The notes beneath the pieces are model-generated. The model was not told the DNA's origin and did no database searches. It worked only from the letters and a program-made list of their open reading frames with translations. 64,000 nt of DNA from an uncultured Desulfovibrio sp. (GTDB lineage: Bacteria > Desulfobacterota > Desulfovibrionia > Desulfovibrionales > Desulfovibrionaceae), in contig CAZFCC010000010.1 of assembly GCA_964517635.1 (NCBI GenBank), positions 7,812 through 71,811 on the forward strand, read 5' to 3'. Numbering within the stretch: the first letter of the stretch is position 1; each line of letters begins with the position of its first letter. Below, one piece after another: positions 1-64,000 of the stretch. The position numbers were made by a program, and so were the translations under genes.

Positions 1-2
1 CC

Positions 3-242
3 CAGCTTACCTACATGAAGGGCCTGCGCCCGCTGAACCGCGTAGGAGCCGCCTTTGGTTCCTTCGGCTGGTCTGGCGAAGCGCCCAAACAGCTGCACGA
101 ACACCTGGTCGGCATGCAAATGGACATGCCCGTGAGTCCGGTCAAGTGCAACTGGCGGCCCAACCGCGACGTGTTCAAGGCTTGCCACGAAATGGGCAAG
201 GCCGTGGCCACAGCATTGAAAAAGAAGTGCCAGGAAGGATAG
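3..242 (+). CDS. roo: Flavodiiron protein (rubredoxin:oxygen oxidoreductase/FprA), C-terminal flavodoxin domain; 5' end lies outside the window
   Basis: Frame open from the window edge; AAFGSFGWSGEA flavodoxin-domain motif typical of FprA/ROO C-termini. Confidence 0.75.
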   Translation, partial: QLTYMKGLRPLNRVGAAFGSFGWSGEAPKQLHEHLVGMQMDMPVSPVKCNWRPNRDVFKACHEMGKAVATALKKKCQEG

Positions 243-264
243 CGTAAAACTGTTCCTGCAACGC

Positions 265-300
265 AAAAGCGGCGGAAGATATACTTCCGCCGCTTTTTTT
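265..300 (+). terminator. Intrinsic terminator after roo
   Basis: AAAAGCGGCGGAAG-atata-CTTCCGCCGCTTTT hairpin followed by a T run. Confidence 0.85.
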
Positions 301-335
301 ATAACAGCTTTGCTTCTGCCTGCCGCTTTGCCGCT

Positions 336-452
336 CAGAGCATTTCACACTTGGAATGCTGGACAAGAATTGGTCTTCAAATCCGTGTCACTAAATGATT
401 GCAGGCCGACTTCGCCGACCGTTGAGCAATCATTTGAAGCGTGAATACGCTA
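336..452 (-). repeat. MITE-like element, family C type 1 (~117 bp)
   Basis: Reverse complement aligns along its length with 19357-19471 (shared acgcttcaaatgattgct...caatcattt core and terminal AGAGCA hairpin). Confidence 0.7.
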
Positions 453-591
453 AGGGCAAAACAGTCCGGGCCGCTACGCGCCCGTCAGAGAGCCGTAAAC
501 ACCTTGAGAATGCATATCCTCAAAACTGCAAGCCCCTGAAAACAGGCTGAAGATGCAATCGTCTTCTACCAGTTTATGACTGGCATGCAGC

Positions 592-978
592 CTACGGATG
601 GCACTTGGACTTGGCGCAGCCCGTAAGATCCTTCTTGAGGTCGGGCTTTTCAGCCACAACCTTGGTGTGACAGGCAAAGCAGCTGGTGTGCTTGAGATCG
701 CCCTTGGCGTGAATGACGTAATACAGGCTCTTTTCGCCCTTTTTGGCGGTCAGATCGTCATGGCAGCCGGAGCTGCCGCATTTGGCATAGCTTTCCTTGC
801 CATCCACCAGGTGGTGACAGGTCACGCATTCCACTTTTGCGTGGGGAGCGTGGGGGAACATGACTGTTTTTTGCGTGCCTTTGATTTCAACTGGTTTGTC
901 AGGTACGGCAGGGGCGGCCCAGGCGCTTACAGCGAAAAGCAGGGCCAACATACAGGTAAGTGCAAGAGTTTTTTTCAC
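592..978 (-). CDS. cycA: Tetraheme type I cytochrome c3 precursor
   Basis: GTG start after GGAGG; signal peptide; heme motifs CVTCH, CGSSGCH, CFACH, CAKSKCH; mature N-terminus APAVPDKPVE matches D. desulfuricans c3 as remembered. Confidence 0.95.
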   Translation of the reverse strand: MKKTLALTCMLALLFAVSAWAAPAVPDKPVEIKGTQKTVMFPHAPHAKVECVTCHHLVDGKESYAKCGSSGCHDDLTAKKGEKSLYYVIHAKGDLKHTSCFACHTKVVAEKPDLKKDLTGCAKSKCHP

Positions 979-1088
979 AGCAGTCCTCCAAGGTAAAAAA
1001 CAACACATGCGAATTATTGGGAGCTTACGGCCAGCATGGCAACGTGTCAATGGGGAGCACGAAACACTTTTTCAAGTCATTTACACTG

Positions 1089-1850
1089 TCATAAACGCCT
1101 TTTACGTGCATATCCCCTGGGCGTAAGCATATACGACCCAACAGATCGGCTTTCATTGTTGCCGATAATCAACAGAGAGAGCATGTCCACCTGTGCGGCA
1201 TCAAAGGCGTCCAGCCTATGAACGCTCACACTCTGTCCCGGCCTGTACGCCTTGCGCACCAGCCCCACGGGGCAGTCACCCGCACGAAAACGGCGGGCCA
1301 GCTCCAGCGCATGATCCAGATGGCCGGGGCGCCCCTTGGAACGCGGATTATAGATCACGCAGACAAAATCCGCCTCCAGGGCCGCTGTCAATCTTTTAAC
1401 AATGGTTTCCCACGGCGTCAGCAGGTCGCTCAGGCTCACACAGGCAAAATCGTGTGTCAGAGGCGCGCCCAACAGGGCCGCGGCCGCGCATACGGCGGGA
1501 ACCCCCGGAACCACCTCAAAAGGAATCGAGTCGGCCAGGCCGCGTAATTCAAGTATTTCAAGGGCAAGGCCAGCCATGGCGTATATACCGGGGTCGCCCG
1601 AACACACAAGGGCCGTGGGCTGACCGGCCAGGGCCGCGTCCACAGCGGCGGCGCAGCGCTCTGTTTCATGCCGCATGCCGGTGCTGATGCATTCTTTGCC
1701 TTCCAGCAATTCGGGGGGAACCATATCCATATACAGGTGATAGCCCGCCACACAACGGGCCTGCGCCAGCACGGCGCGGGCTTGGGGCGTCAGGCATTGG
1801 GCATGGCCAGGGCCAAGACCGACCACATGAAGACTGGCGGCTTGCGTCAT
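1089..1850 (-). CDS. cobJ: Precorrin-3B C17-methyltransferase (CobJ/CbiH)
   Basis: VVGLGPG, SGDPGIYAMAG, HDFACVSLSDLLTPW and YNPRSKGR motifs; ATGA overlap with cbiG. Confidence 0.92.
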   Translation of the reverse strand: MTQAASLHVVGLGPGHAQCLTPQARAVLAQARCVAGYHLYMDMVPPELLEGKECISTGMRHETERCAAAVDAALAGQPTALVCSGDPGIYAMAGLALEILELRGLADSIPFEVVPGVPAVCAAAALLGAPLTHDFACVSLSDLLTPWETIVKRLTAALEADFVCVIYNPRSKGRPGHLDHALELARRFRAGDCPVGLVRKAYRPGQSVSVHRLDAFDAAQVDMLSLLIIGNNESRSVGSYMLTPRGYARKRRL

Positions 1851-3121
1851 ATCAACTCTTCTTTCTTGCAGTTTTCACCGTTTTCGGCCTTATCTGGTTC
1901 TTGCTCGAGAGCCAGGGCCACTGCCACGGTTAACTGCGAATGGAAAATGGTTTTGGGCAAAAGCAAACGGGCCGCGCTACACGCCGAGCCCTGACGGGCC
2001 GCCAACAAGGCGGCGGCCTCACAAACGCTGAAAGGAGGCAAGCCAAAACGCCGCCCCGCCGCCGCCGAAGGGTGCGGCACCGGGCAGCGGGCCAGACGGG
2101 CAGCGTCAAATCCCTTGAGGGGCACTCCAAGGCGAAAAGCAAGTTCCAGCAGCGCTGGCTCCTGCAATTTTTCCGTCACCGTGCCCAAGGCGGCCACGGC
2201 CTGCATTTCAAGATCATGCGTTGCAAAAAGCTCTTCAAAAGCCTCAAGGGCCGCGCCCAGCGAAAGATTTTTGCGGCAGCCAAGCCCCACATACAGACGC
2301 GGCACGGCCACGCGCATGAGCCCCTCACAAGGGAGAAGCCGACGCCAATGCGCAGCCACAAGGGGCGGCGCATGCGCTTCACGCTTTTCGGTAAGCAACG
2401 ACAAGGGCGGCGCCACGGCCTCGTCGCGACAGGGCAAAAGCTCCAGCGCATGATGCGCAGGCACAGCCGCGCAGGGATTCCAGACCCGCAGGCGCTCGCC
2501 TTCCAGCAGGGCCGCCTGCGCGCGCGGCAGCTGGCCCCAATCCACAATGCGCAGACCAGCCTCACGCAAAAGCAGGTCAAAGGCCAAAGCGCGGCCCGCA
2601 GCCAAAGGCTGCCCGGCATTTTCTGCGCCTGCATGCGCGAGCCCTGACGCGCCAAGACCATTCTCTTCGGCCGCAACATCTGAAGCAGTTGTAATAACGG
2701 GAGTAGCGCGCAACAAACCTGCCACATGGCGGGCCAGATGGTTGCCGCCGCCCCAGTGGCCGGAAATCAGACTGATGACGTAGTTGCCGGCGGCGTCCAG
2801 CACAAGAACCGGCGGATCCTGACTTTTATGAGCCAGCAGGGGGGCCAGGGCGCGCACGGCAATACCCGTGGCCCCGATAAAAATATGCGCCCCGTGCTGC
2901 CGGTAAGCCGTGGCAAGAAAATCGCCAAGCCGCGTAAACGGCTGCGCATCGGACGGGCAGAAGCGTTGTGGTGTAAAGATGTGGCATTGTTCAAGGCGGC
3001 TGCCCCCCGGATCAACCCAGGGCTGGCTTGCCAGCAAGGCCTTGAGCCGTCGGGCAAGGGGCAGCGCAGAAAGACTCAGGGCGTAACAGGCGAGGGAGTT
3101 TTTTTCAAAAACAGGATGCAA
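1847..3121 (-). CDS. cbiG: Cobalamin biosynthesis protein CbiG
   Basis: FIGATGIAVR, KSQDPPVLVLD, SGHWGGGN, PVITTASD, GLGCRK and CEAAAL motifs; TTG start after GGAGG. Confidence 0.9.
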   Translation of the reverse strand: MHPVFEKNSLACYALSLSALPLARRLKALLASQPWVDPGGSRLEQCHIFTPQRFCPSDAQPFTRLGDFLATAYRQHGAHIFIGATGIAVRALAPLLAHKSQDPPVLVLDAAGNYVISLISGHWGGGNHLARHVAGLLRATPVITTASDVAAEENGLGASGLAHAGAENAGQPLAAGRALAFDLLLREAGLRIVDWGQLPRAQAALLEGERLRVWNPCAAVPAHHALELLPCRDEAVAPPLSLLTEKREAHAPPLVAAHWRRLLPCEGLMRVAVPRLYVGLGCRKNLSLGAALEAFEELFATHDLEMQAVAALGTVTEKLQEPALLELAFRLGVPLKGFDAARLARCPVPHPSAAAGRRFGLPPFSVCEAAALLAARQGSACSAARLLLPKTIFHSQLTVAVALALEQEPDKAENGENCKKEELI

Positions 3122-3187
3122 GCAAACCTCCGGCGGTCTTCCGCCGCGTGGCCTGAAAAAATACGGTTCAGAGCAGTTTTAGCGTGA

Positions 3188-3269
3188 AATAAAAATAAAG
3201 ATTTTTTTGGGATGGGGGCGTGGGGGAGGAGCCTTTTTGCAAAAGGGCCCCTCCCCCACAAAGCATTTC
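3188..3269 (+). repeat. REP-like palindromic element, family A copy 1
   Basis: gggatgggggcgtgggggag-gagcctttt-gc-aaaagggccc-ctcccccacaaagc; sits just downstream of the hemL stop. Confidence 0.85.
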
Positions 3270-3283
3270 AAAGCCAATTTGCG

Positions 3284-4555
3284 CTAGAATATCACCTTGC
3301 GGGCCGCGTCCAGCGCGCGGTTAAAGTCTTCATCCGTATGGGCAAAAGAAACCATGCCGGTTTCATAGCCCGAGGGCGCAAGGTAGATGCCTTGGGCGCG
3401 CATCTGCTTGTAAAAACTTGTAAAGAGTTTCTGGTCGCACTTTTGCGCGTCGGCAAAGTCCGTCACTTCCTGCTCACTGAAATAGGGGCAGAACATGGAA
3501 GCCAGCGTGGGCATCTGCAAGGGCACGCCCTTGGCGGCAATAATATCGCGCAGGCTGTGGGCAAAAGCGCGAGTGCGCTTCTCAAGGCCGTCATAGTCGG
3601 CCTTTTTGAGAATGCCCATGGTAGCAAGACCGGCAGCCATGGCCAGCGGATTGCCCGAAAGGGTTCCCGCCTGATACACGCCGCCCCGGGGGGCGATGAG
3701 CTCCATGTACCGGCGCTTGCCGCCAAAAGCCCCCACAGGCAGACCGCCGCCGATGATCTTGCCAAAGGTGGTCAGGTCGGGGTCAATCTTGAAGCGCGCC
3801 TGCGCCCCGCCAAAAGCCGCCCGAAAGCCCGTGATAACTTCGTCAAAAATTAACAGGCTGCCGTGCTGATCGCATATGGCGCGCAAGCCTTCAAGAAAGC
3901 CGGCCTTGGGCAGCACAAGACCCATATTGGCAGCCACAGGCTCCACAATAATGGCCGCAATGCTTTCACCGTGGCGGGCAAAGCATTCCTTGACGGCTTC
4001 CAGGTCATTATACGGAGCAAGCAGAGTGTCCGCCACCACGGCCGCTGGCACACCGGGCGTGCCGGGGATGGAAAATGTGGCAAGCCCCGAACCGGCCGCT
4101 GCCAAAAAAGGATCGGCATGGCCGTGATAGCAGCCCACAAACTTGAGCACCTTGTCGCGCCGGGTGGCAGCACGAGCCAGCCGCAGGGCGCTCATGGTGG
4201 CCTCGGTGCCCGAGTTGACCATGCGCACCATCTCAAGGCTGGGCATGGCCGCCACCACAGCTTCGGCCAGAAGCACCTCGTCCGGGCAGGGAGCGCCGTA
4301 GCTTGTGCCGCGATGAGCCGCATCGCACACGGCGCGGGTGACAGAAGGCTCGTCATGGCCAAGAATCATGGGCCCCCAGGAAAGCACGAAGTCAATGAAC
4401 TGCCGCCCATCCACGTCGGTAAGATGGCAGCCGTGCGCTTCGGCAATAAACAGGGGCTGGCTGTCCACATTGTGGCAGGCACGCACGGGGCTGTTGACGC
4501 CGCCGGGTATGACAGTCTGGGCTTTTTCAAAAAGCTGACGTGAAATGGTGTCCAT
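3284..4555 (-). CDS. hemL: Glutamate-1-semialdehyde 2,1-aminomutase
   Basis: [35 protein letters not shown] and GKIIGGGLP motifs; ATG after AGGAG. Confidence 0.97.
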
Positions 4556-4704
4556 TATGGCTCCTTTATAGCATTTTGCACTTGGGGCTGCCGCAGGGCT
4601 ACGCATGACGGCGCATGGGCCCGGCTGCGCCAGGCCGCCAATGCCGCCGCGCGTTGCACTGGCAGAACATCCCGTTATTTATGAATATAGTAAGCGACAA
4701 AAGG

Positions 4705-5184
4705 CTAGGTGAAATATGTCATGGAAGTTTTTTTCAATTCCTTGAGGCTGCGCAGGATGGCATGCTCTTGCAGGGAAGTCGCGCGCTTGACATCCTCGAC
4801 CACGCTCAGGCATTCGGCCTCGCTACGGCCATGAATCATGGTGTACATCTCATAGGGCCAGTCAGGGGCAGAGCTCGGGCGGTAATAGACGTGCGAAATA
4901 TGCTTATGCTCTGCCGCCTTGCGGCCACAGTCATCGACCTGATCGGGCGTGACCTTCCACGCGACCATGGCGTTGTGTGTCCACCCTGTTTTCTGATGCT
5001 TGATGCTCGCCCCAAAACGACGGATGGCCCCGGAGGCCTTGAGGCGGCCAAGCAGTTCGAGCACTTGGGCTTCAGTCATGCCCGCCTGCTCTGCCAGATC
5101 GGCATAGGGGGTCAGGCTGTCGGGCAAATTGGCCTGCACAATGCGCAAAACGGCTTGTTCCTCTGGGCTGAATTGATGGCTCAT
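4705..5184 (-). CDS. ahbB: Siroheme decarboxylase subunit beta (Lrp/AsnC-like fold)
   Basis: HTH plus HISHVYYRP...[10 protein letters not shown] and [12 protein letters not shown]; recognisable as Desulfovibrio AhbB; lies upstream of hemL. Confidence 0.9.
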
Positions 5185-5196
5185 GGATTCTCCAAA

Positions 5197-5344
5197 TAGA
5201 GCAATTTCATTTTACCTTGCTCTGACAGCTGCGTGAGCAGATATGGGCTACCAAGGCGTAAGCGCAGTTTACCTGCACTATGAGCGCCGCGGTGAGCGTG
5301 TCGTAAACTTTAAGAATGTATATGCTCAAAGATAGTCTGCTCTG
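5197..5344 (+). repeat. MITE-like element, family C type 2
   Basis: TAGAGCAA...TGCTCTG termini; homologous to 32055-32259, 40076-40217 and partly 453-537 (shared ttgctctgac, aaggcgtaag and cgtaaac..agaatg.atat.ctcaaa blocks). Confidence 0.65.
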
Positions 5345-5457
5345 AACAAAGAAGGTGCCGCGGGCCACAGCACACGACAAACGGCCATGCCCCAGGGCAT
5401 GGCGCAGGCCGAAAGCCCGACCCGGGAAAACCCCGGGCCGGGATAAAAACAGCATTA

Positions 5458-6012
5458 TCAGCGCGTAAACGAACGGGCAAAAAGGTTCTGAATGGCTACG
5501 CGGCCATTGTCCTCGAGAAAACGTGTGCCCGTTGCGGCAAAGTGGGCATGTTCAATGGCGGGATTTTCCACCTGCTCCCACTTATCCTTACGCCAGTCAA
5601 ACCAGGCGTTCTTGCCCTGGTCGAAAACCAGCAGAGGCTTGTTGCATATCTTGGCAAACTCCGCCCCCCAGCCCGTACCGCCCTTGACCGTTCCATCAGG
5701 CTGGATGGCTCCGACCACTACAATCTGGTCGCCACTGCTGACCTGCCAGCAAATGGACTGCAACACTTTGCGAAACAGGGGAGCGCGCGTGTACTCGCGG
5801 CTCATGAGGCGCGACACATAGGTAAGGCTCACATCTTTAAGGGCCAGCTCCTCAGACGTAAGAACACGCACACCACGGGTGCGCTCCATCTGATGCCCCT
5901 CAAAACTGTAATTCACTTCCTCCAAGCCCCAGCTTTCAGCCAGAGCGCCGAAAAACTGTTCAGTACCGGCGGCGCCGCCGCTGTAAAGCACACATTGGTT
6001 GGGGTTGAGCAT
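5458..6012 (-). CDS. Conserved hypothetical protein, SLOG/DprA-like Rossmann-type motifs
   Basis: YSGGAAGTE and VKGGTGWGAEFAK..KPLLVFDQ motifs; globular-protein composition. Confidence 0.7.
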   Translation of the reverse strand: MLNPNQCVLYSGGAAGTEQFFGALAESWGLEEVNYSFEGHQMERTRGVRVLTSEELALKDVSLTYVSRLMSREYTRAPLFRKVLQSICWQVSSGDQIVVVGAIQPDGTVKGGTGWGAEFAKICNKPLLVFDQGKNAWFDWRKDKWEQVENPAIEHAHFAATGTRFLEDNGRVAIQNLFARSFTR

Positions 6013-6630
6013 GCTGCCTCCTCAAGGATTGTTGCGCCGGGCAAATTGTGGATAGTGGTCTGTTTATCCGGCAGAAGCGTCTTGATCATCATTGCAAAAA
6101 TTACTGCGCTCGGCAAGGCTGCCCCGACAAAGAATGGTTGACGAAAGCCGCCTGCGCACAAAATAATTTTCCCGCCGAACCACAGGCAGACGGCAACATC
6201 ATGCGCTGGAAATGCTTCGGGGAGGGAAGAATGCTTTGGGGGAAGGGTGCAAGAGATGTGAGAGGGAGGAATGCGCTATGAGGGGCTGCGCCAATGACGG
6301 GAGGAGATGCGTGAGACGGGCGGGAGGTGCAGGCGGCATGGCAGGGCGTGTAAGCAATGCGGTGGCGGGCGGCGGATGCGTGTGAGGATGCTGTGGCGGG
6401 CGGCGTGGCAGTGCATGCAGGTGGCGCGAGGGTGCATGCGGACGGCGGGCGCCTACGACCAGGGCTGTCACAGCAAGCTAGTGGCTGATGACGCGCCGGG
6501 CGCATGCGAAGGGTCTGGCAGATGGGCCAATGCCTGATGGCTGCGAGGGCACTAGAGCAATTTCAGGCCAAAGCAGCCCAAAGCGCAGACGGCAAGCCGC
6601 AAACGGCGCACAGCACCAACGGAAACCGGC

Positions 6631-6677
6631 AAACCGCAAACCGCAAACCGCAAACCGCAAACCGCAAACCGCAAACC
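6631..6677. repeat. 7-bp tandem repeat (AAACCGC) x6.7
   Basis: Read directly from the sequence. Confidence 0.95.
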
Positions 6678-6873
6678 AAAGCAGCTCAAAGTACCAAGCA
6701 AAGCACAAGCCTAAATTGCTCAAGCTGCTGTGCTCATGTGAGCGGGCTGGCTAAACCCATGAAGGGGCACACCGTTCAGGGAGTTGCCTGCCCGCCACAC
6801 TCAAACCTGTGCCGCACCGCTATTGTTACGCCACAAGGCGCAAAGCCTGTGCGGGGTTAAAAGCGCAACGAAC

Positions 6874-6902
6874 AAAAAACGCCCCAAAAAGCGAGGGGCG
6901 TT
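6874..6902 (-). terminator. Intrinsic terminator after the RRM gene
   Basis: Minus strand AACGCCCC-loop-GGGGCGTT followed by a T run. Confidence 0.8.
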
Positions 6903-6918
6903 ATGTTGTTGCTGAACT

Positions 6919-7185
6919 CTAGTAGCGGGGCTGACGAGGAGCCCTGGGTTTCGCTTCGTTGACGCGAAGCGTGCGACCGCCGAAGCTAAAGTTGTCAAGA
7001 GCTTCGATGGCGGAGTCGGCTTCGCCGTCTTCCATTTCCACAAAGCCGAAGCCGCGGGCACGGCCGGTATCCCTGTCGCTAACAAGTTTCACAGACAGAA
7101 CGCTGCCGTATTCGGCAAAAAGATCCTGAACCTGTTCTTCAGTTGCAGACCAAGGAAGGTTCCCGACATAGATGGACTTGGACAT
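6919..7185 (-). CDS. Single-RRM RNA-binding protein
   Basis: RNP2 IYVGNL and RNP1 RGFGFVEM; ends LRVNEAKPR. Confidence 0.95.
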   Translation of the reverse strand: MSKSIYVGNLPWSATEEQVQDLFAEYGSVLSVKLVSDRDTGRARGFGFVEMEDGEADSAIEALDNFSFGGRTLRVNEAKPRAPRQPRY

Positions 7186-7944
7186 GAAACACCCTCTCAA
7201 AAAAAACAATCTTGCCGCGCTTACACCCGATAAAACGTATTACCGGTACGCGGCCCATGCAAGTCACAGAAACACGCTTTGACGAGCTTGTCAACGAAAG
7301 TACTAAAAAAAGTTAGTATTGCGCGCTTTTTGCGTGATAAAAACGTGTGATGCAATAAAATACCCGCAAATTTTTATTAAAAGATGTTCAATCCCTTCAG
7401 AATGTTATACACGCGCAGAGCCTACACGTCACCACACATCTAAGGGCACAGCAAAGAGACGCTGCAGCAAAAACACATCTTTTACATAGGATGAACATCA
7501 TCTTGTGCAGTAAAGATACTTCCTGTTTGACCGCACAACCATATTGCATGCTCACACAACAGATACCAAATCTAGAGCTTTGTGTGTGAAAACATGCGCA
7601 AGCTCGGCTGTACAGCAGCAAAACTAGCGGCTTTGCCAAGCCAGACCCCACATAGACAGCGATTTTTTTGCTTCAATATAGATTATAGTATGCGGCAAAA
7701 ATGAGCGTCAATTTGCGCTCGTATAGAAGAAAAAGGCCGAAGCACGGGCCGACGGTCTTGCCCTTCCACCTTCTTTGGTGGCCGCGTCTGTATGCAAATG
7801 CATACAGGCTGCGCAAAGGCAAAGCCAGCTTACGGCCGCATGGACAAAGCAATTTTGCAGGCATTACCAGACGTTCATGCAGCTGCCAGAGGTTCATGCG
7901 GCTGCCGGGGCTGGAGCGCATTTGGCCTTTGAGCCTGGTACTGC

Positions 7945-8130
7945 CGGACTGCGCTCTGCCGGACAGAGCTCTCCGGACTGTGTCTCCTGACAGAGTTCTG
8001 CAGGGCTGTGTTATTCTGACAGTGTTCGGCCGGACTGTGCACTGCCGGACTGCGCTCTGCCGTAAAGAGTTCGGACGTAAAGTGTTCGGCCGGACGGCGC
8101 TCTCCGAATAGAGTTCAGCTGGACAGAGCT
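7945..8130. repeat. Degenerate 13-15 bp tandem array, ~13 units (consensus ~CGGACWGNGYTCTGC)
   Basis: Units at 7945, 7960, 7974, 7987, 8002, 8016, 8031, 8046, 8061, 8076, 8091, 8105, 8120. Confidence 0.75.
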
Positions 8131-8284
8131 ATACTGCAAGGCACGGTTTACGCCCCGCTGCTGCAAATGGCGTTTTCTGCCCGCCATGGTGGTGCCGAAC
8201 GTGTGTTGTACGACAGGGTCTGTCCCACATGGTCTGCCCGCCATGGTGCTGCCTGCAAGGCGTGGCTGCCGCTCCTGCCTCCTA

Positions 8285-8470
8285 GGTCAGGGGAAGTCTT
8301 GTGCAGACAGAAAAGGGATAAAGGTTTGGGGGGGTGGGGGCGTGGGGGAGGCGCCCCTTTTGCAAAAGGGGCCCTCCCCCACAAAACGCCTCAAACGCAT
8401 ACAGCTCCGGCGGGGCCCTCCCCCACAAAGCACTTCAAGCCCTACCTGCTCAAAAAAGCTTCCCCCACAC
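8285..8470 (+). repeat. REP-like element, family A copy 2, with two extra half-units
   Basis: Full hairpin at 8343-8381 plus ccctcccccacaaag and cttcccccacac half-repeats; downstream of dnaB. Confidence 0.85.
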
Positions 8471-8483
8471 AGCAGCAAAAAAC

Positions 8484-8509
8484 AAAAGCGTGCCCAGGAG
8501 CACGCTTTT
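8484..8509 (-). terminator. Hairpin at the dnaB 3' end
   Basis: AAAAGCGTGC-ccagga-GCACGCTTTT, followed by a T run on the minus strand. Confidence 0.7.
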
Positions 8510-8517
8510 GCGAAAAA

Positions 8518-10056
8518 CTATGAACCGCTTTCGGAGGGCGGCGGCGACCAATCTGGCGCCATATCTTCAAAAGAAGTGTACGGCGACATATACATAAGCT
8601 CCGCCACGCCCACAGGCCCGTTGCGCTGCTTGCCGATAATGATTTCGGCCACGCCCTGTGGGGGGCGCTCGGCGGGTTTGACGAATTTATACACGTCGTC
8701 GCGATAGACGAACATGATGACGTCCGCGTCCTGTTCGATGGCGCCGGATTCGCGCAAGTCAGAGAGCATGGGCCGCTTATCGCTGCGCTCTTCAACTTTT
8801 CTGTTCAGCTGCGAAAGCGCCACAACGGGAACGTGCATTTCTTTGGCAAGCCCTTTGAGGGAGCGAGAAATATCTGAAATTTCCAGTTCGCGTGAGTCAG
8901 TGCGACGGCTGGTGCGCATGAGCTGCAAGTAGTCAACAACCACCATGCCCAGGCCCTTGTCTGCCTTGAGGCGTCGGGCGCGGGCGCGCAGTTCCAGCGT
9001 GGTGAGGGCCGGGGTGTCGTCGATAAAAATGGGTGCGCGGGCCACGACGTCGGCCGCGGCATAGAGGCGCTGCCAGTCATCGTCGGTGAGCAGTGACGGG
9101 CGGCGTAATTTGGAAAGGTCGACCTTCCCCCACACGGCGAGCATGCGCTGCATGAGTTGTTCTTTACTCATTTCAAGGGAAAAGACGGCCACGGGAACAT
9201 TCTGGCGCACGGCGGCATGCAGGGCCATGCACATGGCAAAGGCCGTCTTGCCCATACTGGGGCGAGCCGCCACGATGATGAGGTCTGAGGGCTGGAGCCC
9301 GGCGGTGAGTTTATCCAGGCGGCTATAGCCGGTGGTGACGCCGGTGATCACGTCCTTGGCATCGGCCAGGCGGGAAAGGTTGTCAAAAACCTTGTCCAGC
9401 AGTTCGCGAGTGGGGGTAAAATCGCGCCCGGAGGTGCGTTGCGAAATGGCAAAGACCGCCTGCTCGGATTCGTCAAGCAGGGCTCCCACCTCAAGAGAGG
9501 CATCGTAGCAATTGGTGATAATGCCGGAGCAGGCCTCGATAAGCCCGCGCTGCAAGGCCTTGTCGCGCACGATGGTGGCATAATATTCGGCATTGGCGCC
9601 GGAAACTACGGCCTGAGCGAGATCGCCAAGGTAGACGGCCCCGCCCGCTTCTTCCAGGGCGCTGCGGCTTTTGAGCATTTCTGCTGTGGAGAGCAGGTCT
9701 ATGGGTGCGGACTTGCGATACAGCTCAAGAAAGGCGGCGTAAATGGTGACGTGGGTTGGCACATAAAAGTCTTCGGCGGCCAACTGATCCACGATGGAGT
9801 GCATGAGCTGCGGGCGCATGAGCACCCCGCCAAGCACGGCCTGTTCCGCCTCCACGCTGTGGGGCGGCACACGGCGCAAAAGATCGGCCTCGGCTCTTTC
9901 AGCGGCACTGCCCGAGGCATTAGCCTGGCGAGACTTGAACGCACCCTGCCCCGACTGGCCGCCACGGCCGCCGCGACCGGATGCGCCGTTCTGCCCAAAA
10001 GGCGCGCCCCCGGCCTCAGGGCCGGGGGCGGAACCATGATCACTGTGGGAAACCAC
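8518..10056 (-). CDS. dnaB: Replicative DNA helicase
   Basis: PPHSVEAEQAVLG, Walker A AARPSMGKT, VVDYLQL, SQLNR and DLRESGAIEQDAD; exact start uncertain (GTG). Confidence 0.97.
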   Translation of the reverse strand: MVSHSDHGSAPGPEAGGAPFGQNGASGRGGRGGQSGQGAFKSRQANASGSAAERAEADLLRRVPPHSVEAEQAVLGGVLMRPQLMHSIVDQLAAEDFYVPTHVTIYAAFLELYRKSAPIDLLSTAEMLKSRSALEEAGGAVYLGDLAQAVVSGANAEYYATIVRDKALQRGLIEACSGIITNCYDASLEVGALLDESEQAVFAISQRTSGRDFTPTRELLDKVFDNLSRLADAKDVITGVTTGYSRLDKLTAGLQPSDLIIVAARPSMGKTAFAMCMALHAAVRQNVPVAVFSLEMSKEQLMQRMLAVWGKVDLSKLRRPSLLTDDDWQRLYAAADVVARAPIFIDDTPALTTLELRARARRLKADKGLGMVVVDYLQLMRTSRRTDSRELEISDISRSLKGLAKEMHVPVVALSQLNRKVEERSDKRPMLSDLRESGAIEQDADVIMFVYRDDVYKFVKPAERPPQGVAEIIIGKQRNGPVGVAELMYMSPYTSFEDMAPDWSPPPSESGS

Positions 10057-10064
10057 TACATCCC

Positions 10065-10571
10065 CTATTCAGCGGATCCGGCTGCTTCAGCGGGAGCTTC
10101 AGGAGCAGGCTCATCTTCATAGGTCTGCTGGTCGGACACAACCTTCACCGGCACCACTGCGACAACGGTGGGGTGCAGGCGCACGCGCACGGGGTGTTCG
10201 CCCAGAACGCGGATGGGAGCGTCCATCAGGATGCGGCGGCGGTCAACATCCACACCAAGGGCGGCGATGGTATCGCCGATGATGGTGGTGGTGACGGAGC
10301 CATACAGCTTGTTGTTGTCGCCCACATGCATGGTGATAACCACGTCAAGGGCTTCAAGACGAGCCTGCATGTCCAGGGCTTCAGCGCGCACGCTGTCCAT
10401 ATGGGCCTGGAGCTTTTTGCGTTCCTGTTCAAAAACTTTCAGGTTGGCCGGTGAGGCCACCATGGCCAAGCCCTGGGGCAGCAAAAAGTTGCGGCCATAA
10501 CCGGGCTTGACATCAACCAAATCACCAAGACTGCCGAGATTTTCCACGTCGGCGCGAAGTATCAGTTTCAT
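10065..10571 (-). CDS. rplI: 50S ribosomal protein L9
   Basis: MKLIL..DVENLG..GD.V.VKPGYGRNFL and KLYGSVT. Confidence 0.98.
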   Translation of the reverse strand: MKLILRADVENLGSLGDLVDVKPGYGRNFLLPQGLAMVASPANLKVFEQERKKLQAHMDSVRAEALDMQARLEALDVVITMHVGDNNKLYGSVTTTIIGDTIAALGVDVDRRRILMDAPIRVLGEHPVRVRLHPTVVAVVPVKVVSDQQTYEDEPAPEAPAEAAGSAE

Positions 10572-10581
10572 GTGCGCCTCC

Positions 10582-10845
10582 TTAGATGCTGCTCTTTTTC
10601 TGGACGCCGGAATCGTGCGTCGCGGTGTAAATGAGCAGGGCCATCTGACGGGCGCGCTTGATTTCGCGGGTCAGCAGGCGCTGGTGTTGCGCGCAGGTTC
10701 CGGTGATACGGCGGGCAATGATCTTGCCGCGCTCGGTGATGAAATCACGCAGGATATCAGGGCGCTTGTAGTTCAGGGGCAGGTCTTTGTCTGCGCAAAA
10801 GCGGCAGAACTTGCGACGCGGTGCAAACTTTTTCTTAAAGGCCAT
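10582..10845 (-). CDS. rpsR: 30S ribosomal protein S18
   Basis: CRFC zinc-type motif, [14 protein letters not shown] and HQR.L.REIKRAR. Confidence 0.98.
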
Positions 10846-11154
10846 TTACGCAACCTCCCCGGCAACTTCATCGGCCAGCTTGACGGTCACAAACTTGAAG
10901 ACGCTGTCGTTCATGCGAATGTTACGTTCGAGCTCAGCCACCAGAGGAGCCGGGCCCTGATACACCAGACGCACATAGTAACCGCGCATCAGCTTGCGCA
11001 CCGGGTAAGCGAGGTCGCGCATACCCCAAGTGTCCACTTCTTCCATAACGCCCTTTTCGCGCTCGATAATACCGGTGAGCGTAGTAACAACGCCCTCGCG
11101 GTTATCGGGGGAAAGCTCCGGCGAAAGGAGCAGCAGGGTTTCAAATTTCCGCAT
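10846..11154 (-). CDS. rpsF: 30S ribosomal protein S6
   Basis: MRKFETLLLL, WG.R.LAYPV.K and GYY; ATG after GGAG. Confidence 0.97.
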   Translation of the reverse strand: MRKFETLLLLSPELSPDNREGVVTTLTGIIEREKGVMEEVDTWGMRDLAYPVRKLMRGYYVRLVYQGPAPLVAELERNIRMNDSVFKFVTVKLADEVAGEVA

Positions 11155-11211
11155 TGTAATTCTCCTTGTGGATTTACAGCCCGCACACACAGGTACGGGC
11201 AAGGAACGTGT

Positions 11212-11240
11212 TGTATACTGCCCGCTCTGCGCCCTGTCAA
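11212..11240 (-). promoter_or_regulatory. sigma70 promoter of rpsF-rpsR-rplI-dnaB
   Basis: Minus strand TTGACA-N17-TATACA, ~58 bp upstream of the rpsF ATG. Confidence 0.75.
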
Positions 11241-11294
11241 GGAACAATACCGCATGAAGCAGAATGAACGCAGATGCCCGGCGCTCATGTCGCT

Positions 11295-11340
11295 GGTCAG
11301 GGTTTCGCGGTCAGGGCTTCGCGGTCAGGGCTTCGCGGTT
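11295..11340. repeat. 14-bp tandem repeat (GGTCAGGGYTTCGC) x3
   Basis: Read directly from the sequence. Confidence 0.9.
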
Positions 11341-11441
11341 TGGGGCTGGCGACAAGGCGTAGCGGCCATCGCAACCAGAGGATGGCGGCCAGGGGCTGGC
11401 GACAAGGCACAGGACAGGGCGCAGCGGCCAAGGCTTCGCAA

Positions 11442-12341
11442 TCAGGGCATATGCGCGGGTTTTTCGGTCAAAAAACTGTAGTCGTCCACAATCCAATCAT
11501 GGAGAGCCGGCACGCCCTCATCCTCGACCCGCACCCAAGAGCCCTGCCCATCACAATCTGTCAGCCACACCTGCACAAAGCGCAGGCGCAGGGCAAGCCG
11601 CCGCAATGTAGCGCTATAAAGCCCCTCCACACAGTGACAAACCACAGGGGCCACGCAACGCCTGCGCCCCGGCCTGTTGAGCACAACGCAAAGCAACATC
11701 TGCGTGCCGGCCAGCCTGTGGTAGCGGTCTTGCGCGGCCACATCGTCCATTTCAAGGCGCGCTCCGCCCGCAGAGATATTCACCAGCCGCAGCGAGCCCG
11801 AATTGTCCTCGCGAAAACAAAAATCAGGTGAACCCAGTTCGCGCCAATGCGAGGGCAGCTTGCTCCGCAACCACAAATCCACAGAGCGCACCATACCCGC
11901 TGACGGAAACACCCGCTCATGCTTGCGCAAAGCTCGCTGCACATAAGCCTCGGGCCTGCCGACCTTGAGCTCACACTGTCGGCTTTCCGGGTTCAACTGA
12001 TTATGAATGATATGGGTTTTGCACAAAAAACCCTTCCGCGCTTCACTGGGTGGCATCTTGAAAACATGCGCAAGAAGGGTGCGCGGCAGGTTGAAATAAA
12101 TAAGGCACTGCTCGTCGTTAAGGGCGTCGGGCAGAAAATTGATGTTGGACACAAGCTGTATACCGGACGGCCCCATACTTTGGATACGGCAATACACATT
12201 GTCCATCTGGCGATTGCGATTGATAAACAGAACCTCTACGCAGACCTGATGCGCAAAGGCCGCATCAAGCACCATTCCAACAGAGGGCTTTTTGACGGCA
12301 GCATGCCCGACAGCACGCTTAAAACGATTGAAGAAAAGCAT
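11442..12341 (-). CDS. PilZ-domain-like protein (putative c-di-GMP receptor)
   Basis: QRALRKHER (RxxxR) and NISAGG (D/NxSxxG) motifs; start uncertain. Confidence 0.65.
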   Translation of the reverse strand: MLFFNRFKRAVGHAAVKKPSVGMVLDAAFAHQVCVEVLFINRNRQMDNVYCRIQSMGPSGIQLVSNINFLPDALNDEQCLIYFNLPRTLLAHVFKMPPSEARKGFLCKTHIIHNQLNPESRQCELKVGRPEAYVQRALRKHERVFPSAGMVRSVDLWLRSKLPSHWRELGSPDFCFREDNSGSLRLVNISAGGARLEMDDVAAQDRYHRLAGTQMLLCVVLNRPGRRRCVAPVVCHCVEGLYSATLRRLALRLRFVQVWLTDCDGQGSWVRVEDEGVPALHDWIVDDYSFLTEKPAHMP

Positions 12342-12546
12342 TTCCTGCCTCTTGCGGGCTGCCCCTTTTTCGTGTCCGAAAGCGCATGCCAGAACATCTA
12401 GCCAGCATGAAAACAATACTTAGTTATTCCGGCATACGTTTTTTGTCAAACATCCGCCCCGCACAAGCAGAGGGGCATATGCCTTATAAACCGGCTACAT
12501 ACGCCAATGCTTGCATACCAGGGCTCTTGCATATACTGTGCGCGGC

Positions 12547-13686
12547 ATGTCCGACTCCATCTTTACCATAGAACATACCGACGGGGCCGCCCGAGCAGGA
12601 ACCCTGCGCACTGCCCACGGCACTATCCCCACGCCCATCTTCATGCCCGTAGGCACGGTAGGCACGGTCAAGGCCATTGCCCCTGACGACCTGGCCGCCA
12701 TCGGCGCACCCGTCATACTCGGCAACACCTACCACCTTTATCTGCGCCCCGGCGACGAGCTGGTGGGCCGGCGCGGCGGCCTGCACGAATTCGCCGCATG
12801 GCCCGGCTCCATTCTCACGGACAGCGGCGGCTTTCAGGTGTTCAGCCTCAGCTCGCTGCGCAAGATTCGCGAAGAAGGGGTGGAGTTCCGTTCGCATCTT
12901 GACGGTTCGCGCCATCTGTTCACCCCCGAAAAGGTGCTGCAGATCCAGCGCAACCTCAACTCAGACATCATGATGGTGCTCGACGAGTGCGTGCCCTACG
13001 GCGCGGACTATGACTATACCGAAAAATCCCTGGCCCTCACCACGCGGTGGGCATTGCGCGCCCGGGCTGCCTACCCGGCAGGCACAGCGCACAACCTGCT
13101 CTTCGCCATTACCCAGGGCGGCTTTCACAAAGACCTGCGCACGCGCTCCATCGAAGAACTTTGCGGCCTTGATTTTGACGGCTTTGCCATCGGCGGCCTT
13201 TCAGTGGGAGAACCCAAAGACCAGATGTACGACCTGCTCTATCACACAGCCCCCCAGCTGCCCGGCCACAAGCCCCGCTACCTTATGGGCGTGGGAACGC
13301 CGCTCGATATCGCCAATGGCATCAACGCCGGCATTGACATGTTCGACTGCGTGCTGCCCACCCGCAACGCGCGCAATGGCACGCTCTATACCTCGGAAGG
13401 CAAAATAAACATCAGGCGCAAGCAGTTTGCCGAAGACGACGGCCCCCTGGATCCCAACTGCAGCTGCTACACCTGCCGCACCTTTTCGCGTGCCTACCTG
13501 CGACACCTCTACGCCAGCCAGGAACTGCTCTCTTTTCGCCTCAACTCCCTGCACAACCTCACGTACTTCCTCGATCTGGCCCGCAATGCGCGCCAAGCCA
13601 TTATTGAAGGACGCTACGCCTCCTTTCTTGCGGGCATTGAAGCGCTCTACCCCGATGAGGCGGCAAGGGCAGCGGCCGGGGCGTAA
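12547..13686 (+). CDS. tgt: Queuine tRNA-ribosyltransferase
   Basis: [44 protein letters not shown] and C-x-C-x2-C zinc site. Confidence 0.97.
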
Positions 13687-13716
13687 CGCCCACAGGAATA
13701 CACGTTTCGTACGAAT

Positions 13717-13740
13717 AAAAGCCCGCTTCAGGGCTTTTTT
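13717..13740 (+). terminator. Intrinsic terminator after tgt
   Basis: AAAAGCCC-gcttca-GGGCTTTT followed by Ts. Confidence 0.8.
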
Positions 13741-13748
13741 ACTTGGCA

Positions 13749-13866
13749 ATGCTTTGTGGGGGAGGGGCTTTTTGGAGCAAGTACAGTCGGAAATGCTTTG
13801 TGGGGGAGGGGCCCTTTTGAAAAAGGGCCCCTCCCCCACACCCCCACCCCCTAAAACTTTTATTTC
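13749..13866 (-). repeat. REP-like element, family A copy 3, with an extra half-unit
   Basis: aatgctttgtgggggagggg occurs twice, then hairpin and ccacacccccaccccctaaaac. Confidence 0.85.
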
Positions 13867-14072
13867 TGTTTCAGTCAGACACGAAAATACTTCTATCAGG
13901 CACAGGCACCCTTCAATCTGGCGCGAACAGCCTTCTGCCCCTGAAACAGGAGTGCGGCACGGGGCCGGGCCGCCTTTGCCCCCTGCCCCTTCCTGTGGCA
14001 TACTGCCCGCGAACAGCCGCCAGGCGACACAGCGCCACAAAAACGGGCGGGACAAGCCAGCAAGAGGTTCGC

Positions 14073-15773
14073 ATGCAAGCCAGCCACAAGTATTCCCTTA
14101 CCCCTTCCACCGGCAGCAACCCGCTGAGCCTGCGGGGCATGGTCACAAGCCCCCACTATCTGGCGTCGCAGGCCGGGCGCGACATCCTGCGCGCAGGCGG
14201 CACAGCTGTGGACGCGGCCATCGCCGCAGCCGCCGTGCTTTCTGTGGTCTATCCGCACATGTGCGGCATTGGCGGCGATAATTTCTGGCTCATATACGAT
14301 GCGGCCTCGCAAAAACTACGCGCCCTTAACGGCAGTGGCCGCGCCGCGCAGGCAGCCACCACAGGCCTGTATACCGAGCGCGGCCACAAGGCCGTGCCCA
14401 CGCGCGGGCCGCTGGCTGCCATTACGGTTCCCGGCGCTGTGTCGGGCTGGGCAGCGGCCTTTGACCACAGCAAAAAGCATATGGCCTCGCCCCTGAGCTG
14501 GGCCGACCTGCTGGCATCCGCCCGCGAGCATGCCGAAAACGGCTTTGCCGTTTCGCATTCCCTGGCAGGCAGCCTGACCCTTGTCAGCAGCGGCAAGCCC
14601 AATTACTGCCTGACCGATTGCCCCGAATTCCGCGAGCTTTTCTGCACGCCCGACGGGCGCGCTCCGGCCTTTGCCTCAGTTTTGCGCCAACCGCACCTTG
14701 CACGCACCCTCGCCCGCCTGGCAGAGCAAGGGCCAGAAGAATTTTACCGCGGCGACACAGCCCAGGCCATTATCACCGCCATGCAGCGCCACGGCGGGCT
14801 GCTCGCGCAAGATGACCTGAGCAGCCACACGGCCGACTGGGCCGAGCCCCTGCGCGTGGACTACCGGGGCTACACGGCCTGCACGCCGCCCCCCAACTGC
14901 CAGGGGCTGGCTACGCTTGAAATTCTTAACATCCTCAATCAGATGGATGTCGCGGCTTTGGGTGAAGGCACGGCCGACTACTATCACGTCATGGCCGAAG
15001 CCACGCGCGAGGCCTTCATTGACCGCCAACACTACCTCACAGACCCGGACTTTGCCCACATTCCCACGGACAGGCTGCTTTCGCCAGAACACGCGCGCCA
15101 ACAGGCCGCGCGCATCCGCATGGATAAAAGCGCCGGGCCCCTCCCCCCCCTGCCCCCTGGTGGCGACACCATCTGGCTTGGCGTGGTGGACGCGTGGGGC
15201 AATGCGGTGTCACTCATCCAGAGCATTTACCACGAATTCGGCTCGGGCCTTGTGGCACACGGCGCGGGCTTTGTGTTGCAAAACCGGGGCTGCGCCTTTG
15301 CCCTTGAAACGGGCCACGTCAACAGCCTTCAGCCCGGCAAGCGCACCCTGCACACCCTGACGCCAGCCATGCTGCTCAAAAACGACAAACCCCACCTCGT
15401 TTACGGCAGCATGGGCGGCGACGGCCAACCGCAAACCATTGCGGCCATGACCACCCGCATGGTGGACTTTGGCATGGATCCGCAAGATGCCGTTAATGCG
15501 CCGCGCTGGCTGCTGGGCCGGAGCTGGGGGGCGGAATCCAACGACCTCAAGCTTGAGGGCCGCATTGCCGAAAATATTGCGCGCGACCTGGAAGGGCGCG
15601 GGCATGAAGTGCGGCGTATGCCTGATTTTTCAGAACTGTTGGGCCATGCCGGGGCCATCATGCGGCGGCCGGGCGCGGCCGGGCCCAGTGAATCCGGGCC
15701 CAGTGAGTCTGAACCAGATGTCTGGCAGGGCGCTACAGACCCGCGCGGCGACGGGCAGGTGGCCGCGCTGTAA
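14073..15773 (+). CDS. ggt: Gamma-glutamyltransferase-family Ntn hydrolase (HpxW/YwrD-like)
   Basis: GGTAVDAAIAAAAVLSVVYPHMCGIGGDNF, nucleophile GDT, QSIYHEFGSG and GSMGGDGQPQT. Confidence 0.9.
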   Translation: MQASHKYSLTPSTGSNPLSLRGMVTSPHYLASQAGRDILRAGGTAVDAAIAAAAVLSVVYPHMCGIGGDNFWLIYDAASQKLRALNGSGRAAQAATTGLYTERGHKAVPTRGPLAAITVPGAVSGWAAAFDHSKKHMASPLSWADLLASAREHAENGFAVSHSLAGSLTLVSSGKPNYCLTDCPEFRELFCTPDGRAPAFASVLRQPHLARTLARLAEQGPEEFYRGDTAQAIITAMQRHGGLLAQDDLSSHTADWAEPLRVDYRGYTACTPPPNCQGLATLEILNILNQMDVAALGEGTADYYHVMAEATREAFIDRQHYLTDPDFAHIPTDRLLSPEHARQQAARIRMDKSAGPLPPLPPGGDTIWLGVVDAWGNAVSLIQSIYHEFGSGLVAHGAGFVLQNRGCAFALETGHVNSLQPGKRTLHTLTPAMLLKNDKPHLVYGSMGGDGQPQTIAAMTTRMVDFGMDPQDAVNAPRWLLGRSWGAESNDLKLEGRIAENIARDLEGRGHEVRRMPDFSELLGHAGAIMRRPGAAGPSESGPSESEPDVWQGATDPRGDGQVAAL

Positions 15774-15945
15774 CAAACGAACCACGCCAGCCACGCGGTC
15801 ACGACGACCGCGGCAGGATTGCTGGCAGCGGCAACGGCCAGGCAACAGCGCAGTCACAAACGCAGCCACGCCAGTCACGGCAGGATTGCCGGGCGCGGCG
15901 CAAACCTGCCGGGCCAGAACCCCAAGCACGCACAAAAAATCAAAC

Positions 15946-15981
15946 AAAAGGCCCCGGACACGCTCATGTCCGGGGCCTTTT
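15946..15981. terminator. Bidirectional terminator between convergent genes
   Basis: AAAAGGCCCCGGACA-cgctca-TGTCCGGGGCCTTTT perfect stem. Confidence 0.85.
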
Positions 15982-16092
15982 GCCTGTAACATTCATTTTG
16001 CCAACGTAGCCCGCGCGGCTAACAACGGCCAGATGCAGCTTGCTGTTGAGACAGCGCATGGCCTGCGCGGCGCGGCTTGTGCCCCGCCTGCC

Positions 16093-16205
16093 TCAGGTCA
16101 GGAGACTTTCTGCAACAGATTGAATAAAAATAAAGGTTTTAGGGGGTGGGGGCGTGGGGGAGGAGCCCCTTTTGTAAAAGGGGCCCTCCCCCACAAAATA
16201 CTTCA
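16093..16205 (+). repeat. REP-like element, family A copy 4
   Basis: tcaggtcaggagactttctgcaacagattga leader plus G-run plus hairpin. Confidence 0.85.
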
Positions 16206-16237
16206 AGCGCAAGCCACGCCCTGTCAGCAGATCTGCG

Positions 16238-16519
16238 CTAGCTGATCCAGCTCCCCAGGGCATCCACAATCTTGCGGGCCTGTTCAGCGCTGGAAATGGT
16301 AAATTTGGACTGCTGGCGGTATTCGCCGCCAGATTTCTTGTAGCGCCGAATGACGTATATGTCCGGCCCAAAATCATCCTTTTCCGGCTGCCATTGCTGA
16401 TAACGGAACAAAATGGTCGTCCACAGGCCCTTGCTCAGCACAACCTTGTCCAGTTCGTTAATAATGACCTGGCCGTTTTCTTCAAACTGTACGGTAAGAT
16501 CGTCAATAGTCTCGTTCAA
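16238..16519 (-). CDS. Hypothetical protein, 93 aa (possible PC4/whirly-like fold)
   Basis: TTG start 6 nt after GGGAGA; beta-rich pattern with a C-terminal helix. Confidence 0.75.
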   Translation of the reverse strand: MNETIDDLTVQFEENGQVIINELDKVVLSKGLWTTILFRYQQWQPEKDDFGPDIYVIRRYKKSGGEYRQQSKFTISSAEQARKIVDALGSWIS

Positions 16520-16567
16520 GATATTTCTCCCTGCGGAGCCTCATGGCCGCCCCCGACGGGGCGGAAT

Positions 16568-16798
16568 TTATCCGGCGTAATTGGCCAGCATGCCTTTGAC
16601 ATTTTCAGGAAGCTCGAGCGCTTTGACAACCATTTCCGTAGGGCCGGGGCCATACGCACTGGCGGCAATCGCCCCGGAGGCAGACAGGGCCATCATACGT
16701 TCGACCATGGTCAGCTCTCTGCCCGCAGCTATCTTGTTGCCGAGGATGCTCAGAACATTTTCGCTGATTCTCAGCGGACTGACAGTGTGGAACTTCAT
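16568..16798 (-). CDS. Hypothetical protein, 76 aa
   Basis: Strong RBS (GAAGGAGG) upstream of the ATG; host-like codon use. Confidence 0.7.
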   Translation of the reverse strand: MKFHTVSPLRISENVLSILGNKIAAGRELTMVERMMALSASGAIAASAYGPGPTEMVVKALELPENVKGMLANYAG

Positions 16799-16952
16799 AG
16801 TATGCTGCCTCCTTCAGTTTCTGAATATGCAAGGCTACAATTTTCGCCGCCATCCCGCAAGGGGCTGAATGCGGCCGCAAAATAGCGAAAAACCCAGCCG
16901 GAGTGGCCGAAGATGCCTGTGCACCGTTATTTTTACGCGCGGCAGCCAAAGC

Positions 16953-18485
16953 TTATTGGCGCAGCAGCATAAGGGCGTAACGTTCCACCGGAGCAAAATC
17001 GTCGGTCAGGGGCGGCGTAGTAAAATCCAGCGAGCCTGTGTATCGCTTGGTCAGCATGTTTTTTACAGATTCTTGCTCGGCTGATGCGGCGTCCTTGCCG
17101 TCAGCCACTGCGGGCGCGACGTTATTTCTTTTTTCAGGAAAAGCCGCCACCATGAGGTTCTGCACTTCGTCGGGCCTGTCGGGCCGCGACACGCAGTAAA
17201 CCTGCACCTCGGCGAACGATGCGGCCAAGGCCTTGAAAATACTTTGAAACAGGCGCCCGTCCTCTCCTTCCACAGCGGAAATGACATTCATGAGCAGGGC
17301 CCCGCCCGGAGCCACGGCCCGGCGCAAGGCCTGCGCCGCCTCGACGGTTCCCATCTGAAAGGGAACTGCATAGTGCGAATTGAACACATCCACAAAAACC
17401 AGGTCAAAGCGCTCGTCCTGCCTGTTCAGAAAGGCGCGGGCGTCTTCGTGGCGCACGGAAAGACGAGGATCGTCGCCCAGGGAAAACCAGCGCCGGGCCA
17501 CGTCCGTCATGGCCGGGTCAATTTCCACAACAGTCATGCGCACATCCTCGGGGGCAGACAGGGCCGACTTGCCCGCCAGGATCCACTTGGGCACGGAATA
17601 ACCCCCGCCGCCCAGCATGAGGATGGAGCGCGCATGGGGCACAAAGCTGGGGCCCAGCGCATAAAAACGCGTGTATTGAAAATAGAGATCTTCCGGCGCG
17701 TCGAGGTACATGCCCGACTGGCTGTAGCCCGGATCAGTGGCCATAAGCCGCACGGCGCGGCCGCCCTCGCCCCAGTCAGTGGCTTCGTAAATACGGATAC
17801 TGTTATAGGGGCTTTCCACAAGGTGCGTATTGCTTCTGTCATCGCGCCAAGCGCCGTACATGCCGTTTATGCCGGTTCCGAAAATACAGAGCACCAGCAG
17901 CGCCGCCCTGCCCTTGGCCCCTCCAGGCGCATTGCACAGCGAAAGGGCCAGCATGCCCACGGCCACCCCCCACAAGATGGACGAGCTGCCAAAAAACGAT
18001 ATGAGCACAAAGCCGCCCAAAAAAGTTCCCAGAATGCTGCCCGCGGTGGAAAGGGCATACAAACGCCCCACTGTGGCCCCGGAGGTGTCCAGGCTGCCGA
18101 TGCGCAGGCGGATGGCATAGGGGCTTATCATGCCGAAAAAAAAGGCGGGCAAGGCGAAAATTCCCACGGCTGCGGCCACTGCCGCCACATACAAATTGCC
18201 GATGCCCCCAGTCACCCACTGGCCCACCAGCGAATGACACAGGGCCGTTAGTGCGCTGCCGCCTCCGGCTCCGGCCAGAGCCAAGGCAAGGCCCCTGCGG
18301 GAAAGATGCCTGTCGGCCATGCGACCGCCCGCCCAGGCGCCCAAAGCCAGACAGGCCAGCACCACGCCGATAAGGCTCGTCCAGACAATGGCCGATGTTC
18401 CCACATATGGCGCCAGCACGCGCGCCCCAACCATTTCCAGCACCATGACCAGCGCGCCGCTAAAAAAGACTGTCAGTTCCAGCAT
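16953..18485 (-). CDS. Fused membrane domain / spermidine-synthase-like methyltransferase
   Basis: N-terminal TMs with MVLEMVGARVLAPYVG and VGRLYALSTAGSILGTF; C-terminal LMLGGGG, VVEIDP, DARAFL and LTDDFAPVE. Confidence 0.88.
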   Translation of the reverse strand: MLELTVFFSGALVMVLEMVGARVLAPYVGTSAIVWTSLIGVVLACLALGAWAGGRMADRHLSRRGLALALAGAGGGSALTALCHSLVGQWVTGGIGNLYVAAVAAAVGIFALPAFFFGMISPYAIRLRIGSLDTSGATVGRLYALSTAGSILGTFLGGFVLISFFGSSSILWGVAVGMLALSLCNAPGGAKGRAALLVLCIFGTGINGMYGAWRDDRSNTHLVESPYNSIRIYEATDWGEGGRAVRLMATDPGYSQSGMYLDAPEDLYFQYTRFYALGPSFVPHARSILMLGGGGYSVPKWILAGKSALSAPEDVRMTVVEIDPAMTDVARRWFSLGDDPRLSVRHEDARAFLNRQDERFDLVFVDVFNSHYAVPFQMGTVEAAQALRRAVAPGGALLMNVISAVEGEDGRLFQSIFKALAASFAEVQVYCVSRPDRPDEVQNLMVAAFPEKRNNVAPAVADGKDAASAEQESVKNMLTKRYTGSLDFTTPPLTDDFAPVERYALMLLRQ

Positions 18486-18619
18486 GGCATTCCTTTTCGG
18501 GTTCTCTGTCCGGGATCAGGCAATACAAATCCTGTTGCAGCAACAGAACAACTGACCTCCTGTCGCACGGCGCAGATGGCACGACGCCACCCGGCCGAAA
18601 AATTCTCCACAAGACGCGG

Positions 18620-18748
18620 CTGCCCGGCACAAGGGCTGCCCGGCACAAGGGCTGCCCGGCACAAGGGCTGCCCATCACAAAGACTGCCCAGCCAAGACGC
18701 TCGGCCGCAAGGCTGCTCAGTCGCAAGGGTTGCCCGGCCGCAAGGCTG
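18620..18748. repeat. 16-bp tandem array (CTGCCCGGCACAAGGG): 3 perfect plus ~5 degenerate units
   Basis: Read directly from the sequence. Confidence 0.9.
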
Positions 18749-18753
18749 TTCAC

Positions 18754-19347
18754 TCAGAAGGCAGTTGGCACAAGATCAGCCCGGTCACGCCGCGCGGCAA
18801 AAAAATCACGCAGCAAGGCCGCGCACTCTTCACCGCGCACGCCCCCCATATGCCAGAGGCTGTGGTTGGCGCTTTGGGCATCAAAATATTCCGCGCGGGA
18901 TACAACGGCTCCGGCCAGATCATCCGCCGCTCCATAAACAAGCCCGGCCAGGCGGGCATGAATGCAGGCCGCCGCGCACATGGCGCACGGTTCCAGAGTG
19001 ACCACCAGCACGCAGCCTCCGAGCCGATAATTGCCAAGCGCCTGACCAGCCCTGCGCAAAGCCAGTATTTCGGCATGGGCCGTGGGATCGTTCAGGGCCA
19101 CCGGGGCATTGGCCGCCTCGGCCAGCACCCTGCCGTCAGGCGCAACCAGCACAGCCCCCACGGGAACTTCCCCAGCGGAGGCAGCGCAGCGCGCCTGATC
19201 AAGGGCGCGGCCCATGAGCTGATCCCAGCTGTGGCCGGGCGGAGCCGCAGGCACAGGCCCGGCAGGCGCAAAAGCGCGAAATCCCCCGTCCCGGGGGCGC
19301 AGCCCACCGGGAAAGGGGAAAGAAACATCCGCCAAGTCAGGCCCCAT
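18754..19347 (-). CDS. tadA: tRNA-specific adenosine deaminase
   Basis: GEVPVGAVLV, DPTAHAE, TLEPCAMC; start uncertain. Confidence 0.88.
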   Translation of the reverse strand: MGPDLADVSFPFPGGLRPRDGGFRAFAPAGPVPAAPPGHSWDQLMGRALDQARCAASAGEVPVGAVLVAPDGRVLAEAANAPVALNDPTAHAEILALRRAGQALGNYRLGGCVLVVTLEPCAMCAAACIHARLAGLVYGAADDLAGAVVSRAEYFDAQSANHSLWHMGGVRGEECAALLRDFFAARRDRADLVPTAF

Positions 19348-19356
19348 ACAGCATCC

Positions 19357-19471
19357 TAGAGCATACGCTTCAAATGATTGCTTACCGGCCAGCAAAGCCG
19401 CCCAACAATCATTTGGCGACAATGATTTGGAGACAAAACCTTGTAGAACATTTCAAGGGTGCAATGCTCTA
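19357..19471 (+). repeat. MITE-like element, family C type 1 (115 bp)
   Basis: TAGAGCA...TGCTCTA termini; the right terminus is the TAG stop of the LOG gene. Confidence 0.75.
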
Positions 19472-20137
19472 AAGGATAACAATCTTGCGCAGATGATTGA
19501 CCACTTCTTCCGGCGTATCGCAGACGGTAACAAGCCGGTCTATTTCCTTTTCGCTAATAAATCCGCGCCCGGCCATGCTTTTGCGCAGCCATTCCAGCAT
19601 GCCGCTCCAGAAGCTGGAATCGTACAGCACAATGGGGAAAGGCCGTGTGCGGCCGGTCTGGGCCAGAACAAAAGCTTCAGAAAGCTCGTCAATGGTTCCC
19701 ATACCGCCGGGCATGACCACGTAGGCCATGGCGTATTTGACGAACATGAATTTGCGGATGAAAAAATAGCGGAAATTACAGCGGGTTTTAACGTATGGGT
19801 TGCATCCCTGCTCGTGCGGCAAGTGAATATGCAGCCCCACAGACTCGCCCCCGGCCTCGGTTGCGCCCTTATTGGCCGCTTCCATAATCCCGGGGCCGCC
19901 GCCGGTGATGATGCCAAAACCGGCGTCTACCAACAGCTTGGAAATTTTTTCCGCATCTTTATATTCCTGCGTTTCAGCGCCGCAGCGGGCTGAACCGAAA
20001 ATGGAGATGCAGTTGACCTTGAGGGCATTGAGGGTATCCAGGGCTTCTACCATTTCGGCCATGATGCGGAAGGTACGCCAGGATTCGGTGGTCACGGAAG
20101 CGAGATCGTCGACAATATTCTGTTGCAGTTCAGGCAT
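19469..20137 (-). CDS. LOG family (TIGR00730-type) Rossmann-fold protein
   Basis: SIFGSAR, ITGGGPGIMEAANKGA, FFIRKFMF and PGGMGTIDE. Confidence 0.92.
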   Translation of the reverse strand: MPELQQNIVDDLASVTTESWRTFRIMAEMVEALDTLNALKVNCISIFGSARCGAETQEYKDAEKISKLLVDAGFGIITGGGPGIMEAANKGATEAGGESVGLHIHLPHEQGCNPYVKTRCNFRYFFIRKFMFVKYAMAYVVMPGGMGTIDELSEAFVLAQTGRTRPFPIVLYDSSFWSGMLEWLRKSMAGRGFISEKEIDRLVTVCDTPEEVVNHLRKIVIL

Positions 20138-20720
20138 GTATTCTCCTTTTATATCTTCCATATGCCGAGCGGCGGGCTTGGCCAGCGCCATCCGGCTGCT
20201 GCCGATTTTATCCGGTGCTCTCCGGTGTGATCCGGACGGCTGCCGATTCTATTCAGGTTTATCCAGTCTCTCGGTGCTTTTCGGCTTGATCAGAATTTAT
20301 CAGAATTTGGCAGGCTTATCTGATTTTTGCCGGGCTTGCTGCCGGTTCGCACACCGGGGCGAAAGCGCATGAATTGCCCTGCCACCCCAGGCGGCAATGG
20401 TGTAATCAGTGTTGCAGTATATGTGGCCCAATGCGTAAAAGCAATGCGAAGCTTTAACGCGTGGCATGTGCGCAGGCCGCCGGGCAGCTTGACGCTACGC
20501 GTCTCAAGCGGCTATGGAAAAAAGTCCTACGCGGCTTGTGGCAACACAAGTGCGCGCTTGAGGCGTTTACCATCCGCGCTCAGGCATGGTGGACAGCTCA
20601 CGGCCCAAACGCATCACATACCTGAAAACAGCGTTGCAAGGCGGAACACGGGCGCACAAGAGCCTGCTGGCTGCCTCGGCATACCGGGCGGCCTTTTGCC
20701 GCCAAATTTTACCGGAGGCC

Positions 20721-22334
20721 ATGATGAAGGTTCAATTCCTGGGCGCGGCGCAAACCGTGACCGGTTCCTGCTACATGATTGAAGCATGCGGCAAGCGTTT
20801 TTGCATCGACTGCGGCATGCATCAGGGCAACAAGGCCATTGAAGCCCGCAACCGCGAAATCGAAGTATACCGGGCCACAGAGCTTGATTTCATGCTTATT
20901 ACTCACGCGCATATAGACCATTCGGGCCTTTTACCCCGAGTTGTGAGCGAGGGTTTTCAGGGGCCTGTATACTGCACCAAGGCCACCAGCGAGCTGCTGG
21001 ATCTCATGCTGCAAGACAGCGCCCACATTCAGGAAATGGAAGCCCAGTGGGAAGCTAAAAAATACATGCGCCGCGGGCTGAAAAATCCCCCCGCGGCACT
21101 TTATACCATAGAGGACGCGCAAAAAGCCGTGTCGCTTTTTTCCGCTGTGGACTACCATAAAACATTTGAGCCCGCGCCGGGCATTCGCGTAACCTACTAT
21201 GATGCGGGCCACATTCTTGGCTCCGGTTCGCTGCGCATCGAGGCCGACGAAGACGGCAAAACCACAAGCCTCATTTTTTCCGGCGACATCGGCCGCCCCC
21301 AGGCCCTCATTGTGCGCAACCCCGAAAGCCCGCCACAGGCCGACTATGTTTTTATGGAATCCACCTACGGTGACCGAGACCATAAAAACGAAGAAACCAG
21401 CGATCGCGAGCTGGCCGAAGCCATTGCCTACAGCTACGGCAAGGGCGAAAAAGTTATTATCCCGGCATTTGCCGTGGAACGCACGCAGGAAGTGCTGTAT
21501 TGTCTGCACACGCTGAGCAAAAAGGGCAAGCTTCCCGACGATATGCCCGTGTACGTGGACAGCCCCCTGGCCATCCGCGCCACAGAAGTTTTTGAGCGCA
21601 ACCGCGAGCTTTTTGACGAATCCGCCAAAAAACTGCTCAATAACGGCGACAATCCCTTTGCGTTGCCCAACCTGCGCTATACCCTGTCTGTGGCCGAATC
21701 GCAGGCCATTAACGATTACAAAGGGCCGGCCATTATCATTTCCGCCAGCGGCATGTGCAATGCGGGCCGCGTGCGCCACCACCTGCGCCATAATATCTGG
21801 AAACCCGGCGCCAGCATCGTTTTTGTGGGCTATCAGGCCGTAGGCACGCCGGGGCGGAAGATTGTTGAAAGGGCCAAAAAAATAACCCTTTTCGGCGAAG
21901 ATATGGATGTGGCGGCCCGCATTGTCACCATTAACGGCTTTTCGGGCCATGCTGGGCAGAGCCAACTTCTGGACTGGCTGGCCCCCCTGGCCCACAACTG
22001 CGCCCAGGTCGTGCTGACCCACGGCGAAATCAAGGCCCAGGAAACGCTGGCCGGGCTTGTGCAGCAGCGTTTCGGCATCAAACCGCGCATTGCCGCCTAC
22101 CTTGAAGAAATGGTACTGGAAGGCTGTGAGGTTACCGCCACAGTTACCCACGAAACCAAGGCCCATCCCAGGGTGGATTGGGGCTTTCTTACCGGCGAAG
22201 TGGAGCGCAAGTGGGGGATGTTCAAGGGCAAACTGGCTGATGTTGAAGCCCGTCCCTGGGTGGAGCAAACCGATTTGCAGGAAGCTCTGGAAAAAATGGA
22301 CTATGCCCTCACGCGCCTTATTTCGCGCATGTAG
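20721..22334 (+). CDS. Metallo-beta-lactamase / beta-CASP nuclease
   Basis: THAHIDHSG, AGHILGS, FSGDIG, MESTYG, PAFAVERTQE and FSGHA. Confidence 0.93.
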   Translation: MMKVQFLGAAQTVTGSCYMIEACGKRFCIDCGMHQGNKAIEARNREIEVYRATELDFMLITHAHIDHSGLLPRVVSEGFQGPVYCTKATSELLDLMLQDSAHIQEMEAQWEAKKYMRRGLKNPPAALYTIEDAQKAVSLFSAVDYHKTFEPAPGIRVTYYDAGHILGSGSLRIEADEDGKTTSLIFSGDIGRPQALIVRNPESPPQADYVFMESTYGDRDHKNEETSDRELAEAIAYSYGKGEKVIIPAFAVERTQEVLYCLHTLSKKGKLPDDMPVYVDSPLAIRATEVFERNRELFDESAKKLLNNGDNPFALPNLRYTLSVAESQAINDYKGPAIIISASGMCNAGRVRHHLRHNIWKPGASIVFVGYQAVGTPGRKIVERAKKITLFGEDMDVAARIVTINGFSGHAGQSQLLDWLAPLAHNCAQVVLTHGEIKAQETLAGLVQQRFGIKPRIAAYLEEMVLEGCEVTATVTHETKAHPRVDWGFLTGEVERKWGMFKGKLADVEARPWVEQTDLQEALEKMDYALTRLISRM

Positions 22335-22349
22335 GAGAATAAAAACACC

Positions 22350-22901
22350 ATGCGCATCATAGCGGGCCGCCTTGGCGGCCGTATTTTAAAAACCGTCGAG
22401 GGTGAGGGCTATCGCCCCGCCATGAGCAGAACCCGAGAAGCGCTCTTTTCAATGCTTGTGGCTCGCGGGCTGGTCTGGGGCACAGCGCGCGTGCTGGATC
22501 TTTTTGCTGGCAGCGGCAGCCTGGCCTTTGAATCCATCAGCCGGGGGGCGCCGCATGCCCTGCTGGTGGAAAATTCCAACACGGCCATGCGTTGCCTTCA
22601 GGCCAATGTGGAAAACCTCGGCGTGCAGGCCGAGGCAGGCCTTGTGAAAGACGATGTGCTCAAGGTGCTCAAGCGGCCGCCGCAAGAACCGTATAACCTT
22701 GTTTTTATGGACCCGCCCTATCGGAAAAAACTGGCGGAACCAGCCTTGCGCCTTCTGGCGGCCAACCGCTGGCTTGCGCCCGGAGCCTTTGTAACGGCCG
22801 AGATTGAAAAGGAGGCACGCTTTGCCGTGCCCCAGGGTTTTACCCTGGAAACCGACAGGCTGCTGGGCCAGACCCGCGTCTGTATCTGGATAGCATCATG
22901 A
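22350..22901 (+). CDS. rsmD: 16S rRNA m2G966 methyltransferase
   Basis: MRIIAG, REALFS, LDLFAGSGSL and DPPY; followed by coaD. Confidence 0.93.
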   Translation: MRIIAGRLGGRILKTVEGEGYRPAMSRTREALFSMLVARGLVWGTARVLDLFAGSGSLAFESISRGAPHALLVENSNTAMRCLQANVENLGVQAEAGLVKDDVLKVLKRPPQEPYNLVFMDPPYRKKLAEPALRLLAANRWLAPGAFVTAEIEKEARFAVPQGFTLETDRLLGQTRVCIWIAS

Positions 22902-23437
22902 AAGTAGCCATGTATCCCGGCACCTTCGACCCGCTGACCAATGGTCACCTCAGCCTTATCCGGCGCGGGTGCGAAGTTTTTGACCAGCTTATCGTGGCCG
23001 TGGCCGACAGTACGCCCAAACGCCCCCTGTTCAGCCACGAAGAACGTGTGGCAATGGCCCGCGAGGCCCTCAAAAACGAAACGCGCGTCCGTGTGGAACC
23101 ATTTTCAGGGCTGACGGTGGAATATGCCGCCCAGCGCGGGGCCTGCGCCCTGCTGCGGGGGCTGCGCGCCGCCTCTGACTTTGAATATGAATTCCAGCTG
23201 GCCCTCATGAACCGTCGCTTACAGCGCCAGATCCAGACGGTTTTTCTCATGACCGACTACCAGTGGCTGTTCATAAGCTCCACCATCGTCAAGGCCGCTG
23301 CCAGCCACGGCGCGGACATCAAGGGCCTTGTGCCCGAAAATGTACGCCTGGCCCTTATGGAAAAATACGAAAAAGGCGAAGTTGCCAAAGGAACTCCGTG
23401 CCTTGCGCCGCCCTACGGCGGGTTCCGCACTTCATGA
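22898..23437 (+). CDS. coaD: Phosphopantetheine adenylyltransferase
   Basis: YPGTFDPLTNGH, RGLRAASDFEYE and ISST. Confidence 0.97.
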   Translation: MKVAMYPGTFDPLTNGHLSLIRRGCEVFDQLIVAVADSTPKRPLFSHEERVAMAREALKNETRVRVEPFSGLTVEYAAQRGACALLRGLRAASDFEYEFQLALMNRRLQRQIQTVFLMTDYQWLFISSTIVKAAASHGADIKGLVPENVRLALMEKYEKGEVAKGTPCLAPPYGGFRTS

Positions 23438-23449
23438 AGCGATAGATGC

Positions 23450-24421
23450 ATGCCAAGCAACAACACTTCCGGCGGGGTGGCGCAAGCCGCCCCGTCATCC
23501 ACAACTTTGCCCGTCATCTGCCTCGCCGGGCCCACAGGTTCGGGTAAAACGGCCGCGGCCTTGGCCATGGCCGACGCCCTTGGCGGCGAAGTCATCAATG
23601 CGGACTCGCGCCAGGTTTACGCCGACTTTCCACGCATCACGGCCCAGCCTTCTCCCGAAGAGCTGGCCTGCTGTCCGCACCATCTTTATGGCTTCTTGCC
23701 CACAGCGCAAAAAATCAGCGCCGGCCGCTGGGCTGCGCAAGCCCAGGAAACAGCACGACAAATCCTTTCACGCGGTAAAATACCGCTGCTGGTAGGCGGC
23801 ACGGGCCTTTACTTTCAGACCCTCCTGCACGGCACAGCCGAAATCCCCCCGGTGGATCCGGCCCTCACCGCAGCCCTCACCGCGCGCCTGGAAGGCGCCG
23901 GATCGCAGGCCATGCACGCCGAGCTGGCCCGCGTGGACTCGGACTACGCTGCCCGCATACATCCCAATGACCGGCAACGCATCGTGCGCGCTCTTGAAGT
24001 ACATGAGGCCACGGGCAAAGCCTTTAGCTGGTGGCACAAACACGCCATGAGCCCGCCGCTCTGTAGCGGGCCCCTGCTTGTGCTTGATGCTCCCCTGCCC
24101 TGGCTGGAGCCGCGCCTTGCCCGGCGCCTGGACATGATGCTCGCGTCTGGCGCCATGGACGAAGCCGCCGCTGCCCTTGAAATTTGTGATGACGACAATG
24201 CCCCCGGCTGGACGGGCATCGGCTGTGCGGAGGCCCTCGCCTTTCTGCGGGGCCGCATGAGTTTTGATGCCTGCCGCGACCTCTGGCTGCGCAACACGCG
24301 GGCCTACGCCAAGCGCCAGCTCACCTGGTTTCGTGCGCGGCCCGAGGCCGTGTGGCTGCCCCCCGATGACGTGGACGCCGTGGTCAAAGCGGCGGGGATG
24401 CGCCTGGCAGCGGGGGTATGA
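23450..24421 (+). CDS. miaA: tRNA dimethylallyltransferase
   Basis: GPTGSGKT, INADSRQVY, VGGTGLY, HPNDRQRIVRALEV and YAKRQLTWF. Confidence 0.96.
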   Translation: MPSNNTSGGVAQAAPSSTTLPVICLAGPTGSGKTAAALAMADALGGEVINADSRQVYADFPRITAQPSPEELACCPHHLYGFLPTAQKISAGRWAAQAQETARQILSRGKIPLLVGGTGLYFQTLLHGTAEIPPVDPALTAALTARLEGAGSQAMHAELARVDSDYAARIHPNDRQRIVRALEVHEATGKAFSWWHKHAMSPPLCSGPLLVLDAPLPWLEPRLARRLDMMLASGAMDEAAAALEICDDDNAPGWTGIGCAEALAFLRGRMSFDACRDLWLRNTRAYAKRQLTWFRARPEAVWLPPDDVDAVVKAAGMRLAAGV

Positions 24422-25030
24422 CGCCTGAACGGCGGGGGTGTGTAGCCTGCGCGGCAGGGATGCGCCTGCGCGGCAGGGATGCGCCTGCGCGGCGGGGATG
24501 CGCCTGCGCGGCGGGGATGCGCCTGCGCGGCGGGGATGCGCCTGCCAGCGGGGATGCGCCTGCCAGCGGGGGGGATTGCGCGACGCGCAGGGATGAGAAA
24601 AGGGCTTGTCCTTTGGGAAGAGATTTTTGTGCCCGGCGGGCACGAAGGCTTTTTCTTTGTATGTTATTTTGGCCGCCTGCGCGGCGCGCCGCAGAAAGAA
24701 CGTTTGTCCTTCGATAAGGGAAGTGAGTGCCCTGCGGGCACGAGGGCTTGTTTTTTAATTTAGTTTAGGCCGCCTGCGCGGCGGGCGGCAGACGGGGGCC
24801 TGTTAGGGGCTGCCGCCCCTCCGAGGCCCCCTCTGCACTCCCCCCGGACGACCCCGCTGGGCTTTCCATATTTCACCAACCCTCAAGGCCCATCTGGCCT
24901 CACTCCGGCCAATCCTCCTGGGCTTTCCAACTACCGCCAATCCCCGAGGGCTGCGCGGCCTCTGCTGCGGGAGCTTCCCTCGCTGCGCTCGGGTGATCTC
25001 CCTGCGCGCCGCGCAATGCCATCCACGAAT
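24390..25030 (-). repeat. Long modular element, family B copy 1, with a 19-bp tandem tail (GCGGCRGGGATGCGCCTGC)
   Basis: Reverse complement aligns with 25524-25915 and 33985-34360; five full tail units at 24451-24545 plus degenerate ones. Confidence 0.85.
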
Positions 25031-25525
25031 GGAGCTTTGATCGCCTGCTGCACAAAGCAAAGATCATCAGGCTATTTCATGCAATGCCGCCCACGAGCAA
25101 GTCTTGATCGGCTGCTGCACAAGACAAAGATCATCAGGCTATTTCATGCAATGCCATCCGCAAGCAAATCTTGATCGGCAACTGCCCAAATCGACGGTCA
25201 TCAGGCTATTCGGTGCAATACTTTCAAGCAGGCGACGCCCAAAATCTTTTGGGCAAGGAGAAAGCAAGCCATGGTGCAATGCACCCAAGCAGGCGATTCC
25301 CTCACAGCTTTTAAGCAAAGAGAACACAAACGATAATACAATGCCCTTCAAGCAGACAAACGCCCCAGAGCTTTTGGACAGAGAAGAAGTATCCGAAGTC
25401 CTGATGCCCCTCAAACGGGCGACGCCCCAGAGCTTTTGGGCAGAGATGAAACAGCCAAAGCCCTCATGCCCTCAAGCAGGCGACTCCCCAGAGCTTTGGT
25501 GCAAGGAGAAAGCAAACGATGGTAT
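25013..25525. repeat. Degenerate 61-68 bp tandem arrays (3 x ~67 bp plus 5 x ~62 bp)
   Basis: Units start at about 25013, 25081, 25148, 25215, 25276, 25338, 25401 and 25462. Confidence 0.75.
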
Positions 25526-25915
25526 TGCGCGGCGCGCAGGGAGATCACCCGAGCGCAGGGAGATCACCCGAGCGCAGCGAGGGAAGCTCCCGCAGCAGAG
25601 GCCGCGCAGCCCTCGCAGGCTGGCGGAAACTGGAAAGCCCAAGGGGGGTGCTTCGGGGGGGATGCAAGGGGGGCCGAGAAGGGGGCGCAGCCCCATAACC
25701 GGCCCCGCCTTGCCGCCCGCCGCGCAGGCGGCCAAAACAAAGAGCAAAGAAAAAGCCCCGTGCCCGCAGGGCACAGAAATCTCTTCCCAAAGGGCAAGCC
25801 CTTTCCCCTTCCCATCATTGCTCGCCGCGCAGGCGTCTCCCCCCGCCGGTAGGCGCAATCCCCCCGCCGATCAGGCGTCTCCCCTCGCCGATCAGGCGTC
25901 TACCCCCGCCCCGTA
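25524..25915 (+). repeat. Long modular element, family B copy 2 (inverted relative to copy 1)
   Basis: ttgcgcggcgcgcagggagatcacccga...ggaaagccc...gcaggcggcc...gtgcccgcagggcac core with a caggcgtctcccc tail. Confidence 0.85.
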
Positions 25916-25926
25916 AGCGGCCCCAC

Positions 25927-26565
25927 TCACTTGTTCAGGGTAAGAAACTCGTGCTCGTCAGGATCGTAATATTCAATTTCGCCAGACTCGATGTGGTAGA
26001 GCCAGCCGTGAACATGGAGCGTGCCTTTATTTACCTTGCGCCGCACATAGGGATAGGTGAGCAAATTTTCGAGCTGGAAAATGATGGAAAGCTTTTCGGT
26101 CAAGCGCAGAAGCTTTTCTTGATCGGCATTCTTGCCCAGGGCCAAGAGGGCAAGATCCTTGGCCTTCTTGCCCAGAGACAACCATTTTTTGGTGTGGATG
26201 AGCTCCTTGCCCTTGATGTCTTTGTACAGCGCCTCAATGGCACCGCAATGGGTATGTCCGCAGATAATTATTTCTGAAATATTCAATGTAGTTACGGCGT
26301 ATTCGATACCGGAAGCCGTGGCGTGATAATCTTCGTCGGGCTTATAGGGGGCCACAAAGTTGCCCACATTGCGCAAGACGAAAAGCTGCCCTGGAGGCGC
26401 ATTGGTTATGAGAGAAGGAATAACCCGGGAGTCGGCGCAGCCGATAAAAAGCGCCTTGGGGTGCTGCCCGCTGCTGACCAGATCTAAAAGCTGGGATTCA
26501 TTTTTTTTGAAATAGTTTTTCTGGAACAGCTCGTTGCCCTGTAACAGGCTTTCAACACTCTTCAT
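25927..26565 (-). CDS. can: Beta-class carbonic anhydrase
   Basis: GCADSRV, RNVGN and CGHTHCG zinc motifs. Confidence 0.95.
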   Translation of the reverse strand: MKSVESLLQGNELFQKNYFKKNESQLLDLVSSGQHPKALFIGCADSRVIPSLITNAPPGQLFVLRNVGNFVAPYKPDEDYHATASGIEYAVTTLNISEIIICGHTHCGAIEALYKDIKGKELIHTKKWLSLGKKAKDLALLALGKNADQEKLLRLTEKLSIIFQLENLLTYPYVRRKVNKGTLHVHGWLYHIESGEIEYYDPDEHEFLTLNK

Positions 26566-26918
26566 CAACGATCCTCCGTTGGGGTTATGCAGCCCTTCAT
26601 TACAACCCTTTAGTACAGCCATTCAGGCGGCAGGCGCACCCCAGGATACCGTCCTCTGCGGAAAGACGGCACAGCCTGAAAAGGGGGCGCATTCCCCGGC
26701 AAAACCGGGGTATTTCACGCTGCTTCCATATCACCTTGGCACGTAGAGCATCTTTATGCGCAGGTCAAGCGCAAAGCACACTCATGCCCTCTTTGGGACA
26801 AAATTCGTAAAAAAAAATTATTTTTGTCAATCCGCGCCGGGCCATGTATCCATCGTGCACAACGTAAGACAACAAATAAAAAGAATGGCGCAAAACGCCA
26901 AAATAAAAACTTCCTTTT

Positions 26919-26936
26919 TAATGAAAAATTTCTCAA
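26919..26936. promoter_or_regulatory. Possible Rex-type operator upstream of the nine-heme cytochrome operon
   Basis: TAATGAAAAATTTCTCAA, 11/14 match to TTGTGAA-N4-TTCACAA. Confidence 0.35.
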
Positions 26937-27121
26937 TCGCCTTGTTTTTCCAAGCATGAGAAGCCGTTCCAACTCTCTGACCTCCTTGACGTGTCTTGCT
27001 GCCTGCGATACCGTTGCAATATCTGCGTGTTTGCCCCCCGCAGGGATCGGCGGGGCCGGAGGATCCCGCCGCCCTTGAGTGGCGGGCTTGGGGTAATGTC
27101 TGAATGCAAAAGGACAAGCAC

Positions 27122-28102
27122 ATGAGGAACGGCACATCACTGCTTCTGCTGGCGGCTATAGCCCTGGCTGGCGCGGCGTGTCTCACGGCGCTGGGAGGCA
27201 CGGCCAAGGCCGCAGCCCTGGAGCCAACGGACAGCGGCGCGCCATCGGCTATAGTCATGTTTCCGGTCGCCGAAAAGCCCAATCCCAAGGGCGCGGCCAT
27301 GAAACCTGTGGTTTTCAACCATCTTATTCATGAAAAGAAAATTGACAACTGCGAGACCTGTCACCACACGGGTGATCCCGTGTCCTGTAGCACCTGCCAC
27401 ACGGTGGAAGGCAAGGCCGAGGGGAATTATGTCACCCTTGACCGCGCCATGCATGCTACCAACATCGCCAAACGCGCCAAGGGCAACACGCCCGCGAGCT
27501 GCGTAAGCTGTCACGTACAGCAAACCAAAGAACGGCGAGAATGCGCGGGCTGCCACGCTATTGTCACGCCCAAGCGCGATCAGGCATGGTGCGCCACCTG
27601 CCACAACGTCACACCTGCCATAACGCCCGAACAGATGCAGAAGGGAATCAACGGAACCCTGCTGCCCAGCGACAACGAAGCCCTGGCCGCAGCAACCGTG
27701 CTGGCCCAGAAGCCCGTTGAACCAGTTTCTCCCATGCTGGCTCCCTTAAAGGTGATCATTGATACTCTGGCTGACAAGTATGAGCCGAGCAATTTTACCC
27801 ACGGTCGCCACCTCACGTCTCTTATGGAAAGAATCAAGGACGACAAGCTGGCTCAGGCTTTCCACAACAAGCCTGAAATTCTGTGCGCTACCTGCCACCA
27901 CAGAAGCCCGCTTTCCCTTACGCCTCCCAAGTGCGGCAGCTGCCACACCAAGGAGATCGACAAGGCCAATCCCGGTCGTCCCAACCTTATGGCCGCCTAC
28001 CATCTGCAGTGCATGGGCTGCCACAAGGGCATGGATGTCGCGCGTCCCCGTGACACCGACTGCACCACTTGCCATAAGGCTGCGCCCAAGAGCGCCGACT
28101 AG
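27122..28102 (+). CDS. nhcA: Nine-heme cytochrome c precursor (9HcA)
   Basis: Signal peptide and nine CxxCH motifs; mature AALEPTDSGAPSAIVMFP matches D. desulfuricans 9Hc as remembered. Confidence 0.93.
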   Translation: MRNGTSLLLLAAIALAGAACLTALGGTAKAAALEPTDSGAPSAIVMFPVAEKPNPKGAAMKPVVFNHLIHEKKIDNCETCHHTGDPVSCSTCHTVEGKAEGNYVTLDRAMHATNIAKRAKGNTPASCVSCHVQQTKERRECAGCHAIVTPKRDQAWCATCHNVTPAITPEQMQKGINGTLLPSDNEALAAATVLAQKPVEPVSPMLAPLKVIIDTLADKYEPSNFTHGRHLTSLMERIKDDKLAQAFHNKPEILCATCHHRSPLSLTPPKCGSCHTKEIDKANPGRPNLMAAYHLQCMGCHKGMDVARPRDTDCTTCHKAAPKSAD

Positions 28103-28116
28103 CATGGAGTAAGAAT

Positions 28117-29220
28117 ATGAAACGCAGAACATTTCTGACCATTCTGGGAAGCGCAGGCGTAGTCTCGGCCCTTGGCTCAGCCAAGGTAGCCCAGGCCGGG
28201 CAGCATACTTTCCCATACTACGCAGATAGTTACGGGGTGCTGCACGACACCACCCGTTGCATCGGTTGCCGCAAATGTGAAGAGGCCTGCAACAAGGTCA
28301 ACAACCTGCCCAAACCCAAAAAACCCTTCAGCGACCTCACGGTCTGCGATACGCAGCGCCGTAGCAGCGAATATGAATGGACAGTGGTGAACAAGTACAA
28401 GGTCAACGGCAAAAACGTGTTCCGCAAGTTGCAGTGCTTTCACTGCAATGACCCGGCCTGCGCCTCTGCCTGCTTTGCCAAGTGCTTTACCAAACAGCCC
28501 AACGGCGCTGTTCACTACGATGGCTCGCAGTGTGTGGGTTGCCGCTACTGCATGATCGCCTGTCCTTTCTATGTTCCCGGCTTTCAGTACGATGAGGCCT
28601 TTGACCCCCTCGTACAAAAATGCACCTTCTGCGAGCCGCTGCTCAAAGAAGGCAAGCTGCCCGGCTGTGTGCAGGCCTGCCCCAAGGACGCCCTCACCTT
28701 TGGCCGCCGCAGCGACCTGATCCGCGTGGCTCGCGCCCGCATGGCCGATAATCCCGGCAAATACGTCAACTACATCTATGGCGAGTTTGATGCGGGCGGC
28801 ACAGCCTGGATGGTGCTCAGCCCCGCTGTGGGCGCCACCGCCGCAGCCATTCCGCCGGACGACGCTCCGCTGGCTGGCGACGAGCTCAAGCAGCTCGGCC
28901 TTGACACCCATCTCGGCAACCGCCCCATGGGCGAGCTGACCTACGGCGCTCTGGGCGCAGTGCCCATGATCGTGGCCTTCTGGCCCGTGCTTTTCGGTGG
29001 CGCCTACGCCATCAGCAAGCGCCGCGAAGCCATGTACAAAGCTGAAGCGGATGGCAAGACCAAGGAAGCCCGTGAAGACGTGGCCGCCGCTGTTGACGCC
29101 GCTGTTCGCAAAATTGAGGAAACCCAGGGGCCGGGCGCTGCCGACACAGCCCGCCGCGCCATGACCGAGGCCCTCAAGGCCCGGGAAACGGCGAGCACGG
29201 GTCACGGGGAGGATAAGTAA
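28117..29220 (+). CDS. nhcB: Tat-exported 4x[4Fe-4S] subunit (HmcB/HybA-like)
   Basis: MKRRTFL Tat motif; four Cys cluster motifs; C-terminal TM helix. Confidence 0.88.
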   Translation: MKRRTFLTILGSAGVVSALGSAKVAQAGQHTFPYYADSYGVLHDTTRCIGCRKCEEACNKVNNLPKPKKPFSDLTVCDTQRRSSEYEWTVVNKYKVNGKNVFRKLQCFHCNDPACASACFAKCFTKQPNGAVHYDGSQCVGCRYCMIACPFYVPGFQYDEAFDPLVQKCTFCEPLLKEGKLPGCVQACPKDALTFGRRSDLIRVARARMADNPGKYVNYIYGEFDAGGTAWMVLSPAVGATAAAIPPDDAPLAGDELKQLGLDTHLGNRPMGELTYGALGAVPMIVAFWPVLFGGAYAISKRREAMYKAEADGKTKEAREDVAAAVDAAVRKIEETQGPGAADTARRAMTEALKARETASTGHGEDK

Positions 29221-30435
29221 ATGTCACAGCACAGCATCGTCATTCCCAGCAAAGGCAAGCTGTTTAACCTGGACGAGTTTCTCAAACCCACTCCGGGCAA
29301 TATCATCACCGCCATCATCCTGGTGGTGGGCCTGATAATCACCGTTATCCGCTTTACCATGGGTATCGGCTCGGTCACCAACCTGAGCAACACCCAGCCC
29401 TGGGGCCTGTGGATCGGCTTTGACCTGCTTTGCGGCGTGGCGCTGGCGGCAGGCGGCTACTTTACCACTGTGGCCTGCTACGTCATGGGCATGAAACAGT
29501 TTCACTCTGCCGTGCGCCCGGCCATTACAACGGCCTTTCTCGGCTATACCTTTGTGGTCATAGCCCTTCTGTATGACCTGGGCCATCCGCTGCGTTTGCC
29601 CTTCATGTTCTTCTTCCCGGGAACCACTTCGGTGCTCTTTGAAGTGGGCCTGTGCGTGGCCACTTACGTTACGGTGCTCATGATCGAGTTTTCCGTGGCT
29701 CCTCTTGAGTGGCTGTCGCAAAAGTTCCCCTGCCTTATCAAATGGCGCAGGCTCGTGGTGCACAGCACCATCGTGCTCACCATTTTTGGCGTTACCCTGT
29801 CGACCCTGCACCAGTCGTCGCTGGGCGCGCTGTATCTGATTGCACCTGAAAAGCTGCATCCCCTGTGGTATTCGCCCTTCATGCCCATGTTCTTCTTCGT
29901 CAGCTCCATGGCTGCCGGGGCCTCCATGGTCATCTTTGAAGGCATTTTCGCCCACAAGGGGCTGCACCACTACATGGACGAAACCCACCTGCGTGAAGGC
30001 GACGGCGTAATCCTCAGCTTCTCGCGCGCGGCTTCTTTCATCCTGTTCGCCTACTTCATGCTCAAGCTCATCGACATGCTTGTGCAGGCCAACATCCCCT
30101 ATGTTTTCTCGGGCTATGGGGCCTGGTGGCTGGTTGAAATGCTGGGCTTCGTGCTGTTGCCCGCCCTGCTCTATGCCAAGGGCGCGCGCGACCGTAACCT
30201 GACCCTGTGCCGCATTGCATCGGCCAATACAGTACTGGGCATCATTCTGAACCGCTTCAACGTGTCCATGATCGCCTTCAACTACAACCTGCCTTCAGCG
30301 GAACGCTACTTCCCCAGCATCTGGGAAATATGCATTTCCATTTTTGTGGTAACGATGATCGTGACCGTGTACCGCTTTATCGTCTACCACATGCCGGTGC
30401 TGTACGAACACCCCGACTTCAGGGATGAGCACTAG
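29221..30435 (+). CDS. nhcC: NrfD/HmcC-family integral membrane subunit
   Basis: PWGLWIGFD, SVLFEV, LSTLHQSSLG and HPLW; about 10 TMs. Confidence 0.88.
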   Translation: MSQHSIVIPSKGKLFNLDEFLKPTPGNIITAIILVVGLIITVIRFTMGIGSVTNLSNTQPWGLWIGFDLLCGVALAAGGYFTTVACYVMGMKQFHSAVRPAITTAFLGYTFVVIALLYDLGHPLRLPFMFFFPGTTSVLFEVGLCVATYVTVLMIEFSVAPLEWLSQKFPCLIKWRRLVVHSTIVLTIFGVTLSTLHQSSLGALYLIAPEKLHPLWYSPFMPMFFFVSSMAAGASMVIFEGIFAHKGLHHYMDETHLREGDGVILSFSRAASFILFAYFMLKLIDMLVQANIPYVFSGYGAWWLVEMLGFVLLPALLYAKGARDRNLTLCRIASANTVLGIILNRFNVSMIAFNYNLPSAERYFPSIWEICISIFVVTMIVTVYRFIVYHMPVLYEHPDFRDEH

Positions 30436-30457
30436 CCAACAGGGAGAGGAGAATACT

Positions 30458-30610
30458 ATGGAATTCCATACTTTTTACGATTACTTCCTCTATACGAAGA
30501 GCTGGGCTTACGCCATGATGTTTGTGGTTCTGCCCCTCTATGTGGTGTACTGGAACTTTGTTCTGTTTCCCAAAAAGAAGGGACGCAACGGCGACTCCAA
30601 AGGCCATTAG
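30458..30610 (+). CDS. nhcD: Small membrane subunit (HmcD-like)
   Basis: RBS GAGGAG; MEFHTFYDYFLYTKSWAY; single TM. Confidence 0.8.
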   Translation: MEFHTFYDYFLYTKSWAYAMMFVVLPLYVVYWNFVLFPKKKGRNGDSKGH

Positions 30611-30641
30611 AACCTGCGACCCTGACATGACAGTCTGAAAC

Positions 30642-30673
30642 ACGGGGGCGACGCCAAACGGTGTCGCCCCCCG
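30642..30673 (+). terminator. Hairpin after the nhc operon
   Basis: ACGGGGGCGACGCC-aaac-GGTGTCGCCCCCGT; no immediate T tract. Confidence 0.55.
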
Positions 30674-30748
30674 TCCATTGACAAAGATTCTTTTTACAGC
30701 CACCCTTGCGCGCCATACATTCATGTCATTTGTTTGGGTAAGCACGGC

Positions 30749-30850
30749 TCTTGGCCGAGCCTTGCGACTTCAGGCCGAGGTCTGGCCGAGATCTGGCCGT
30801 GCCTGGCCGGGGGTCTGAAAGATCTGACGGGCCTGGCAGAACTTTATTGG
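30749..30850. repeat. Degenerate ~11-bp tandem array (TCTGGCCGAG-like)
   Basis: Recurrent ctggccg at roughly 10-11 bp spacing. Confidence 0.55.
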
Positions 30851-31089
30851 GCTGGCGACCCTGGCTGAACTTTTTGGGCTGACTTCCTGACTGAATTTAT
30901 TGGATTGGGCGGGCCTGGCGGCCATTGCTGACGCAGCGTTTGAAATTTGGCGCGCCGCCTGCGGCCTCTTGTGAATAGAAAACGCGTAGAACAAACCCAC
31001 AGGCTGCGCATTGCGCCCAGAGGTGGCTTGGGGTATACTTGACAGTGTGTGAAGTGGCTTCGGCGTTGCAATAACGCATACTTGCAGCC

Positions 31090-31878
31090 ATGAATCGGAG
31101 GCTTGACGTGCGGCGATTTTATCAAGAAAGCTGGCAGGGCATACCCTTTACATCCTTTTCTCATATCTCTTTTTTTCATCTGGCGGAACCCAAGTTCTAT
31201 GCGGTTTTCTACGAAGAACTTTTTCGCCGCTATAAAAACTGGGATGATCTGCCTGCCGTCTGGCGCGAAAACAAGCGCAAAGACGCCCGCTGGCTCATCG
31301 GCCAGTTGCGGGATCAGATCGCCAGAGAAGCGCAGCCCCGCACAGAGCCTGTGCGCGTGCTTTCTATCGGCAGCGGCGTGGGTTATATGGAAAAAATCCT
31401 GCTGGAGGAAATGCCCGATCTGGAGTTGCACGTCAACGAGCCAAGCACCGTGGGCCTGAAATGGCTGCGCCAGCATATTCCCAGCGAACGCATCTATATC
31501 GGTCTGCCCCCGGCCTGCCTGCCGCCCGATGTTCACTACGACATGATCTACCTCTCCACGGTAGACTACGGCATCCCCACGCGCGAATTCACCTATCTGC
31601 TGCAAGAGCTGCGCGCCCAGCTGGCCCCCGAAGGCGAGATCATCCTGCTTTCGGCCTCCTTGCTGGAAGAAGATTCCTTTATCGGCAGCTTTGTTAACGC
31701 CATCAAGATTTTTATTCGCGGCTTCCTGCATTACCTGGGCATACGGCGCCAGCAGTTCTGGGGCTGGCGACGCACGCGCGATGAATACCGCCAGATTTTT
31801 AAGCAGGCCGGATGCACCGAGACGCAGGACGGCTGGCTCCAAGACGGCTTTGAAACGTTCTGGATCCGCGGAAAATAA
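31090..31878 (+). CDS. Hypothetical class I SAM-methyltransferase-like protein
   Basis: VLSIGSGVG motif I-like sequence, HVNEP and YDMIYLS. Confidence 0.7.
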   Translation: MNRRLDVRRFYQESWQGIPFTSFSHISFFHLAEPKFYAVFYEELFRRYKNWDDLPAVWRENKRKDARWLIGQLRDQIAREAQPRTEPVRVLSIGSGVGYMEKILLEEMPDLELHVNEPSTVGLKWLRQHIPSERIYIGLPPACLPPDVHYDMIYLSTVDYGIPTREFTYLLQELRAQLAPEGEIILLSASLLEEDSFIGSFVNAIKIFIRGFLHYLGIRRQQFWGWRRTRDEYRQIFKQAGCTETQDGWLQDGFETFWIRGK

Positions 31879-31920
31879 TTCCCACAGGCTCACGTTCGGC
31901 TGAGCATTTTACGCTTGAGA

Positions 31921-32016
31921 TACTTTGTGGGGTGATTTGTGGGGTGATTTGTGGGGGAGGGCCCCTTTTGCAAAAGGGTCGCCTCCCCCACACCCCCACC
32001 CCCTAAAACCTTTATT
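31921..32016 (-). repeat. REP-like element, family A copy 5
   Basis: Hairpin preceded by two tttgtggggtga units. Confidence 0.85.
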
Positions 32017-32054
32017 CCTGTCTCAATTTAGCCCAAGAATTCACGGGATTTAAG

Positions 32055-32259
32055 GAGAGGGCCAGAAGCCGTGCCTTCCGGCCATAACTCTGGCACAAAA
32101 TTTAGCGTACGCCCACTTCGGCCTTCAACCGCGAAGATACTCCGCACTGCTGACTTCATCTGTCACTTTCTTCGTCATAACGGCTGAAGCTACCTTACGT
32201 TCCGTAGCGAACACCAGCTCACGCTGTCGTCAGAGCAATGTAAAAGGCAAATAGCCCTA
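32055..32259 (-). repeat. MITE-like element, family C type 2; terminus overlaps the dpaL stop
   Basis: Minus strand TAGGGCTATTTGCCTTTTACATTGCTCTGACGACAGCGTGAGC versus TAGAGCAATTTCATTTTACCTTGCTCTGACAGCTGCGTGAGC at 5197; left boundary approximate. Confidence 0.6.
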
Positions 32260-33480
32260 GCCTGCTTCCACCCCGCCACAAACCCCGTACCAAACAATCT
32301 GTCGATACAATTGGGGCGAAGTATCCCCTTCTGTGCTGAAAAGCAAAATACGGGAAGCTGCGTCCAGCCTCAGGGCCTGACGCACTTCCTGCATCTGCGG
32401 ATTCTTCATGATGTGCTCAAGAGCTCCCAGAGGGGCCGCGCCCGATTCGCCGCTGCATACGGGGCTGTCGCCCGGCAGGGGCGCGGCAAGAATGCGCATG
32501 CCGTTGGCAGCCACCACATCGTGGCAAGACAAAGCGCCCGCAGCCCTATCGCGCAAAAGGGGCCAGCACAGGCTGCTGGGCTCACCACAGGCAAGCCCGG
32601 CCATGATGGTGCGCATATGGCCGCTGACTGCGCGCGGGGCGCCATCGCCAGCCACAAAAGACCGGTAAAAACAGTCCGCTGCATGCGGCTCCACAGTAAT
32701 AACCTGTGGCCCGTTATCGCCCCAAACGGCGGCAAAATAACCAAGCACAGCAGCTGCAAAAGAACCCACCCCGGCCTGAAGAAAAATATGCGTCGGCGCT
32801 TGCAAACCGCAGTGGCGCCATTGCTCATCCGCTTCCAGAGCCAGGGTTGTATAGCCTTGCATAATCCAGAGCGGCATTTCCTCATAGCCGTCCCAGGCCG
32901 TGTCCTGCACAAGCACGCCACCAGTCTCGTGCGCGTGCTGCCTGGCCAGACGCACGGTATCGTCATAATTAAGGTCGGTTATGGTGCACTGCGCCCCGGT
33001 CTTGCGGATGTTTTCAGCCCTGACCGGCGCGGAACCAGCGGGCATGAAGACCGCAGCCCCCATGCCAAGTTGCTGGGCTGTCCAGGCAACACCCCGGCCG
33101 TGGTTACCGTCCGTGGCTGTAACCAGAGTGAGTTTTCCCAACTTTTCACGCACTTCGGCAGAACGCAGCAATTGCGGGCTCACCTGGCTCATGGGCATAT
33201 CAAGCTGCCCGGCCAGATAGCGCGCCACAGCATAAGAACCGCCCAAAACTTTGAAAGCATTGAGGCCAAAGCGCTGCGACTCGTCCTTTACCAGAATTTC
33301 GCCAAGCCCCAGATCATGCGCAAGATTTTTCAGCCGCACGAGCGGCGTGGGCGCATATTGCTCAAAGCCCTGATGAAAAGCGCGGGCAACGCGGGCAACT
33401 TCCGGCCCATAGGCCGCAACATCCGCCCCGTGGGCAGCGCCTGTGCGCAGGCTGTTGGGACAATAGCTGATGGTACTCAC
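32257..33480 (-). CDS. dpaL: Diaminopropionate ammonia-lyase (PLP)
   Basis: YAPTPL, KDESQRFGLNAFKVLGG, ATDGNHGRG, QAGVGS, MAGLACGEP and GESGA; GTG start after AGGAG. Confidence 0.92.
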   Translation of the reverse strand: MSTISYCPNSLRTGAAHGADVAAYGPEVARVARAFHQGFEQYAPTPLVRLKNLAHDLGLGEILVKDESQRFGLNAFKVLGGSYAVARYLAGQLDMPMSQVSPQLLRSAEVREKLGKLTLVTATDGNHGRGVAWTAQQLGMGAAVFMPAGSAPVRAENIRKTGAQCTITDLNYDDTVRLARQHAHETGGVLVQDTAWDGYEEMPLWIMQGYTTLALEADEQWRHCGLQAPTHIFLQAGVGSFAAAVLGYFAAVWGDNGPQVITVEPHAADCFYRSFVAGDGAPRAVSGHMRTIMAGLACGEPSSLCWPLLRDRAAGALSCHDVVAANGMRILAAPLPGDSPVCSGESGAAPLGALEHIMKNPQMQEVRQALRLDAASRILLFSTEGDTSPQLYRQIVWYGVCGGVEAG

Positions 33481-33505
33481 GATTGCTCTCCTGTAATGAT
33501 TGGTA

Positions 33506-33606
33506 AATGCTTTGTGGGGGAGGGCCTGATGCTTTGCTTTGTGGGGGAGGGCCCCTTTTGTAAAAGGGTCGCCTCCCCCACACCACACCCCCCAAAACTT
33601 TTATTC
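33506..33606 (-). repeat. REP-like element, family A copy 6 (upstream of dpaL)
   Basis: Hairpin plus a duplicated half-unit, 26 nt from the dpaL start. Confidence 0.85.
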
Positions 33607-33749
33607 CTGTTGCAAACGGCTACAGGAGTTCACATGCTCTTGGGAGGGTTTGGCCTTTGGGGAAAACTTTTACGCACTGCGGCCGAGCCACTATTAATGA
33701 TACCCAGCGGCCCAGAAATTTTCATTCAAAACAAAAGTGCCGGATGGCC

Positions 33750-34360
33750 CGATGACCGCAAATCTGGCAACAGCCGATCGAAGCCGAATTCACCGCTGGT
33801 TCCAGACGACCTGATGGCCAAAGCCCCAGCAACAGCCGATCAAAGAAGCCCCACGTATGCATTGCTCCAGACAAACCGATGATCGCGCGTTGACCAACAG
33901 CCGATCAAGGCCGGTCTGATGCATTGCGCCGAACAAGCTGATGACCGCCATTCTGGCAACAGTCGATCAAAGCCAATGCCTTGGATGGCGTTGCGCGGCG
34001 CGCAGGGAGATCACCCGACCGAAGGGAGGGAAGCTCCCGGAGCAAAAGCCGTGCAGCCCTCGCAGGCTGACGGAAGTTGGAAAGCCCAACAGTGTTGGCC
34101 GGAGTGAGAGCAGATGGGGATCAGCCGGTTGGCGGAAGATGGAAAGCCTAGCGGGGTCGTCCGGGGGGAGTGCAGAGGGGGCCTCGGAGGGGCGGCAGCC
34201 CCTAACAGGCCCCCTCGCCGCCCGCCGCGCAGGCGGCCCAAACTCAATTAAAAAAGAAGCCCCCGTGCCCGCAGGGCACACATTCCCTTTCTCGAAGGAC
34301 AAGCCCTTCTTCTTCCCCCGCCGCAAAGGCGCACTCCCCGCCGCAAAGGCGCACCCCCCT
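33750..34360 (+). repeat. Long modular element, family B copy 3, with upstream ~62-bp array and tail
   Basis: Core 33985-34310 matches copies 1 and 2; four degenerate ctgatga..caacagccgatcaa units upstream; two cgcaaaggcgca tail units. Confidence 0.85.
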
Positions 34361-34362
34361 AT

Positions 34363-35391
34363 TCAGTTCGAATTGGCTGTGCGCACAAAAACATTATAAG
34401 CCTGTCGACTTTTCTGCGCGGCTTGATTCAGCTCCTGCCGCAACGGGCTGTAAAAACCCTGATCCAGCCCCCGAACCACAAGCGCCTCATAGCGAGCAAC
34501 CTGCTTAAGAAAATCACGATACCCCCGTTCCACCTCGGGAGCAGCCGCGAATGGCGGCTGTCCGGCCCGGCGCAAGCCAGCCTCAAGCTTGCCCCGCACC
34601 TGCTCAAGGGCCTGACGGTCGGGCGTCTGGGCTTTCAACAATTCCGCGGTATTGGAGTACAGACTAAAAATGTTTTTGGCTTCCAGAATCTGCCGCCGGA
34701 GCGGATGCCCGTACAACAGGGCTTCTTCAGCTTTGACGGCCCGCCCTTCCACAAGGGCCAGATAGCTGTTGCGGGCAGTCATAAAACGCTCATGCGCCTT
34801 TTCCAGGCTGGCTGCCAGGGCGCGGCCTTTTACGCCATCATCGCGAACCTCGTCATCCCGCACATAGCGCCCCAGCGCCGCGTAGTCGGCCCGCATGCTC
34901 TGGATGCTCTTTTCCATATCGCCCACCCACTGGGCCAGTGCCGCCACTTCATCCTCGCCGAACATGGCCGCAGTAGCCGCCAGGCGGCGCGCAAGCACCT
35001 TGCCATCGCCGGTGGGCGCAGGGCGCGGGGCCAGCGTCCATTGGCGCAAATAATGGTTCACGTGTTCCATCATGACTTCGGCCTGAACAAAATAGGGCTC
35101 AGCCAGGGTGGCGGCGGCCACATTATAGAAAGCCACAAGCGCATCGGCCTTTTCAAGCTCTTCCTGCGTGGGGGGCGGCCCCTGAACCTGTTCTTCATAG
35201 GGCGCACGATCCTGCGGGGCGCTGTTAGCCGCGCCAGCCGCGTCCGGCTTGCCTTGAGCCTGGTCAGTGTTCTGCGTTTGGCCCGCCTGCTCCTTGCCTG
35301 TGGAAGAGGCGCCTTCATTGCCGCCGGAATCGCAAGCCACAAGAAACAGGGCCACAAGACAGACGGACAGTATAGAGAGTCTTTTTTTCAT
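34363..35391 (-). CDS. Putative lipoprotein (helical; YiiG/DUF3829-like)
   Basis: Lipobox LVAC, low-complexity linker, helical body; family assignment tentative. Confidence 0.7.
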   Translation of the reverse strand: MKKRLSILSVCLVALFLVACDSGGNEGASSTGKEQAGQTQNTDQAQGKPDAAGAANSAPQDRAPYEEQVQGPPPTQEELEKADALVAFYNVAAATLAEPYFVQAEVMMEHVNHYLRQWTLAPRPAPTGDGKVLARRLAATAAMFGEDEVAALAQWVGDMEKSIQSMRADYAALGRYVRDDEVRDDGVKGRALAASLEKAHERFMTARNSYLALVEGRAVKAEEALLYGHPLRRQILEAKNIFSLYSNTAELLKAQTPDRQALEQVRGKLEAGLRRAGQPPFAAAPEVERGYRDFLKQVARYEALVVRGLDQGFYSPLRQELNQAAQKSRQAYNVFVRTANSN

Positions 35392-35448
35392 AGTTTCAGG
35401 CGCAAAAACCCCACAGGCAACCTGCGGGGCTTGGTGTTATATGTTTGT

Positions 35449-36102
35449 TCAGGCCGAGGCCACGCGGGCCGCAATCCAGTCATTAAGCCCCGTAAGGTCT
35501 TCGGCCCAGGGATAGGCGCTGTCTGAAGCGGGCTTGATGTCTGGCCCAACGCCGTAAAAAAGCGTGCCCACTTCTTCCGCTGCCTGGCGGTCAGTGGGGG
35601 CATCGCCCACCATGAGCACATCCTCCGGGGCCAGGGGCAGCGGGCCCACAATCTCGGCCAAAAGCCGGGCCTTGGCCGGGGGAGAGCCATGAATGGACGT
35701 AAAATAGTGCGCCAGGCCGCGCTCGTGCAATACGGCCAGCACCTCTTCATGCGGCGCGCCGGAACAAACGTAGAGGGGCAGCCTGCCCTTCCAGCTGTCC
35801 AGCACGTCCTTGATACCGGGAATAAGCGGGCAGCGGCGCACTTCGTCCAGGGCGTATTCCGCAAAGAGGCGGCCCAGCTTTTCCGACTCGTCCTGCGTTA
35901 TCTCACGGCCCAGCACCTCGGTGTAAAACCATTCAAACTTCTTGTATCTGCTCACCCCGCCGTGCAGGCTGTGATACATGACAAAGCGATCCTGCGCCTC
36001 CTGGCCGTAAGGTTCGGCGATGCGGGCAAAGGCGCGGGTTTTTACGGGCACACTGTCCAGTATGACACCGTCACAGTCAAAAACAATACATTGCAATGAC
36101 AT
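35449..36102 (-). CDS. HAD-family hydrolase/phosphatase
   Basis: FDCDGVILDS motif I and MVGDAPTD motif IV. Confidence 0.9.
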   Translation of the reverse strand: MSLQCIVFDCDGVILDSVPVKTRAFARIAEPYGQEAQDRFVMYHSLHGGVSRYKKFEWFYTEVLGREITQDESEKLGRLFAEYALDEVRRCPLIPGIKDVLDSWKGRLPLYVCSGAPHEEVLAVLHERGLAHYFTSIHGSPPAKARLLAEIVGPLPLAPEDVLMVGDAPTDRQAAEEVGTLFYGVGPDIKPASDSAYPWAEDLTGLNDWIAARVASA

Positions 36103-36338
36103 AACTATCCTTTTTCTGCATCCGCCGCAGGGCCTGAACTGGCTTTTGGGGCAAGGCGGATGTGTCTGCGCCTATTTGCTATAAGTTTTGCACTTTACTA
36201 CAGAGTAGCCACTGTCTCCATGGGGGCAACTCCGAAGAAAAAAACTTTTTGCGAAAAAAGAGCTCGCTCGTGGCGGGCTGAAAAAACTTTTTGATAAATC
36301 CAGTTATACAAAAACGATCAGGGGGAAGGGGGCCGCCC

Positions 36339-37154
36339 CTAAGACGTATGCCCGCCCGTGTGCGGGCCGCTCTGCCCGCGCATGCCGATGAGCCGGGCGG
36401 GAACGCCGCCCACGATGCTGAAGGGGGCCACGTTACGGGTGACCACGGCCCCCGCGCCCACCACAGCGCCGCGCCCGATGCGCACATCGGGCGTAATAAC
36501 GCAGTTGGCCCCTATCCATACGTCTTCTTCAATAACAATTTCGCCCGGCACGTGGCCCTGATACATCATGGGCACGTCCTGACGGGCTGTGCAATGATTG
36601 GCCGCGCGTATGACCGTTCCCGGCCCCACGGCCGTGTGCGCGCCGATTTCAATACGGCCCGCATCGGCCCCCACATGCACATAGGGTGACAGAGCCACGC
36701 TGTCGTGCAGCACCAGTTCGCCGTCTGTGGCCGTGATAAAACAACCGCGGCCAAGACGCACGTTGTTGCCAAAGCGCATGCCCCGGCAACCCGCAAGGCT
36801 CAGGCCCGTGCCAAAACGCACCGAGCCGCAGCGGGCAAAAAGCCAGCGCCAGCCCGCAAGCCGCAGCGCCAGCCCCACGGGCGTGGGTATCCAGCCGAGC
36901 AGGGCTATCCACAACTCTTCCAACGCCGCGCCAAGGCGGCGGCGCCAACCCGGCGCGCCATGCCCCGGCGCCGCAGAATCGGCTCCCGCAGAACCGGCCC
37001 CAGCAGAAGCTGATGCGCCAGAACATGAAGAGGCGCATGGCGAGGCGGCAGGGCCAGCCGCTTTAGCCGCCCCAGAGCACGAAGAGGCGGCAGGGTCAGC
37101 CGCTTTGGCCGCCCCGCCCTCTTGCGCCATGCCCGTTTTTTCGAGCTCGGCCAT
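36339..37154 (-). CDS. Left-handed beta-helix (hexapeptide) O-acyltransferase
   Basis: IVIEEDVWIGANCVITPDVRIGRGAVVGAGAVVT and GGVPAR; low-complexity N-terminus. Confidence 0.88.
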   Translation of the reverse strand: MAELEKTGMAQEGGAAKAADPAASSCSGAAKAAGPAASPCASSCSGASASAGAGSAGADSAAPGHGAPGWRRRLGAALEELWIALLGWIPTPVGLALRLAGWRWLFARCGSVRFGTGLSLAGCRGMRFGNNVRLGRGCFITATDGELVLHDSVALSPYVHVGADAGRIEIGAHTAVGPGTVIRAANHCTARQDVPMMYQGHVPGEIVIEEDVWIGANCVITPDVRIGRGAVVGAGAVVTRNVAPFSIVGGVPARLIGMRGQSGPHTGGHTS

Positions 37155-37155
37155 A

Positions 37156-37926
37156 CTACTTGCTGTATCCCTTCATGAGGTCGTCACCTTCCATCAGGCG
37201 GCAAACGCGCACGAGATCTTCGGGCGTGTCCACGCTCCAGGTGCGGCTGGCCGTGGGAACCATGCGCACTTTTTCCCCGTACTCAAGAATACGCAGCATA
37301 TCCACAGACTCGTAGATCTCCAGGGGGCTTTCTTCCATTTCGTTAAAGCGCAGCAGATAATCGCGGCGGAAAGGAATAATGCAGACCTGCTTGCGCATGG
37401 GAACCTTGTCCGAACCTTTTTTACGCGAAGGAATGGGCTCGCGCGAGAAGTAGAGGGCGTTGTTGAACTTGTCTACCACCACCTTGACTTCATTGGGGTC
37501 TTCAAATTCTTCAAGGGTGTCCATATCAGCCATGAGGTTGGTCACGTTGATGGACGGATCAGCCAGCATGGGGGCCACGGCGGCGTCGATCATCTCGGGG
37601 CGCACCATGGGCTCGTCGCCCTGCACCATAACCACGATGTCGGCCTTTTTGCCGGTGGCGGCTTCGATCTTGAGCAGGGCTTCCGCCGTGCGCGTAGAAC
37701 AGCGCACGTGGTGGTCGCCGGTCATGACGCAGGGCAGGCCTGCATCCCTGCAGTAATTTTCGATAATTTCATCGCAGGTGGCCACATAGGTGGATGAAAG
37801 CGTCTTGCTCATGCCCGTGCGAAAGGCCACGTGGCCCACCATGGGCACATTGTGGATGAGCGCAAGCGGCTTGCCGGGATAGCGGCTGGATCCCATGCGC
37901 GCGGGAATAATGGCGATAATGTTCAT
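37156..37926 (-). CDS. KdsB-family cytidylyltransferase
   Basis: IIPARMGSSRYPGKPL, VMVQGDEP, ALYFSREPIP, ESVDMLR and SVDTPED. Confidence 0.9.
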   Translation of the reverse strand: MNIIAIIPARMGSSRYPGKPLALIHNVPMVGHVAFRTGMSKTLSSTYVATCDEIIENYCRDAGLPCVMTGDHHVRCSTRTAEALLKIEAATGKKADIVVMVQGDEPMVRPEMIDAAVAPMLADPSINVTNLMADMDTLEEFEDPNEVKVVVDKFNNALYFSREPIPSRKKGSDKVPMRKQVCIIPFRRDYLLRFNEMEESPLEIYESVDMLRILEYGEKVRMVPTASRTWSVDTPEDLVRVCRLMEGDDLMKGYSK

Positions 37927-38051
37927 GTAGCGGCTCCTTATGGCCTCAAATTTTCAGAAATATCTGTAGCATGCGCCACCGGACAGGCTTTTTGGCAAAA
38001 AACCTTCCCGGACAAAAAAGCTGTGTGCAATCAGCGCCTGGAGCAGGTCGC

Positions 38052-38187
38052 CTTTGAAAATATACATTTTCCAAGGTGTCATTCTGCCGAGAAATACGAT
38101 TTTCGGCTGAATCTACGCCGCGTTGCGGCGCGCTGTACTCTCGTGCAGCGTTAGAGCATTTACCTTTTTCAAAGTTAAATTGCTCTA
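38052..38187 (-). repeat. MITE-like element, family C type 3; terminus is the epimerase stop
   Basis: Minus strand TAGAGCAATTTAACTTTGAAAAAGGTAAATGCTCTAA hairpin; CTTTGAAAA inverted at both ends. Confidence 0.6.
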
Positions 38188-39099
38188 GTCGTCTGTGGCC
38201 ACGAGATAGCCGCCCTCAGACGCCAGCTCCGGGTGCATTTCCTTATGCTCTTCTTCCATAACGCGCAGGATGCCCTGCCCGAGATCCACCGTAAGCGGCG
38301 GCACAAGCTTGCGCCCCACCTTGGGCATAAAGGCATAGGGCGTTACCTGATAATGCCCGCTGTTGGGGTCGTTTTGATAATTGATAACCAGATCCTTGCG
38401 CAACATTTCGCCGATCATCTTGAAAAGGTCGCCAACCCGCATGGGCTGATTGCCGGAGATGATGATATTCTGATTTTCAAATTCGGGATCCAGCACGGCC
38501 AGGGTGGCGGCGCTGGCATCGTCCACATGCACGTATTCGCGCAGGGCCGTGGGCGCGCCGTAATAGGTGATGCCGCCGGTGGAAAGCGCTTCGTACACAA
38601 AGCGGTTGATGGCGTTGCGCCTGTCTGAGCGGGGGCCGTATAGCGAGCCGTAGCGCAGAATAGTGTAGGGCAGATTGTGCATGGCCTGATAGTTTTCAAT
38701 ATATAATTCGCAGGCCTGCTTGCTACAACGGTAAAACCCGCCCGACTTGCCATATACATATAAGGAGCTGGCAAAGACATAACGCTTGACCTTGGCCAGG
38801 CGGCAGGCTTCAAGAATCATGACATTGCCGAGGACGTTGATGCGCGCCGTGTCCACCGGGCGGTTATTGGCTTCGCCGATGTCGGCTATGCCCGCGTAGT
38901 TGAACACCATGTCTGCGCCTTCCACAGCGCTGCGCACGGTTTCTTCGTCAAGGATATTCCCCGTGAGCATGGTCTGGTCAGGCCGCAGCCAGGGGGAGGG
39001 ATGCAGGTCTACCATGGTGACAGCGTGCCCGGCATCGGAAAGCTTATCGCAAATATGCGAACCCAGAAAACCGGATCCGCCAAAAACAGTTATTTTCAC
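38185..39099 (-). CDS. NAD-dependent epimerase/dehydratase (extended SDR)
   Basis: GGSGFLG, YRCSK (YxxxK) and LRYGSLYGP; GTG start. Confidence 0.9.
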   Translation of the reverse strand: MKITVFGGSGFLGSHICDKLSDAGHAVTMVDLHPSPWLRPDQTMLTGNILDEETVRSAVEGADMVFNYAGIADIGEANNRPVDTARINVLGNVMILEACRLAKVKRYVFASSLYVYGKSGGFYRCSKQACELYIENYQAMHNLPYTILRYGSLYGPRSDRRNAINRFVYEALSTGGITYYGAPTALREYVHVDDASAATLAVLDPEFENQNIIISGNQPMRVGDLFKMIGEMLRKDLVINYQNDPNSGHYQVTPYAFMPKVGRKLVPPLTVDLGQGILRVMEEEHKEMHPELASEGGYLVATDD

Positions 39100-39101
39100 A
39101 G

Positions 39102-39905
39102 TTATTCTCCCTGATCCGGCCGCTCAGCAGCATGCCAGAGAAAGACGGAATCAATGCCATATGCAATAAAGCGGCTGCCTGCCGCGATCTGCCTCTTGAG
39201 CTCGGCCGGGTCGGGCTGCACAATATGCAAGCCCATGCGGGCCTTGTGGCGAACGCAGGCCGCAGCGATGCGCTCCATGGCCGCCTTGAAGTCCTTATGA
39301 TCAAACTGGCCCGTAAGCCCCATGGAGCCGGAAAGGTCGTAGGGGCCAACCATGATGGCGTCCAGGCGCGGGTGCGAGAGGATGGCGTCCAGGTTTTCCA
39401 CAGCACGGATATGCTCTATCTGCGCCACAAGAAATATTTCTGGCGCCAGGGAATTGCGATAGGCGTCAAAGTTTTTTCCAAAGGTGTTGGCTCGGCAAAA
39501 ACCCACGCCCCTGTACTCGTCGGCGGTTTCTCCGGCAGCGCGCCAATGATCCTGGCCAGGGTAAACAGCCCAGTCAATGGCGCGATCCAGTTGTTCGCGG
39601 CTTTCAATCATGGGAAAAATCAGCCCCTGAGCGCCCGCCTCAAGAGCGGACTTGATCTGGGTTTTCCCGGCTTCGGGCAGGCGGGCAAAGGGCGCTGCCC
39701 CGCCGCATTCGATGGCCCGGAAGATGCCCGGCAACCCGGTGCGGCCAAAGGAGCCGTGTTCCATATCCACAGCCACCCAATCATAGCCCGCTCGAGCCAT
39801 AAGCTCCGCCACATCAGCAGAGGGCAACTGCAGCCATGTGCCTACCGTGGCTTTGTCCGCAGCCAGAAGCGCGCGTATTTCGTGTACGGTCATATCAAAC
39901 GGCAT
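39102..39905 (-). CDS. HpcH/HpaI-family class II pyruvate aldolase
   Basis: WVAVDMEHG, LEAGAQG.IFPMI, VAQIEH and MVGPYDLSGSMG. Confidence 0.9.
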   Translation of the reverse strand: MPFDMTVHEIRALLAADKATVGTWLQLPSADVAELMARAGYDWVAVDMEHGSFGRTGLPGIFRAIECGGAAPFARLPEAGKTQIKSALEAGAQGLIFPMIESREQLDRAIDWAVYPGQDHWRAAGETADEYRGVGFCRANTFGKNFDAYRNSLAPEIFLVAQIEHIRAVENLDAILSHPRLDAIMVGPYDLSGSMGLTGQFDHKDFKAAMERIAAACVRHKARMGLHIVQPDPAELKRQIAAGSRFIAYGIDSVFLWHAAERPDQGE

Positions 39906-40075
39906 ACCGCCGCAGGGTTGAGGTTACGTACGAACTTTCAGTATACGCCCAGCCGCTGCAGCACGCAATACAGGCAGTGGGGTCTGCCTTGAGTCGCATA
40001 GTTGCAAGTCTTGTCGGAAGATGTATGTTTGCAGCAAGGGCATATGCGATTTCGCCCGTTCTGGTTTCACATTTC

Positions 40076-40217
40076 CGGAGCAGCCGGTTTTGAAGCCTAA
40101 ACTCAAAGCCGCCACATACCGCTCCGGCGCTTGACCGCGCAAATAGTGCGCTTACGCCTTTTTGGCGCGCGTTCGCCCCTTGCGGTCGTCAGGGCAATCT
40201 CAAGGTAGATTGCCCTC
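40076..40217 (-). repeat. MITE-like element, family C type 2, abutting the RBS of the MoeA-like gene
   Basis: Terminal hairpin AGGGCAATCT-caaggt-AGATTGCCCT (40191-40216); shares aaggcgtaagcgca with the 5197 copy. Confidence 0.55.
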
Positions 40218-40228
40218 AAGGAGGGTAT

Positions 40229-42211
40229 ATGGCTCCCCAAAGCAATGTCTACACGCAAACCATGCCTCTGGGCGACGCGCTGGACAAGCTGCTTGGCGCT
40301 CTGGACAAAGCCCGCGCCTCTGACGGCCTGAACCGGCTGCCGCAAGCCGTATCCTGCCCGACCAAAGACGCCCATGGCCGCGTGTTGAGTCAATTTGTCA
40401 CTGCCGCCGTTGATTTCCCTCCTTCAGCTCTGTCCGCCGCCAAGGGCTATGCCCTCAAGGCAGCAGACACCTACACCGCCGACAGCAACACTCCCGCCCT
40501 GTTACAGCAAGGCAAAAACTGCTTTGCCGTGAACCCCGGCGACATGCTGCCCCCTGGCTGCGATGCCGTGGCCCTGCCGGTTCACACGGCTGTGGACGGC
40601 AAGGGTGGCGTCAGCATCACAGCCCCCATACTGCCGTGGCTGCATGTGCGCCGGGCCGGATCCGACATGGCCGCAGGCGAAACCATTTTTCCGCGCAACC
40701 ACATTCTCCGACCCGCTGACATGGGCGCGCTGCTGGCGGCGGGAGTCGCCGAGGTGCAGGTGTGGGATCATCTGCACCTGCATCTTGCGGCCGTGAGCGC
40801 TGCTGGCCCAGATTCCGGCAAAAATCGGCTTGCCGTAACGGCCGGGGCCGAGGGCATCATCGCCGCCCTGGCGGCCCAGGCACAGGATATTGACTGTTGC
40901 ACGCACACAGCGCCCTGTCTGCAGGCCGACGGCCTGCGCGACTTTTTACGCTCCGCCCTTGAAGCTGGAGCGCATGCCCTGCTGCTGTGCCCCACAGACG
41001 ATGAAGCCCTGGTCGCCATACGCGAACTGATGGAAAAAGAAGGAAGAATTGTGGCCCCCGCCATCGGCCTCCTGCCCGGATCGCCTGCCATGACGGCCGT
41101 GTATGAGGGCAGGCCCGTTTTTTGCCTGCCGTCATCGCCTGCGGGCAGCCTCACAGCCTTTGATGCTCTGGTGGCCCCGGCCCTGCTGCTCATGTCGCGC
41201 CGGCCGGGCCTGTGTTATGCCAAAACACTGACCGGCGATGCCTCTGCGGCCGGCGAGTTGGCGGCAGAGCTGGCGACCAGCCTGCCCGCGCACCCCGGCC
41301 TTGATGTTTTTGCCCCCCTGGCCCTGGCCCGAGTGGCGCAAAAAACCATCGCCATGCCCCTGCGCATGGGCGAGGGCTATAAAAATGCGTCCCGCATCCA
41401 GGGGCATGCCCATATGGCGGCCAGCGGCAAGGGCGTGGCCCTTGGCAGCATGATTCGCGCCCGCCCCCTGCGCCCGGCCGACAGCCTGTATAATACGCTG
41501 TTTTGCGCCGGGGGCGACGATGTGCCGTTGCACCTGCTTGCCGACGAATTATTGCGCCTGCCCCATGCCGTAAACCTTGTCTGCGCTGGCGCGGATGCAG
41601 CCGACGCCGTGCAGGCCCTGAAAAGCCAGCACTGTCATATGGCCGTCTTGCATATGGCCGATGACTACAAGGGCGGCTTCAACTTTGCCTTTGTGCAGCA
41701 GCACTGGCCCGAAGGCAAGATTTCCCTGATCAATCTGGTTATCCGGCAGGTTGGCCTGGTGGTTGCTGCGGGCAATCCCCTGGGCATCAAAAGTGTGGCC
41801 GATATTAAAAGCATGAAGCTGCGCTGTGTTAACCGCCAGGCCGGCTCGAGCACCCGCATGCAGTTTGACGCGCTTTTAGGCCATGCCAACATGGGCCCAC
41901 AGGATGTCGCGGGTTATGAACATGTGGTGGAAAGCCAGCTTGCCGTCGCCGCCGCCGTGCTTACGGGCAAGGCCGACTGCGGCCCCGGCGTGGCGGCTGC
42001 AGCCAAGGCCCTGGGGCTGGACTTTATTCCCCTGGCCGCCGAGCGCTGGGATCTTGCCATCCCCGAGGCATTACGGGATGATCCCCGGGTGTTCAGCGTG
42101 GAAGGGCTGTTGCAATCGCCGGAATTTAAAAAGCGTCTTGAAAAACTTGGCGGCTACAGCACCCACCTGACCGGGCAAAAACTTGCGCTTGGCGTTCGCC
42201 TTGGGGCATGA
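40229..42211 (+). CDS. MoeA-like N-terminal region fused to a periplasmic-binding-fold domain (motif-degenerate)
   Basis: GRVL, GYA, LPPGCDAV and LRPADMGALLAAG; C-terminal GNPLGIKS...NRQAGSSTR and AAAV..GKADCG.G. Confidence 0.8.
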   Translation: MAPQSNVYTQTMPLGDALDKLLGALDKARASDGLNRLPQAVSCPTKDAHGRVLSQFVTAAVDFPPSALSAAKGYALKAADTYTADSNTPALLQQGKNCFAVNPGDMLPPGCDAVALPVHTAVDGKGGVSITAPILPWLHVRRAGSDMAAGETIFPRNHILRPADMGALLAAGVAEVQVWDHLHLHLAAVSAAGPDSGKNRLAVTAGAEGIIAALAAQAQDIDCCTHTAPCLQADGLRDFLRSALEAGAHALLLCPTDDEALVAIRELMEKEGRIVAPAIGLLPGSPAMTAVYEGRPVFCLPSSPAGSLTAFDALVAPALLLMSRRPGLCYAKTLTGDASAAGELAAELATSLPAHPGLDVFAPLALARVAQKTIAMPLRMGEGYKNASRIQGHAHMAASGKGVALGSMIRARPLRPADSLYNTLFCAGGDDVPLHLLADELLRLPHAVNLVCAGADAADAVQALKSQHCHMAVLHMADDYKGGFNFAFVQQHWPEGKISLINLVIRQVGLVVAAGNPLGIKSVADIKSMKLRCVNRQAGSSTRMQFDALLGHANMGPQDVAGYEHVVESQLAVAAAVLTGKADCGPGVAAAAKALGLDFIPLAAERWDLAIPEALRDDPRVFSVEGLLQSPEFKKRLEKLGGYSTHLTGQKLALGVRLGA

Positions 42212-42215
42212 TAAG

Positions 42216-42247
42216 AAAAAGCCCCGCCGTCGGCAAACGGAGGGGCT
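42216..42247. terminator. Hairpin between convergent genes
   Basis: AGCCCC-GCCGT-loop-ACGGA-GGGGCT preceded by an A run. Confidence 0.55.
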
Positions 42248-42301
42248 GGGTATGGACCAGACTGCGGCAGATCAGTCTGGGCCTGGAGGAGATGGGCAAT
42301 T

Positions 42302-43510
42302 TCACTGCATGGGGCGTAACGATTCGGTGTAAATTCTTGCCACAAGCTGGCGTGAAACATTGACCGGCGCTACCGAGAGCAGAAGACCCAGCGAAGGCGT
42401 CTGCTCGACGAAGTTGCAAAACTCTTCCACATCGAACTCCTGGACTCCCAAGTCCAGGAGTTTTTGCGTTATGCCCAGGCTGAATATCCATTTTTCCACA
42501 GCCCGCGCCGCTTCTGTGGCTTCTTCGGCTATGCCCCGTAAGCCGGGGGCCACCGGCCCAAGCACATGAGCCAACACCTGGGGCCTGGCGCCGTAACATT
42601 GGCCAATCACAGCGGGCAACAGGATAGCCAGGCGCATCCCGTGCGGAAGATTTCTAAAGCGCCCCAAGGGCTGCTCCAGCGCGTGAGCCATGTGCAAATG
42701 GCTGTTGTCAAAAGCCACCCCGGCCTGAAGAGCCGCCAGACACAAACCGTAGCGGGCCTTGAGGTTTTCGGGCTCCGCGAGGGCCACAGGCAACCATCGA
42801 TGAACCAGGCGCACGGTTTCGCGGGCCAGCGTAATCGCCAAAGGGTTGGCTACCGTGGCTGTGGCAGCTTCCACAACCCTACAGAACGCATTTATGGATA
42901 CATAGCGGCTTTGCTCTGCCGAAAGCCCGGCCATAAGGGCCGGGTCGTCAATAGCGTAACGGGGATACATGCAGTCATAGCCCACAATGGATCTGTGGGT
43001 GCGCCCCGAAACGGTAATCACGGCAAAACGGTTTACTTCACTGCCCGTGCCGTGCGTAAGATTGACGGCAATTAGAGGAAGGGCCTTTTGGGGCGTGAAG
43101 CGAAAACAAAAAAGATCTTCAGCGCTTTTACCAGGATTGGCCAGCAGTATGGCCGCGCTTTTGCCACAGTCCAAGGGGCTGCCGCCGCCTATGGCAAGTA
43201 CTGCTCCGGCGTTGATGGCGCGCCCAAGAGCCGCAGCATCATCCACAGTATCAGTGGTTGGGCTTGGTGTAACCCTGTTGTACAGAGCGAGAACAATGCC
43301 ATGCCTGAGTGCCGCGGCCTCTGCTTTATCCCACGCGCCTGAAGCGCGATAGGCATGCCCGCCGCAAACACAAAGAACTGCTGTTATTCCCTCACTTTTC
43401 AAAGTGCCCAGAATGGCGTCTATCTTGTCTATGGCTCCCACACCGAGGTAAGCAATGCTTTTTACACGCACCTCATGAACCACATTGTAATCGCAGCAGT
43501 CATCCCACAT
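42302..43510 (-). CDS. Iron-containing (group III) alcohol dehydrogenase homolog
   Basis: GGGSPLDCGKS, NLTHGTGSEVNRFAV and IDDPALM; ATG after GGAGG. Confidence 0.88.
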   Translation of the reverse strand: MWDDCCDYNVVHEVRVKSIAYLGVGAIDKIDAILGTLKSEGITAVLCVCGGHAYRASGAWDKAEAAALRHGIVLALYNRVTPSPTTDTVDDAAALGRAINAGAVLAIGGGSPLDCGKSAAILLANPGKSAEDLFCFRFTPQKALPLIAVNLTHGTGSEVNRFAVITVSGRTHRSIVGYDCMYPRYAIDDPALMAGLSAEQSRYVSINAFCRVVEAATATVANPLAITLARETVRLVHRWLPVALAEPENLKARYGLCLAALQAGVAFDNSHLHMAHALEQPLGRFRNLPHGMRLAILLPAVIGQCYGARPQVLAHVLGPVAPGLRGIAEEATEAARAVEKWIFSLGITQKLLDLGVQEFDVEEFCNFVEQTPSLGLLLSVAPVNVSRQLVARIYTESLRPMQ

Positions 43511-43585
43511 GGCAACCTCCGCAATCACGCCGGGCTTTTATTGCGCTGCATCAAGTTAGAACGAATATATGTTTAGGTCAAGGAG

Positions 43586-43643
43586 CTGCGCAATTTTTCA
43601 CATAAATTTGGGGCAAATAATCCTGTTGCTAAAAAATTCACAA
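43586..43643. promoter_or_regulatory. Pair of possible Rex-type operators upstream of the ADH homolog
   Basis: TTGCTAAAAAATTCACAA (43626-43643, 12/14) and CTGCGCAATTTTTCACAT (43586-43603, 10/14) versus TTGTGAA-N4-TTCACAA; 40 bp apart. Confidence 0.45.
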
Positions 43644-43921
43644 TATCCTAAACAGAAAGATTCTAAATTTTTTGCATTCTCCTGGCGAACAACGTTTCGC
43701 CAACTACCCGCCCTATATAACTTTTTTTGCTTCACTCTTTTCCTGGCGGCTCTGGCCTGCCCCACCGACTGCTTACGCCCCTGCCCCCCCCGACTGGCGA
43801 TGATCAGCATGGCTACCCTGAAGCCGGGCCTTGTGCCTGCCTCGCAACGCACAAGGCCGGAACCTTCGAGAGCAGATATACTTTCTTGTGTTATGCCTGG
43901 AAAGACGCGGCTTCTGCCCCC

Positions 43922-44032
43922 CTCAAGTCGGGAGAGTTTCTGTACAGATTGAGTCAGAAACATAGATTTTAGGGGGTGGGGGCGTGGGGGAGGCGACCCT
44001 TTTGCAAAAGGGTCTCTCCCCCACAAAGTACT
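43922..44032 (+). repeat. REP-like element, family A copy 7
   Basis: Same leader, G-run and hairpin as copy 4; downstream of the TOBE gene. Confidence 0.85.
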
Positions 44033-44051
44033 GCAACAGCCGCTTACAGTT

Positions 44052-44480
44052 TTATTTGGGCACAGCCAGAATAACCTGCGAAGCCTTCACGATGGCCGTC
44101 ACCTTGTTTCCAGCGGCCAGGGCCAGTTTTTCTACGCTGCCCATGGTCACAATGGACGTAATGCCAGCACCTCCGGGCAGATCCACCTGCACTTCGGCAT
44201 TGACTGCGCCGGGCGTAACCTTGCTGATAGTACCCGAAAACTGGTTGCGGGTGGAAAGGAGATAGTTTTCAGCATCATTCATCAGCAACACAAAGCTCGC
44301 CTTGATCAGGGCCATGGCCTCCACGCCGGGCTTGAGACCAAGCTTGCGCGTGCTCACCTGGGTAATGGAGGCCACGATGGTAATCCCCCCGTCAACGGCC
44401 AGTTCCACTTCATCATTGACAGCGCCGGATCGCACCCCCACCACTTTGCCTTTAAAAACATTTCTCGCGCTGGTTTTCAT
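44052..44480 (-). CDS. Di-TOBE/Mop molybdate-binding protein
   Basis: Two Mop repeats: SARN.F.G/STRNQF.G, GAVN.EV and ALIKAS/AIVKAS. Confidence 0.92.
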   Translation of the reverse strand: MKTSARNVFKGKVVGVRSGAVNDEVELAVDGGITIVASITQVSTRKLGLKPGVEAMALIKASFVLLMNDAENYLLSTRNQFSGTISKVTPGAVNAEVQVDLPGGAGITSIVTMGSVEKLALAAGNKVTAIVKASQVILAVPK

Positions 44481-44775
44481 AGTTTTATCCTCATATGGGG
44501 TTCTCTCTCACCCGTAATGGGCAAAAGCAGGTTCACATGGTTTTAGTATAAAACAGGACAACACGCAGCGCCATCATGACACGCTAGACAATAAACACCA
44601 CAACAAAGGCTGCAACGGCCGCCAGTTAGATATACCCGCACAGGAACCATTCCTGAAACAACATGTTTCCTGCAACGGCCGGATGGCAAAACACTCTCCC
44701 GGCTGGGGGGCAAGCGCCAGATGCCATGCTGCCGCAAAACGGCCATCCCCAGTAAATACAAAGAAATCCATACGA

Positions 44776-44804
44776 CAAAGGCCGGTCCTTCAGGACCGGC
44801 CTTG
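44776..44804. terminator. Strong palindromic hairpin
   Basis: AAGGCCGGTCCT-tc-AGGACCGGCCTT. Confidence 0.65.
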
Positions 44805-44880
44805 CATTATTGGCGCATGGGATCACGCCATTAATCTCTAATAATATTGTTCATGGGGCCGCAAGATCGGCCCCAGCGCT

Positions 44881-44961
44881 GGCCCGAACCTTGACCCGAG
44901 CGGCGGCCCGAACCTTGACCCGAGCGGCGGCCCGAACCTTGACCCGAGCGGCGGCCCGAAC
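44881..44961. repeat. 24-bp tandem repeat (GGCCCGAACCTTGACCCGAGCGGC) x3.4
   Basis: Read directly from the sequence; perfect copies. Confidence 0.95.
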
Positions 44962-45056
44962 GCGGCGGCGGACAGAACACGGCGCAAAATCTGTTGTGCA
45001 AGCCAGCGCGCAGTCTGGCGCGAGACATTTCACGCAGCCTGTCCCAAACTCTCACA

Positions 45057-45150
45057 CCTGGTGTGGCGCTCGGCCTGACGCCTGGTCTGACGGTCGGTGT
45101 GGCGTTCGGTGTGGCGCTCGGCCTGACGCCTGGTCTGACGCTCGGTCTGG
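45057..45150. repeat. Degenerate 12-bp array containing a 33-bp direct repeat
   Basis: ggtgtggcgctcggcctgacgcctggtctgacg occurs twice. Confidence 0.8.
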
Positions 45151-45194
45151 CACACCGCCTGGCGCGCATGCAAGTTCACAGGGCCTGATGCGCC

Positions 45195-45587
45195 CTAAAT
45201 ATTTTCCGTTACCCAATCCACAACCTGGGCCATACGCTTGAGCGTATAGCGCCGATGAGGGCTTTGCTGGGCCAGATCGTCCAGCGTGCCGTCCAGGCGG
45301 TAGATGCGCCAATCACCCTCGGGCAGGGCGCCTTTTTCCATTCCCTGAGTGATGGCGCTACGCGCCGCACCAGGCGAACAGAAAAGCTCAAATTCCTGCA
45401 CACCGGGGTCAAGCACCACCTGCGAACCGCTTGCAATGTCTATGATGTAATTGCCCGGAGCAAAAACATAGACAAAGGGGCAAGGTTCCACCGGAAATTC
45501 CTGCTCCGTCTCGGCCGCTGGGCCAGCCTTGACACAGGCCAGCAAGGGCAAGGCCAGCAGTGTAACCAGCAAAAGGCGTGCTTGCAT
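45195..45587 (-). CDS. Small lipoprotein of unknown function
   Basis: Lipobox LLAC; directly downstream of htpX. Confidence 0.7.
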   Translation of the reverse strand: MQARLLLVTLLALPLLACVKAGPAAETEQEFPVEPCPFVYVFAPGNYIIDIASGSQVVLDPGVQEFELFCSPGAARSAITQGMEKGALPEGDWRIYRLDGTLDDLAQQSPHRRYTLKRMAQVVDWVTENI

Positions 45588-45643
45588 TGTCTACCTCAGT
45601 ATGACGGGCGTTCGGCCCGGTTATAGCCGCCTGGGCGACCTTT

Positions 45644-46504
45644 CTAGCGCCGTGAGGCAGCCATGGCCTGAAGCCTGCGGATGCGCTCTTCCAGGGGCGG
45701 GTGCGTGCTGAAAAGATTGGCCATGCTGCTGCGGGCAAACATGGGGGACACAATAAACATCTGCTCGGTGCTGGGATTGCCTTCGCGCATGGGTATGCGC
45801 CCGCTGGCAGCGCCCAGCTTGGCAAGAGCGCCCGCCAGAGCCAGCGGCTGGCCGCAAAGCTCCGCCCCGGTGTCGTCGGCCAAGTACTCACGCGAGCGCG
45901 AAATGGCCATCTGCACAAGGCCAGCGGCCATGGGGGCCAACAAAGCCATGACCAAGGCCGCTATGGGGTTCACGCTATTGCCCTCGCCATCGCGGCTGCC
46001 GCCAAAAATGGCCGTAAACTGAAAAATATTGGCCATGGTCACAATGGCCGAAGCCATTACCCCGGCAATGGTCTGGATGAGTATGTCGCGGTTGACGATG
46101 TGGCCTATTTCATGCGCCACCACACCGCGCAACTCTTCGGGCGGCAACAGGCGCATGAGCCCTTCTGTTACGGCCACCACGGCATTTTCAGGATTGCGCC
46201 CGGTGGCGAAAGCATTGGGGGCTTCTTCGGGAACCACGCATACGCGTGGCTTGGGAATACCCGCATTATAAGACAATTCTTCAACAATTTTATGCAAATA
46301 TGGGGCTTCTTCCGGCGCAAGCTCGCGCGCACGGTACATGGATAACACGATCTTGTCCGAATACCAGTAGCTGCCCACGTTCATGAGCAGGGCCATACCG
46401 AAGGCGATGACAATGCCCGTGCGCCCGCCCAGCAGGCCGCCGAGCACAATGATGATACCCGAAAGCAAACCCAGAAGAAGAACGGTCTTGATCTGGCTGG
46501 TCAT
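45644..46504 (-). CDS. htpX: M48 zinc metalloprotease HtpX
   Basis: PNAFATGR, HEIGH, SRSREYLAD and FSTHPP.EERI. Confidence 0.95.
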   Translation of the reverse strand: MTSQIKTVLLLGLLSGIIIVLGGLLGGRTGIVIAFGMALLMNVGSYWYSDKIVLSMYRARELAPEEAPYLHKIVEELSYNAGIPKPRVCVVPEEAPNAFATGRNPENAVVAVTEGLMRLLPPEELRGVVAHEIGHIVNRDILIQTIAGVMASAIVTMANIFQFTAIFGGSRDGEGNSVNPIAALVMALLAPMAAGLVQMAISRSREYLADDTGAELCGQPLALAGALAKLGAASGRIPMREGNPSTEQMFIVSPMFARSSMANLFSTHPPLEERIRRLQAMAASRR

Positions 46505-46947
46505 GTAAACTCCTCACCTTGCGAATATTGTATGAATGCGTTTTACGCTGCATTGATGGAAAATCCACATGCACGTACTGAAACGACGTAATATCATATA
46601 AGCATTGGCCCATGGCTGGCAAGAAGCGGCGCCAGTGAAAGGCCGTAAAAATCGCACCGATCTCGCACCTGGTGGGCGGAGTGCCGGAAAGAAAACATAC
46701 AGCCCCGGAGGGGCAAAGCCCTTAACGGGCCGCAGCGCCCTTGGCACAGTCCGCCGCTGGCTGCTTGCTGCCGTCCATCGCCAGCAGTTGATTTACGCCG
46801 CTGGCGCGCTATCCGCGCAAGCAGATCAGGCTCAAGCCTTGGCACTTCACATGACCACTGTTCCAGCTTCCACACAGGCCACTGTGCCGTTACGCCGTCC
46901 GCCGCTGGCCGCTATCTGCTGCGCAGGCGGCCCAGGCCATACGCGCC

Positions 46948-48891
46948 TCAAGACGCTGCGCTGTTCCCCTTTCGCGCCTGCCACCAGAGCTGAAAAACCA
47001 GCAAAGTCCAGAGGGGCTTGCGCAGGTCTGCCCTGCCCGAAACATGCTCGTCCACAAGGGCGCGCACGGCGGCAGGTTCAAAAATACCCTGCGCCTTGAG
47101 GCTGTCTGCGCTGAGCAGGTCTTCCACAAGTGGGCGCATGCGCCCGCGCAGCCATTCTGCCACGGGAATCTGAAAGCCCCGCTTGTTGCGATACAGTATT
47201 TCCTTGGGTAGCAGGTCGGCAAAGGCCCGCTTGAGCAGCCACTTGCGCTTGAAGCCGTGCAACTTGCGGTTCACAGGCAGGCGGGCGGCAAATTCGGCCA
47301 CATCCTTGTCCAAAAACGGTGCTCGCACCTCAAGGCTATGCAGCATGGAGCAGCGATCCACCTTGACCAAAATATCGTCCAGCATGAACTGGCGCGCATA
47401 CACATGAAAGGCCCGCGCCAGCGGCGCGGCCGCATTGTGGGGCCGCCAATGCTCATACTGTTGGCGCGTGGGCGCAAAGAGGCGCTCCGGCGCAAGAAAA
47501 CCCGGAGCCTGCGCCTTGAAGGGGGAAGACAAAATCTCGGCCTGCATGTCGGGGGTAAAGGCCGTCAGCATGGTTTGCACGCGCTGCCATGCCGGAGCCT
47601 GCGCCGCGCGCAGAAACGTGGCCACCGCCAGGCGCGGATTGATGTATCCGGCGGACGAAGGCAGGCGGCGGGCCAGAGGCTCCACAAGCTTGCGCCGCAG
47701 CACAAGGGGCAAGGCATTATACCACTCCGCCACCTTAAAACCGATATAATGCTCATACCCGGCCCACAATTCGTCTGCACCGTCGCCGCCCAGGGCCACG
47801 GTGACCTTTTGGCGGGTCACGCCCGAAAGCAGCCAGGTGGGCGCCACCGAAGCGTCCGCCATGGGCACATCCATTTTGCTGATAATGCCGGGCAGATTGT
47901 CGGCGCATTCCTCTGCCGAAAGCACGCGCTCGTTGTGGTCTGTGCCAAAGGCCCCGGCCACGATGCGGGCATAACGCGACTCGTCGTAGCTGGCCTCGGT
48001 AAAGCCTATGGAAAAGGTTTTTATGGGCGAGGACGACTGCCGCGCCATCAGCCCTGCCACAATGGACGAATCAATGCCGCCCGAAAGAAAAACACCCAGG
48101 GGCACATCGCTGACCATGCGACGGCGCACGGCCTGGGCCAGCAGGCCCCGCAGTTCTTCGCAAAGTTCGTCGGTGCTGCGGGAGTCGTTTTCGTCCGGCA
48201 CGGGCATATCCCAATAGCGGCCCATGCGCAGGTTACCGCCTTCGAGCATGAGCCAGTGCGCCGGGGGCAGACTCGCCACTTCATCATACACGGTCTGCGG
48301 CGTGGGCACGTATTCATAAGCCAGATAGCGCATAACGGCTTCGGGGCTCAGGGTCAGGCTCAGCCCCATGCCCTGATCGCGCAGGGTTTCAAGAGCCGTC
48401 AGCTCCGAGGCAAAATGCAGCCTGCCCTGTTGCACCGTATAAAAAAACGGTTTTTTGCCAAAGGGGTCGCGCGCGCAAAAAAGGCGCTGCTCCACGGAAT
48501 CCCACAGGGCGAAGGCAAACATGCCGTTGAAGCGGCCGAGACAATCCACACCCCACAAGCGGTAGGCCTCAAGAATGACCTCTGTGTCCGAATTGGTCTG
48601 AAAGCGCGCTCCGGCGCTGGAAAGCTCTTGCTTCAGCTCCGCAAAATTATACATCTCGCCATTATATGTGATGGAATACCGCCCATCTACACTGTGCATG
48701 GGCTGGGCGCCCGTGCCGAGATCAATAATGGAAAGCCGCCGATGCCCGAGGCACAGCGGCCCGCTCAGCCACTGACCTTGGCCGTCCGGCCCGCGGTGGG
48801 CCAGGCGGTCGGTCATGGCTTGCACCCAGTGGAGGGCCTGTGGGTCAAGGGGCGAGGCGTCCAGTTGGCAAATACCGGCTATTCCACACAT
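46948..48891 (-). CDS. asnB: Glutamine-hydrolysing asparagine synthase-like amidotransferase
   Basis: MCGIAG, HRGPDG, HRRLSIID, NGEMYN, LSGGIDSS, GGDGADE and EVRAPFLD. Confidence 0.93.
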   Translation of the reverse strand: MCGIAGICQLDASPLDPQALHWVQAMTDRLAHRGPDGQGQWLSGPLCLGHRRLSIIDLGTGAQPMHSVDGRYSITYNGEMYNFAELKQELSSAGARFQTNSDTEVILEAYRLWGVDCLGRFNGMFAFALWDSVEQRLFCARDPFGKKPFFYTVQQGRLHFASELTALETLRDQGMGLSLTLSPEAVMRYLAYEYVPTPQTVYDEVASLPPAHWLMLEGGNLRMGRYWDMPVPDENDSRSTDELCEELRGLLAQAVRRRMVSDVPLGVFLSGGIDSSIVAGLMARQSSSPIKTFSIGFTEASYDESRYARIVAGAFGTDHNERVLSAEECADNLPGIISKMDVPMADASVAPTWLLSGVTRQKVTVALGGDGADELWAGYEHYIGFKVAEWYNALPLVLRRKLVEPLARRLPSSAGYINPRLAVATFLRAAQAPAWQRVQTMLTAFTPDMQAEILSSPFKAQAPGFLAPERLFAPTRQQYEHWRPHNAAAPLARAFHVYARQFMLDDILVKVDRCSMLHSLEVRAPFLDKDVAEFAARLPVNRKLHGFKRKWLLKRAFADLLPKEILYRNKRGFQIPVAEWLRGRMRPLVEDLLSADSLKAQGIFEPAAVRALVDEHVSGRADLRKPLWTLLVFQLWWQARKGNSAAS

Positions 48892-50414
48892 GATTCTTTC
48901 CAGCACTTGTAATTATTGGTGAATATGCGGGCCAAACGATCATTGTTGGCTTCAGGATCAAACATCTGGGCTGCCAGCAGCCTGCCATTACGGGCCAGTT
49001 GCGCCGCCAAGGCCCTGTCGCCAGCAAGCTGGGCAATGGCCTCGGCCAGGGCTTTGGCATCTCCCGGGGGAACGGCCAGACCTGTCTTGCCATGGCGCAC
49101 CACCTCGGGCAGGGCGTTGACAGTGGTGCTGACCACGGGCAAGCCGTAGGCCAGCGCCTCGATAACCGTGTTGGGGATGCCGTCGCGGCGGCCCGAGGCG
49201 TGTACCACGCAGGGCGCGGCAAAAATATGGTGCTCCCCGAGCAGCCGGGGCAGTTCATTGTGCGAAATCAGGCCGGGCATGGTCACGTGGCCTTCCAGCT
49301 TGAGCTCCTTGTGCAAACGCATCAGCTCTGCCTGCATGTTGCCAAGGCCCATGGCCTTGCCGCCGCCGCCCGCCAGCGTCAGCCTGAAGTCCAGCCCCTG
49401 TTCGCGCAGAATCCCGCAGGCCCGCAGCAAAACGTCAAAACCCTTGGTAACGTCAAAGCGCCCAAGCGCCAGCAAACGCACGGGCCGGGGCATGGCCTCG
49501 GGCGCGGCAGAAGGCCGGGCTTCTTCCAGGGGCGAAACGAGGCCAGCATAGCCGCCCGAAGCATCGCTCGCAGGCACGGGCGCAGGCCCAGACATAACGG
49601 CAGCTCCAGGCCCGGAGGCTGCAACAAGCGCTGCCCCAGACGCTGTCACAGACGCTGCCACAGACGCTGTCACAGACGCTGTCACAGGCGCTGCACCAGA
49701 CGCTGCCTCCGCGGCGGCTTCGCTTTCGCCCACCAGCGACGGCAGGGTCAGGCCGTTATAAACAAGCTCCACCTTGCCCTTGGCCTGTCCCCTGTCAAAG
49801 CTTTCGATACGCCCCTTGTCGGCGGCATTATTGGCGCGCACAAGAAAGGCCGCGTCCAGTTTGTCGCCAAGATCCGGGTCAGCAGGCTCAAGGTTGTCGC
49901 CCCGCGCGCAGGTGGCAAAGGGCAGCCCGGCAAGACTGCCGGCCACCCAGGCTGCCGTGGCTGTGCCACGCGGCCAGGGGGCGTAAATCATGTCGATGCC
50001 AGCCTCTGTCAAACGACGGGCCAGGTAAACGCCAGCACAAAAGGCCCAAAGATTTTCGCCAAAAGTCTCGATGCTGCGCCAGCGGCGGAACATGGTGCGC
50101 CGGAAAAGCCTTAGCAGGCGCACGGGGCGCGTAAACATCTGCCGCAGCAGTTCCGCCAAAATGACTGGTAGCGCACGCGTGCCCATAGTTATGGTCTCGC
50201 GCGCCACGCTGCGCATTTCTGTGGAACAGTGGCGCAAATTGGGGCCGTACAGGCTGTAAACCGCAACGGGAAGGCGCTGGCGCAGGCCCTGCACCTCGCG
50301 AAATATAAAAGGCTGGGTGAAAAGAGGATACCAGAGCAGCACACAGGCCACATGGGGCAAGCCCGCAGCGAATGGCGGTGGGGTGGATTCTTCGCCTGTT
50401 CTTTTTATTGTCAT
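48879..50414 (-). CDS. GT4 (GT-B) glycosyltransferase with an internal repeat insertion
   Basis: LLWYPLFTQPFIFRE, GRF..TKG, DGIPNTVIEA and PEVV..G..G. Confidence 0.9.
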   Translation of the reverse strand: MTIKRTGEESTPPPFAAGLPHVACVLLWYPLFTQPFIFREVQGLRQRLPVAVYSLYGPNLRHCSTEMRSVARETITMGTRALPVILAELLRQMFTRPVRLLRLFRRTMFRRWRSIETFGENLWAFCAGVYLARRLTEAGIDMIYAPWPRGTATAAWVAGSLAGLPFATCARGDNLEPADPDLGDKLDAAFLVRANNAADKGRIESFDRGQAKGKVELVYNGLTLPSLVGESEAAAEAASGAAPVTASVTASVAASVTASGAALVAASGPGAAVMSGPAPVPASDASGGYAGLVSPLEEARPSAAPEAMPRPVRLLALGRFDVTKGFDVLLRACGILREQGLDFRLTLAGGGGKAMGLGNMQAELMRLHKELKLEGHVTMPGLISHNELPRLLGEHHIFAAPCVVHASGRRDGIPNTVIEALAYGLPVVSTTVNALPEVVRHGKTGLAVPPGDAKALAEAIAQLAGDRALAAQLARNGRLLAAQMFDPEANNDRLARIFTNNYKCWKESCVE

Positions 50415-50598
50415 TGCCTGCTCCTGAGCGTCTGCAAGGGGCAAATCCATAACTTTCTATGTCCGGGCATGTACCTTGTTTCAAAGACAAAATGCCCTAA
50501 GATAATGCGGGATGCAACCAGCGTAGGGCCGTGTGGATTGCGCCGAAGACCACCTGTAAAAATGGAGTGCACCATTGAAACGCGCAACACGGCAACGC

Positions 50599-51624
50599 TT
50601 ATGTGCAACAGGCCCAATCGTTGGGCCCGGCATCTGCGGCCCGGAGCAGACCGCTGCTTTCGGGAGCGGCGGGGCCCAGGGTTTCGCGCAACTGATCCAT
50701 GGTCAGGCAGCGCACGTTCCAGCGGGCCATGAGCCAGTCTGTCCAGGCCTGTATCTTGTTCATGAGCCTGTCCACAGCAGCGGCATCGGGCAGATGCGGC
50801 GCGCCGCCCGGCATCATTTCTGAAGAATGCCAGGTAAGGGACAAAACCCGGCCCCCCCGAGCCACAAACAGCCGGGTTATGGCCTGCATGGCCCATAAGG
50901 GGTGATAGACGGGTAAAAGACTCAATGCACCCCAGTTTTTGAATCCGGGACGCAGGCGCGGCGCAGCGCGGCGCAGCGCGGCGGGCAAACACGGTAAAAG
51001 CGGAGTAACGCTGAGGGGCACTTCAAAAATACGGCCTTCCGGCGTGGATACCCAATACGGATCGCGCGGCGCGTTAAAATGATCCGGCCCGGCCAGCGGG
51101 CTGACCCCACAATGCAGCGGGCGCACCGAGGCGTCTACCAGAATGCCAGCTTGAGCCAGCAGCGGCCAGAGGCTGCGGTGCAAGTCCCAGCGGCCCATGC
51201 GAAACGATGTCAGCGGCGCGCTCTGAAAATCACGCCCGGCAGCCATGAGGGTTGCGAGCTTGGCGGCCATGAGGGGAGCGGGAACCGCGGCGGCAGGAAC
51301 GCTGGCGGCATTGTCGCCAAGGGCGGCGTCGGCATGGGGCCCATCAAGGGTCAGGGGCGGCGTGTTCCAGTGGTGCAAATGCGCGCCGATTTCCGCCCCG
51401 TGGCTGTCGCGGGCATGGGCCAGAGCCTGACGGGAAGGCGCATGGGCGAGCACGCTGTGTGCGCAGAACAGCGTAGGGCGCACCCCCCGCTCGTACAGCG
51501 GGGCAAGGCGCGTGAGGCTGGCGGTATTGGCCATGGAATAGTCCCGGCGGGCGTACTGCCCGCCAAACAGCCCTTCTTCTTCCACATCCAGACTGACAGC
51601 GAGATATATATCCGGACGGCTCAT
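50599..51624 (-). CDS. Polysaccharide deacetylase-like (WalW-type) protein
   Basis: SLDVEEE, EIGAHLH.WNTPP, SFRMGRW and LTWHSSE; ATGA overlap with the upstream GT. Confidence 0.8.
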   Translation of the reverse strand: MSRPDIYLAVSLDVEEEGLFGGQYARRDYSMANTASLTRLAPLYERGVRPTLFCAHSVLAHAPSRQALAHARDSHGAEIGAHLHHWNTPPLTLDGPHADAALGDNAASVPAAAVPAPLMAAKLATLMAAGRDFQSAPLTSFRMGRWDLHRSLWPLLAQAGILVDASVRPLHCGVSPLAGPDHFNAPRDPYWVSTPEGRIFEVPLSVTPLLPCLPAALRRAAPRLRPGFKNWGALSLLPVYHPLWAMQAITRLFVARGGRVLSLTWHSSEMMPGGAPHLPDAAAVDRLMNKIQAWTDWLMARWNVRCLTMDQLRETLGPAAPESSGLLRAADAGPNDWACCT

Positions 51625-52979
51625 GCGCCCTCTTCCGCCGTGCCGCTTGCGGCAAAATTCCGGCCCGAAGCGCTGTGGTCGCTGGGGTGCGCCTCGTCGG
51701 CGCGGGCACATTCCGTTACGTACAAGTCGTAGACGGCCTTAATGTTGCGCTCGGGATCAAAAAGTTTTTCCACCAGGGCGCGCCCCGCCTGGGCCATGCC
51801 CAGGGTGGCCTCCCGGTCAGCAAGCATGCGGCGCACGGCATGGGCCAGCGCGCGCGGATCGCGCTGCTGCACCAGCAGACCGGTTTCGCCGTCAATGATC
51901 ACCTCGGAAATGCCGCACACGTCGGTAGCAATAACCGGCATGCAGTGCGAAAGGGCTTCTATGATCACGTTGGGGATGCCGTCGCGATCGCCATTGGTGT
52001 GAACAACGCTGGGCATGATAAGCATGTCATGATTCAGCATAAAGTCGCAAATTTTATCGTGGGGGATGAAGCCCGGCATGTCCACAACGCCGGCAAGGCC
52101 CAGCTCATCGCGCATTTTTGTCAGCTTGCGCCGCCAGTTGCCGTCTCCCACAAGGGTCAGGGTCACCGGCACGTTTTCACGCCGCAGCCGAGCCATGGCT
52201 GTGAGCAGTTCGGGAAAACCCTTGGTGCGGGCAAAGCGTCCCACAGCCAGCAGGCGATAGGGCGCCCGCATAGGCATGGCGCACTGACCACCGGGCCGAA
52301 ACGTGAGGCTGTTATAGATGGCATGCACCTTGTCTTTGCCCTCAGGCGGACAAAAACTGCGCAGCCATTGCACGTTGGTCTGGTTATTGGTGCGGATAAA
52401 GAGCGCATCGCGAGATTTTTCTCGCAACAGGCCGTCTTCGGGATAAATATCTCCGGCTCGGCCCGTAAAGGCAAAAGGAATGCCAGACATGCGCGAAGCA
52501 ACCCAGGCGGCAGTGGCTGGCCCGTTGGCCCAGGCCGCATGGATCAGCTGCACGCCGTCCTGACGACACTGCTCGGCCAGCAGAAAACCCGCCAGAAAAC
52601 ACCAGACATTTTCGCCTTCGGCCTCAAGATTGCGCATGCGCCGGAAAAAGCCCTCGCGCATGAGCCGCCAAACCTTGCCCGGCTGCTGGCGCAAAGCGCG
52701 CCAAAAGGCGGCCAGAATCCTGCCCGCAGCTTTAAAGCCCATGCGCCGCACTTGCCCGGCGTAGGCGCGCATCTCTTCGCTGCAACCCTTGAGGTTTTCG
52801 CCATACATGCTGTAGGCATACACCGGAAGGCCCCGTTGCATGAGCTGCACAATCTCACGAAATATAAAAGTCTCTGAAGACAAGGGGAACCATAGAAGGA
52901 CGTAGGCGATAACCGGGGGCACTGCCCGCCGGTCGCGCTCTGCTCCCGCTTTTGTGGCGTGGCCACTAATAAAAGACAT
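51621..52979 (-). CDS. GT4 glycosyltransferase (paralog of 48879-50414)
   Basis: LLWFPLSSETFIFRE, GRFARTKG and DGIPNVIIEA. Confidence 0.9.
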   Translation of the reverse strand: MSFISGHATKAGAERDRRAVPPVIAYVLLWFPLSSETFIFREIVQLMQRGLPVYAYSMYGENLKGCSEEMRAYAGQVRRMGFKAAGRILAAFWRALRQQPGKVWRLMREGFFRRMRNLEAEGENVWCFLAGFLLAEQCRQDGVQLIHAAWANGPATAAWVASRMSGIPFAFTGRAGDIYPEDGLLREKSRDALFIRTNNQTNVQWLRSFCPPEGKDKVHAIYNSLTFRPGGQCAMPMRAPYRLLAVGRFARTKGFPELLTAMARLRRENVPVTLTLVGDGNWRRKLTKMRDELGLAGVVDMPGFIPHDKICDFMLNHDMLIMPSVVHTNGDRDGIPNVIIEALSHCMPVIATDVCGISEVIIDGETGLLVQQRDPRALAHAVRRMLADREATLGMAQAGRALVEKLFDPERNIKAVYDLYVTECARADEAHPSDHSASGRNFAASGTAEEGA

Positions 52980-53033
52980 GCTGATCTCCGCAGAAACGAG
53001 AGCCGGGCCATAAGGCCCGGCCGGAGTGTTGTT

Positions 53034-54356
53034 TTATTCGCCCAGGGATTCTTCGGCGTGTTCGCGTTTGTATTTTTCAACAATTGCTTGCGCCTTGGGA
53101 ATCTCTTCTTTCACGGCGTCAAGCGCCGTGCGGATATGCTCTTCCGTATGTGCGGCTGAAAGGAAGAAACGCAGCCTGTCCGTGCCTTCCTTGACTGCAG
53201 GGAAGGTGATGGGCATGACGTAGATGCCGCGTTTGAACAGGGCGTTGGACAAAAAGCCCGCCACCATGGGGTCGCCCACCATAACAGGCACAATGGCATA
53301 GCCCTGGGCCGCGCCCGTATCAAGGCCGATGCTCGAAGCGTATTCCACAAAAAACTTGGAAATGCTCTGCAGCTTGTGCACCCGTTGCGGTTCACGCAGC
53401 ATGATGTCCAGGGCCTTTTGGCAGGCCACGGCAATAACCGGGGGCATGCCCACGCTGAACACAAAGCCCGGCGAACCATATTTGAGAAATTCTATCAGCT
53501 CATGCCGACCGGCGATAAAACCGCCGCAACCGCACATGGACTTGGAGAGCGTGCTCATCCACATGTCCACTTCTGTGGGGTCGATGCCGAAATGCTCGTG
53601 AGCGCCGCGCCCGGTTGCGCCGAGCACGCCCAGCGAGTGGGCCTCGTCAACCAACAACATGCAGTCATACTGCTTTTTCAGCTGAATGATGCGGGGCAGA
53701 TCGGGGATATTGCCGTCCATGCTGAACAGGCCTTCGGTAACGATAATGGCCCGTTTGTGGTCGGCGCGCTTGGCCTTGAGCACTTCTTCAAGAGCGTCGC
53801 AATCGTTGTGATTATACGAGTAGCGCGCTGCATGCGAGAGGCGGGCGCCCTGAACCAACGAGTTGTGGGCCAGGCCGTCATGAAAAATGGCGTCGCGGTG
53901 GCCGAGCAAAAAGCCCAGTGTGGATACGTTGGTGGCGTGGCCGCTGACGTACACGATACTGTCTTCAACACCATACAGGTCGGCAAAGGCGCGCTCCAGC
54001 GCACGGTGGGGCGGGCGCTCGCCGCCCACAAGGCGGCTGGCTCCGGCAGAAGTTCCGTACACGGCGGCAGCTTCGGCGACGACCTCGGTTATTTCCGGAT
54101 GGGCGTTGATATCCAGATAATCGTAGGTGGAAAAGTTCAGATATTCTTTGCCTTCAATAAACGTGGTGGCCTTGGCCGCGCGCTCGTGGCAAAGAAAAAG
54201 AGGATTTTCCATCCCCATCTTGGCTCCCATCTCCACAAGCCGGTCGAAGGCGAGCTTGGAACGCATGCGACTAAAGCCGCTGGCGGAGCTTTCAGTGGCG
54301 GCAGCGGTTGTTGATGCCGCCTCTTTTCCGGCCTGACAGGAATGGTCTTTCTTCAT
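53034..54356 (-). CDS. PLP-dependent alpha-oxoamine synthase (WcbT/RkpG-like)
   Basis: NFSTYDYL, GTSAGASRLVGGERP, VSGHATNV, DEAHSLG and TLSK. Confidence 0.88.
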   Translation of the reverse strand: MKKDHSCQAGKEAASTTAAATESSASGFSRMRSKLAFDRLVEMGAKMGMENPLFLCHERAAKATTFIEGKEYLNFSTYDYLDINAHPEITEVVAEAAAVYGTSAGASRLVGGERPPHRALERAFADLYGVEDSIVYVSGHATNVSTLGFLLGHRDAIFHDGLAHNSLVQGARLSHAARYSYNHNDCDALEEVLKAKRADHKRAIIVTEGLFSMDGNIPDLPRIIQLKKQYDCMLLVDEAHSLGVLGATGRGAHEHFGIDPTEVDMWMSTLSKSMCGCGGFIAGRHELIEFLKYGSPGFVFSVGMPPVIAVACQKALDIMLREPQRVHKLQSISKFFVEYASSIGLDTGAAQGYAIVPVMVGDPMVAGFLSNALFKRGIYVMPITFPAVKEGTDRLRFFLSAAHTEEHIRTALDAVKEEIPKAQAIVEKYKREHAEESLGE

Positions 54357-54688
54357 GCCTTGTCCTCTTAAATTTGTCCAAAAAACGCGCCAATTCGCAC
54401 CCTGCAGCAAGCCGCCGGGCACTGAGCGCAACTTTGTAAGGATCTAGTATAGCCAATGCGCGGAAGTATGGCAAGTGCGGAATAACAAATACACGGCAGG
54501 CCGCAAAAGCGGCTACCGGCAAGGCATCAGGGTGCTGCGGCCGTTTTGTTGCGCGCTTTTCCTATGCGTAGTTACGGCTGCTCTTCTGGACAAGCACTAC
54601 GATATACCCTAACATAAGACTCTTAGCCGATCTGGGCCACGGTTCGGCCCCTTTTTTGACCAACCGCGCTCCACAGGCTTAAAACTAT

Positions 54689-57600
54689 ATGCAGCAAGAC
54701 CCTGCTCCTCAATACGGCGACTGTCGTATAACACAAAGCACCGCTCTTCCCGGCGGCCTGCTGGCCGTGCCTCTTCCGAGCATCGCGTTTTCATGCCCCG
54801 CTCCGGAAGGCTCCAACCTCGACCAGCAAGATTCCTCTGCGGTCGACATCAGTGCCCAGGATATGGTTCAACTGTGTTTCAAGTGGCTTACACACATTGA
54901 AACTCCCGGGCCTGTCCTGCTCTGGCTTTGCTGGCACGAGCAAAACACCCCCGCCCCGCTGGCCCTGCCTCTGGTGCTGGCTCTTCAGGGGCTGCAAAAT
55001 CTCTGGCGCATCGGGCCCATCCGCTTCCAGTGCGAACCCTTTATGCCCGGCCAGATGTTGGAGGCTGAAAAACTCCTGCGCGACATGCCGCAGCACGGCG
55101 AAAGCACAGTAGAAGCCCCCAACGGCAAGCCCACAAAAACGCCGCTGCGCTCCCCTTCGGGCGCCGATCAGATTATGCGGCCCGTGACAGGACGCGTGCC
55201 GACCATTCTTTTGCTGAACTTTACGAGCGATGAAGAAAGCAGGCTGCATTGCCATCCGCTGTTGCTGCGCTTGCCGGCGCTCACTCCGCCCTGCTGCGAC
55301 ACGCTCATGTGCCGCAAAAGCCCGCCCCGCATCGCTCCGGAGGAAAAAACGCCTGCGCCTGCGCCGCACACGAGCCAACCGCAGCCCACGGTGAACGCCA
55401 TGGCCATGCCTGCGCCGCACACGAGCCAGCCGCAGCCCACGGTGAACGCCATGGCCATGCCTGCGCCCGGCGCTTGCGGCGTCTCTGGTGTTCCCGGCAT
55501 CCCCGGTATCCCCGGCATCCCCGGCGCCTGTGCAGATCCCCACACTCCCGACGCATACGCAGCACCTGGAGAGATTTTTCTTGACGGTGTGCGCTATACG
55601 GAACTTCCTCAGGACGGCCTACTCTGGCGCATAGGCGCCGTCAACCCCCTATGGCGTCAGGAATTGCTCGTGCTGCCGCACAATCCCGACGCTGCCGCCC
55701 TCGCGGCCCTGGAGCCGCGCGGCCTGTGGCTGGCCCCTGTTCAAACGCCGCCGCCCCTGGCCGTCATGTGCTGCGGGCTGGGTTCGGTCTGGCCGGGCAT
55801 GGGCCGCGAACTGTACGACAGTTTCCCCGTTGCGCGCGCGGCCATGGATCGCATCGCCGCCGTGGCTGACTGGGACGTGCTTGGCCTTATGGACGAAAAG
55901 GATGTGGAAAAAATCAGCCTTACCCGCTGGCAGTCGCCCTACCTTTTCATGCTCGAATTTGCGCAGTGGAGCGTGCTTTCTTCTCTGGGCCTGCGGCCTT
56001 CGCTCTTTTGTGGCCACAGCTTGGGCGAGATTATCGCCCTCTGCCTCAGCGGCATCGTTGAGCCCGAGGCGGCCTGGTACATGCTCGACACCCGCGCTGT
56101 GCACATGGCCGAACTGGAAGCCGCAGCCACGCGCGAAACAGGCATGATGGCCGTCCACGCCAACATTGAAGTCGTTGAAGAAATCCGCGCAACCTGGCCG
56201 TCGCTCTACGTATCCAACTATAATACGCCCCAACAGTTCATCCTCAGCGGCCCGCGCGAGGCCCTGCAAGAAGCCCGCAAAAGCCTGCGCAAGCGGCGTA
56301 TACCGGCCATTGTGCTCAACGTGAGCCTGGCTTTTCACCATCCGAGCATGCGCGTGTTGCGCGATCTTTCGCAGCGCCGCCTCAATGCCCTGGAAATGCA
56401 CGCGCCGAACATCCCCATACTGAGCTGTATCACCACCGACTTTTACCCCAACGACCAGCCCTCCATTTGCCAGCACATGACTGATCTGGATGAAAACTCC
56501 GTGCGCTGGACAGAATGCGTGCATGCCATGTGGAACAGAGACGGCATCCGCCACTTTGTCGAACTGGGGCCGCAGGATACCATTTGCGGGCTCACTCGTG
56601 ACAACGAATCCCGGGCCCTGTGCCTGCCAGCCGGGCGCAAGGGCAAAGAAGTCGAGGGCATGCGCCAGACATGCGCCCGCCTCTACTCCCTGGGGCATCT
56701 GCGCGATGATTCCATCCGCGCGCGCGTTACCTCTATGCGTGAGGGGCGTGATGCCGCGGCTGCCGCACGCGCGCCGCTGCCCCACTGCGGCCTTATACCC
56801 GTCGGAACCCCAGACGCCGCCTGCCCCGTAGAAAGCGTCGCCCCAATGGTGCCCGACGCCCAAACACCGACGCCACTTGAAACACAGACCAACGCCCAAA
56901 CACAGGCCGATGCCCCTTCAAGCACGACCGACGCGGCCCCCACAGCGGCCAACGATTTTTCCGCCGACGCAGCTCTGCGCGTGGTTATGGACGTGCTGTC
57001 CCGCGCCAGCGGGCGGGCAGTGGAAGACCTGCGCCCTGAAATGGATCTGCGCTATGACCTGGCCCTGCGCTCCAGCCGTTTCCCCCTCATCATTCAGGAA
57101 GTGGAAAAAGCGCTGGATATTATCGTCAACTTTGAAGATCTGCTTAAAGTTTCGACCATAGGCGATCTGGCGCGCATTCTGGGCGGCAATCCCCTTGCCA
57201 GCAACGAACAGGAACGCACGGCGGCAGGCGCAAGCTCTTTCAGCCGGGCGGCCAGCGCCTGCGCCCCTTTATGCCGATTCGCGCCACTGCTGCGGCCCTG
57301 GCCGGAAGAAGACGCTCCGGCGCAAGCGAGCACTCCGGCGCAAACGAGCACCCCGGCTGAAGCCAGCATTCCGGCACAAGCCAGTGCAATCCTTGCAAAA
57401 AGTGCCCCAGCCCAGTTACCGCTGGATCCCTGTGGCCAAGGGCTGCCCATACACATGGGCGATGTGCTGGCCCTGCTCTTTTTCGAGCCAGAGCTTTTAC
57501 CTGCGCTCATGAGCGGACTCGCGCCGCTGGGCTGCGTGTTGGGCGTGCCCAAAGATCAGCTTGAAGCCTGCGCGCCCCTGGCCAAGGCCGGTTCGCGCCT

Positions 57601-59170
57601 TGTGCCCCTTGACCTGCGCATACGCACGCCCCAAAGCGCCACAGAGGCGCTGGCCCTTGCCGACGAAACCCGTATGGCCCTTGATGCCTTAGCCCGCAAC
57701 GAAGGCCGCATAGACGGACTTGTCTTTACGCCCGCCGTCATCGCAAAGGCCAACGGAACCGCATGCGGCCCGGCCGCTTCCGATGCCGAATTTGCCGCCG
57801 CCCGCATGCCCGAGGTGCTGGATGCCGCCATGCGGGCCGCCCTGAGCCATGGCCTGCGCCATGCCTGCCTGTGCAGCCTCATGCTGCCTGCGCAGGAAAA
57901 TATGTATTGCGACGGCCCGCTGGAAAAACACCTTGAAGCCCTTGGCCAAGAGTCGGGCATAGCCGTGCGTGCCGTGCGCCTGCTTGAACCCACCCTGCGC
58001 GCCGGGCTCAACGAATGGGGCGACCTGCTGGCCCGCGAACTGCTGCTTGGCACGGCAGAGCATGTGTTCTGGGCACGCCACAACACCCTGCCGACCATGC
58101 ACACACCAGGCCACCGGGCGGATCATCCCGGCGCAAGCGCGGGACATTCCCCCACAGGCTCGGGCCTGGCCCTGATCGAGCGGCCCCGCCGCTACCCCCT
58201 GGTTTTTCCCGATCCGCGCCCGCCTTACCGCGGCACGGCCACGCTGTTTCAAGGCGGCTGCCATTACTCGCGCTTTGCAGACGCCGACCTGGCCCAGCAC
58301 GGCGGCCAGCCGGGCAATGGCCTTGGCGAAAACACGCCATGGCTGCCGGCCGGCCGCGCCCTTGCGGCCCTGCTGGAGGCATCCAGCCTGTGGTTGCCCT
58401 GGCTTACGGTCACCGGTTTTTCAGATCTGCGCTTTCATGAGCCGCCGCTGTTGCCGCCCGGCCTCACACGCGAATGCCGCCTGACCATGGAGGCCGAACC
58501 CTGGCTCATGCAGGACGGCGTTATGACCCGCATGTGTCGGGGCGAACTGGCTGTGCGCGAAGTCACGCCCAACGGCAGACACTTGGGCCAGTATACCCCC
58601 GTGGCCGGGGGCATGACCCTGCTGGCTGCGAACAATGGGCAGGTTCCCCCCTTGTGGCCGCACGAAGCCCATATTTTTGAAAAAAATGGTGGTTTCGCTG
58701 TTCCCGGTCTGGACACCGAACTTTTTTATGAGGCTCTTGGCCTTGGCGCCCCCTGGCGCATGTTGCGAGATTTTTTGATCTTACCAGAGCACAAATACGC
58801 GGCGCGCCTGAATCCACAGCATACGGCCATTGCCCCCGAGGGCAATAAAGGCTATGCTGATGTTCTGAATGTGGTGGAGGGAATGGTGCAGGCTGCCTGG
58901 CTGGCCATAGCCCAGGGAGCTGAAAATACCAACGCGGACATAGCGGCAGTGGCCCAGGCGGTGCGCTGCTGGCGGTTGCACGCGGCTGGTTTTATCCGAT
59001 TCGGGGCCGAAAGGGGCAAAGGGCCGTGGCATGTGGTGCTGCGCCGTTCCTGGTCGGATTCCCGTCTGTTACGCTTTGACGGCCAGGCCGTTGACGAGCG
59101 TGGCCGTATTTTTCTTACCCTTCATCATCTGGAATTTGACCGGCGGGACCACAAACCCACCGCGCTTTAG
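54689..59170 (+). CDS. PKS/PUFA-synthase-like multidomain protein: AT - ACP-like - degenerate KR - DH; no KS
   Basis: CCGLGSVWPGMG, GHSLGE and SLAFHH (AT); DLALRSS (ACP-like); RIDGLVF; LAQH..P and EGMVQAAW (DH-like); start uncertain. Confidence 0.8.
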   Translation: MQQDPAPQYGDCRITQSTALPGGLLAVPLPSIAFSCPAPEGSNLDQQDSSAVDISAQDMVQLCFKWLTHIETPGPVLLWLCWHEQNTPAPLALPLVLALQGLQNLWRIGPIRFQCEPFMPGQMLEAEKLLRDMPQHGESTVEAPNGKPTKTPLRSPSGADQIMRPVTGRVPTILLLNFTSDEESRLHCHPLLLRLPALTPPCCDTLMCRKSPPRIAPEEKTPAPAPHTSQPQPTVNAMAMPAPHTSQPQPTVNAMAMPAPGACGVSGVPGIPGIPGIPGACADPHTPDAYAAPGEIFLDGVRYTELPQDGLLWRIGAVNPLWRQELLVLPHNPDAAALAALEPRGLWLAPVQTPPPLAVMCCGLGSVWPGMGRELYDSFPVARAAMDRIAAVADWDVLGLMDEKDVEKISLTRWQSPYLFMLEFAQWSVLSSLGLRPSLFCGHSLGEIIALCLSGIVEPEAAWYMLDTRAVHMAELEAAATRETGMMAVHANIEVVEEIRATWPSLYVSNYNTPQQFILSGPREALQEARKSLRKRRIPAIVLNVSLAFHHPSMRVLRDLSQRRLNALEMHAPNIPILSCITTDFYPNDQPSICQHMTDLDENSVRWTECVHAMWNRDGIRHFVELGPQDTICGLTRDNESRALCLPAGRKGKEVEGMRQTCARLYSLGHLRDDSIRARVTSMREGRDAAAAARAPLPHCGLIPVGTPDAACPVESVAPMVPDAQTPTPLETQTNAQTQADAPSSTTDAAPTAANDFSADAALRVVMDVLSRASGRAVEDLRPEMDLRYDLALRSSRFPLIIQEVEKALDIIVNFEDLLKVSTIGDLARILGGNPLASNEQERTAAGASSFSRAASACAPLCRFAPLLRPWPEEDAPAQASTPAQTSTPAEASIPAQASAILAKSAPAQLPLDPCGQGLPIHMGDVLALLFFEPELLPALMSGLAPLGCVLGVPKDQLEACAPLAKAGSRLVPLDLRIRTPQSATEALALADETRMALDALARNEGRIDGLVFTPAVIAKANGTACGPAASDAEFAAARMPEVLDAAMRAALSHGLRHACLCSLMLPAQENMYCDGPLEKHLEALGQESGIAVRAVRLLEPTLRAGLNEWGDLLARELLLGTAEHVFWARHNTLPTMHTPGHRADHPGASAGHSPTGSGLALIERPRRYPLVFPDPRPPYRGTATLFQGGCHYSRFADADLAQHGGQPGNGLGENTPWLPAGRALAALLEASSLWLPWLTVTGFSDLRFHEPPLLPPGLTRECRLTMEAEPWLMQDGVMTRMCRGELAVREVTPNGRHLGQYTPVAGGMTLLAANNGQVPPLWPHEAHIFEKNGGFAVPGLDTELFYEALGLGAPWRMLRDFLILPEHKYAARLNPQHTAIAPEGNKGYADVLNVVEGMVQAAWLAIAQGAENTNADIAAVAQAVRCWRLHAAGFIRFGAERGKGPWHVVLRRSWSDSRLLRFDGQAVDERGRIFLTLHHLEFDRRDHKPTAL

Positions 59171-59240
59171 CGCGTCCTCGCCGCTACAACCGTGACCATA
59201 CACCAACGCGCTGGCCGCGCGAGCCTGTAAAGGGTACCAG

Positions 59241-60707
59241 ATGCCACATAAAGCACGCACTTTTCTTCCAGCACGAACCTGCCTTTCGCTGCTGCTCGTT
59301 CTGACCTTTCTTTTTTCAGCCTGCGCCTCCAACAAGGCGGGGCTCAAATCGCCAGAACTACCCGCCAGACACTGGCTGGAAGAGGCCCCCGGCGTGCCGG
59401 TGGAAAACAAGGGCAAGCTTGAAGCCGCTGTTCCCAATCTTTATGATCCCTCCAAGGTCTTCACTTTTGAAGACTGCGTTTTTCTTACCATCCAGCAGTC
59501 GCCGCTCTTGGTCAACAGCGCAGTAGACCTGGAGATCAAGCGCGTTGCCCTTACCAACGCCGTGTGGAAATACCTGCCCGAACCGCGCATGACCATGCAG
59601 GTCAGCAACAACCTCACGCGGCTTAATATGGACCACAAGGACACCCCCGGCGATTACGGGCGCACAAAACTCAGCGTGGGCTTTTACGCGGCCTTTCCCA
59701 ATCCGGTGGCCACCTATTTTGAACATCAGGTGCAAAAGGCCATGGTCAACCTGGCCATCTCAACCCACCGCAAGGCCGTGGGCGAAGCCATCTACAAGAT
59801 CGCTCAGGCCTATCTACAACTCCAGGCGCAGAAAAGAATCGTCAAAGCCCAGAAAGATATACTGCCCATCGGCAAAGAACTGATTTCCTACTGGCAGCAG
59901 GTGGAGGCCGTTGACGGCCGCCAAGGGGTTTCTCTCAATCTGGCCATGCAGCACCAGCGGGAGCTTGAGCTCATGCTGGAGCAGACCAAGATGAAAGAAA
60001 CCATGCAGCTCACCCAGCTTAAAATTCTGGCGGGTGTGGATCCCCAGCAGCGCCTGGATGTAGACGCCGCCAGCGCCGAAGAGCTTCTGCGCAGCTTCAA
60101 TGGGCGCAAGCTCAAGTGGGACGAGCGCTGGACTACCACCGAAGACGACTTGTTGCTGCGCGGCCAGATCAAGCTGGGCGACTATAACATCATGGTTGCC
60201 TGGGCGCAGTACATCCCCGACATGAGCATTGCCGTCAACAACAATCCGCCGTCCGGTCAGTACCAGCCCGCCAGCGGCAGCGAAGACACCTTTTTGCATC
60301 TGAACTTCAGCTTCCCCCTGCTGGACTGGGGACGCCGTTATCGCGGTGTGCAAACCGCCCGCATGCAAAAGGCGCAGGCTTTTCACGAAATGGCCCGCAA
60401 GCGCACCGACTATTCCAACCGGTGGCTGCAAGCCGAACAAAATGTGGCCCTGGCCGAAACCGAACTCAAGCTGGCGCGCACGCGCTTTGATACGGCGGCC
60501 ATGCAGTTCAAAGAAGCCCACATTTCTTTCAACGAAGGCATAGCCGAACTGCCCGCCGTGGCCGACAGGCAGGAAGCTATGGTGCAGGCCCAGGTGGCCC
60601 TTATCCGCGCCGAGCTGACCTGTGAACTGGCCCAGCTTGAATGGATGTATCTTTCCACGGCGCTTCAGGAACATTTCCTCGGCCTACCCGCCAAAGAGGT
60701 GCTGTAA
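59241..60707 (+). CDS. TolC/OMF-family outer membrane lipoprotein
   Basis: Lipobox FSAC; helical repeats; LNFSFPLLDWG motif. Confidence 0.8.
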   Translation: MPHKARTFLPARTCLSLLLVLTFLFSACASNKAGLKSPELPARHWLEEAPGVPVENKGKLEAAVPNLYDPSKVFTFEDCVFLTIQQSPLLVNSAVDLEIKRVALTNAVWKYLPEPRMTMQVSNNLTRLNMDHKDTPGDYGRTKLSVGFYAAFPNPVATYFEHQVQKAMVNLAISTHRKAVGEAIYKIAQAYLQLQAQKRIVKAQKDILPIGKELISYWQQVEAVDGRQGVSLNLAMQHQRELELMLEQTKMKETMQLTQLKILAGVDPQQRLDVDAASAEELLRSFNGRKLKWDERWTTTEDDLLLRGQIKLGDYNIMVAWAQYIPDMSIAVNNNPPSGQYQPASGSEDTFLHLNFSFPLLDWGRRYRGVQTARMQKAQAFHEMARKRTDYSNRWLQAEQNVALAETELKLARTRFDTAAMQFKEAHISFNEGIAELPAVADRQEAMVQAQVALIRAELTCELAQLEWMYLSTALQEHFLGLPAKEVL

Positions 60708-61651
60708 TGCGAGCCCTTGCCCGTCCATGCTCCCCCAGCGCACGTGGTCTGCTTTTGACGCTGGCCCTGCTGTGCAGCTTGGCTTTTGCCGTTGCCGCCA
60801 CTGCGGCCGAAGGCGGCAAAAGCAGTGTAACCATTCTCACCGGCAAAGTGGTGACCACGGTGACGCGCGCCATCCCCATGCCCTTTAACGGGGTGGTGGA
60901 CGACGTGCTTGTCAAACCAGGCGAAGCAGTTGAAGAAAACGCCCCCCTCATGCGCTACCACCTGCACGAAGACGCCGAGCGCACCTTGCAACGTGAAGTC
61001 ATGCAAGGCCCCGGCACAGAAAGCCTTAAAAGCCAGGTGCTTGACCTTGAGCGCAGGCTGGCCGAAACCATCGCTCAGCGCAACAAGGCGCGCCAGCTTG
61101 CCGCCTCCGGTCTTGGCTCCCGCCAGGCCTCGGGGCGCCTTGAAGAAGACGTGACCTCCTTGCAGCGTCGCATCGAACTCACCAATATTACGATCAAAAA
61201 AGCTGAAAATAGCTTTGCCATTCGCCTGAAAGAGCTGAGCAGCTACTTTGGTCAGGAAATCAAGGAAGGCGAACTTTTGCCTGAAACCCTCACCCTGACC
61301 TCCCCCATCAAGGGCTACGTGCTCTCGCTTGACGCCACTCTCAACCCCGGCACCCTGCTGCAAGCAGGGAGCGTGCCCGTCAGAGTGGGGCAGCTTGACC
61401 CTGTACTGATTCAGGTGCCTGTGTACGAAGCCGAAATCAGCGCCATCTCGGAAGGGGACAAGGTCGCTGTGGAAATTCCCTCGCTCGGCAACAAGGTTTT
61501 TCCCGGCAAAGTAAACGAAATCGCCTGGGTTTCCAGCGACATGAGCGTATCGAATCCGTCGTATTACACGGTAGAGATCACTGTGCCCAACCCTGATCTG
61601 GAACTCAAGCCCGGCTTCAAGGCCGTTGTGCGTTTCGGGGGCGGCAGGTAA
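60707..61651 (+). CDS. Membrane-fusion (HlyD/RND periplasmic adaptor) protein
   Basis: Lipoyl halves GVVDDVLVKPGE and LTSPIKGYV, coiled coil, LKPGF; TAATG overlap with TolC. Confidence 0.85.
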   Translation: MRALARPCSPSARGLLLTLALLCSLAFAVAATAAEGGKSSVTILTGKVVTTVTRAIPMPFNGVVDDVLVKPGEAVEENAPLMRYHLHEDAERTLQREVMQGPGTESLKSQVLDLERRLAETIAQRNKARQLAASGLGSRQASGRLEEDVTSLQRRIELTNITIKKAENSFAIRLKELSSYFGQEIKEGELLPETLTLTSPIKGYVLSLDATLNPGTLLQAGSVPVRVGQLDPVLIQVPVYEAEISAISEGDKVAVEIPSLGNKVFPGKVNEIAWVSSDMSVSNPSYYTVEITVPNPDLELKPGFKAVVRFGGGR

Positions 61652-61660
61652 AGCCCAGGC

Positions 61661-63070
61661 ATGAAGCTCAAGAGCATACCCCGCAGGCTCGGTTACATTC
61701 TGGGCGCGCAATGGACGCGCGACCTGGCGTGGACGGCCTTTACCATTTTGCTGGCCCGCCGCAGCCCAGACATTATGGGCCAGATCGTCTTGGCCCTCAC
61801 CTTTGGCTATTTGGTAAAAACCATTGCCGATGTGGGGCTCAACGATTTCCTGCTGTCCACCTTTGCCCGCCGTGAAGGCCGCCCTCGGGCGCTGCTTGGC
61901 GAGGTCACATGGCTCAAAATTGTGGTGCTGGTGCTGGCTTTGGTCACCACATGGCTCGTCACCGGCTGGCAAGACTACAGCCCGGAACTACGCCTCATTG
62001 TGCTCTGTATCGCTGCGGGCCTCGGCCTTGACGGCGTAAGCGATTCGTTTTTTGCCCTGTGTCAGGCCCGTGGGCGGCAAGATGTCGAAATGCGCATCCG
62101 CGTTCCGTCGGCTCTCATCGGCATAGGCTTTGGCATTGCTTGCGTGATAATGGGCGCACCGCCCATTATCATTGCCCTGTATAAACCCATCGAATCCGTC
62201 CTCTGCATCATTTTCGCGCTGGTGGCGCTAGGGCGCAACCCGCTGGCCGGTGTCGGCAAATCGGGCATGCTCGACCTGGCGCGCCAGATGAAACACGGCC
62301 TTATTTTTACCTGCATGGCTGCCTGCGCCATGTTCTACAACAAGATCAACGTTATTTTTCTCAAGCAATACGGCGGCAATGCCGACGTGGGCGGCTACGG
62401 CGTTGCCTGGGAAACCATCGAGGGCCTGTCGGTGCTGGTGTCCAGCGCCCTCTTGGGCAAAGTCATATTTCCGCTGCTGGCCAGACACTGGCAACAAGAC
62501 AGGGCAGCCTTCAGCCAGTTGGCGGGGCAGACAGCCCGAACCCTGTGGGCGGCGGCCCTGCCCATCATTTTTCTGATCTGTGTGGAAAGCGACCGCTTTT
62601 TACCCTTTATTTATGGGCATAATTACGAAAGTGCCGTTCGGGCCCAGCAACTGCTTACCCCCTGCCTGGCCACTGCCTTTCTGCATAACCTGGCAGCCTA
62701 CGCCATGATAGGCATGCGCCGCCACCGCCTGTTGCTGGCCTTTTATGTAAGCGGGCTTGTGCTCAACATTATCTGCTGCTTTACGCTCATTCCGGGCATG
62801 CCGCTGGAAGGCGCGGCCCTGTCTTTGACCATCACCAAGGTGTGGGTTGCCCTGCTGACCGTGGGCTTTTTCCAATGGGCCGCCCGCCCCATGAGCGCAG
62901 GACAATGGCTGCTCATGCTGGTGACCATTATGGTGAGCCTGGCCCTGTGGCAGATCACTGGCAAGGTAGCTCCGCGCGAAGTGGCCGAGCTTGTGGGGCT
63001 TGTTCCCCTGCTTGCGCTTTTCTGGCGCTGGCGCCCGCCGCCGCCCTTTGAAGCAAAGACCACCCGATAA
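61661..63070 (+). CDS. MOP-superfamily (Wzx-like) flippase
   Basis: About 12-14 TMs; ADVGLN, DVGGYGVA and LEGAALS patterns. Confidence 0.8.
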   Translation: MKLKSIPRRLGYILGAQWTRDLAWTAFTILLARRSPDIMGQIVLALTFGYLVKTIADVGLNDFLLSTFARREGRPRALLGEVTWLKIVVLVLALVTTWLVTGWQDYSPELRLIVLCIAAGLGLDGVSDSFFALCQARGRQDVEMRIRVPSALIGIGFGIACVIMGAPPIIIALYKPIESVLCIIFALVALGRNPLAGVGKSGMLDLARQMKHGLIFTCMAACAMFYNKINVIFLKQYGGNADVGGYGVAWETIEGLSVLVSSALLGKVIFPLLARHWQQDRAAFSQLAGQTARTLWAAALPIIFLICVESDRFLPFIYGHNYESAVRAQQLLTPCLATAFLHNLAAYAMIGMRRHRLLLAFYVSGLVLNIICCFTLIPGMPLEGAALSLTITKVWVALLTVGFFQWAARPMSAGQWLLMLVTIMVSLALWQITGKVAPREVAELVGLVPLLALFWRWRPPPPFEAKTTR

Positions 63071-63077
63071 TCGCGTT

Positions 63078-63183
63078 TTTTGGGGGGGAGGGCCCCTTTT
63101 GCAAATGGGGCCCTCCCCCACACCCCCACCCCCCAAAAATCTCTATTTTTAGCTCAAACTGCGACAGAATCGACTCATCTGAC
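63078..63183 (-). repeat. REP-like element, family A copy 8
   Basis: Hairpin 8 nt after the flippase stop, plus C-run and leader. Confidence 0.85.
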
Positions 63184-63307
63184 TGGGCACTGAAGCGCAG
63201 CTCATAGGCCTGGCACTACCCAACACCCCACCACTACGCGGCTTAAATCATCACATTTCGGCGCGCTTCACCCAAGCCCGCCAGACCTTAGTTCACCGCG
63301 GCTCTAC

Positions 63308-63363
63308 GCAGCCACGGCGCCTTACTTCACTGCAGCCCACAGCGCCTTACTTCACTGCAGCCC
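63308..63363. repeat. 24-25 bp tandem repeat x2.3
   Basis: gcagcc(c)ac(g/a)gcgccttacttcact occurs twice. Confidence 0.8.
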
Positions 63364-63446
63364 CGCTGTATCCCGTGCACGCCAGTGCAAAAGTTGCGTT
63401 TGCGCCAGTTAGTTGTCTTCTCTTGCATCTTTGCCAGGGCTACGCG

Positions 63447-63476
63447 TTGACGCCAACATCATGCTGTGCATACTAT
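63447..63476 (+). promoter_or_regulatory. Possible sigma70 promoter
   Basis: TTGACG-N18-TACTAT, ~50 bp before the ATG at 63526. Confidence 0.5.
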
Positions 63477-63525
63477 GGTGTGCATAGTCCATAAAAAGAC
63501 ATGTAACGAACCCTCAAGGGGCAGT

Positions 63526-64000
63526 ATGGCAAAGGATTTTTTATTAGAACGCAGGCGCCTGCTCAAAGGACTAACATCCACAGCAGGGGCCGCCGGCCTT
63601 GGTCTGACAGGGCTTCAACCCGCCCAGGCCATGGCTCTTCGCCTGCCCAGCGATGACAAGGACTGCTGCACCATAATCGATGTGGATCGTTGCACGGGCT
63701 GCGGCGCTTGTGTAACTGCTTGCCGCCAGCGCAACCTCGCCCGCCTGCCGGAGCCGCATAAGCCCATTCCCCGCCCGTTTCCCTCCTGGAAGCCCATCAT
63801 CGACTGGTCTGACCGGAAGGATGTCACAGACCGCCTTACTCCTTACAACTGGCTGTACATACAGTCCTGCACCCTGTTCGGCCACCGTGGTGATCACAAG
63901 GTCTTTATACCGCGCCGCTGCCTGCACTGTCTCAACCCCCAGTGTGTGAGCCTGTGCCCTTCCGGTGCGGCTCGGCAAAGCCCGCAGGGGGCCACTTACA
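63526..64000 (+). CDS. Tat-exported 4Fe-4S dicluster protein (FdnH/HybA/NrfC-like); 3' end lies outside the window
   Basis: Absent from the ORF track; translated by hand: MAKDFLLERRRLLKG, IIDVDRCTGCGACVTAC, RRCLHCLNPQCVSLCP. Confidence 0.85.
   Translation, partial: MAKDFLLERRRLLKGLTSTAGAAGLGLTGLQPAQAMALRLPSDDKDCCTIIDVDRCTGCGACVTACRQRNLARLPEPHKPIPRPFPSWKPIIDWSDRKDVTDRLTPYNWLYIQSCTLFGHRGDHKVFIPRRCLHCLNPQCVSLCPSGAARQSPQGATY

Follow-up and report, generated by a model that had tools for sequence, protein, structure and literature searches.

An SgaB/RkpG-type alpha-oxoamine synthase paired with a ketosynthase-less AT-ACP-dehydratase protein in a gut Desulfovibrio

The window, by which we mean the whole 64,000-nucleotide stretch of DNA analyzed here, carries a gene for an alpha-oxoamine synthase (AOS), the divergent gene of a large multidomain protein (hereafter the partner) and a set of neighboring genes between 46948 and 63070, which are given below in the order of their coordinates.

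46948..48906, (−) strand: AsnB-like glutamine amidotransferase belonging to the cluster core (PF00733, E = 6e-106)
48879..50450, (−) strand: GT4b glycosyltransferase with an Ala/Ser/Val-rich insert (PF13692, PF00534)
50599..51624, (−) strand: conserved 370-aa protein of unknown family, probably starting at 51624, in overlap with the GT4a stop
51621..52979, (−) strand: GT4a glycosyltransferase, directly downstream of AOS (PF00534, E = 3e-34)
53001..53022, (−) strand: GC-rich hairpin of 9 bp in the gap from the AOS stop to the GT4 start (terminator-like scan)
53034..54356, (−) strand: AOS of the SgaB/RkpG/WcbT clade, 440 aa (PF00155, bioF model below its cut-off, catalytic residues, tree)
54446..54474, (−) strand: promoter-like site TTGCCA-17-TATACT upstream of AOS (consensus scan, 10/12 matches)
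54689..55768, (+) strand: partner, variable N-terminal extension and pre-AT region, residues 1–360 (tandem repeats, low conservation)
55769..56572, (+) strand: partner, acyltransferase (AT) domain, residues 361–628, malonyl type by motifs (PF00698, E = 8e-34)
56981..57178, (+) strand: partner, ACP domain, residues 765–830, motif DLALRSS (PF00550, 21.9 bits versus a cut-off of 20.8)
57401..58123, (+) strand: partner, SDR/KR-fold domain, residues 905–1145 (AF2 pLDDT 88; Foldseek)
58181..59170, (+) strand: partner, PKS-type dehydratase (DH) double hotdog, residues ~1165–1493 (AF2 pLDDT 84.7; Foldseek)
59241..60707, (+) strand: TolC-like outer-membrane factor (PF02321)
60641..61651, (+) strand: HlyD-type periplasmic adaptor (PF16576, PF13437; synteny)
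61661..63070, (+) strand: Wzx-like MOP-family flippase (PF13440, PF01943; synteny)

The AOS open reading frame spans 53034–54431 on the minus strand, and the ATG at 54356 gives a protein of 440 aa, a choice of start that matches the homologue P0002 (97% identical to AOS). Pfam Aminotran_1_2 (PF00155) matched the protein with E = 1.1e-47, so its membership in this family is far beyond chance. All motifs quoted in an earlier sequence-only reading of this DNA were found in AOS (YGTSAGASRLVGGERPPH, YVSGHATNV, VDEAHSLG and MSTLSKS), with the Asp/His pair in VDEAHSLG and the PLP lysine in MSTLSKS. When aligned with E. coli BioF and Kbl, AOS kept the full residue set of a fold-type I AOS, namely the catalytic His (LAHNS), Asp-x-x-His (VDEAH), Thr-x-x-Lys (TLSK) and a C-terminal Arg (DRLRF). 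The first two blocks, described in that reading as resembling WcbT/RkpG more than BioF, are true signatures of the RkpG/SgaB clade: the equivalents are GISASASRLVAGERPQH and VSGYLTNV in RkpG, GTSASASRIVAGERPVH and VSGHATNV in Caballeronia, and GTSVSASRLVSGDRPLH and VSGHATNV in PfSgaB, whereas BioF, Kbl and ALAS differ at those positions. The promoter-like site at 54446..54474, taken with the end of an RNA contig at 54422 (see below), is suggestive only as a candidate AOS promoter, and an Rfam scan of the window at gathering thresholds returned no riboswitch or other known RNA.

Membership of AOS among BioF, Kbl, ALAS, CqsA and canonical SPT was rejected, as every curated model scored below its cut-off (346.8 bits versus 426.45 for bioF, TIGR00858, which is still its best NCBIfam match; 318.5 versus 460 and 281.9 versus 493 for the Kbl models; 232 versus 338.6 for ALAS; 289.5 versus 640, 248.7 versus 500 and 191.7 versus 670 for the canonical SPT models NF047600, NF047599 and NF047603). 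NCBIfam has no model for the SgaB/RkpG clade, and RkpG itself is likewise below threshold against the bioF model (360 bits). In a maximum-likelihood tree (IQ-TREE LG+C20), AOS fell into a clade with 100/99 support together with Sinorhizobium meliloti RkpG, PfSgaB and the PKS-linked AOS of Pseudomonas, Paraburkholderia, Caballeronia and Microbulbifer; its own subclade (100/100) was nested inside this SgaB/RkpG clade, and BioF, Kbl and ALAS were placed outside. The tree was built from sequences other than canonical SPT, for which the comparison consists of HMM scores and PDB E-values. The identity of AOS was 49% to PfSgaB, 46% to RkpG and 45–63% to PKS-linked homologues of Desulfovibrionaceae, versus 31–36% to BioF, Kbl and ALAS (32% to the BioF of the same genome, 31% to E. 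coli BioF and 36% to E. coli Kbl). The assignment as a WcbT/RkpG-type enzyme and not a BioF was thus borne out by phylogeny and identity ranking, and AOS near certainly belongs to the SgaB/RkpG/WcbT clade of PLP-dependent alpha-oxoamine synthases, the known reference members of which are represented here by RkpG and PfSgaB, not by WcbT itself.

AOS is a paralogue distinct from the BioF of its genome, which scored above the cut-off (448.6 bits) and adjoins BioW on contig C2. The sequence-only reading had named, as the outcome that would overturn it, clustering with BioF and complementation of it in a genome having no other bioF; the genome has the separate BioW-BioF pair, and BioF lies outside the clade. 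Its remark that no biotin genes lie nearby also held among the ORFs annotated at 46948–63070, and no tdh gene neighbors AOS. As it had predicted, mis-annotation is found in public records, which name relatives '8-amino-7-oxononanoate synthase' (some in JGI and UniRef) or 'PigH'.

That reading had further called AOS stand-alone, which does not hold: the protein is unfused, yet the gene of the AT-ACP-SDR-like-DH partner adjoins it and co-occurs with it. The partner gene is divergent from AOS at a distance of 333 bp and encodes 1493 aa in the order AT, ACP, dead SDR fold and PKS dehydratase, with no ketosynthase (KS). Its AT has GHSLGE, an Arg 25 residues past the active-site Ser and LAFHH, all nearly invariant among 38 homologues, as is the Ser-Ser pair of the ACP. 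Foldseek searches with the AF2 model of the SDR-fold domain matched FabI and SDRs (E ~1e-6, TM 0.5–0.6); inspection of the domain sequence revealed neither a Gly-rich NAD(P) motif nor YxxxK, and it is predicted to be inactive. In the relatives P0261 and P0267, a KR recognizable by Pfam occupies the same position. The dehydratase matched DH domains of CurF, CurJ and RzxB (Foldseek, E ~6e-13, TM-target ~0.7), with His1204 present and Glu at the Asp position. Across the 38 homologues, Ser, Arg and His of the AT, Ser of the ACP and His of the DH were conserved or nearly invariant. The N-terminal region carries 51-bp and 9-bp tandem repeats, is 47–49% conserved in relatives with 92–93% for AOS, and is missing in most others. 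A decayed KS was considered for this extension and rejected, since BLASTP against the KS-full relative P0261 gave nothing significant.

Of 24 genomes of the genus, 23 carry AOS, with 66–93% identity, and in 22 of these it is free of stops. The order partner <> AOS-GT4 was found in 5/5 long loci and, wherever the flank was long enough, in 11 short loci, and the 9-gene synteny of the cluster is kept whole across genera. When 151 genomes of the family, including that of the window, were surveyed with type A AOS defined as at least 70% identical to the window AOS, the C-terminal region of the partner occurred in 12, type A AOS in 12 and both in 11 (no genome among the 151 with only a PKS-linked AOS had the partner). 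AOS is therefore locked in synteny and co-occurrence with its divergent partner. As for expression, a gut metatranscriptome contig spans the entire AOS of a ~92% identical relative and ends at 54422, and RNA contig X2 runs through the hairpin at 53001..53022 to 52847. These contigs are weak evidence, as they come from two metatranscriptome runs only, one of them from the ~92% identical relative, and may include DNA carry-over.

The origin of the partner became clear from rare relatives that have the same gene order and carry a full KS-AT-ACP-KR-DH synthase. In one of these, P0261 (locus L041, same synteny), the Cys-His-His triad is intact; the type A clade includes the AOS of both L041 and L042. 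The occurrence of KS-full synthases in such loci shows that the partner is a reduced, ketosynthase-less derivative of a KS-AT-ACP-KR-DH synthase. Derivation by deletion from the highly reducing PKS of type B (PKS-linked) loci was rejected, because the two AT domains share only ~25% identity and the domains come in another order; the true relatives of the partner are the KS-AT-ACP-KR-DH proteins. Resemblance of the partner and its KS-full relatives to PfaA is a matter of architecture only (104 bits for the KS-less partner and 320.8 bits for P0261, which has the KS-AT-ACP-KR-DH order, versus a cut-off of 1010 for the PfaA subfamily model). FabF is the sole ketosynthase of the genome, which has no PKS ketosynthase; the cluster has no ketosynthase, no enoyl reductase (ER) and no active ketoreductase, so that a long acyl chain is not assured. 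KpsC/KpsS (Capsule_synth, PF05159) are absent from this 99.97%-complete genome, whereas PF05159 is present in type B loci and rkp-1.

Among the other neighbors, GT4a follows AOS in 15/16 same-genus or near-genus loci, and GT4b is variably present among relatives. The conserved 370-aa protein (motifs DVEEEGLF, GAHLHHWNTPP, FRMGRW, DASVRPL and WHSSE) had no Pfam, NCBIfam or PDB match other than a faint one to DUF3473 (E = 0.22), which is only a hint at a deacetylase; a homologue occurs in the PKS-linked sister locus L026. The AsnB-like protein scored 591.8 bits against TIGR03108, below the cut-off. The TolC-like gene keeps its place in every type A locus, the KS-full L041 among them. No SDR gene was found between 46948 and 63070, and the cluster has no KDS-reductase-type SDR, GNAT or ceramide-synthase gene, in which it differs from the Sga and rkp loci.

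From these data we favor, with moderate confidence, the reading that AOS passes an acyl group from the ACP to an amino acid, serine being the probable one, and that the outcome is a glycosylated and exported amino-lipid. The sphingoid-like chemistry proposed from the sequence gains support by analogy, as the sole biochemically studied member of the clade, PfSgaB of Pseudomonas fluorescens MYb115, is an L-serine-specific palmitoyltransferase for PKS-derived sphinganines, which together with the iterative PKS SgaA yields C24–C28 sphinganines (Peters et al., Nat Commun 2025; PMC12134224). In the proposed pathway, the AT would load malonate on the partner ACP, and a chain would be built or captured there with the help of housekeeping type II fatty-acid enzymes. 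AOS would then free it in a decarboxylative Claisen reaction that joins it to an amino acid, most likely L-serine if PfSgaB is a guide, and the result would be an amino-ketone of the 3-keto sphingoid type. Both GT4 enzymes, the 370-aa protein and the AsnB-like amidotransferase may decorate this product, and the Wzx-like flippase, the adaptor and the TolC-like protein may carry it to the cell surface. The lipid anchor proposed in the sequence-only reading would be one possible fate of it, in a genome that, in contrast to rkp/wcb loci, has neither a PKS ketosynthase nor KpsC/KpsS. The literature searched reports no Desulfovibrio lipid of such kind: searches on Desulfovibrio with oxoamine synthase and on rkpG with rkpA found nothing, and those on RkpG/WcbT and on Desulfovibrio with SPT found unrelated papers only.

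A more specific version, which is tentative and in our judgment doubtful, is that gut Desulfovibrio makes a glycosylated sphingoid-type lipid by a route without a ketosynthase of its own. Here the cis-AT would malonylate the dedicated ACP, which would then receive a fatty-acid chain transferred and lengthened by the housekeeping FabF; owing to the dehydratase still present, the chain would end up as 2-enoyl (or otherwise processed). The SgaB-type AOS would release that chain onto serine, and the product would be glycosylated and then exported by an unusual three-part system of MOP flippase, adaptor and TolC-like protein.

Evidence against an amino-lipid includes the AT motifs, which point to malonyl, and malonyl alone would lead to a short polar product. 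An alternative that we regard as unlikely is a short-chain chemistry: the ACP carries malonyl only, or acetyl after decarboxylation by the hotdog, AOS makes a small polar amino-ketone (acid), the AsnB-like enzyme amidates the free carboxylate, and the product decorates an exopolysaccharide or is secreted, not being a lipid. Precedents for such reactions are SxtA, which takes malonate through loading and decarboxylation to condensation with an amino acid, and the YiiD/MadB hotdog, which acts as a malonyl-ACP decarboxylase. The short-chain alternative would also suit the malonyl-type AT (GHSLGE, carboxylate-binding Arg, LAFHH), the cluster's want of KS, ER and active KR in a genome with FabF alone, the AsnB-like gene as a core neighbor that adjoins AOS also in loci lacking the GT4 genes (L019, L042), and the EPS-type genes of the cluster (EpsE-like GT4 and Wzx-like flippase). 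However, PfSgaB, the nearest characterized relative, takes long acyl chains, and both KS and KR look active in the KS-full relatives, whose synteny is identical, indicating chain building in the ancestral pathway; moreover, the DH retains its catalytic His and Glu, although on a malonyl-only ACP it would have no substrate. It is very improbable that the locus is a decaying remnant, with the KS lost, the KR decayed, the pathway non-functional and AOS without a role: the missing KS, the SDR-fold domain devoid of cofactor and catalytic motifs, and the repeat-rich, fast-evolving N-terminal extension would fit decay, but AOS persists with intact catalytic residues throughout nearly the whole genus, the active sites of AT, ACP and DH show almost no variation among the 38 partner homologues, the nine-gene order is kept across genera and transcript contigs were found. 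That AOS is a second BioF (8-amino-7-oxononanoate synthase) for biotin synthesis is hardly credible, as the best-scoring model and the database names of some relatives are outweighed by the sub-cut-off score, equally seen in RkpG, the genuine BioF beside BioW, the low identity to both BioF proteins, the very long, 100/99-supported branch between AOS and BioF, and a gene context without bio genes.

Returning to the favored amino-lipid, the pairing of AOS with a cut-down carrier and with sugar-adding and export genes suggests an undescribed surface amino-lipid. Bacterial sphingolipids were long believed to be confined to a few phyla with canonical SPT, and the PKS + SgaB route described in 2025 has broadened this view (PMC12134224). 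AOS takes the SgaB/RkpG clade to a third arrangement, found in nearly all genomes of a gut Desulfovibrio genus, in which the polyketide synthase is reduced to a loader, a carrier and a dehydratase, and the neighbors are genes for glycosylation, amidation and outer-membrane export, not capsule (Kps). If the product is amino-lipid or glycosphingolipid-like, inflammation-linked gut sulfate reducers would bear an unrecognized host-relevant surface lipid. If the ketosynthase-free route is true, sphingolipid-like molecules of the human gut would have a second source, outside the Bacteroidota, and an SPT-type enzyme would for the first time be seen with a 'chain-capture' carrier module. For annotation, the labels 'bioF', 'PigH' and generic 'aminotransferase' on this clade are uninformative or wrong.

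Like BioF, Kbl, ALAS and canonical bacterial SPT, the window AOS belongs to the AOS superfamily of fold type I and carries the same catalytic residues. Within the clade (100/99), it shares the signatures HNS, ASRLVxGxRP, SGHATNV and CGGY/FIAG with the 49% identical PfSgaB, which condenses an acyl thioester with L-serine to 3-ketodihydrosphinganines (PMC12134224). The cluster of PfSgaB has an iterative, highly reducing type I PKS ahead of it and includes the SDR SgaC, whereas the window AOS has a divergent partner without KS, ER or active KR, no SDR gene, and as neighbors GT4 genes, an AsnB-like gene and the TolC/adaptor/flippase set; it also lacks the N-terminal 'LIQQALERR'-type helix of PKS-linked members. 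RkpG of the rkp-1 locus, 46% identical and of the same clade, is directly preceded by the PKS RkpA and followed by the SDR RkpH, which like SgaC is a proposed 3-KDS reductase, and the KpsS-like RkpJ. The rkp loci and the wcb loci of Burkholderia are described as capsule loci with type I PKS (PMC3908369, PMC7902896). Their modules belong to capsule loci of the ABC-transporter (Kps) kind with KpsC and KpsS; the window genome lacks these and a PKS, and its exporter is a MOP flippase with adaptor and TolC-like protein. The type B AOS of other Desulfovibrionaceae (45–63% identical), counted among the SgaAB homologues in Supplementary Data 4 (PMC12134224), differ in following PKSs of 2500–2660 aa (KS-AT-DH-MT-ER-KR-ACP by Pfam in the two scanned, L021 and L026). 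Those of L026 and L028 are the sister group of the window clade (98/94 support), and L026 already has homologues of GT4 and of the 370-aa protein. Since some genomes hold both types (e.g. G007), types A and B are paralogous systems.

PfaA/HglE-like synthases have the domain order KS-AT-ACP-KR-DH, and heterocyst glycolipids are exported by DevBCA-TolC. The (KS)-AT-ACP-KR-DH order is common to the partner and its KS-full relatives, and the glycosyltransferases with adaptor and TolC-like exporter of the window recall heterocyst-glycolipid export. PfaA systems have PfaC- or PfaD-like subunits, which the window cluster lacks, and its scores are far below the PfaA cut-off; DevBCA-TolC uses an ABC transporter, whereas in the window the inner-membrane component is a MOP flippase and release would be by AOS.

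The window's alpha-oxoamine synthase (AOS) was read from an internal ATG of its ORF, the start site found in its closest homologues (e.g. P0002, 440 aa, 97% identity). The AOS and its flanking elements lie as follows.

53034-54431, (−): AOS ORF; internal ATG at 54356 gives 440 aa
54474-54446, (−): promoter-like site TTGCCA-17-TATACT, 5' of the AOS
3' of the AOS stop codon: GC-rich hairpin

The protein matched Aminotran_1_2 in Pfam (E 1.1e-47), and the motifs GTSAGASRLVGGERP, VSGHATNV, DEAH and TLSK, which the sequence-only reading had quoted, were all found in it. When it was aligned with BioF and Kbl of E. coli, its catalytic positions proved intact: the His, the Asp-x-x-His pair, the PLP lysine and the C-terminal Arg. 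The entire gene of a ~92% identical relative was contained in a gut metatranscriptome contig (run X2, 1580 nt), which spans window 52847-54422, i.e. from ~24 nt past the promoter-like −10 box, across the post-stop hairpin and into the GT4 gene.

The top curated model for the window AOS was bioF (TIGR00858), at 346.8 bits versus a cut-off of 426.45, and scores for the Kbl, SPT, ALAS and CqsA models were further under their cut-offs. The genome (completeness 99.97%) encodes a second AOS, which scored 448.6 bits, over the bioF cut-off, and adjoins the 6-carboxyhexanoate-CoA ligase BioW, likewise over its model's cut-off. This pair provides the genuine biotin genes of the genome, and proA, nadD and a gene for an ADP-heptose epimerase flank it.

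Window's genome (G000), contig C2, 147091-148973 (locus L040, 6091-7973): BioW-BioF pair, pimelate-CoA ligase route

The earlier claim that the window AOS is not BioF thus survived an attempt at refutation, since another bioF exists in the genome and the window AOS clusters apart from it. RkpG and one PKS-linked Desulfovibrionaceae protein gave the same sub-threshold pattern of bioF and SPT scores; NCBIfam has no model for the SgaB/RkpG clade, and public labels on relatives run from 'aminotransferase class I/II' through '8-amino-7-oxononanoate synthase' to 'PigH'.

In tblastn against annotated records, PKS-linked AOS genes ranked top, including one from Sinorhizobium. The order in S. meliloti is a 2502-aa PKS, the AOS, an SDR and a KpsS-like gene, and because this locus is the rkp-1 region (names per PMC7902896), the AOS is rkpG. 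The PKS-AOS pair also occurs in capsule loci on Paraburkholderia, Caballeronia, Pseudomonas and Microbulbifer plasmids; in two Paraburkholderia/Caballeronia loci, an LpxC-like 'UDP-3-O-acyl-GlcNAc deacetylase' lies between PKS and AOS (L032 9013-9927, L034 9045-9971), with an LTA-synthase-family gene upstream. Identity to the window AOS was 45-63% for PKS-linked Desulfovibrionaceae homologues, 49% for PfSgaB (sequence from Fig. S6 of PMC12134224), 46% for RkpG, 36% for E. coli Kbl, 32% for the genome's own BioF and 31% for E. coli BioF. In ML trees (IQ-TREE, LG+C20), the window AOS grouped with RkpG, PfSgaB and every PKS-linked protein in one clade (100/99) on a very long stem, with BioF, Kbl and ALAS outside, bearing out the proposed WcbT/RkpG type. 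PfSgaB, the sole clade member studied biochemically, is an L-serine-specific serine palmitoyltransferase, whose products with PfSgaA, an iterative PKS, are C24-C28 sphinganines and phosphoglycerol sphingolipids (PMC12134224).

Two locus types were distinguished in the Desulfovibrionaceae. The type B AOS lies directly 3' of a 2500-2660-aa PKS, with the domains KS-AT-DH-MT-ER-KR-ACP in the two scanned by Pfam (L021 and L026); the L021 pair is flanked by KpsC, KpsS, GNAT, SDR and sulfatase-like genes. The type A AOS, at least 65% identical to that of the window and present in 23 of the 24 genomes of the genus, stands opposite a 1100-1500-aa partner (1493 aa in the window, 54689-59170, +) with ~330 bp between them. 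Next on its strand come two GT4 genes with that of a conserved unknown protein between them, and then the gene of an AsnB-like amidotransferase; the partner is followed on the other strand by a TolC-like protein, an HlyD-type adaptor and a Wzx-like flippase. This order was kept in all five long loci, and in 11 short loci wherever the flank was long enough. Among 151 family genomes, that of the window counted, the partner C-terminal region was found in 12, a type A AOS in 12 and both in 11, and no partner was found in genomes with type B only. Since some genomes hold both types, A and B are paralogous systems. Type A was monophyletic in the ML tree (100/100), its sister being the type B AOSs from L026 and L028 (98/94). 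Homologues of the window GT4 and unknown protein are already in L026, and beside them (16758-17972) lie a gene for a radical SAM/SPASM protein, a GT2 and a Glyco_trans_1_3 protein of 597 aa.

In the window, the TolC-like factor and adaptor are operonic with the Wzx-like MOP flippase, not with an ABC, RND or MFS pump (59241-63070), and this trio is kept in every type A locus, including L041, whose synthase has a KS, and L042, where the AsnB-like gene adjoins the AOS. The conserved ~340-aa protein (50599-51624), whose likely ATG overlaps the stop codon of the upstream GT4, has invariant DVEEEGLF, GAHLHHWNTPP, FRMGRW, DASVRPL and WHSSE, and had no sequence match in Pfam, NCBIfam or PDB beyond a faint DUF3473 hint. 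Some 7 kb upstream of the cluster (35449-39905), another sequence-only reading flagged a stretch of putative genes for an aldolase, an epimerase, a KdsB-like protein, an acyltransferase and a HAD protein.

Pfam recognised only two domains in the partner, an AT at residues 361-628 and an ACP at 765-830. The AT carries near-invariant motifs of the malonyl type (GHSLGE, Arg 25 residues past the active-site Ser, LAFHH), and the Ser of the ACP motif DLALRSS is conserved. In confident AlphaFold models built from 38 homologues (pLDDT 84.7 and 88.3), the last ~330 residues formed a PKS-type double-hotdog dehydratase, matched by Foldseek to the DH domains of CurF, CurJ and RzxB (E ~6e-13, TM-target ~0.7), with the His conserved and Glu in place of the usual Asp. 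Residues 905-1145 adopted an SDR fold (FabI and SDRs, E ~1e-6), in whose sequence neither a Gly-rich motif nor YxxxK was seen. The N-terminal 280 residues are repeat-rich and fast-evolving, with no recognisable KS; this extension is 47-49% conserved among strains whose AOSs are 92-93% identical. In-frame tandem repeats at 55357-55525 and 57315-57381, with units of 51, 9 and 18 bp (2.2, 3.7 and 3.7 copies, respectively), encode Pro/Ala/Gln-rich low-complexity linkers.

When 1.84 billion representative proteins were scanned in full with HMMER, the partner C-terminal region matched only 107 clusters. Most matches listed were of 1000-1250 aa, and four of such size scanned by Pfam had no KS; in P0267, the KR is still recognisable. 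Two relatives of ~1800 aa, P0261 and P0278, are KS-AT-ACP-KR-DH synthases with an intact Cys-His-His triad in the KS, a domain order reminiscent of PfaA. The P0261 contig keeps the gene order of the window (unknown protein, GT4, AOS opposite the synthase, OMP, adaptor, flippase), its AOS being 71% identical to that of the window, and the P0267 contig carries AsnB, AOS opposite the synthase, OMP, adaptor and flippase; both AOSs fell within the type A clade. From this architecture and synteny, the window partner is a KS-less, KR-dead derivative of a KS-AT-ACP-KR-DH synthase.

The data show an intact SgaB-clade AOS that is firmly linked, genetically, with a carrier protein of the order AT-ACP-(SDR-like)-DH and with genes for glycosylation, amidation and export. 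The sole ketosynthase gene of the genome is a 440-aa FabF-type ORF, and therefore the partner ACP must carry plain malonyl or a chain that the housekeeping type II FAS helps to make. Neither KpsC nor KpsS was found in the genome; the AOS product is tied to no Kps capsule. On balance, we favour a reading in which the AOS would free the ACP of its chain by joining that chain, in a decarboxylative Claisen condensation, to an amino acid (probably L-serine, by analogy with PfSgaB), and the resulting amino-ketone would be glycosylated and exported. In a plausible long-chain route, the cis-AT would malonylate the ACP, FabF would condense a housekeeping acyl chain onto it, and FabG in trans and the cis-DH would process the product. 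The main rival, which we consider unlikely, is that a short amino-ketone acid would arise from malonyl or acetyl; the AsnB-like enzyme would amidate it, and it would decorate a polysaccharide or be secreted. A BioF role is most improbable, and a dead remnant hardly credible, because catalytic residues and synteny are conserved and a gut metatranscriptome contig covers the full gene of the ~92% relative.

In the literature searched, we found no report of a Desulfovibrio sphingoid lipid and no description of the KS-less arrangement with GT4, AsnB and TolC/adaptor/MOP-flippase neighbours. The enzyme family itself is already known: genetic work of the 1990s defined it as RkpG and WcbT, and biochemical work of 2025 as SgaB. 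PKS-AOS pairs of Desulfovibrio (17 entries) and related genera appear in Supplementary Data 4 of the 2025 paper (PMC12134224). PfSgaB, RkpG and type B proteins share an N-terminal amphipathic 'LIQQALERR'-type segment in the alignment, which may be a PKS docking element of the PKS-linked members, whereas type A proteins lack it.

Follow-up and report, generated by a model that had tools for sequence, protein, structure and literature searches.

A polyketide synthase-derived protein of Desulfovibrio that lacks a ketosynthase: a possible dedicated acyl loader and carrier for a neighbouring alpha-oxoamine synthase

The gene at 54689-59170 of the window (the whole stretch of 64,000 nucleotides from an uncultured Desulfovibrio sp. 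that was analysed) descends, as judged from its sequence and that of its relatives, from an iterative, PfaA-like type I polyketide synthase (PKS) and, by this reading, still encodes a functional protein, one that has lost its ketosynthase (KS) and the catalytic apparatus of its ketoreductase (KR). The encoded protein appears to keep a working loader, an acyltransferase (AT), and a carrier (ACP), while the chain-building domain and the reductase activity are gone. Its domains run in the order N-terminal domain, linker, KS-AT linker remnant, AT, ACP, dead KR and dehydratase (DH):

54689..59170, + strand: KS-less PKS-derived gene, 1493 aa, reading frame open throughout (ORF call, Pfam, alignments)
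54689..55288, + strand: lineage-specific N-terminal alpha/beta domain, about residues 1-200 (AF2, Foldseek, hhalign, dN/dS)
55289..55570, + strand: disordered Pro/Ala-rich linker, residues 201-294 (AF2, repeat content)
55571..55753, + strand: KS-AT linker-domain remnant, residues 295-355, kept family-wide (alignments)
55754..56608, + strand: malonyl-type AT with Ser444, Arg469, His550, Gln415 and xAFH (Pfam, FabD structures)
56969..57193, + strand: ACP with predicted phosphopantetheine site Ser795 (codon 57071-57073), motif DLRYDLALRSSRFP (PP-binding Pfam)
57404..58093, + strand: dead KR, residues 906-1135, Rossmann-like, without NADPH loop or catalytic Tyr (AF2, alignment)
58184..59167, + strand: PKS-type DH double hotdog, residues 1166-1493, dyad His1204/Glu1397 (Foldseek, profile)

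Pfam matches in the protein are confined to the AT (residues 361-628, E 8e-34) and the PP-binding domain (765-830), with no Pfam match to KR (PF08659) or PS-DH and no Pfam or NCBIfam match to KS (PF00109/PF02801); Pfam and AlphaFold parsing together located the AT, the carrier, a KR-like Rossmann domain and a PKS-type DH. The motifs on which the first-pass annotation relied are present, with GHSLG at 442-446, AFH at 548-550 and DLALRSS at 790-796. Its claim that neither the ORF nor the window encodes a KS is borne out by tblastn and a motif search. A KS identity for the N-terminal domain is ruled out, since Foldseek gave no match to a KS fold and hhalign against a KS profile a probability of 0.3%. 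The stand-alone KS that had been envisaged elsewhere was not found among the genes of the 99.97%-complete genome, in which the only condensing enzymes are the housekeeping FabF and FabH, one of each.

The N-terminal domain (AF2 core pLDDT ~80) has a best Foldseek match of only E 0.18 and is confined, in alignments, to the D. falkowii/MES5-type clade, a second clade bearing a different extension. In the linker that follows, the 51-bp duplication reported earlier proved to be tandem and in frame (55357-55467, 2.2 copies, 98% match), and a 9-bp repeat at 55493-55525 encodes GIPGIPGIP. The earlier description of the N-terminus as unrecognised thus holds for residues ~1-294, which are lineage-specific. 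It does not hold for residues 295-355, which align with the post-KS linker of a KS-bearing relative and also match KS-AT didomain structures (8xju 466-855).

The AT was taken to be intact and of malonyl type, and both the Pfam match and the pattern of invariant residues agree. Its best PDB matches are FabD enzymes (E 3.5e-30), with which it shares the fold and the catalytic residues, and Ser444, His550, Arg469, Gln415 and AFH are invariant in 30/30 family sequences. A Ser-His dyad (Ser444/His550) is present, as in type I PKS and FAS modules. The GHSLG motif at 442, the carboxylate-binding Arg469 (Arg117 of FabD) and LAFH at 547-550, rather than YASH, all point to malonyl specificity. Compared with FabD, the domain is embedded in a much larger protein, reaches just 140.6 bits for TIGR00128, whose cut-off is 260.9, and in 25/30 family members has Leu at the position of FabD Gln11.

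The carrier exceeds the PF00550 gathering cut-off (21.9 against 20.8 bits, and 27.9 bits in a genome scan), and Ser795 lines up by eye with the DSL serine of AcpP from the same genome. The motif had been called atypical with its serine kept, and so it is: R-S-S stands in place of the canonical D-S-L/I, and Ser795 and the RSSRFP motif are invariant across the family. An acidic helix II is likewise absent from this domain; compared with AcpP, its helix II (SSRFPLIIQEVEK) is much less acidic, which makes it doubtful that FabF, FabH or FabG would recognise the carrier. The genome scan found just two carrier domains, AcpP and this one, yet a second phosphopantetheinyl transferase (PPTase), of the Sfp type, is encoded, as the first-pass annotation had suggested looking for. 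Of the six genomes with an Sfp-type PPTase, five fall among the 10/121 Desulfovibrionaceae genomes that have the protein family (Fisher p = 7e-6). This co-occurrence supports, indirectly, the predicted phosphopantetheinylation of Ser795.

The KR region is predicted with high confidence (AF2 pLDDT >90), and a KS-bearing relative (L006) has an intact KR to which residues 910-1135 can be aligned. Relative to that domain the GGAGGIV loop has become FFEPELL and the YSAAN catalytic stretch is lost, and a Gly-rich NADPH loop was not found in any crown-group member. The lack of GxxGxG noted earlier in this region is matched by the lack of GxGxxG anywhere in the protein, the sole G..G.G, at 1206, lying within the DH loop. 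The DH-like end, described as having His and a Glu at the Asp position, is a PKS double hotdog that resembles the DH domains of CurJ, CurF and RzxB (Foldseek E 1e-13, target TM 0.7-0.77). The family profile matches the CurJ DH (E 4.5e-5), with His1204 aligned to the catalytic His and Glu1397 to the catalytic Asp. Glu1397-x3-Gln1401 fits the DxxxQ pattern, and the H-to-P spacing is longer than in canonical HxxxGxxxxP. The His is kept in 41/50 members and the acid in 43/50, which means that not every member of the family can depend on a dehydration step. Six other residues of the C-terminal half (D1112, R1261, E1262, R1297, R1462 and D1464) are invariant in 50/50.

Intact ORFs occur in >100 relatives, and in none of them was a frameshift found. 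Other genera of the Desulfovibrionaceae have relatives with the complete KS-AT-ACP-KR-DH order, one of them with a fused PfaD/FabK-like ER, and among full-length NCBIfam models PfaA ranks second for these KS-bearing relatives. They too have the RSS carrier motif, also where the KR is intact, so an iterative PKS resembling PfaA is the ancestor of the window protein. All folded domains show purifying selection (dN/dS ~0.06-0.4): the ACP is the most constrained (0.06-0.14), followed by the AT (0.08-0.16), with the KS-AT linker remnant at 0.07-0.25, the DH at ~0.2, the dead KR at 0.18-0.38 and the N-terminal domain at 0.33-0.43; the disordered linker stands at 0.4-0.6. This selection, together with the lack of frameshifts, rejects neutral decay. 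The suggestion of a partly decayed scaffold stands, then, in so far as the KS is gone and the KR catalytically dead, and fails as regards decay of the folded domains.

The gene lies between two sets of genes that recur with it:

46948..48906, - strand: AsnB-type glutamine amidotransferase, resembling the EPS/XrtA-associated type
48879..50450, - strand: second GT4 glycosyltransferase
50599..51624, - strand: conserved protein, possibly polysaccharide-deacetylase-like, likely start ATG 51624 (weak DUF3473 match, syntenic)
51621..52979, - strand: GT4 glycosyltransferase
53034..54356, - strand: dedicated alpha-oxoamine synthase (AONS), 440 aa from ATG at 54356, divergently transcribed
59241..60707, + strand: TolC-like outer-membrane factor (OEP), directly after the PKS-like gene
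60707..61651, + strand: membrane-fusion (HlyD-type) adaptor (MFP), start inferred from 314-aa orthologs
61661..63070, + strand: Wzx/MOP-type flippase

The OEP-MFP-Wzx genes are downstream of the PKS-like gene in every fetched locus that reaches that far. The AONS-GT4-deacetylase-like-GT4-AsnB operon adjoins it in most loci and, where it does not, was found elsewhere in 9/10 genomes checked. This partner operon is also present in a KS-bearing relative (G067), whose AONS shares 75% identity with the one in the window; before loss of the KS, then, the AONS probably acted on a chain that the PKS had built. The AONS scores slightly better against BioF (346 bits) and KBL (318) than against SPT models (289), as might be expected if its substrate were a short or dicarboxylic acyl group, malonyl itself for instance. 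It was rejected as a BioF (TIGR00858, 346.5 bits against a cut-off of 426.45, and no biotin gene context); a true BioF (448.6 bits) is encoded beside BioW on another contig.

The explanation that accounts best for these features, though somewhat less than an even bet, is that the protein is dedicated to loading and carrying malonyl, and that its thioester, after probable extension by FabF or FabH, feeds the AONS in the making of an exported glycoconjugate. The Sfp-type PPTase would install the phosphopantetheine arm on Ser795, and the AT would move malonyl onto it from malonyl-CoA. To make up for the missing KS, the housekeeping FabF or FabH is invoked to condense a FAS-derived acyl group onto the malonyl-ACP, giving a 3-oxoacyl chain on the dedicated carrier, on which FabG in trans and the DH in cis might then act. 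The AONS would condense the thioester with an amino acid to give an amino-ketone (sphingoid-like) building block; the two GT4 enzymes, the deacetylase-like protein and the AsnB amidotransferase may decorate it, and the flippase, membrane-fusion protein and TolC-like channel encoded directly downstream would export the product. No lipid of this kind was reported from Desulfovibrio in the literature searched. The earlier proposal of a trans-acting loader for the AONS, relying on a KS or FAS encoded elsewhere, is thus supported in part: the constraint on AT and ACP, the co-occurrence of the PPTase and the conserved AONS operon agree with it, and so does a genome whose only condensing enzymes are FabF and FabH.

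A second, though unlikely, route is that the malonyl which the AT puts on the ACP, or the acetyl left by its decarboxylation, is not extended at all, the AONS joining it to an amino acid to give a small 4-amino-3-oxo acid or aminoketone head group that is then amidated, glycosylated and exported, with no FAS enzyme involved and a product that is not a lipid. The invariant Arg469 of a malonyl-type AT, the lack of a spare KS, a carrier helix II ill suited to FAS II partners and the leaning of the AONS towards BioF and KBL models would all fit. The AsnB amidotransferase, always linked, could amidate the free carboxylate, and the partners resemble those of EPS loci (XrtA-type amidotransferase, stp2-like GT4, weak DUF3473 match). 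However, the shared operon and the closely similar AONS of the KS-bearing relative suggest an extended chain as substrate, and a DH with an intact dyad in ~80% of members has no role in such a scheme.

That DH would find a use, as its retention in most KS-less members suggests, if the AT had been repurposed as a transacylase that moves a finished FAS chain, for example 3-hydroxyacyl, from AcpP or CoA to the dedicated ACP for dehydration, the AONS taking the enoyl or acyl thioester. The stepwise loss, of the KS first and the KR later, agrees with FAS II intermediates having replaced both functions. This is rather improbable, since the malonyl-binding residues of the AT are invariant without exception and the domain is 46% identical to the AT of a KS-bearing relative, which must load an extender unit. 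Less credit still can be given to a non-catalytic scaffold, a platform for assembly or regulation of the export machinery or the AONS in which the AT and ACP chemistry goes unused. The residues invariant throughout the C-terminal half are not canonical KR or DH catalytic residues, and the PKS-like gene is always first in the export operon, both of which speak for this, but the catalytic Ser and His of the AT and the Ser of the ACP are invariant, these two domains are the most constrained, and the Sfp-type PPTase co-occurs with the family. A relic drifting neutrally can be set aside almost entirely: the lost KS, the dead KR and fast-evolving, repeat-prone inter-domain linkers are as expected of one, but the many intact ORFs, the low dN/dS of the folded domains and the strict synteny are not.

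PfaA-type subunits of the synthases for PUFAs and ‘secondary lipids’ are iterative type I FAS/PKS proteins of the order KS-MAT-ACPn-KR-DH (Shulse & Allen 2011, PMC3098273). The window protein shares the AT-ACP-KR-DH order, with the carrier before the reductive domains, and retains the KS-AT linker remnant. It differs in having no KS, a dead KR, only one ACP, whose motif is RSS instead of DSL, and no PfaB/C/D, and its TIGR02813 score of 104 bits falls short of the cut-off of 1010; its partners are instead an oxoamine synthase, glycosyltransferases and an OMF-MFP-MOP exporter.

In gene content the locus resembles WcbR/WcbT of the Burkholderia capsule and RkpA/RkpG of the Sinorhizobium K-antigen, in which a type I PKS and an oxoamine-synthase-type acyltransferase are encoded in surface-polysaccharide export clusters; WcbR and RkpA, unlike the protein here, retain an intact KS with DPQQR and HGTGT motifs (PMC3908369). 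There, as here, one protein of PKS type and one AONS homologue accompany glycosyltransferases and envelope export genes, and the presumed role is the same, to supply a surface glycoconjugate with its lipid or acyl moiety. Export in those systems is by Kps-type ABC systems.

KS-less passage of a short acyl group from a carrier to the next C-C bond-forming enzyme is also the logic of the AT-ACP loading didomains of modular PKSs and of SxtA (MT-GNAT-ACP-AONS, saxitoxin). Loading ATs usually lack the malonyl-binding Arg and stand at the head of a multi-module synthase, and SxtA fuses its AONS in cis, whereas the AONS here is a separate gene. The proposed dedicated carrier also resembles AcpR, which with an acyl-ACP synthetase serves bacterial serine palmitoyltransferase (PMC9386255), in being a specialised carrier, distinct from AcpP, that brings an acyl thioester to an alpha-oxoamine synthase. 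AcpR, however, is a canonical ACP that stands alone and is charged by an ATP-dependent synthetase, whereas here one polypeptide joins the carrier to a malonyl-type AT, a dead KR and a DH.

The host is described as a gut-type Desulfovibrio, and the same family is present in D. piger, D. desulfuricans and D. falkowii. The protein analysed here probably hands an acyl group to the neighbouring AONS, the product of which would become part of an exported, glycolipid-like molecule.

The stretch of the window concerned here comprises:

46948-52979, minus strand: GT4 glycosyltransferase, conserved unknown protein, second GT4 and AsnB-type amidotransferase genes
53034-54356, minus strand: divergent alpha-oxoamine synthase (AONS), first gene upstream of the PKS-derived gene
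54689-59170, plus strand: PKS-derived protein without a ketosynthase (KS)
59241-63070, plus strand: TolC-like channel, membrane-fusion protein and Wzx/MOP flippase

The reading frame at 54689-59170 is intact and encodes 1493 residues, with every motif named in the first-pass annotation in its place. A motif scan recovers the malonyl-type acyltransferase (AT) signatures GHSLG (442-446) and AFH (548-550), and the atypical carrier (ACP) motif DLALRSS lies at 790-796. Pfam recognises only the acyltransferase (361-628, E 8e-34) and a PP-binding domain (765-830), the latter barely above its cut-off (21.9 versus 20.8 bits); NCBIfam contributes sub-threshold FabD and PKS acyltransferase matches and nothing more. 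The AT residues Ser444 and His550 (the FabD catalytic pair), the malonyl-carboxylate Arg469, Gln415 and xAFH are kept in 30 of 30 aligned relatives, which by motif makes the domain a malonyl transferase. The carrier motif DLRYDLALRSSRFP does not vary either. Set against the genome's AcpP (EDLGADSLD), Ser795 corresponds to the modified serine and Arg794 to the canonical aspartate; AcpP also has a much more acidic helix II.

C-terminal to the carrier, residues 881-1493 are modelled with confidence by AlphaFold from 50 family members (pLDDT 87.4, pTM 0.88): first comes a Rossmann-like alpha/beta domain, then a double hotdog. The double hotdog resembles the PKS dehydratases (DH) CurJ, CurF, RzxB and MlnB (Foldseek E ~1e-13, target TM 0.7-0.77), and a profile search of the PDB with this region retrieves the CurJ DH from sequence (E 4.5e-5). 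The DH-like end had been guessed correctly from the sequence: in the profile alignment His1204 is the CurJ catalytic histidine and Glu1397-x3-Gln1401 matches its Asp-x3-Gln. The Rossmann part aligns with the intact ketoreductase (KR) of a relative, with the nucleotide loop GGAGGIV replaced by FFEPELL and the YSAAN catalytic stretch lost. As had been reported, the KR-like region has no glycine motif; GxGxxG occurs nowhere in the reading frame, the sole G..G.G (at 1206) lies in a loop of the last domain, and the Gly-rich loop is absent from this region in all close relatives. What remains here is a dead ketoreductase. Of 50 members, 9 lack the DH histidine and 7 the DH acid. By contrast, all 50 share six charged residues in the dead-KR/DH half (D1112, R1261, E1262, R1297, R1462 and D1464; ~58022-59080). 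This combination suggests that the C-terminal half has a conserved job, which may not be dehydration.

Three ketosynthases used as tblastn queries, and a search for motifs, reveal no ketosynthase in any frame of the window, as the first reading had it. The N-terminal region had been called unrecognised, which holds for residues 1-294, a lineage-specific segment, but not for 295-355, which are kept family-wide and correspond in alignments to the linker that follows the KS in KS-AT didomains. Residues 295-355 therefore mark the site of KS loss. The AlphaFold2 model of the first 294 residues (pLDDT 64.5 overall) shows an alpha/beta domain of ~200 residues (core pLDDT ~80), then a disordered Pro/Ala-rich linker. 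The domain has no significant structural neighbour (best Foldseek E 0.18) and no profile similarity to KS (hhalign probability 0.3%), so that no ketosynthase, even as a relic, is detectable there; scattered thiolase-fold Foldseek matches at E ~1 were not counted as evidence. The N-terminal domain (54689-55324) closes with a conserved Cys-rich motif, LP..TPPCCD.L.CRK, at residues 195-212. The linker that follows holds the 51-bp duplication noticed earlier, which is a genuine in-frame tandem (55357-55467, 2.2 copies, 98% match) and is adjoined by a 9-bp repeat. An 18-bp in-frame repeat (57315-57381, 3.7 copies), giving AQASTPAQTSTPAEASIPAQAS, occupies the linker that joins the ACP to the dead KR. 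The three repeats together indicate that the inter-domain linkers evolve by slippage.

Relatives in other Desulfovibrionaceae genera retain what the window protein has lost. The homologue in genome G067 is a 1718-residue KS-AT-ACP-KR-DH protein with the KS Cys-His-His and the KR intact; it shares 46% identity with the window protein across linker-AT-ACP, and its carrier motif is likewise DLRHDLAIRSSRFP. The version in G035 is longer (2431 residues, ER-KS-AT-ACP-KR-DH, with an added enoylreductase), and that in G047 is a KS-less AT-ACP-KR-DH protein with an intact KR. In a tree of the shared region, rooted at the midpoint only and with some weakly supported inner branches, the two KS-bearing proteins are basal, followed by the KS-less forms of other genera and then by a Desulfovibrio crown, in which the window protein is sister to that of D. 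falkowii. The picture suggested by these sequences is of a PfaA-like iterative PKS that shed its KS first and its KR chemistry second. The RSS carrier motif is older than KS loss and is therefore characteristic of the family's working synthases, rather than a mark of decay.

More than 260 homologues were found, every one from Desulfovibrio-type genomes; a typical one has ~1150 residues and begins near residue 295 of the window protein. Carriers include D. falkowii (75% identity, N-terminal domain included), D. desulfuricans, D. piger ATCC 29098 and many gut, rumen and termite MAGs. Two bins labelled Bulleidia sp. and Odoribacter splanchnicus (L084, L086) hold a Desulfovibrio-type copy of the gene with its export operon, most likely through binning contamination. 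Of 121 Desulfovibrionaceae genomes sampled, 10, from 6 of 72 genera, have the C-terminal domain. Only 107 clusters among 1.84 billion representative proteins match the dead-KR/DH half, and their full-length members nearly all have 980-1280 residues. No frameshift occurs in any relative, and the dN/dS values differ by domain as follows.

dN/dS by domain (Nei-Gojobori), window gene against three orthologues
AT: 0.08-0.16
ACP: 0.06-0.14
KS-AT linker remnant: 0.07-0.25
Dead KR: 0.18-0.38
DH: ~0.2
N-terminal domain: 0.33-0.43
Inter-domain linkers: 0.4-1.0

The genes around the protein are conserved with it. The export trio lies 3' of the gene, in the same direction, in every locus fetched far enough downstream, and the divergent AONS operon adjoins the gene in most loci; where it does not, nine of ten genomes checked hold an AONS elsewhere that is 74-84% identical. 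The operon's conserved unknown protein (370 residues) has no sequence match in the PDB and only a weak, deacetylase-like match to DUF3473. In the export operon, both in the window (59241-63070) and at the KS-bearing locus (L006, 2154-6978), the TolC-like factor and membrane-fusion protein are operonic with the flippase, and no ABC, RND or MFS pump is present. The KS-bearing G067 has an LPG_synthase_TM-type membrane protein between adaptor and flippase.

G067 also carries the complete AONS-GT4-unknown-GT4-AsnB operon on a different contig (AONS 75% identical), and in G035 an AONS lies 5.5 kb from the PKS. The AONS-PKS partnership thus predates KS loss, which leaves the idea that AONS replaced the KS unsupported. 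Nor is AONS the housekeeping BioF, with the protein making pimeloyl-ACP, because the true BioF (448.6 bits, above cut-off) adjoins BioW on a separate contig and the genome has BioB elsewhere. BioW, a 6-carboxyhexanoate-CoA ligase, lies directly upstream of BioF (G000:C2; L095 1522-3404), which suggests that free pimelate is the source of the biotin precursor in this genome, and not the FAS-like bio genes described for some other Desulfovibrio. The AONS reading frame called mechanically begins at TTG 54431, and the start is likely to be ATG 54356, which gives 440 residues, the length of all orthologues. A third AONS paralogue, 53-58% identical to the cluster enzyme, is present in addition to the cluster orthologue in G067 (contig C46; L099 8348-9481) and in genomes G122, G124 and G125.

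The window's genome (2.76 Mb, 99.97% complete) has a single PF00109 ketosynthase (FabF, beside acpP) and one FabH, and its only PP-binding domains are those of AcpP and the window protein. Thus a KS-less, KR-dead AT-ACP-(KR)-DH protein is selectively maintained in a genome without a spare ketosynthase, tied to an AONS, glycosyltransferases, an amidotransferase and an envelope exporter. Two PPTases are present, AcpS and an Sfp-type enzyme with a WxxKEAxxK motif. Five of the six sampled genomes with an Sfp-type PPTase are among the ten with the window protein family (Fisher p = 7e-6). This co-occurrence is the strongest indirect evidence at hand for phosphopantetheinylation of Ser795. The Sfp-type reading frame (G000:C13:16193-17554; L003 1288-2649, minus strand) has 453 residues, with a basic, Pro-rich N-terminal extension of ~150 residues; orthologues in relatives have 243-315, and the true start may be internal.

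The protein is probably a functional, dedicated loader and carrier of the AONS pathway. A fuller scheme, to which we would give a little less than an even chance, is that the AT would put malonyl on the Ser795 arm, FabF/FabH would act in trans to condense a FAS chain onto this malonyl carrier, leaving the chain on the dedicated carrier, AONS would join the carrier thioester with an amino acid, and the product would then be glycosylated, amidated and exported. The main rival, direct use of the malonyl (or acetyl) thioester for a small non-lipid head group, is unlikely; the malonyl-type AT, the non-acidic ACP helix II and the BioF/KBL-like scores of AONS speak for it, but the identical partner operon of the KS-bearing relative counts against it. 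That the AT, malonyl-type by motif, has been repurposed as a transacylase seems decidedly improbable. The first-pass annotation had offered a partly decayed scaffold, and the lost KS and dead KR active site bear out part of this; a purely structural scaffold is nevertheless very improbable. Decay is barely credible, since neutral decay is ruled out by dN/dS and frameshifts are absent.

Among described proteins, the nearest kind is the 'secondary lipid' synthase of PfaA type. Its domains come in the same order, although the window protein falls outside that type, with no KS and a family model score below cut-off. In gene content the window locus resembles two pairs from capsule loci, WcbR/WcbT and RkpA/RkpG; WcbR and RkpA, unlike the window protein, retain their KS (PMC3908369). 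The AcpR and SPT of sphingolipid-making proteobacteria offer a parallel in a dedicated carrier serving an oxoamine synthase (PMC9386255). In the literature searched, no description of the family or locus in Desulfovibrio was found, and the family is annotated just as 'acyltransferase domain-containing protein'.

A more specific joint reading, quite unlikely as a whole, is that Desulfovibrio living with hosts, among them D. piger, D. desulfuricans and D. falkowii, produce and export an amino-lipid glycoconjugate not described before. The dedicated AONS would form a sphingoid-like base from a chain parked on the KS-less carrier, which would tap the housekeeping FAS via its malonyl-ACP, and the cis DH would give an oxygen-independent 2-enoyl (delta-4-type) unsaturation. 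If true, this would be a route to a sphingolipid-like envelope lipid unrelated to the known Spt/CerS/CerR pathway, and would show a PKS shedding its KS and turning FAS II-dependent.

The window locus is a real, conserved feature. The family clearly exemplifies stepwise domain loss in a PKS, with the successive stages kept in relatives (ER-KS-AT-ACP-KR-DH, KS-AT-ACP-KR-DH, AT-ACP-KR-DH and AT-ACP-deadKR-DH), so that it is testable how a megasynthase sheds its condensing domain while the pathway survives. The carrier, in which Arg replaces the canonical Asp ahead of the predicted modified Ser, makes an interesting case for recognition by PPTases and partners. The family and eight partner genes are conserved in Desulfovibrio species colonising human and animal guts, and hence point to a glycoconjugate, either of the envelope or secreted, that has yet to be characterised in a genus relevant to health. 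The locus represents an uncharacterised but experimentally tractable envelope pathway of gut Desulfovibrio, with a predicted chemistry.
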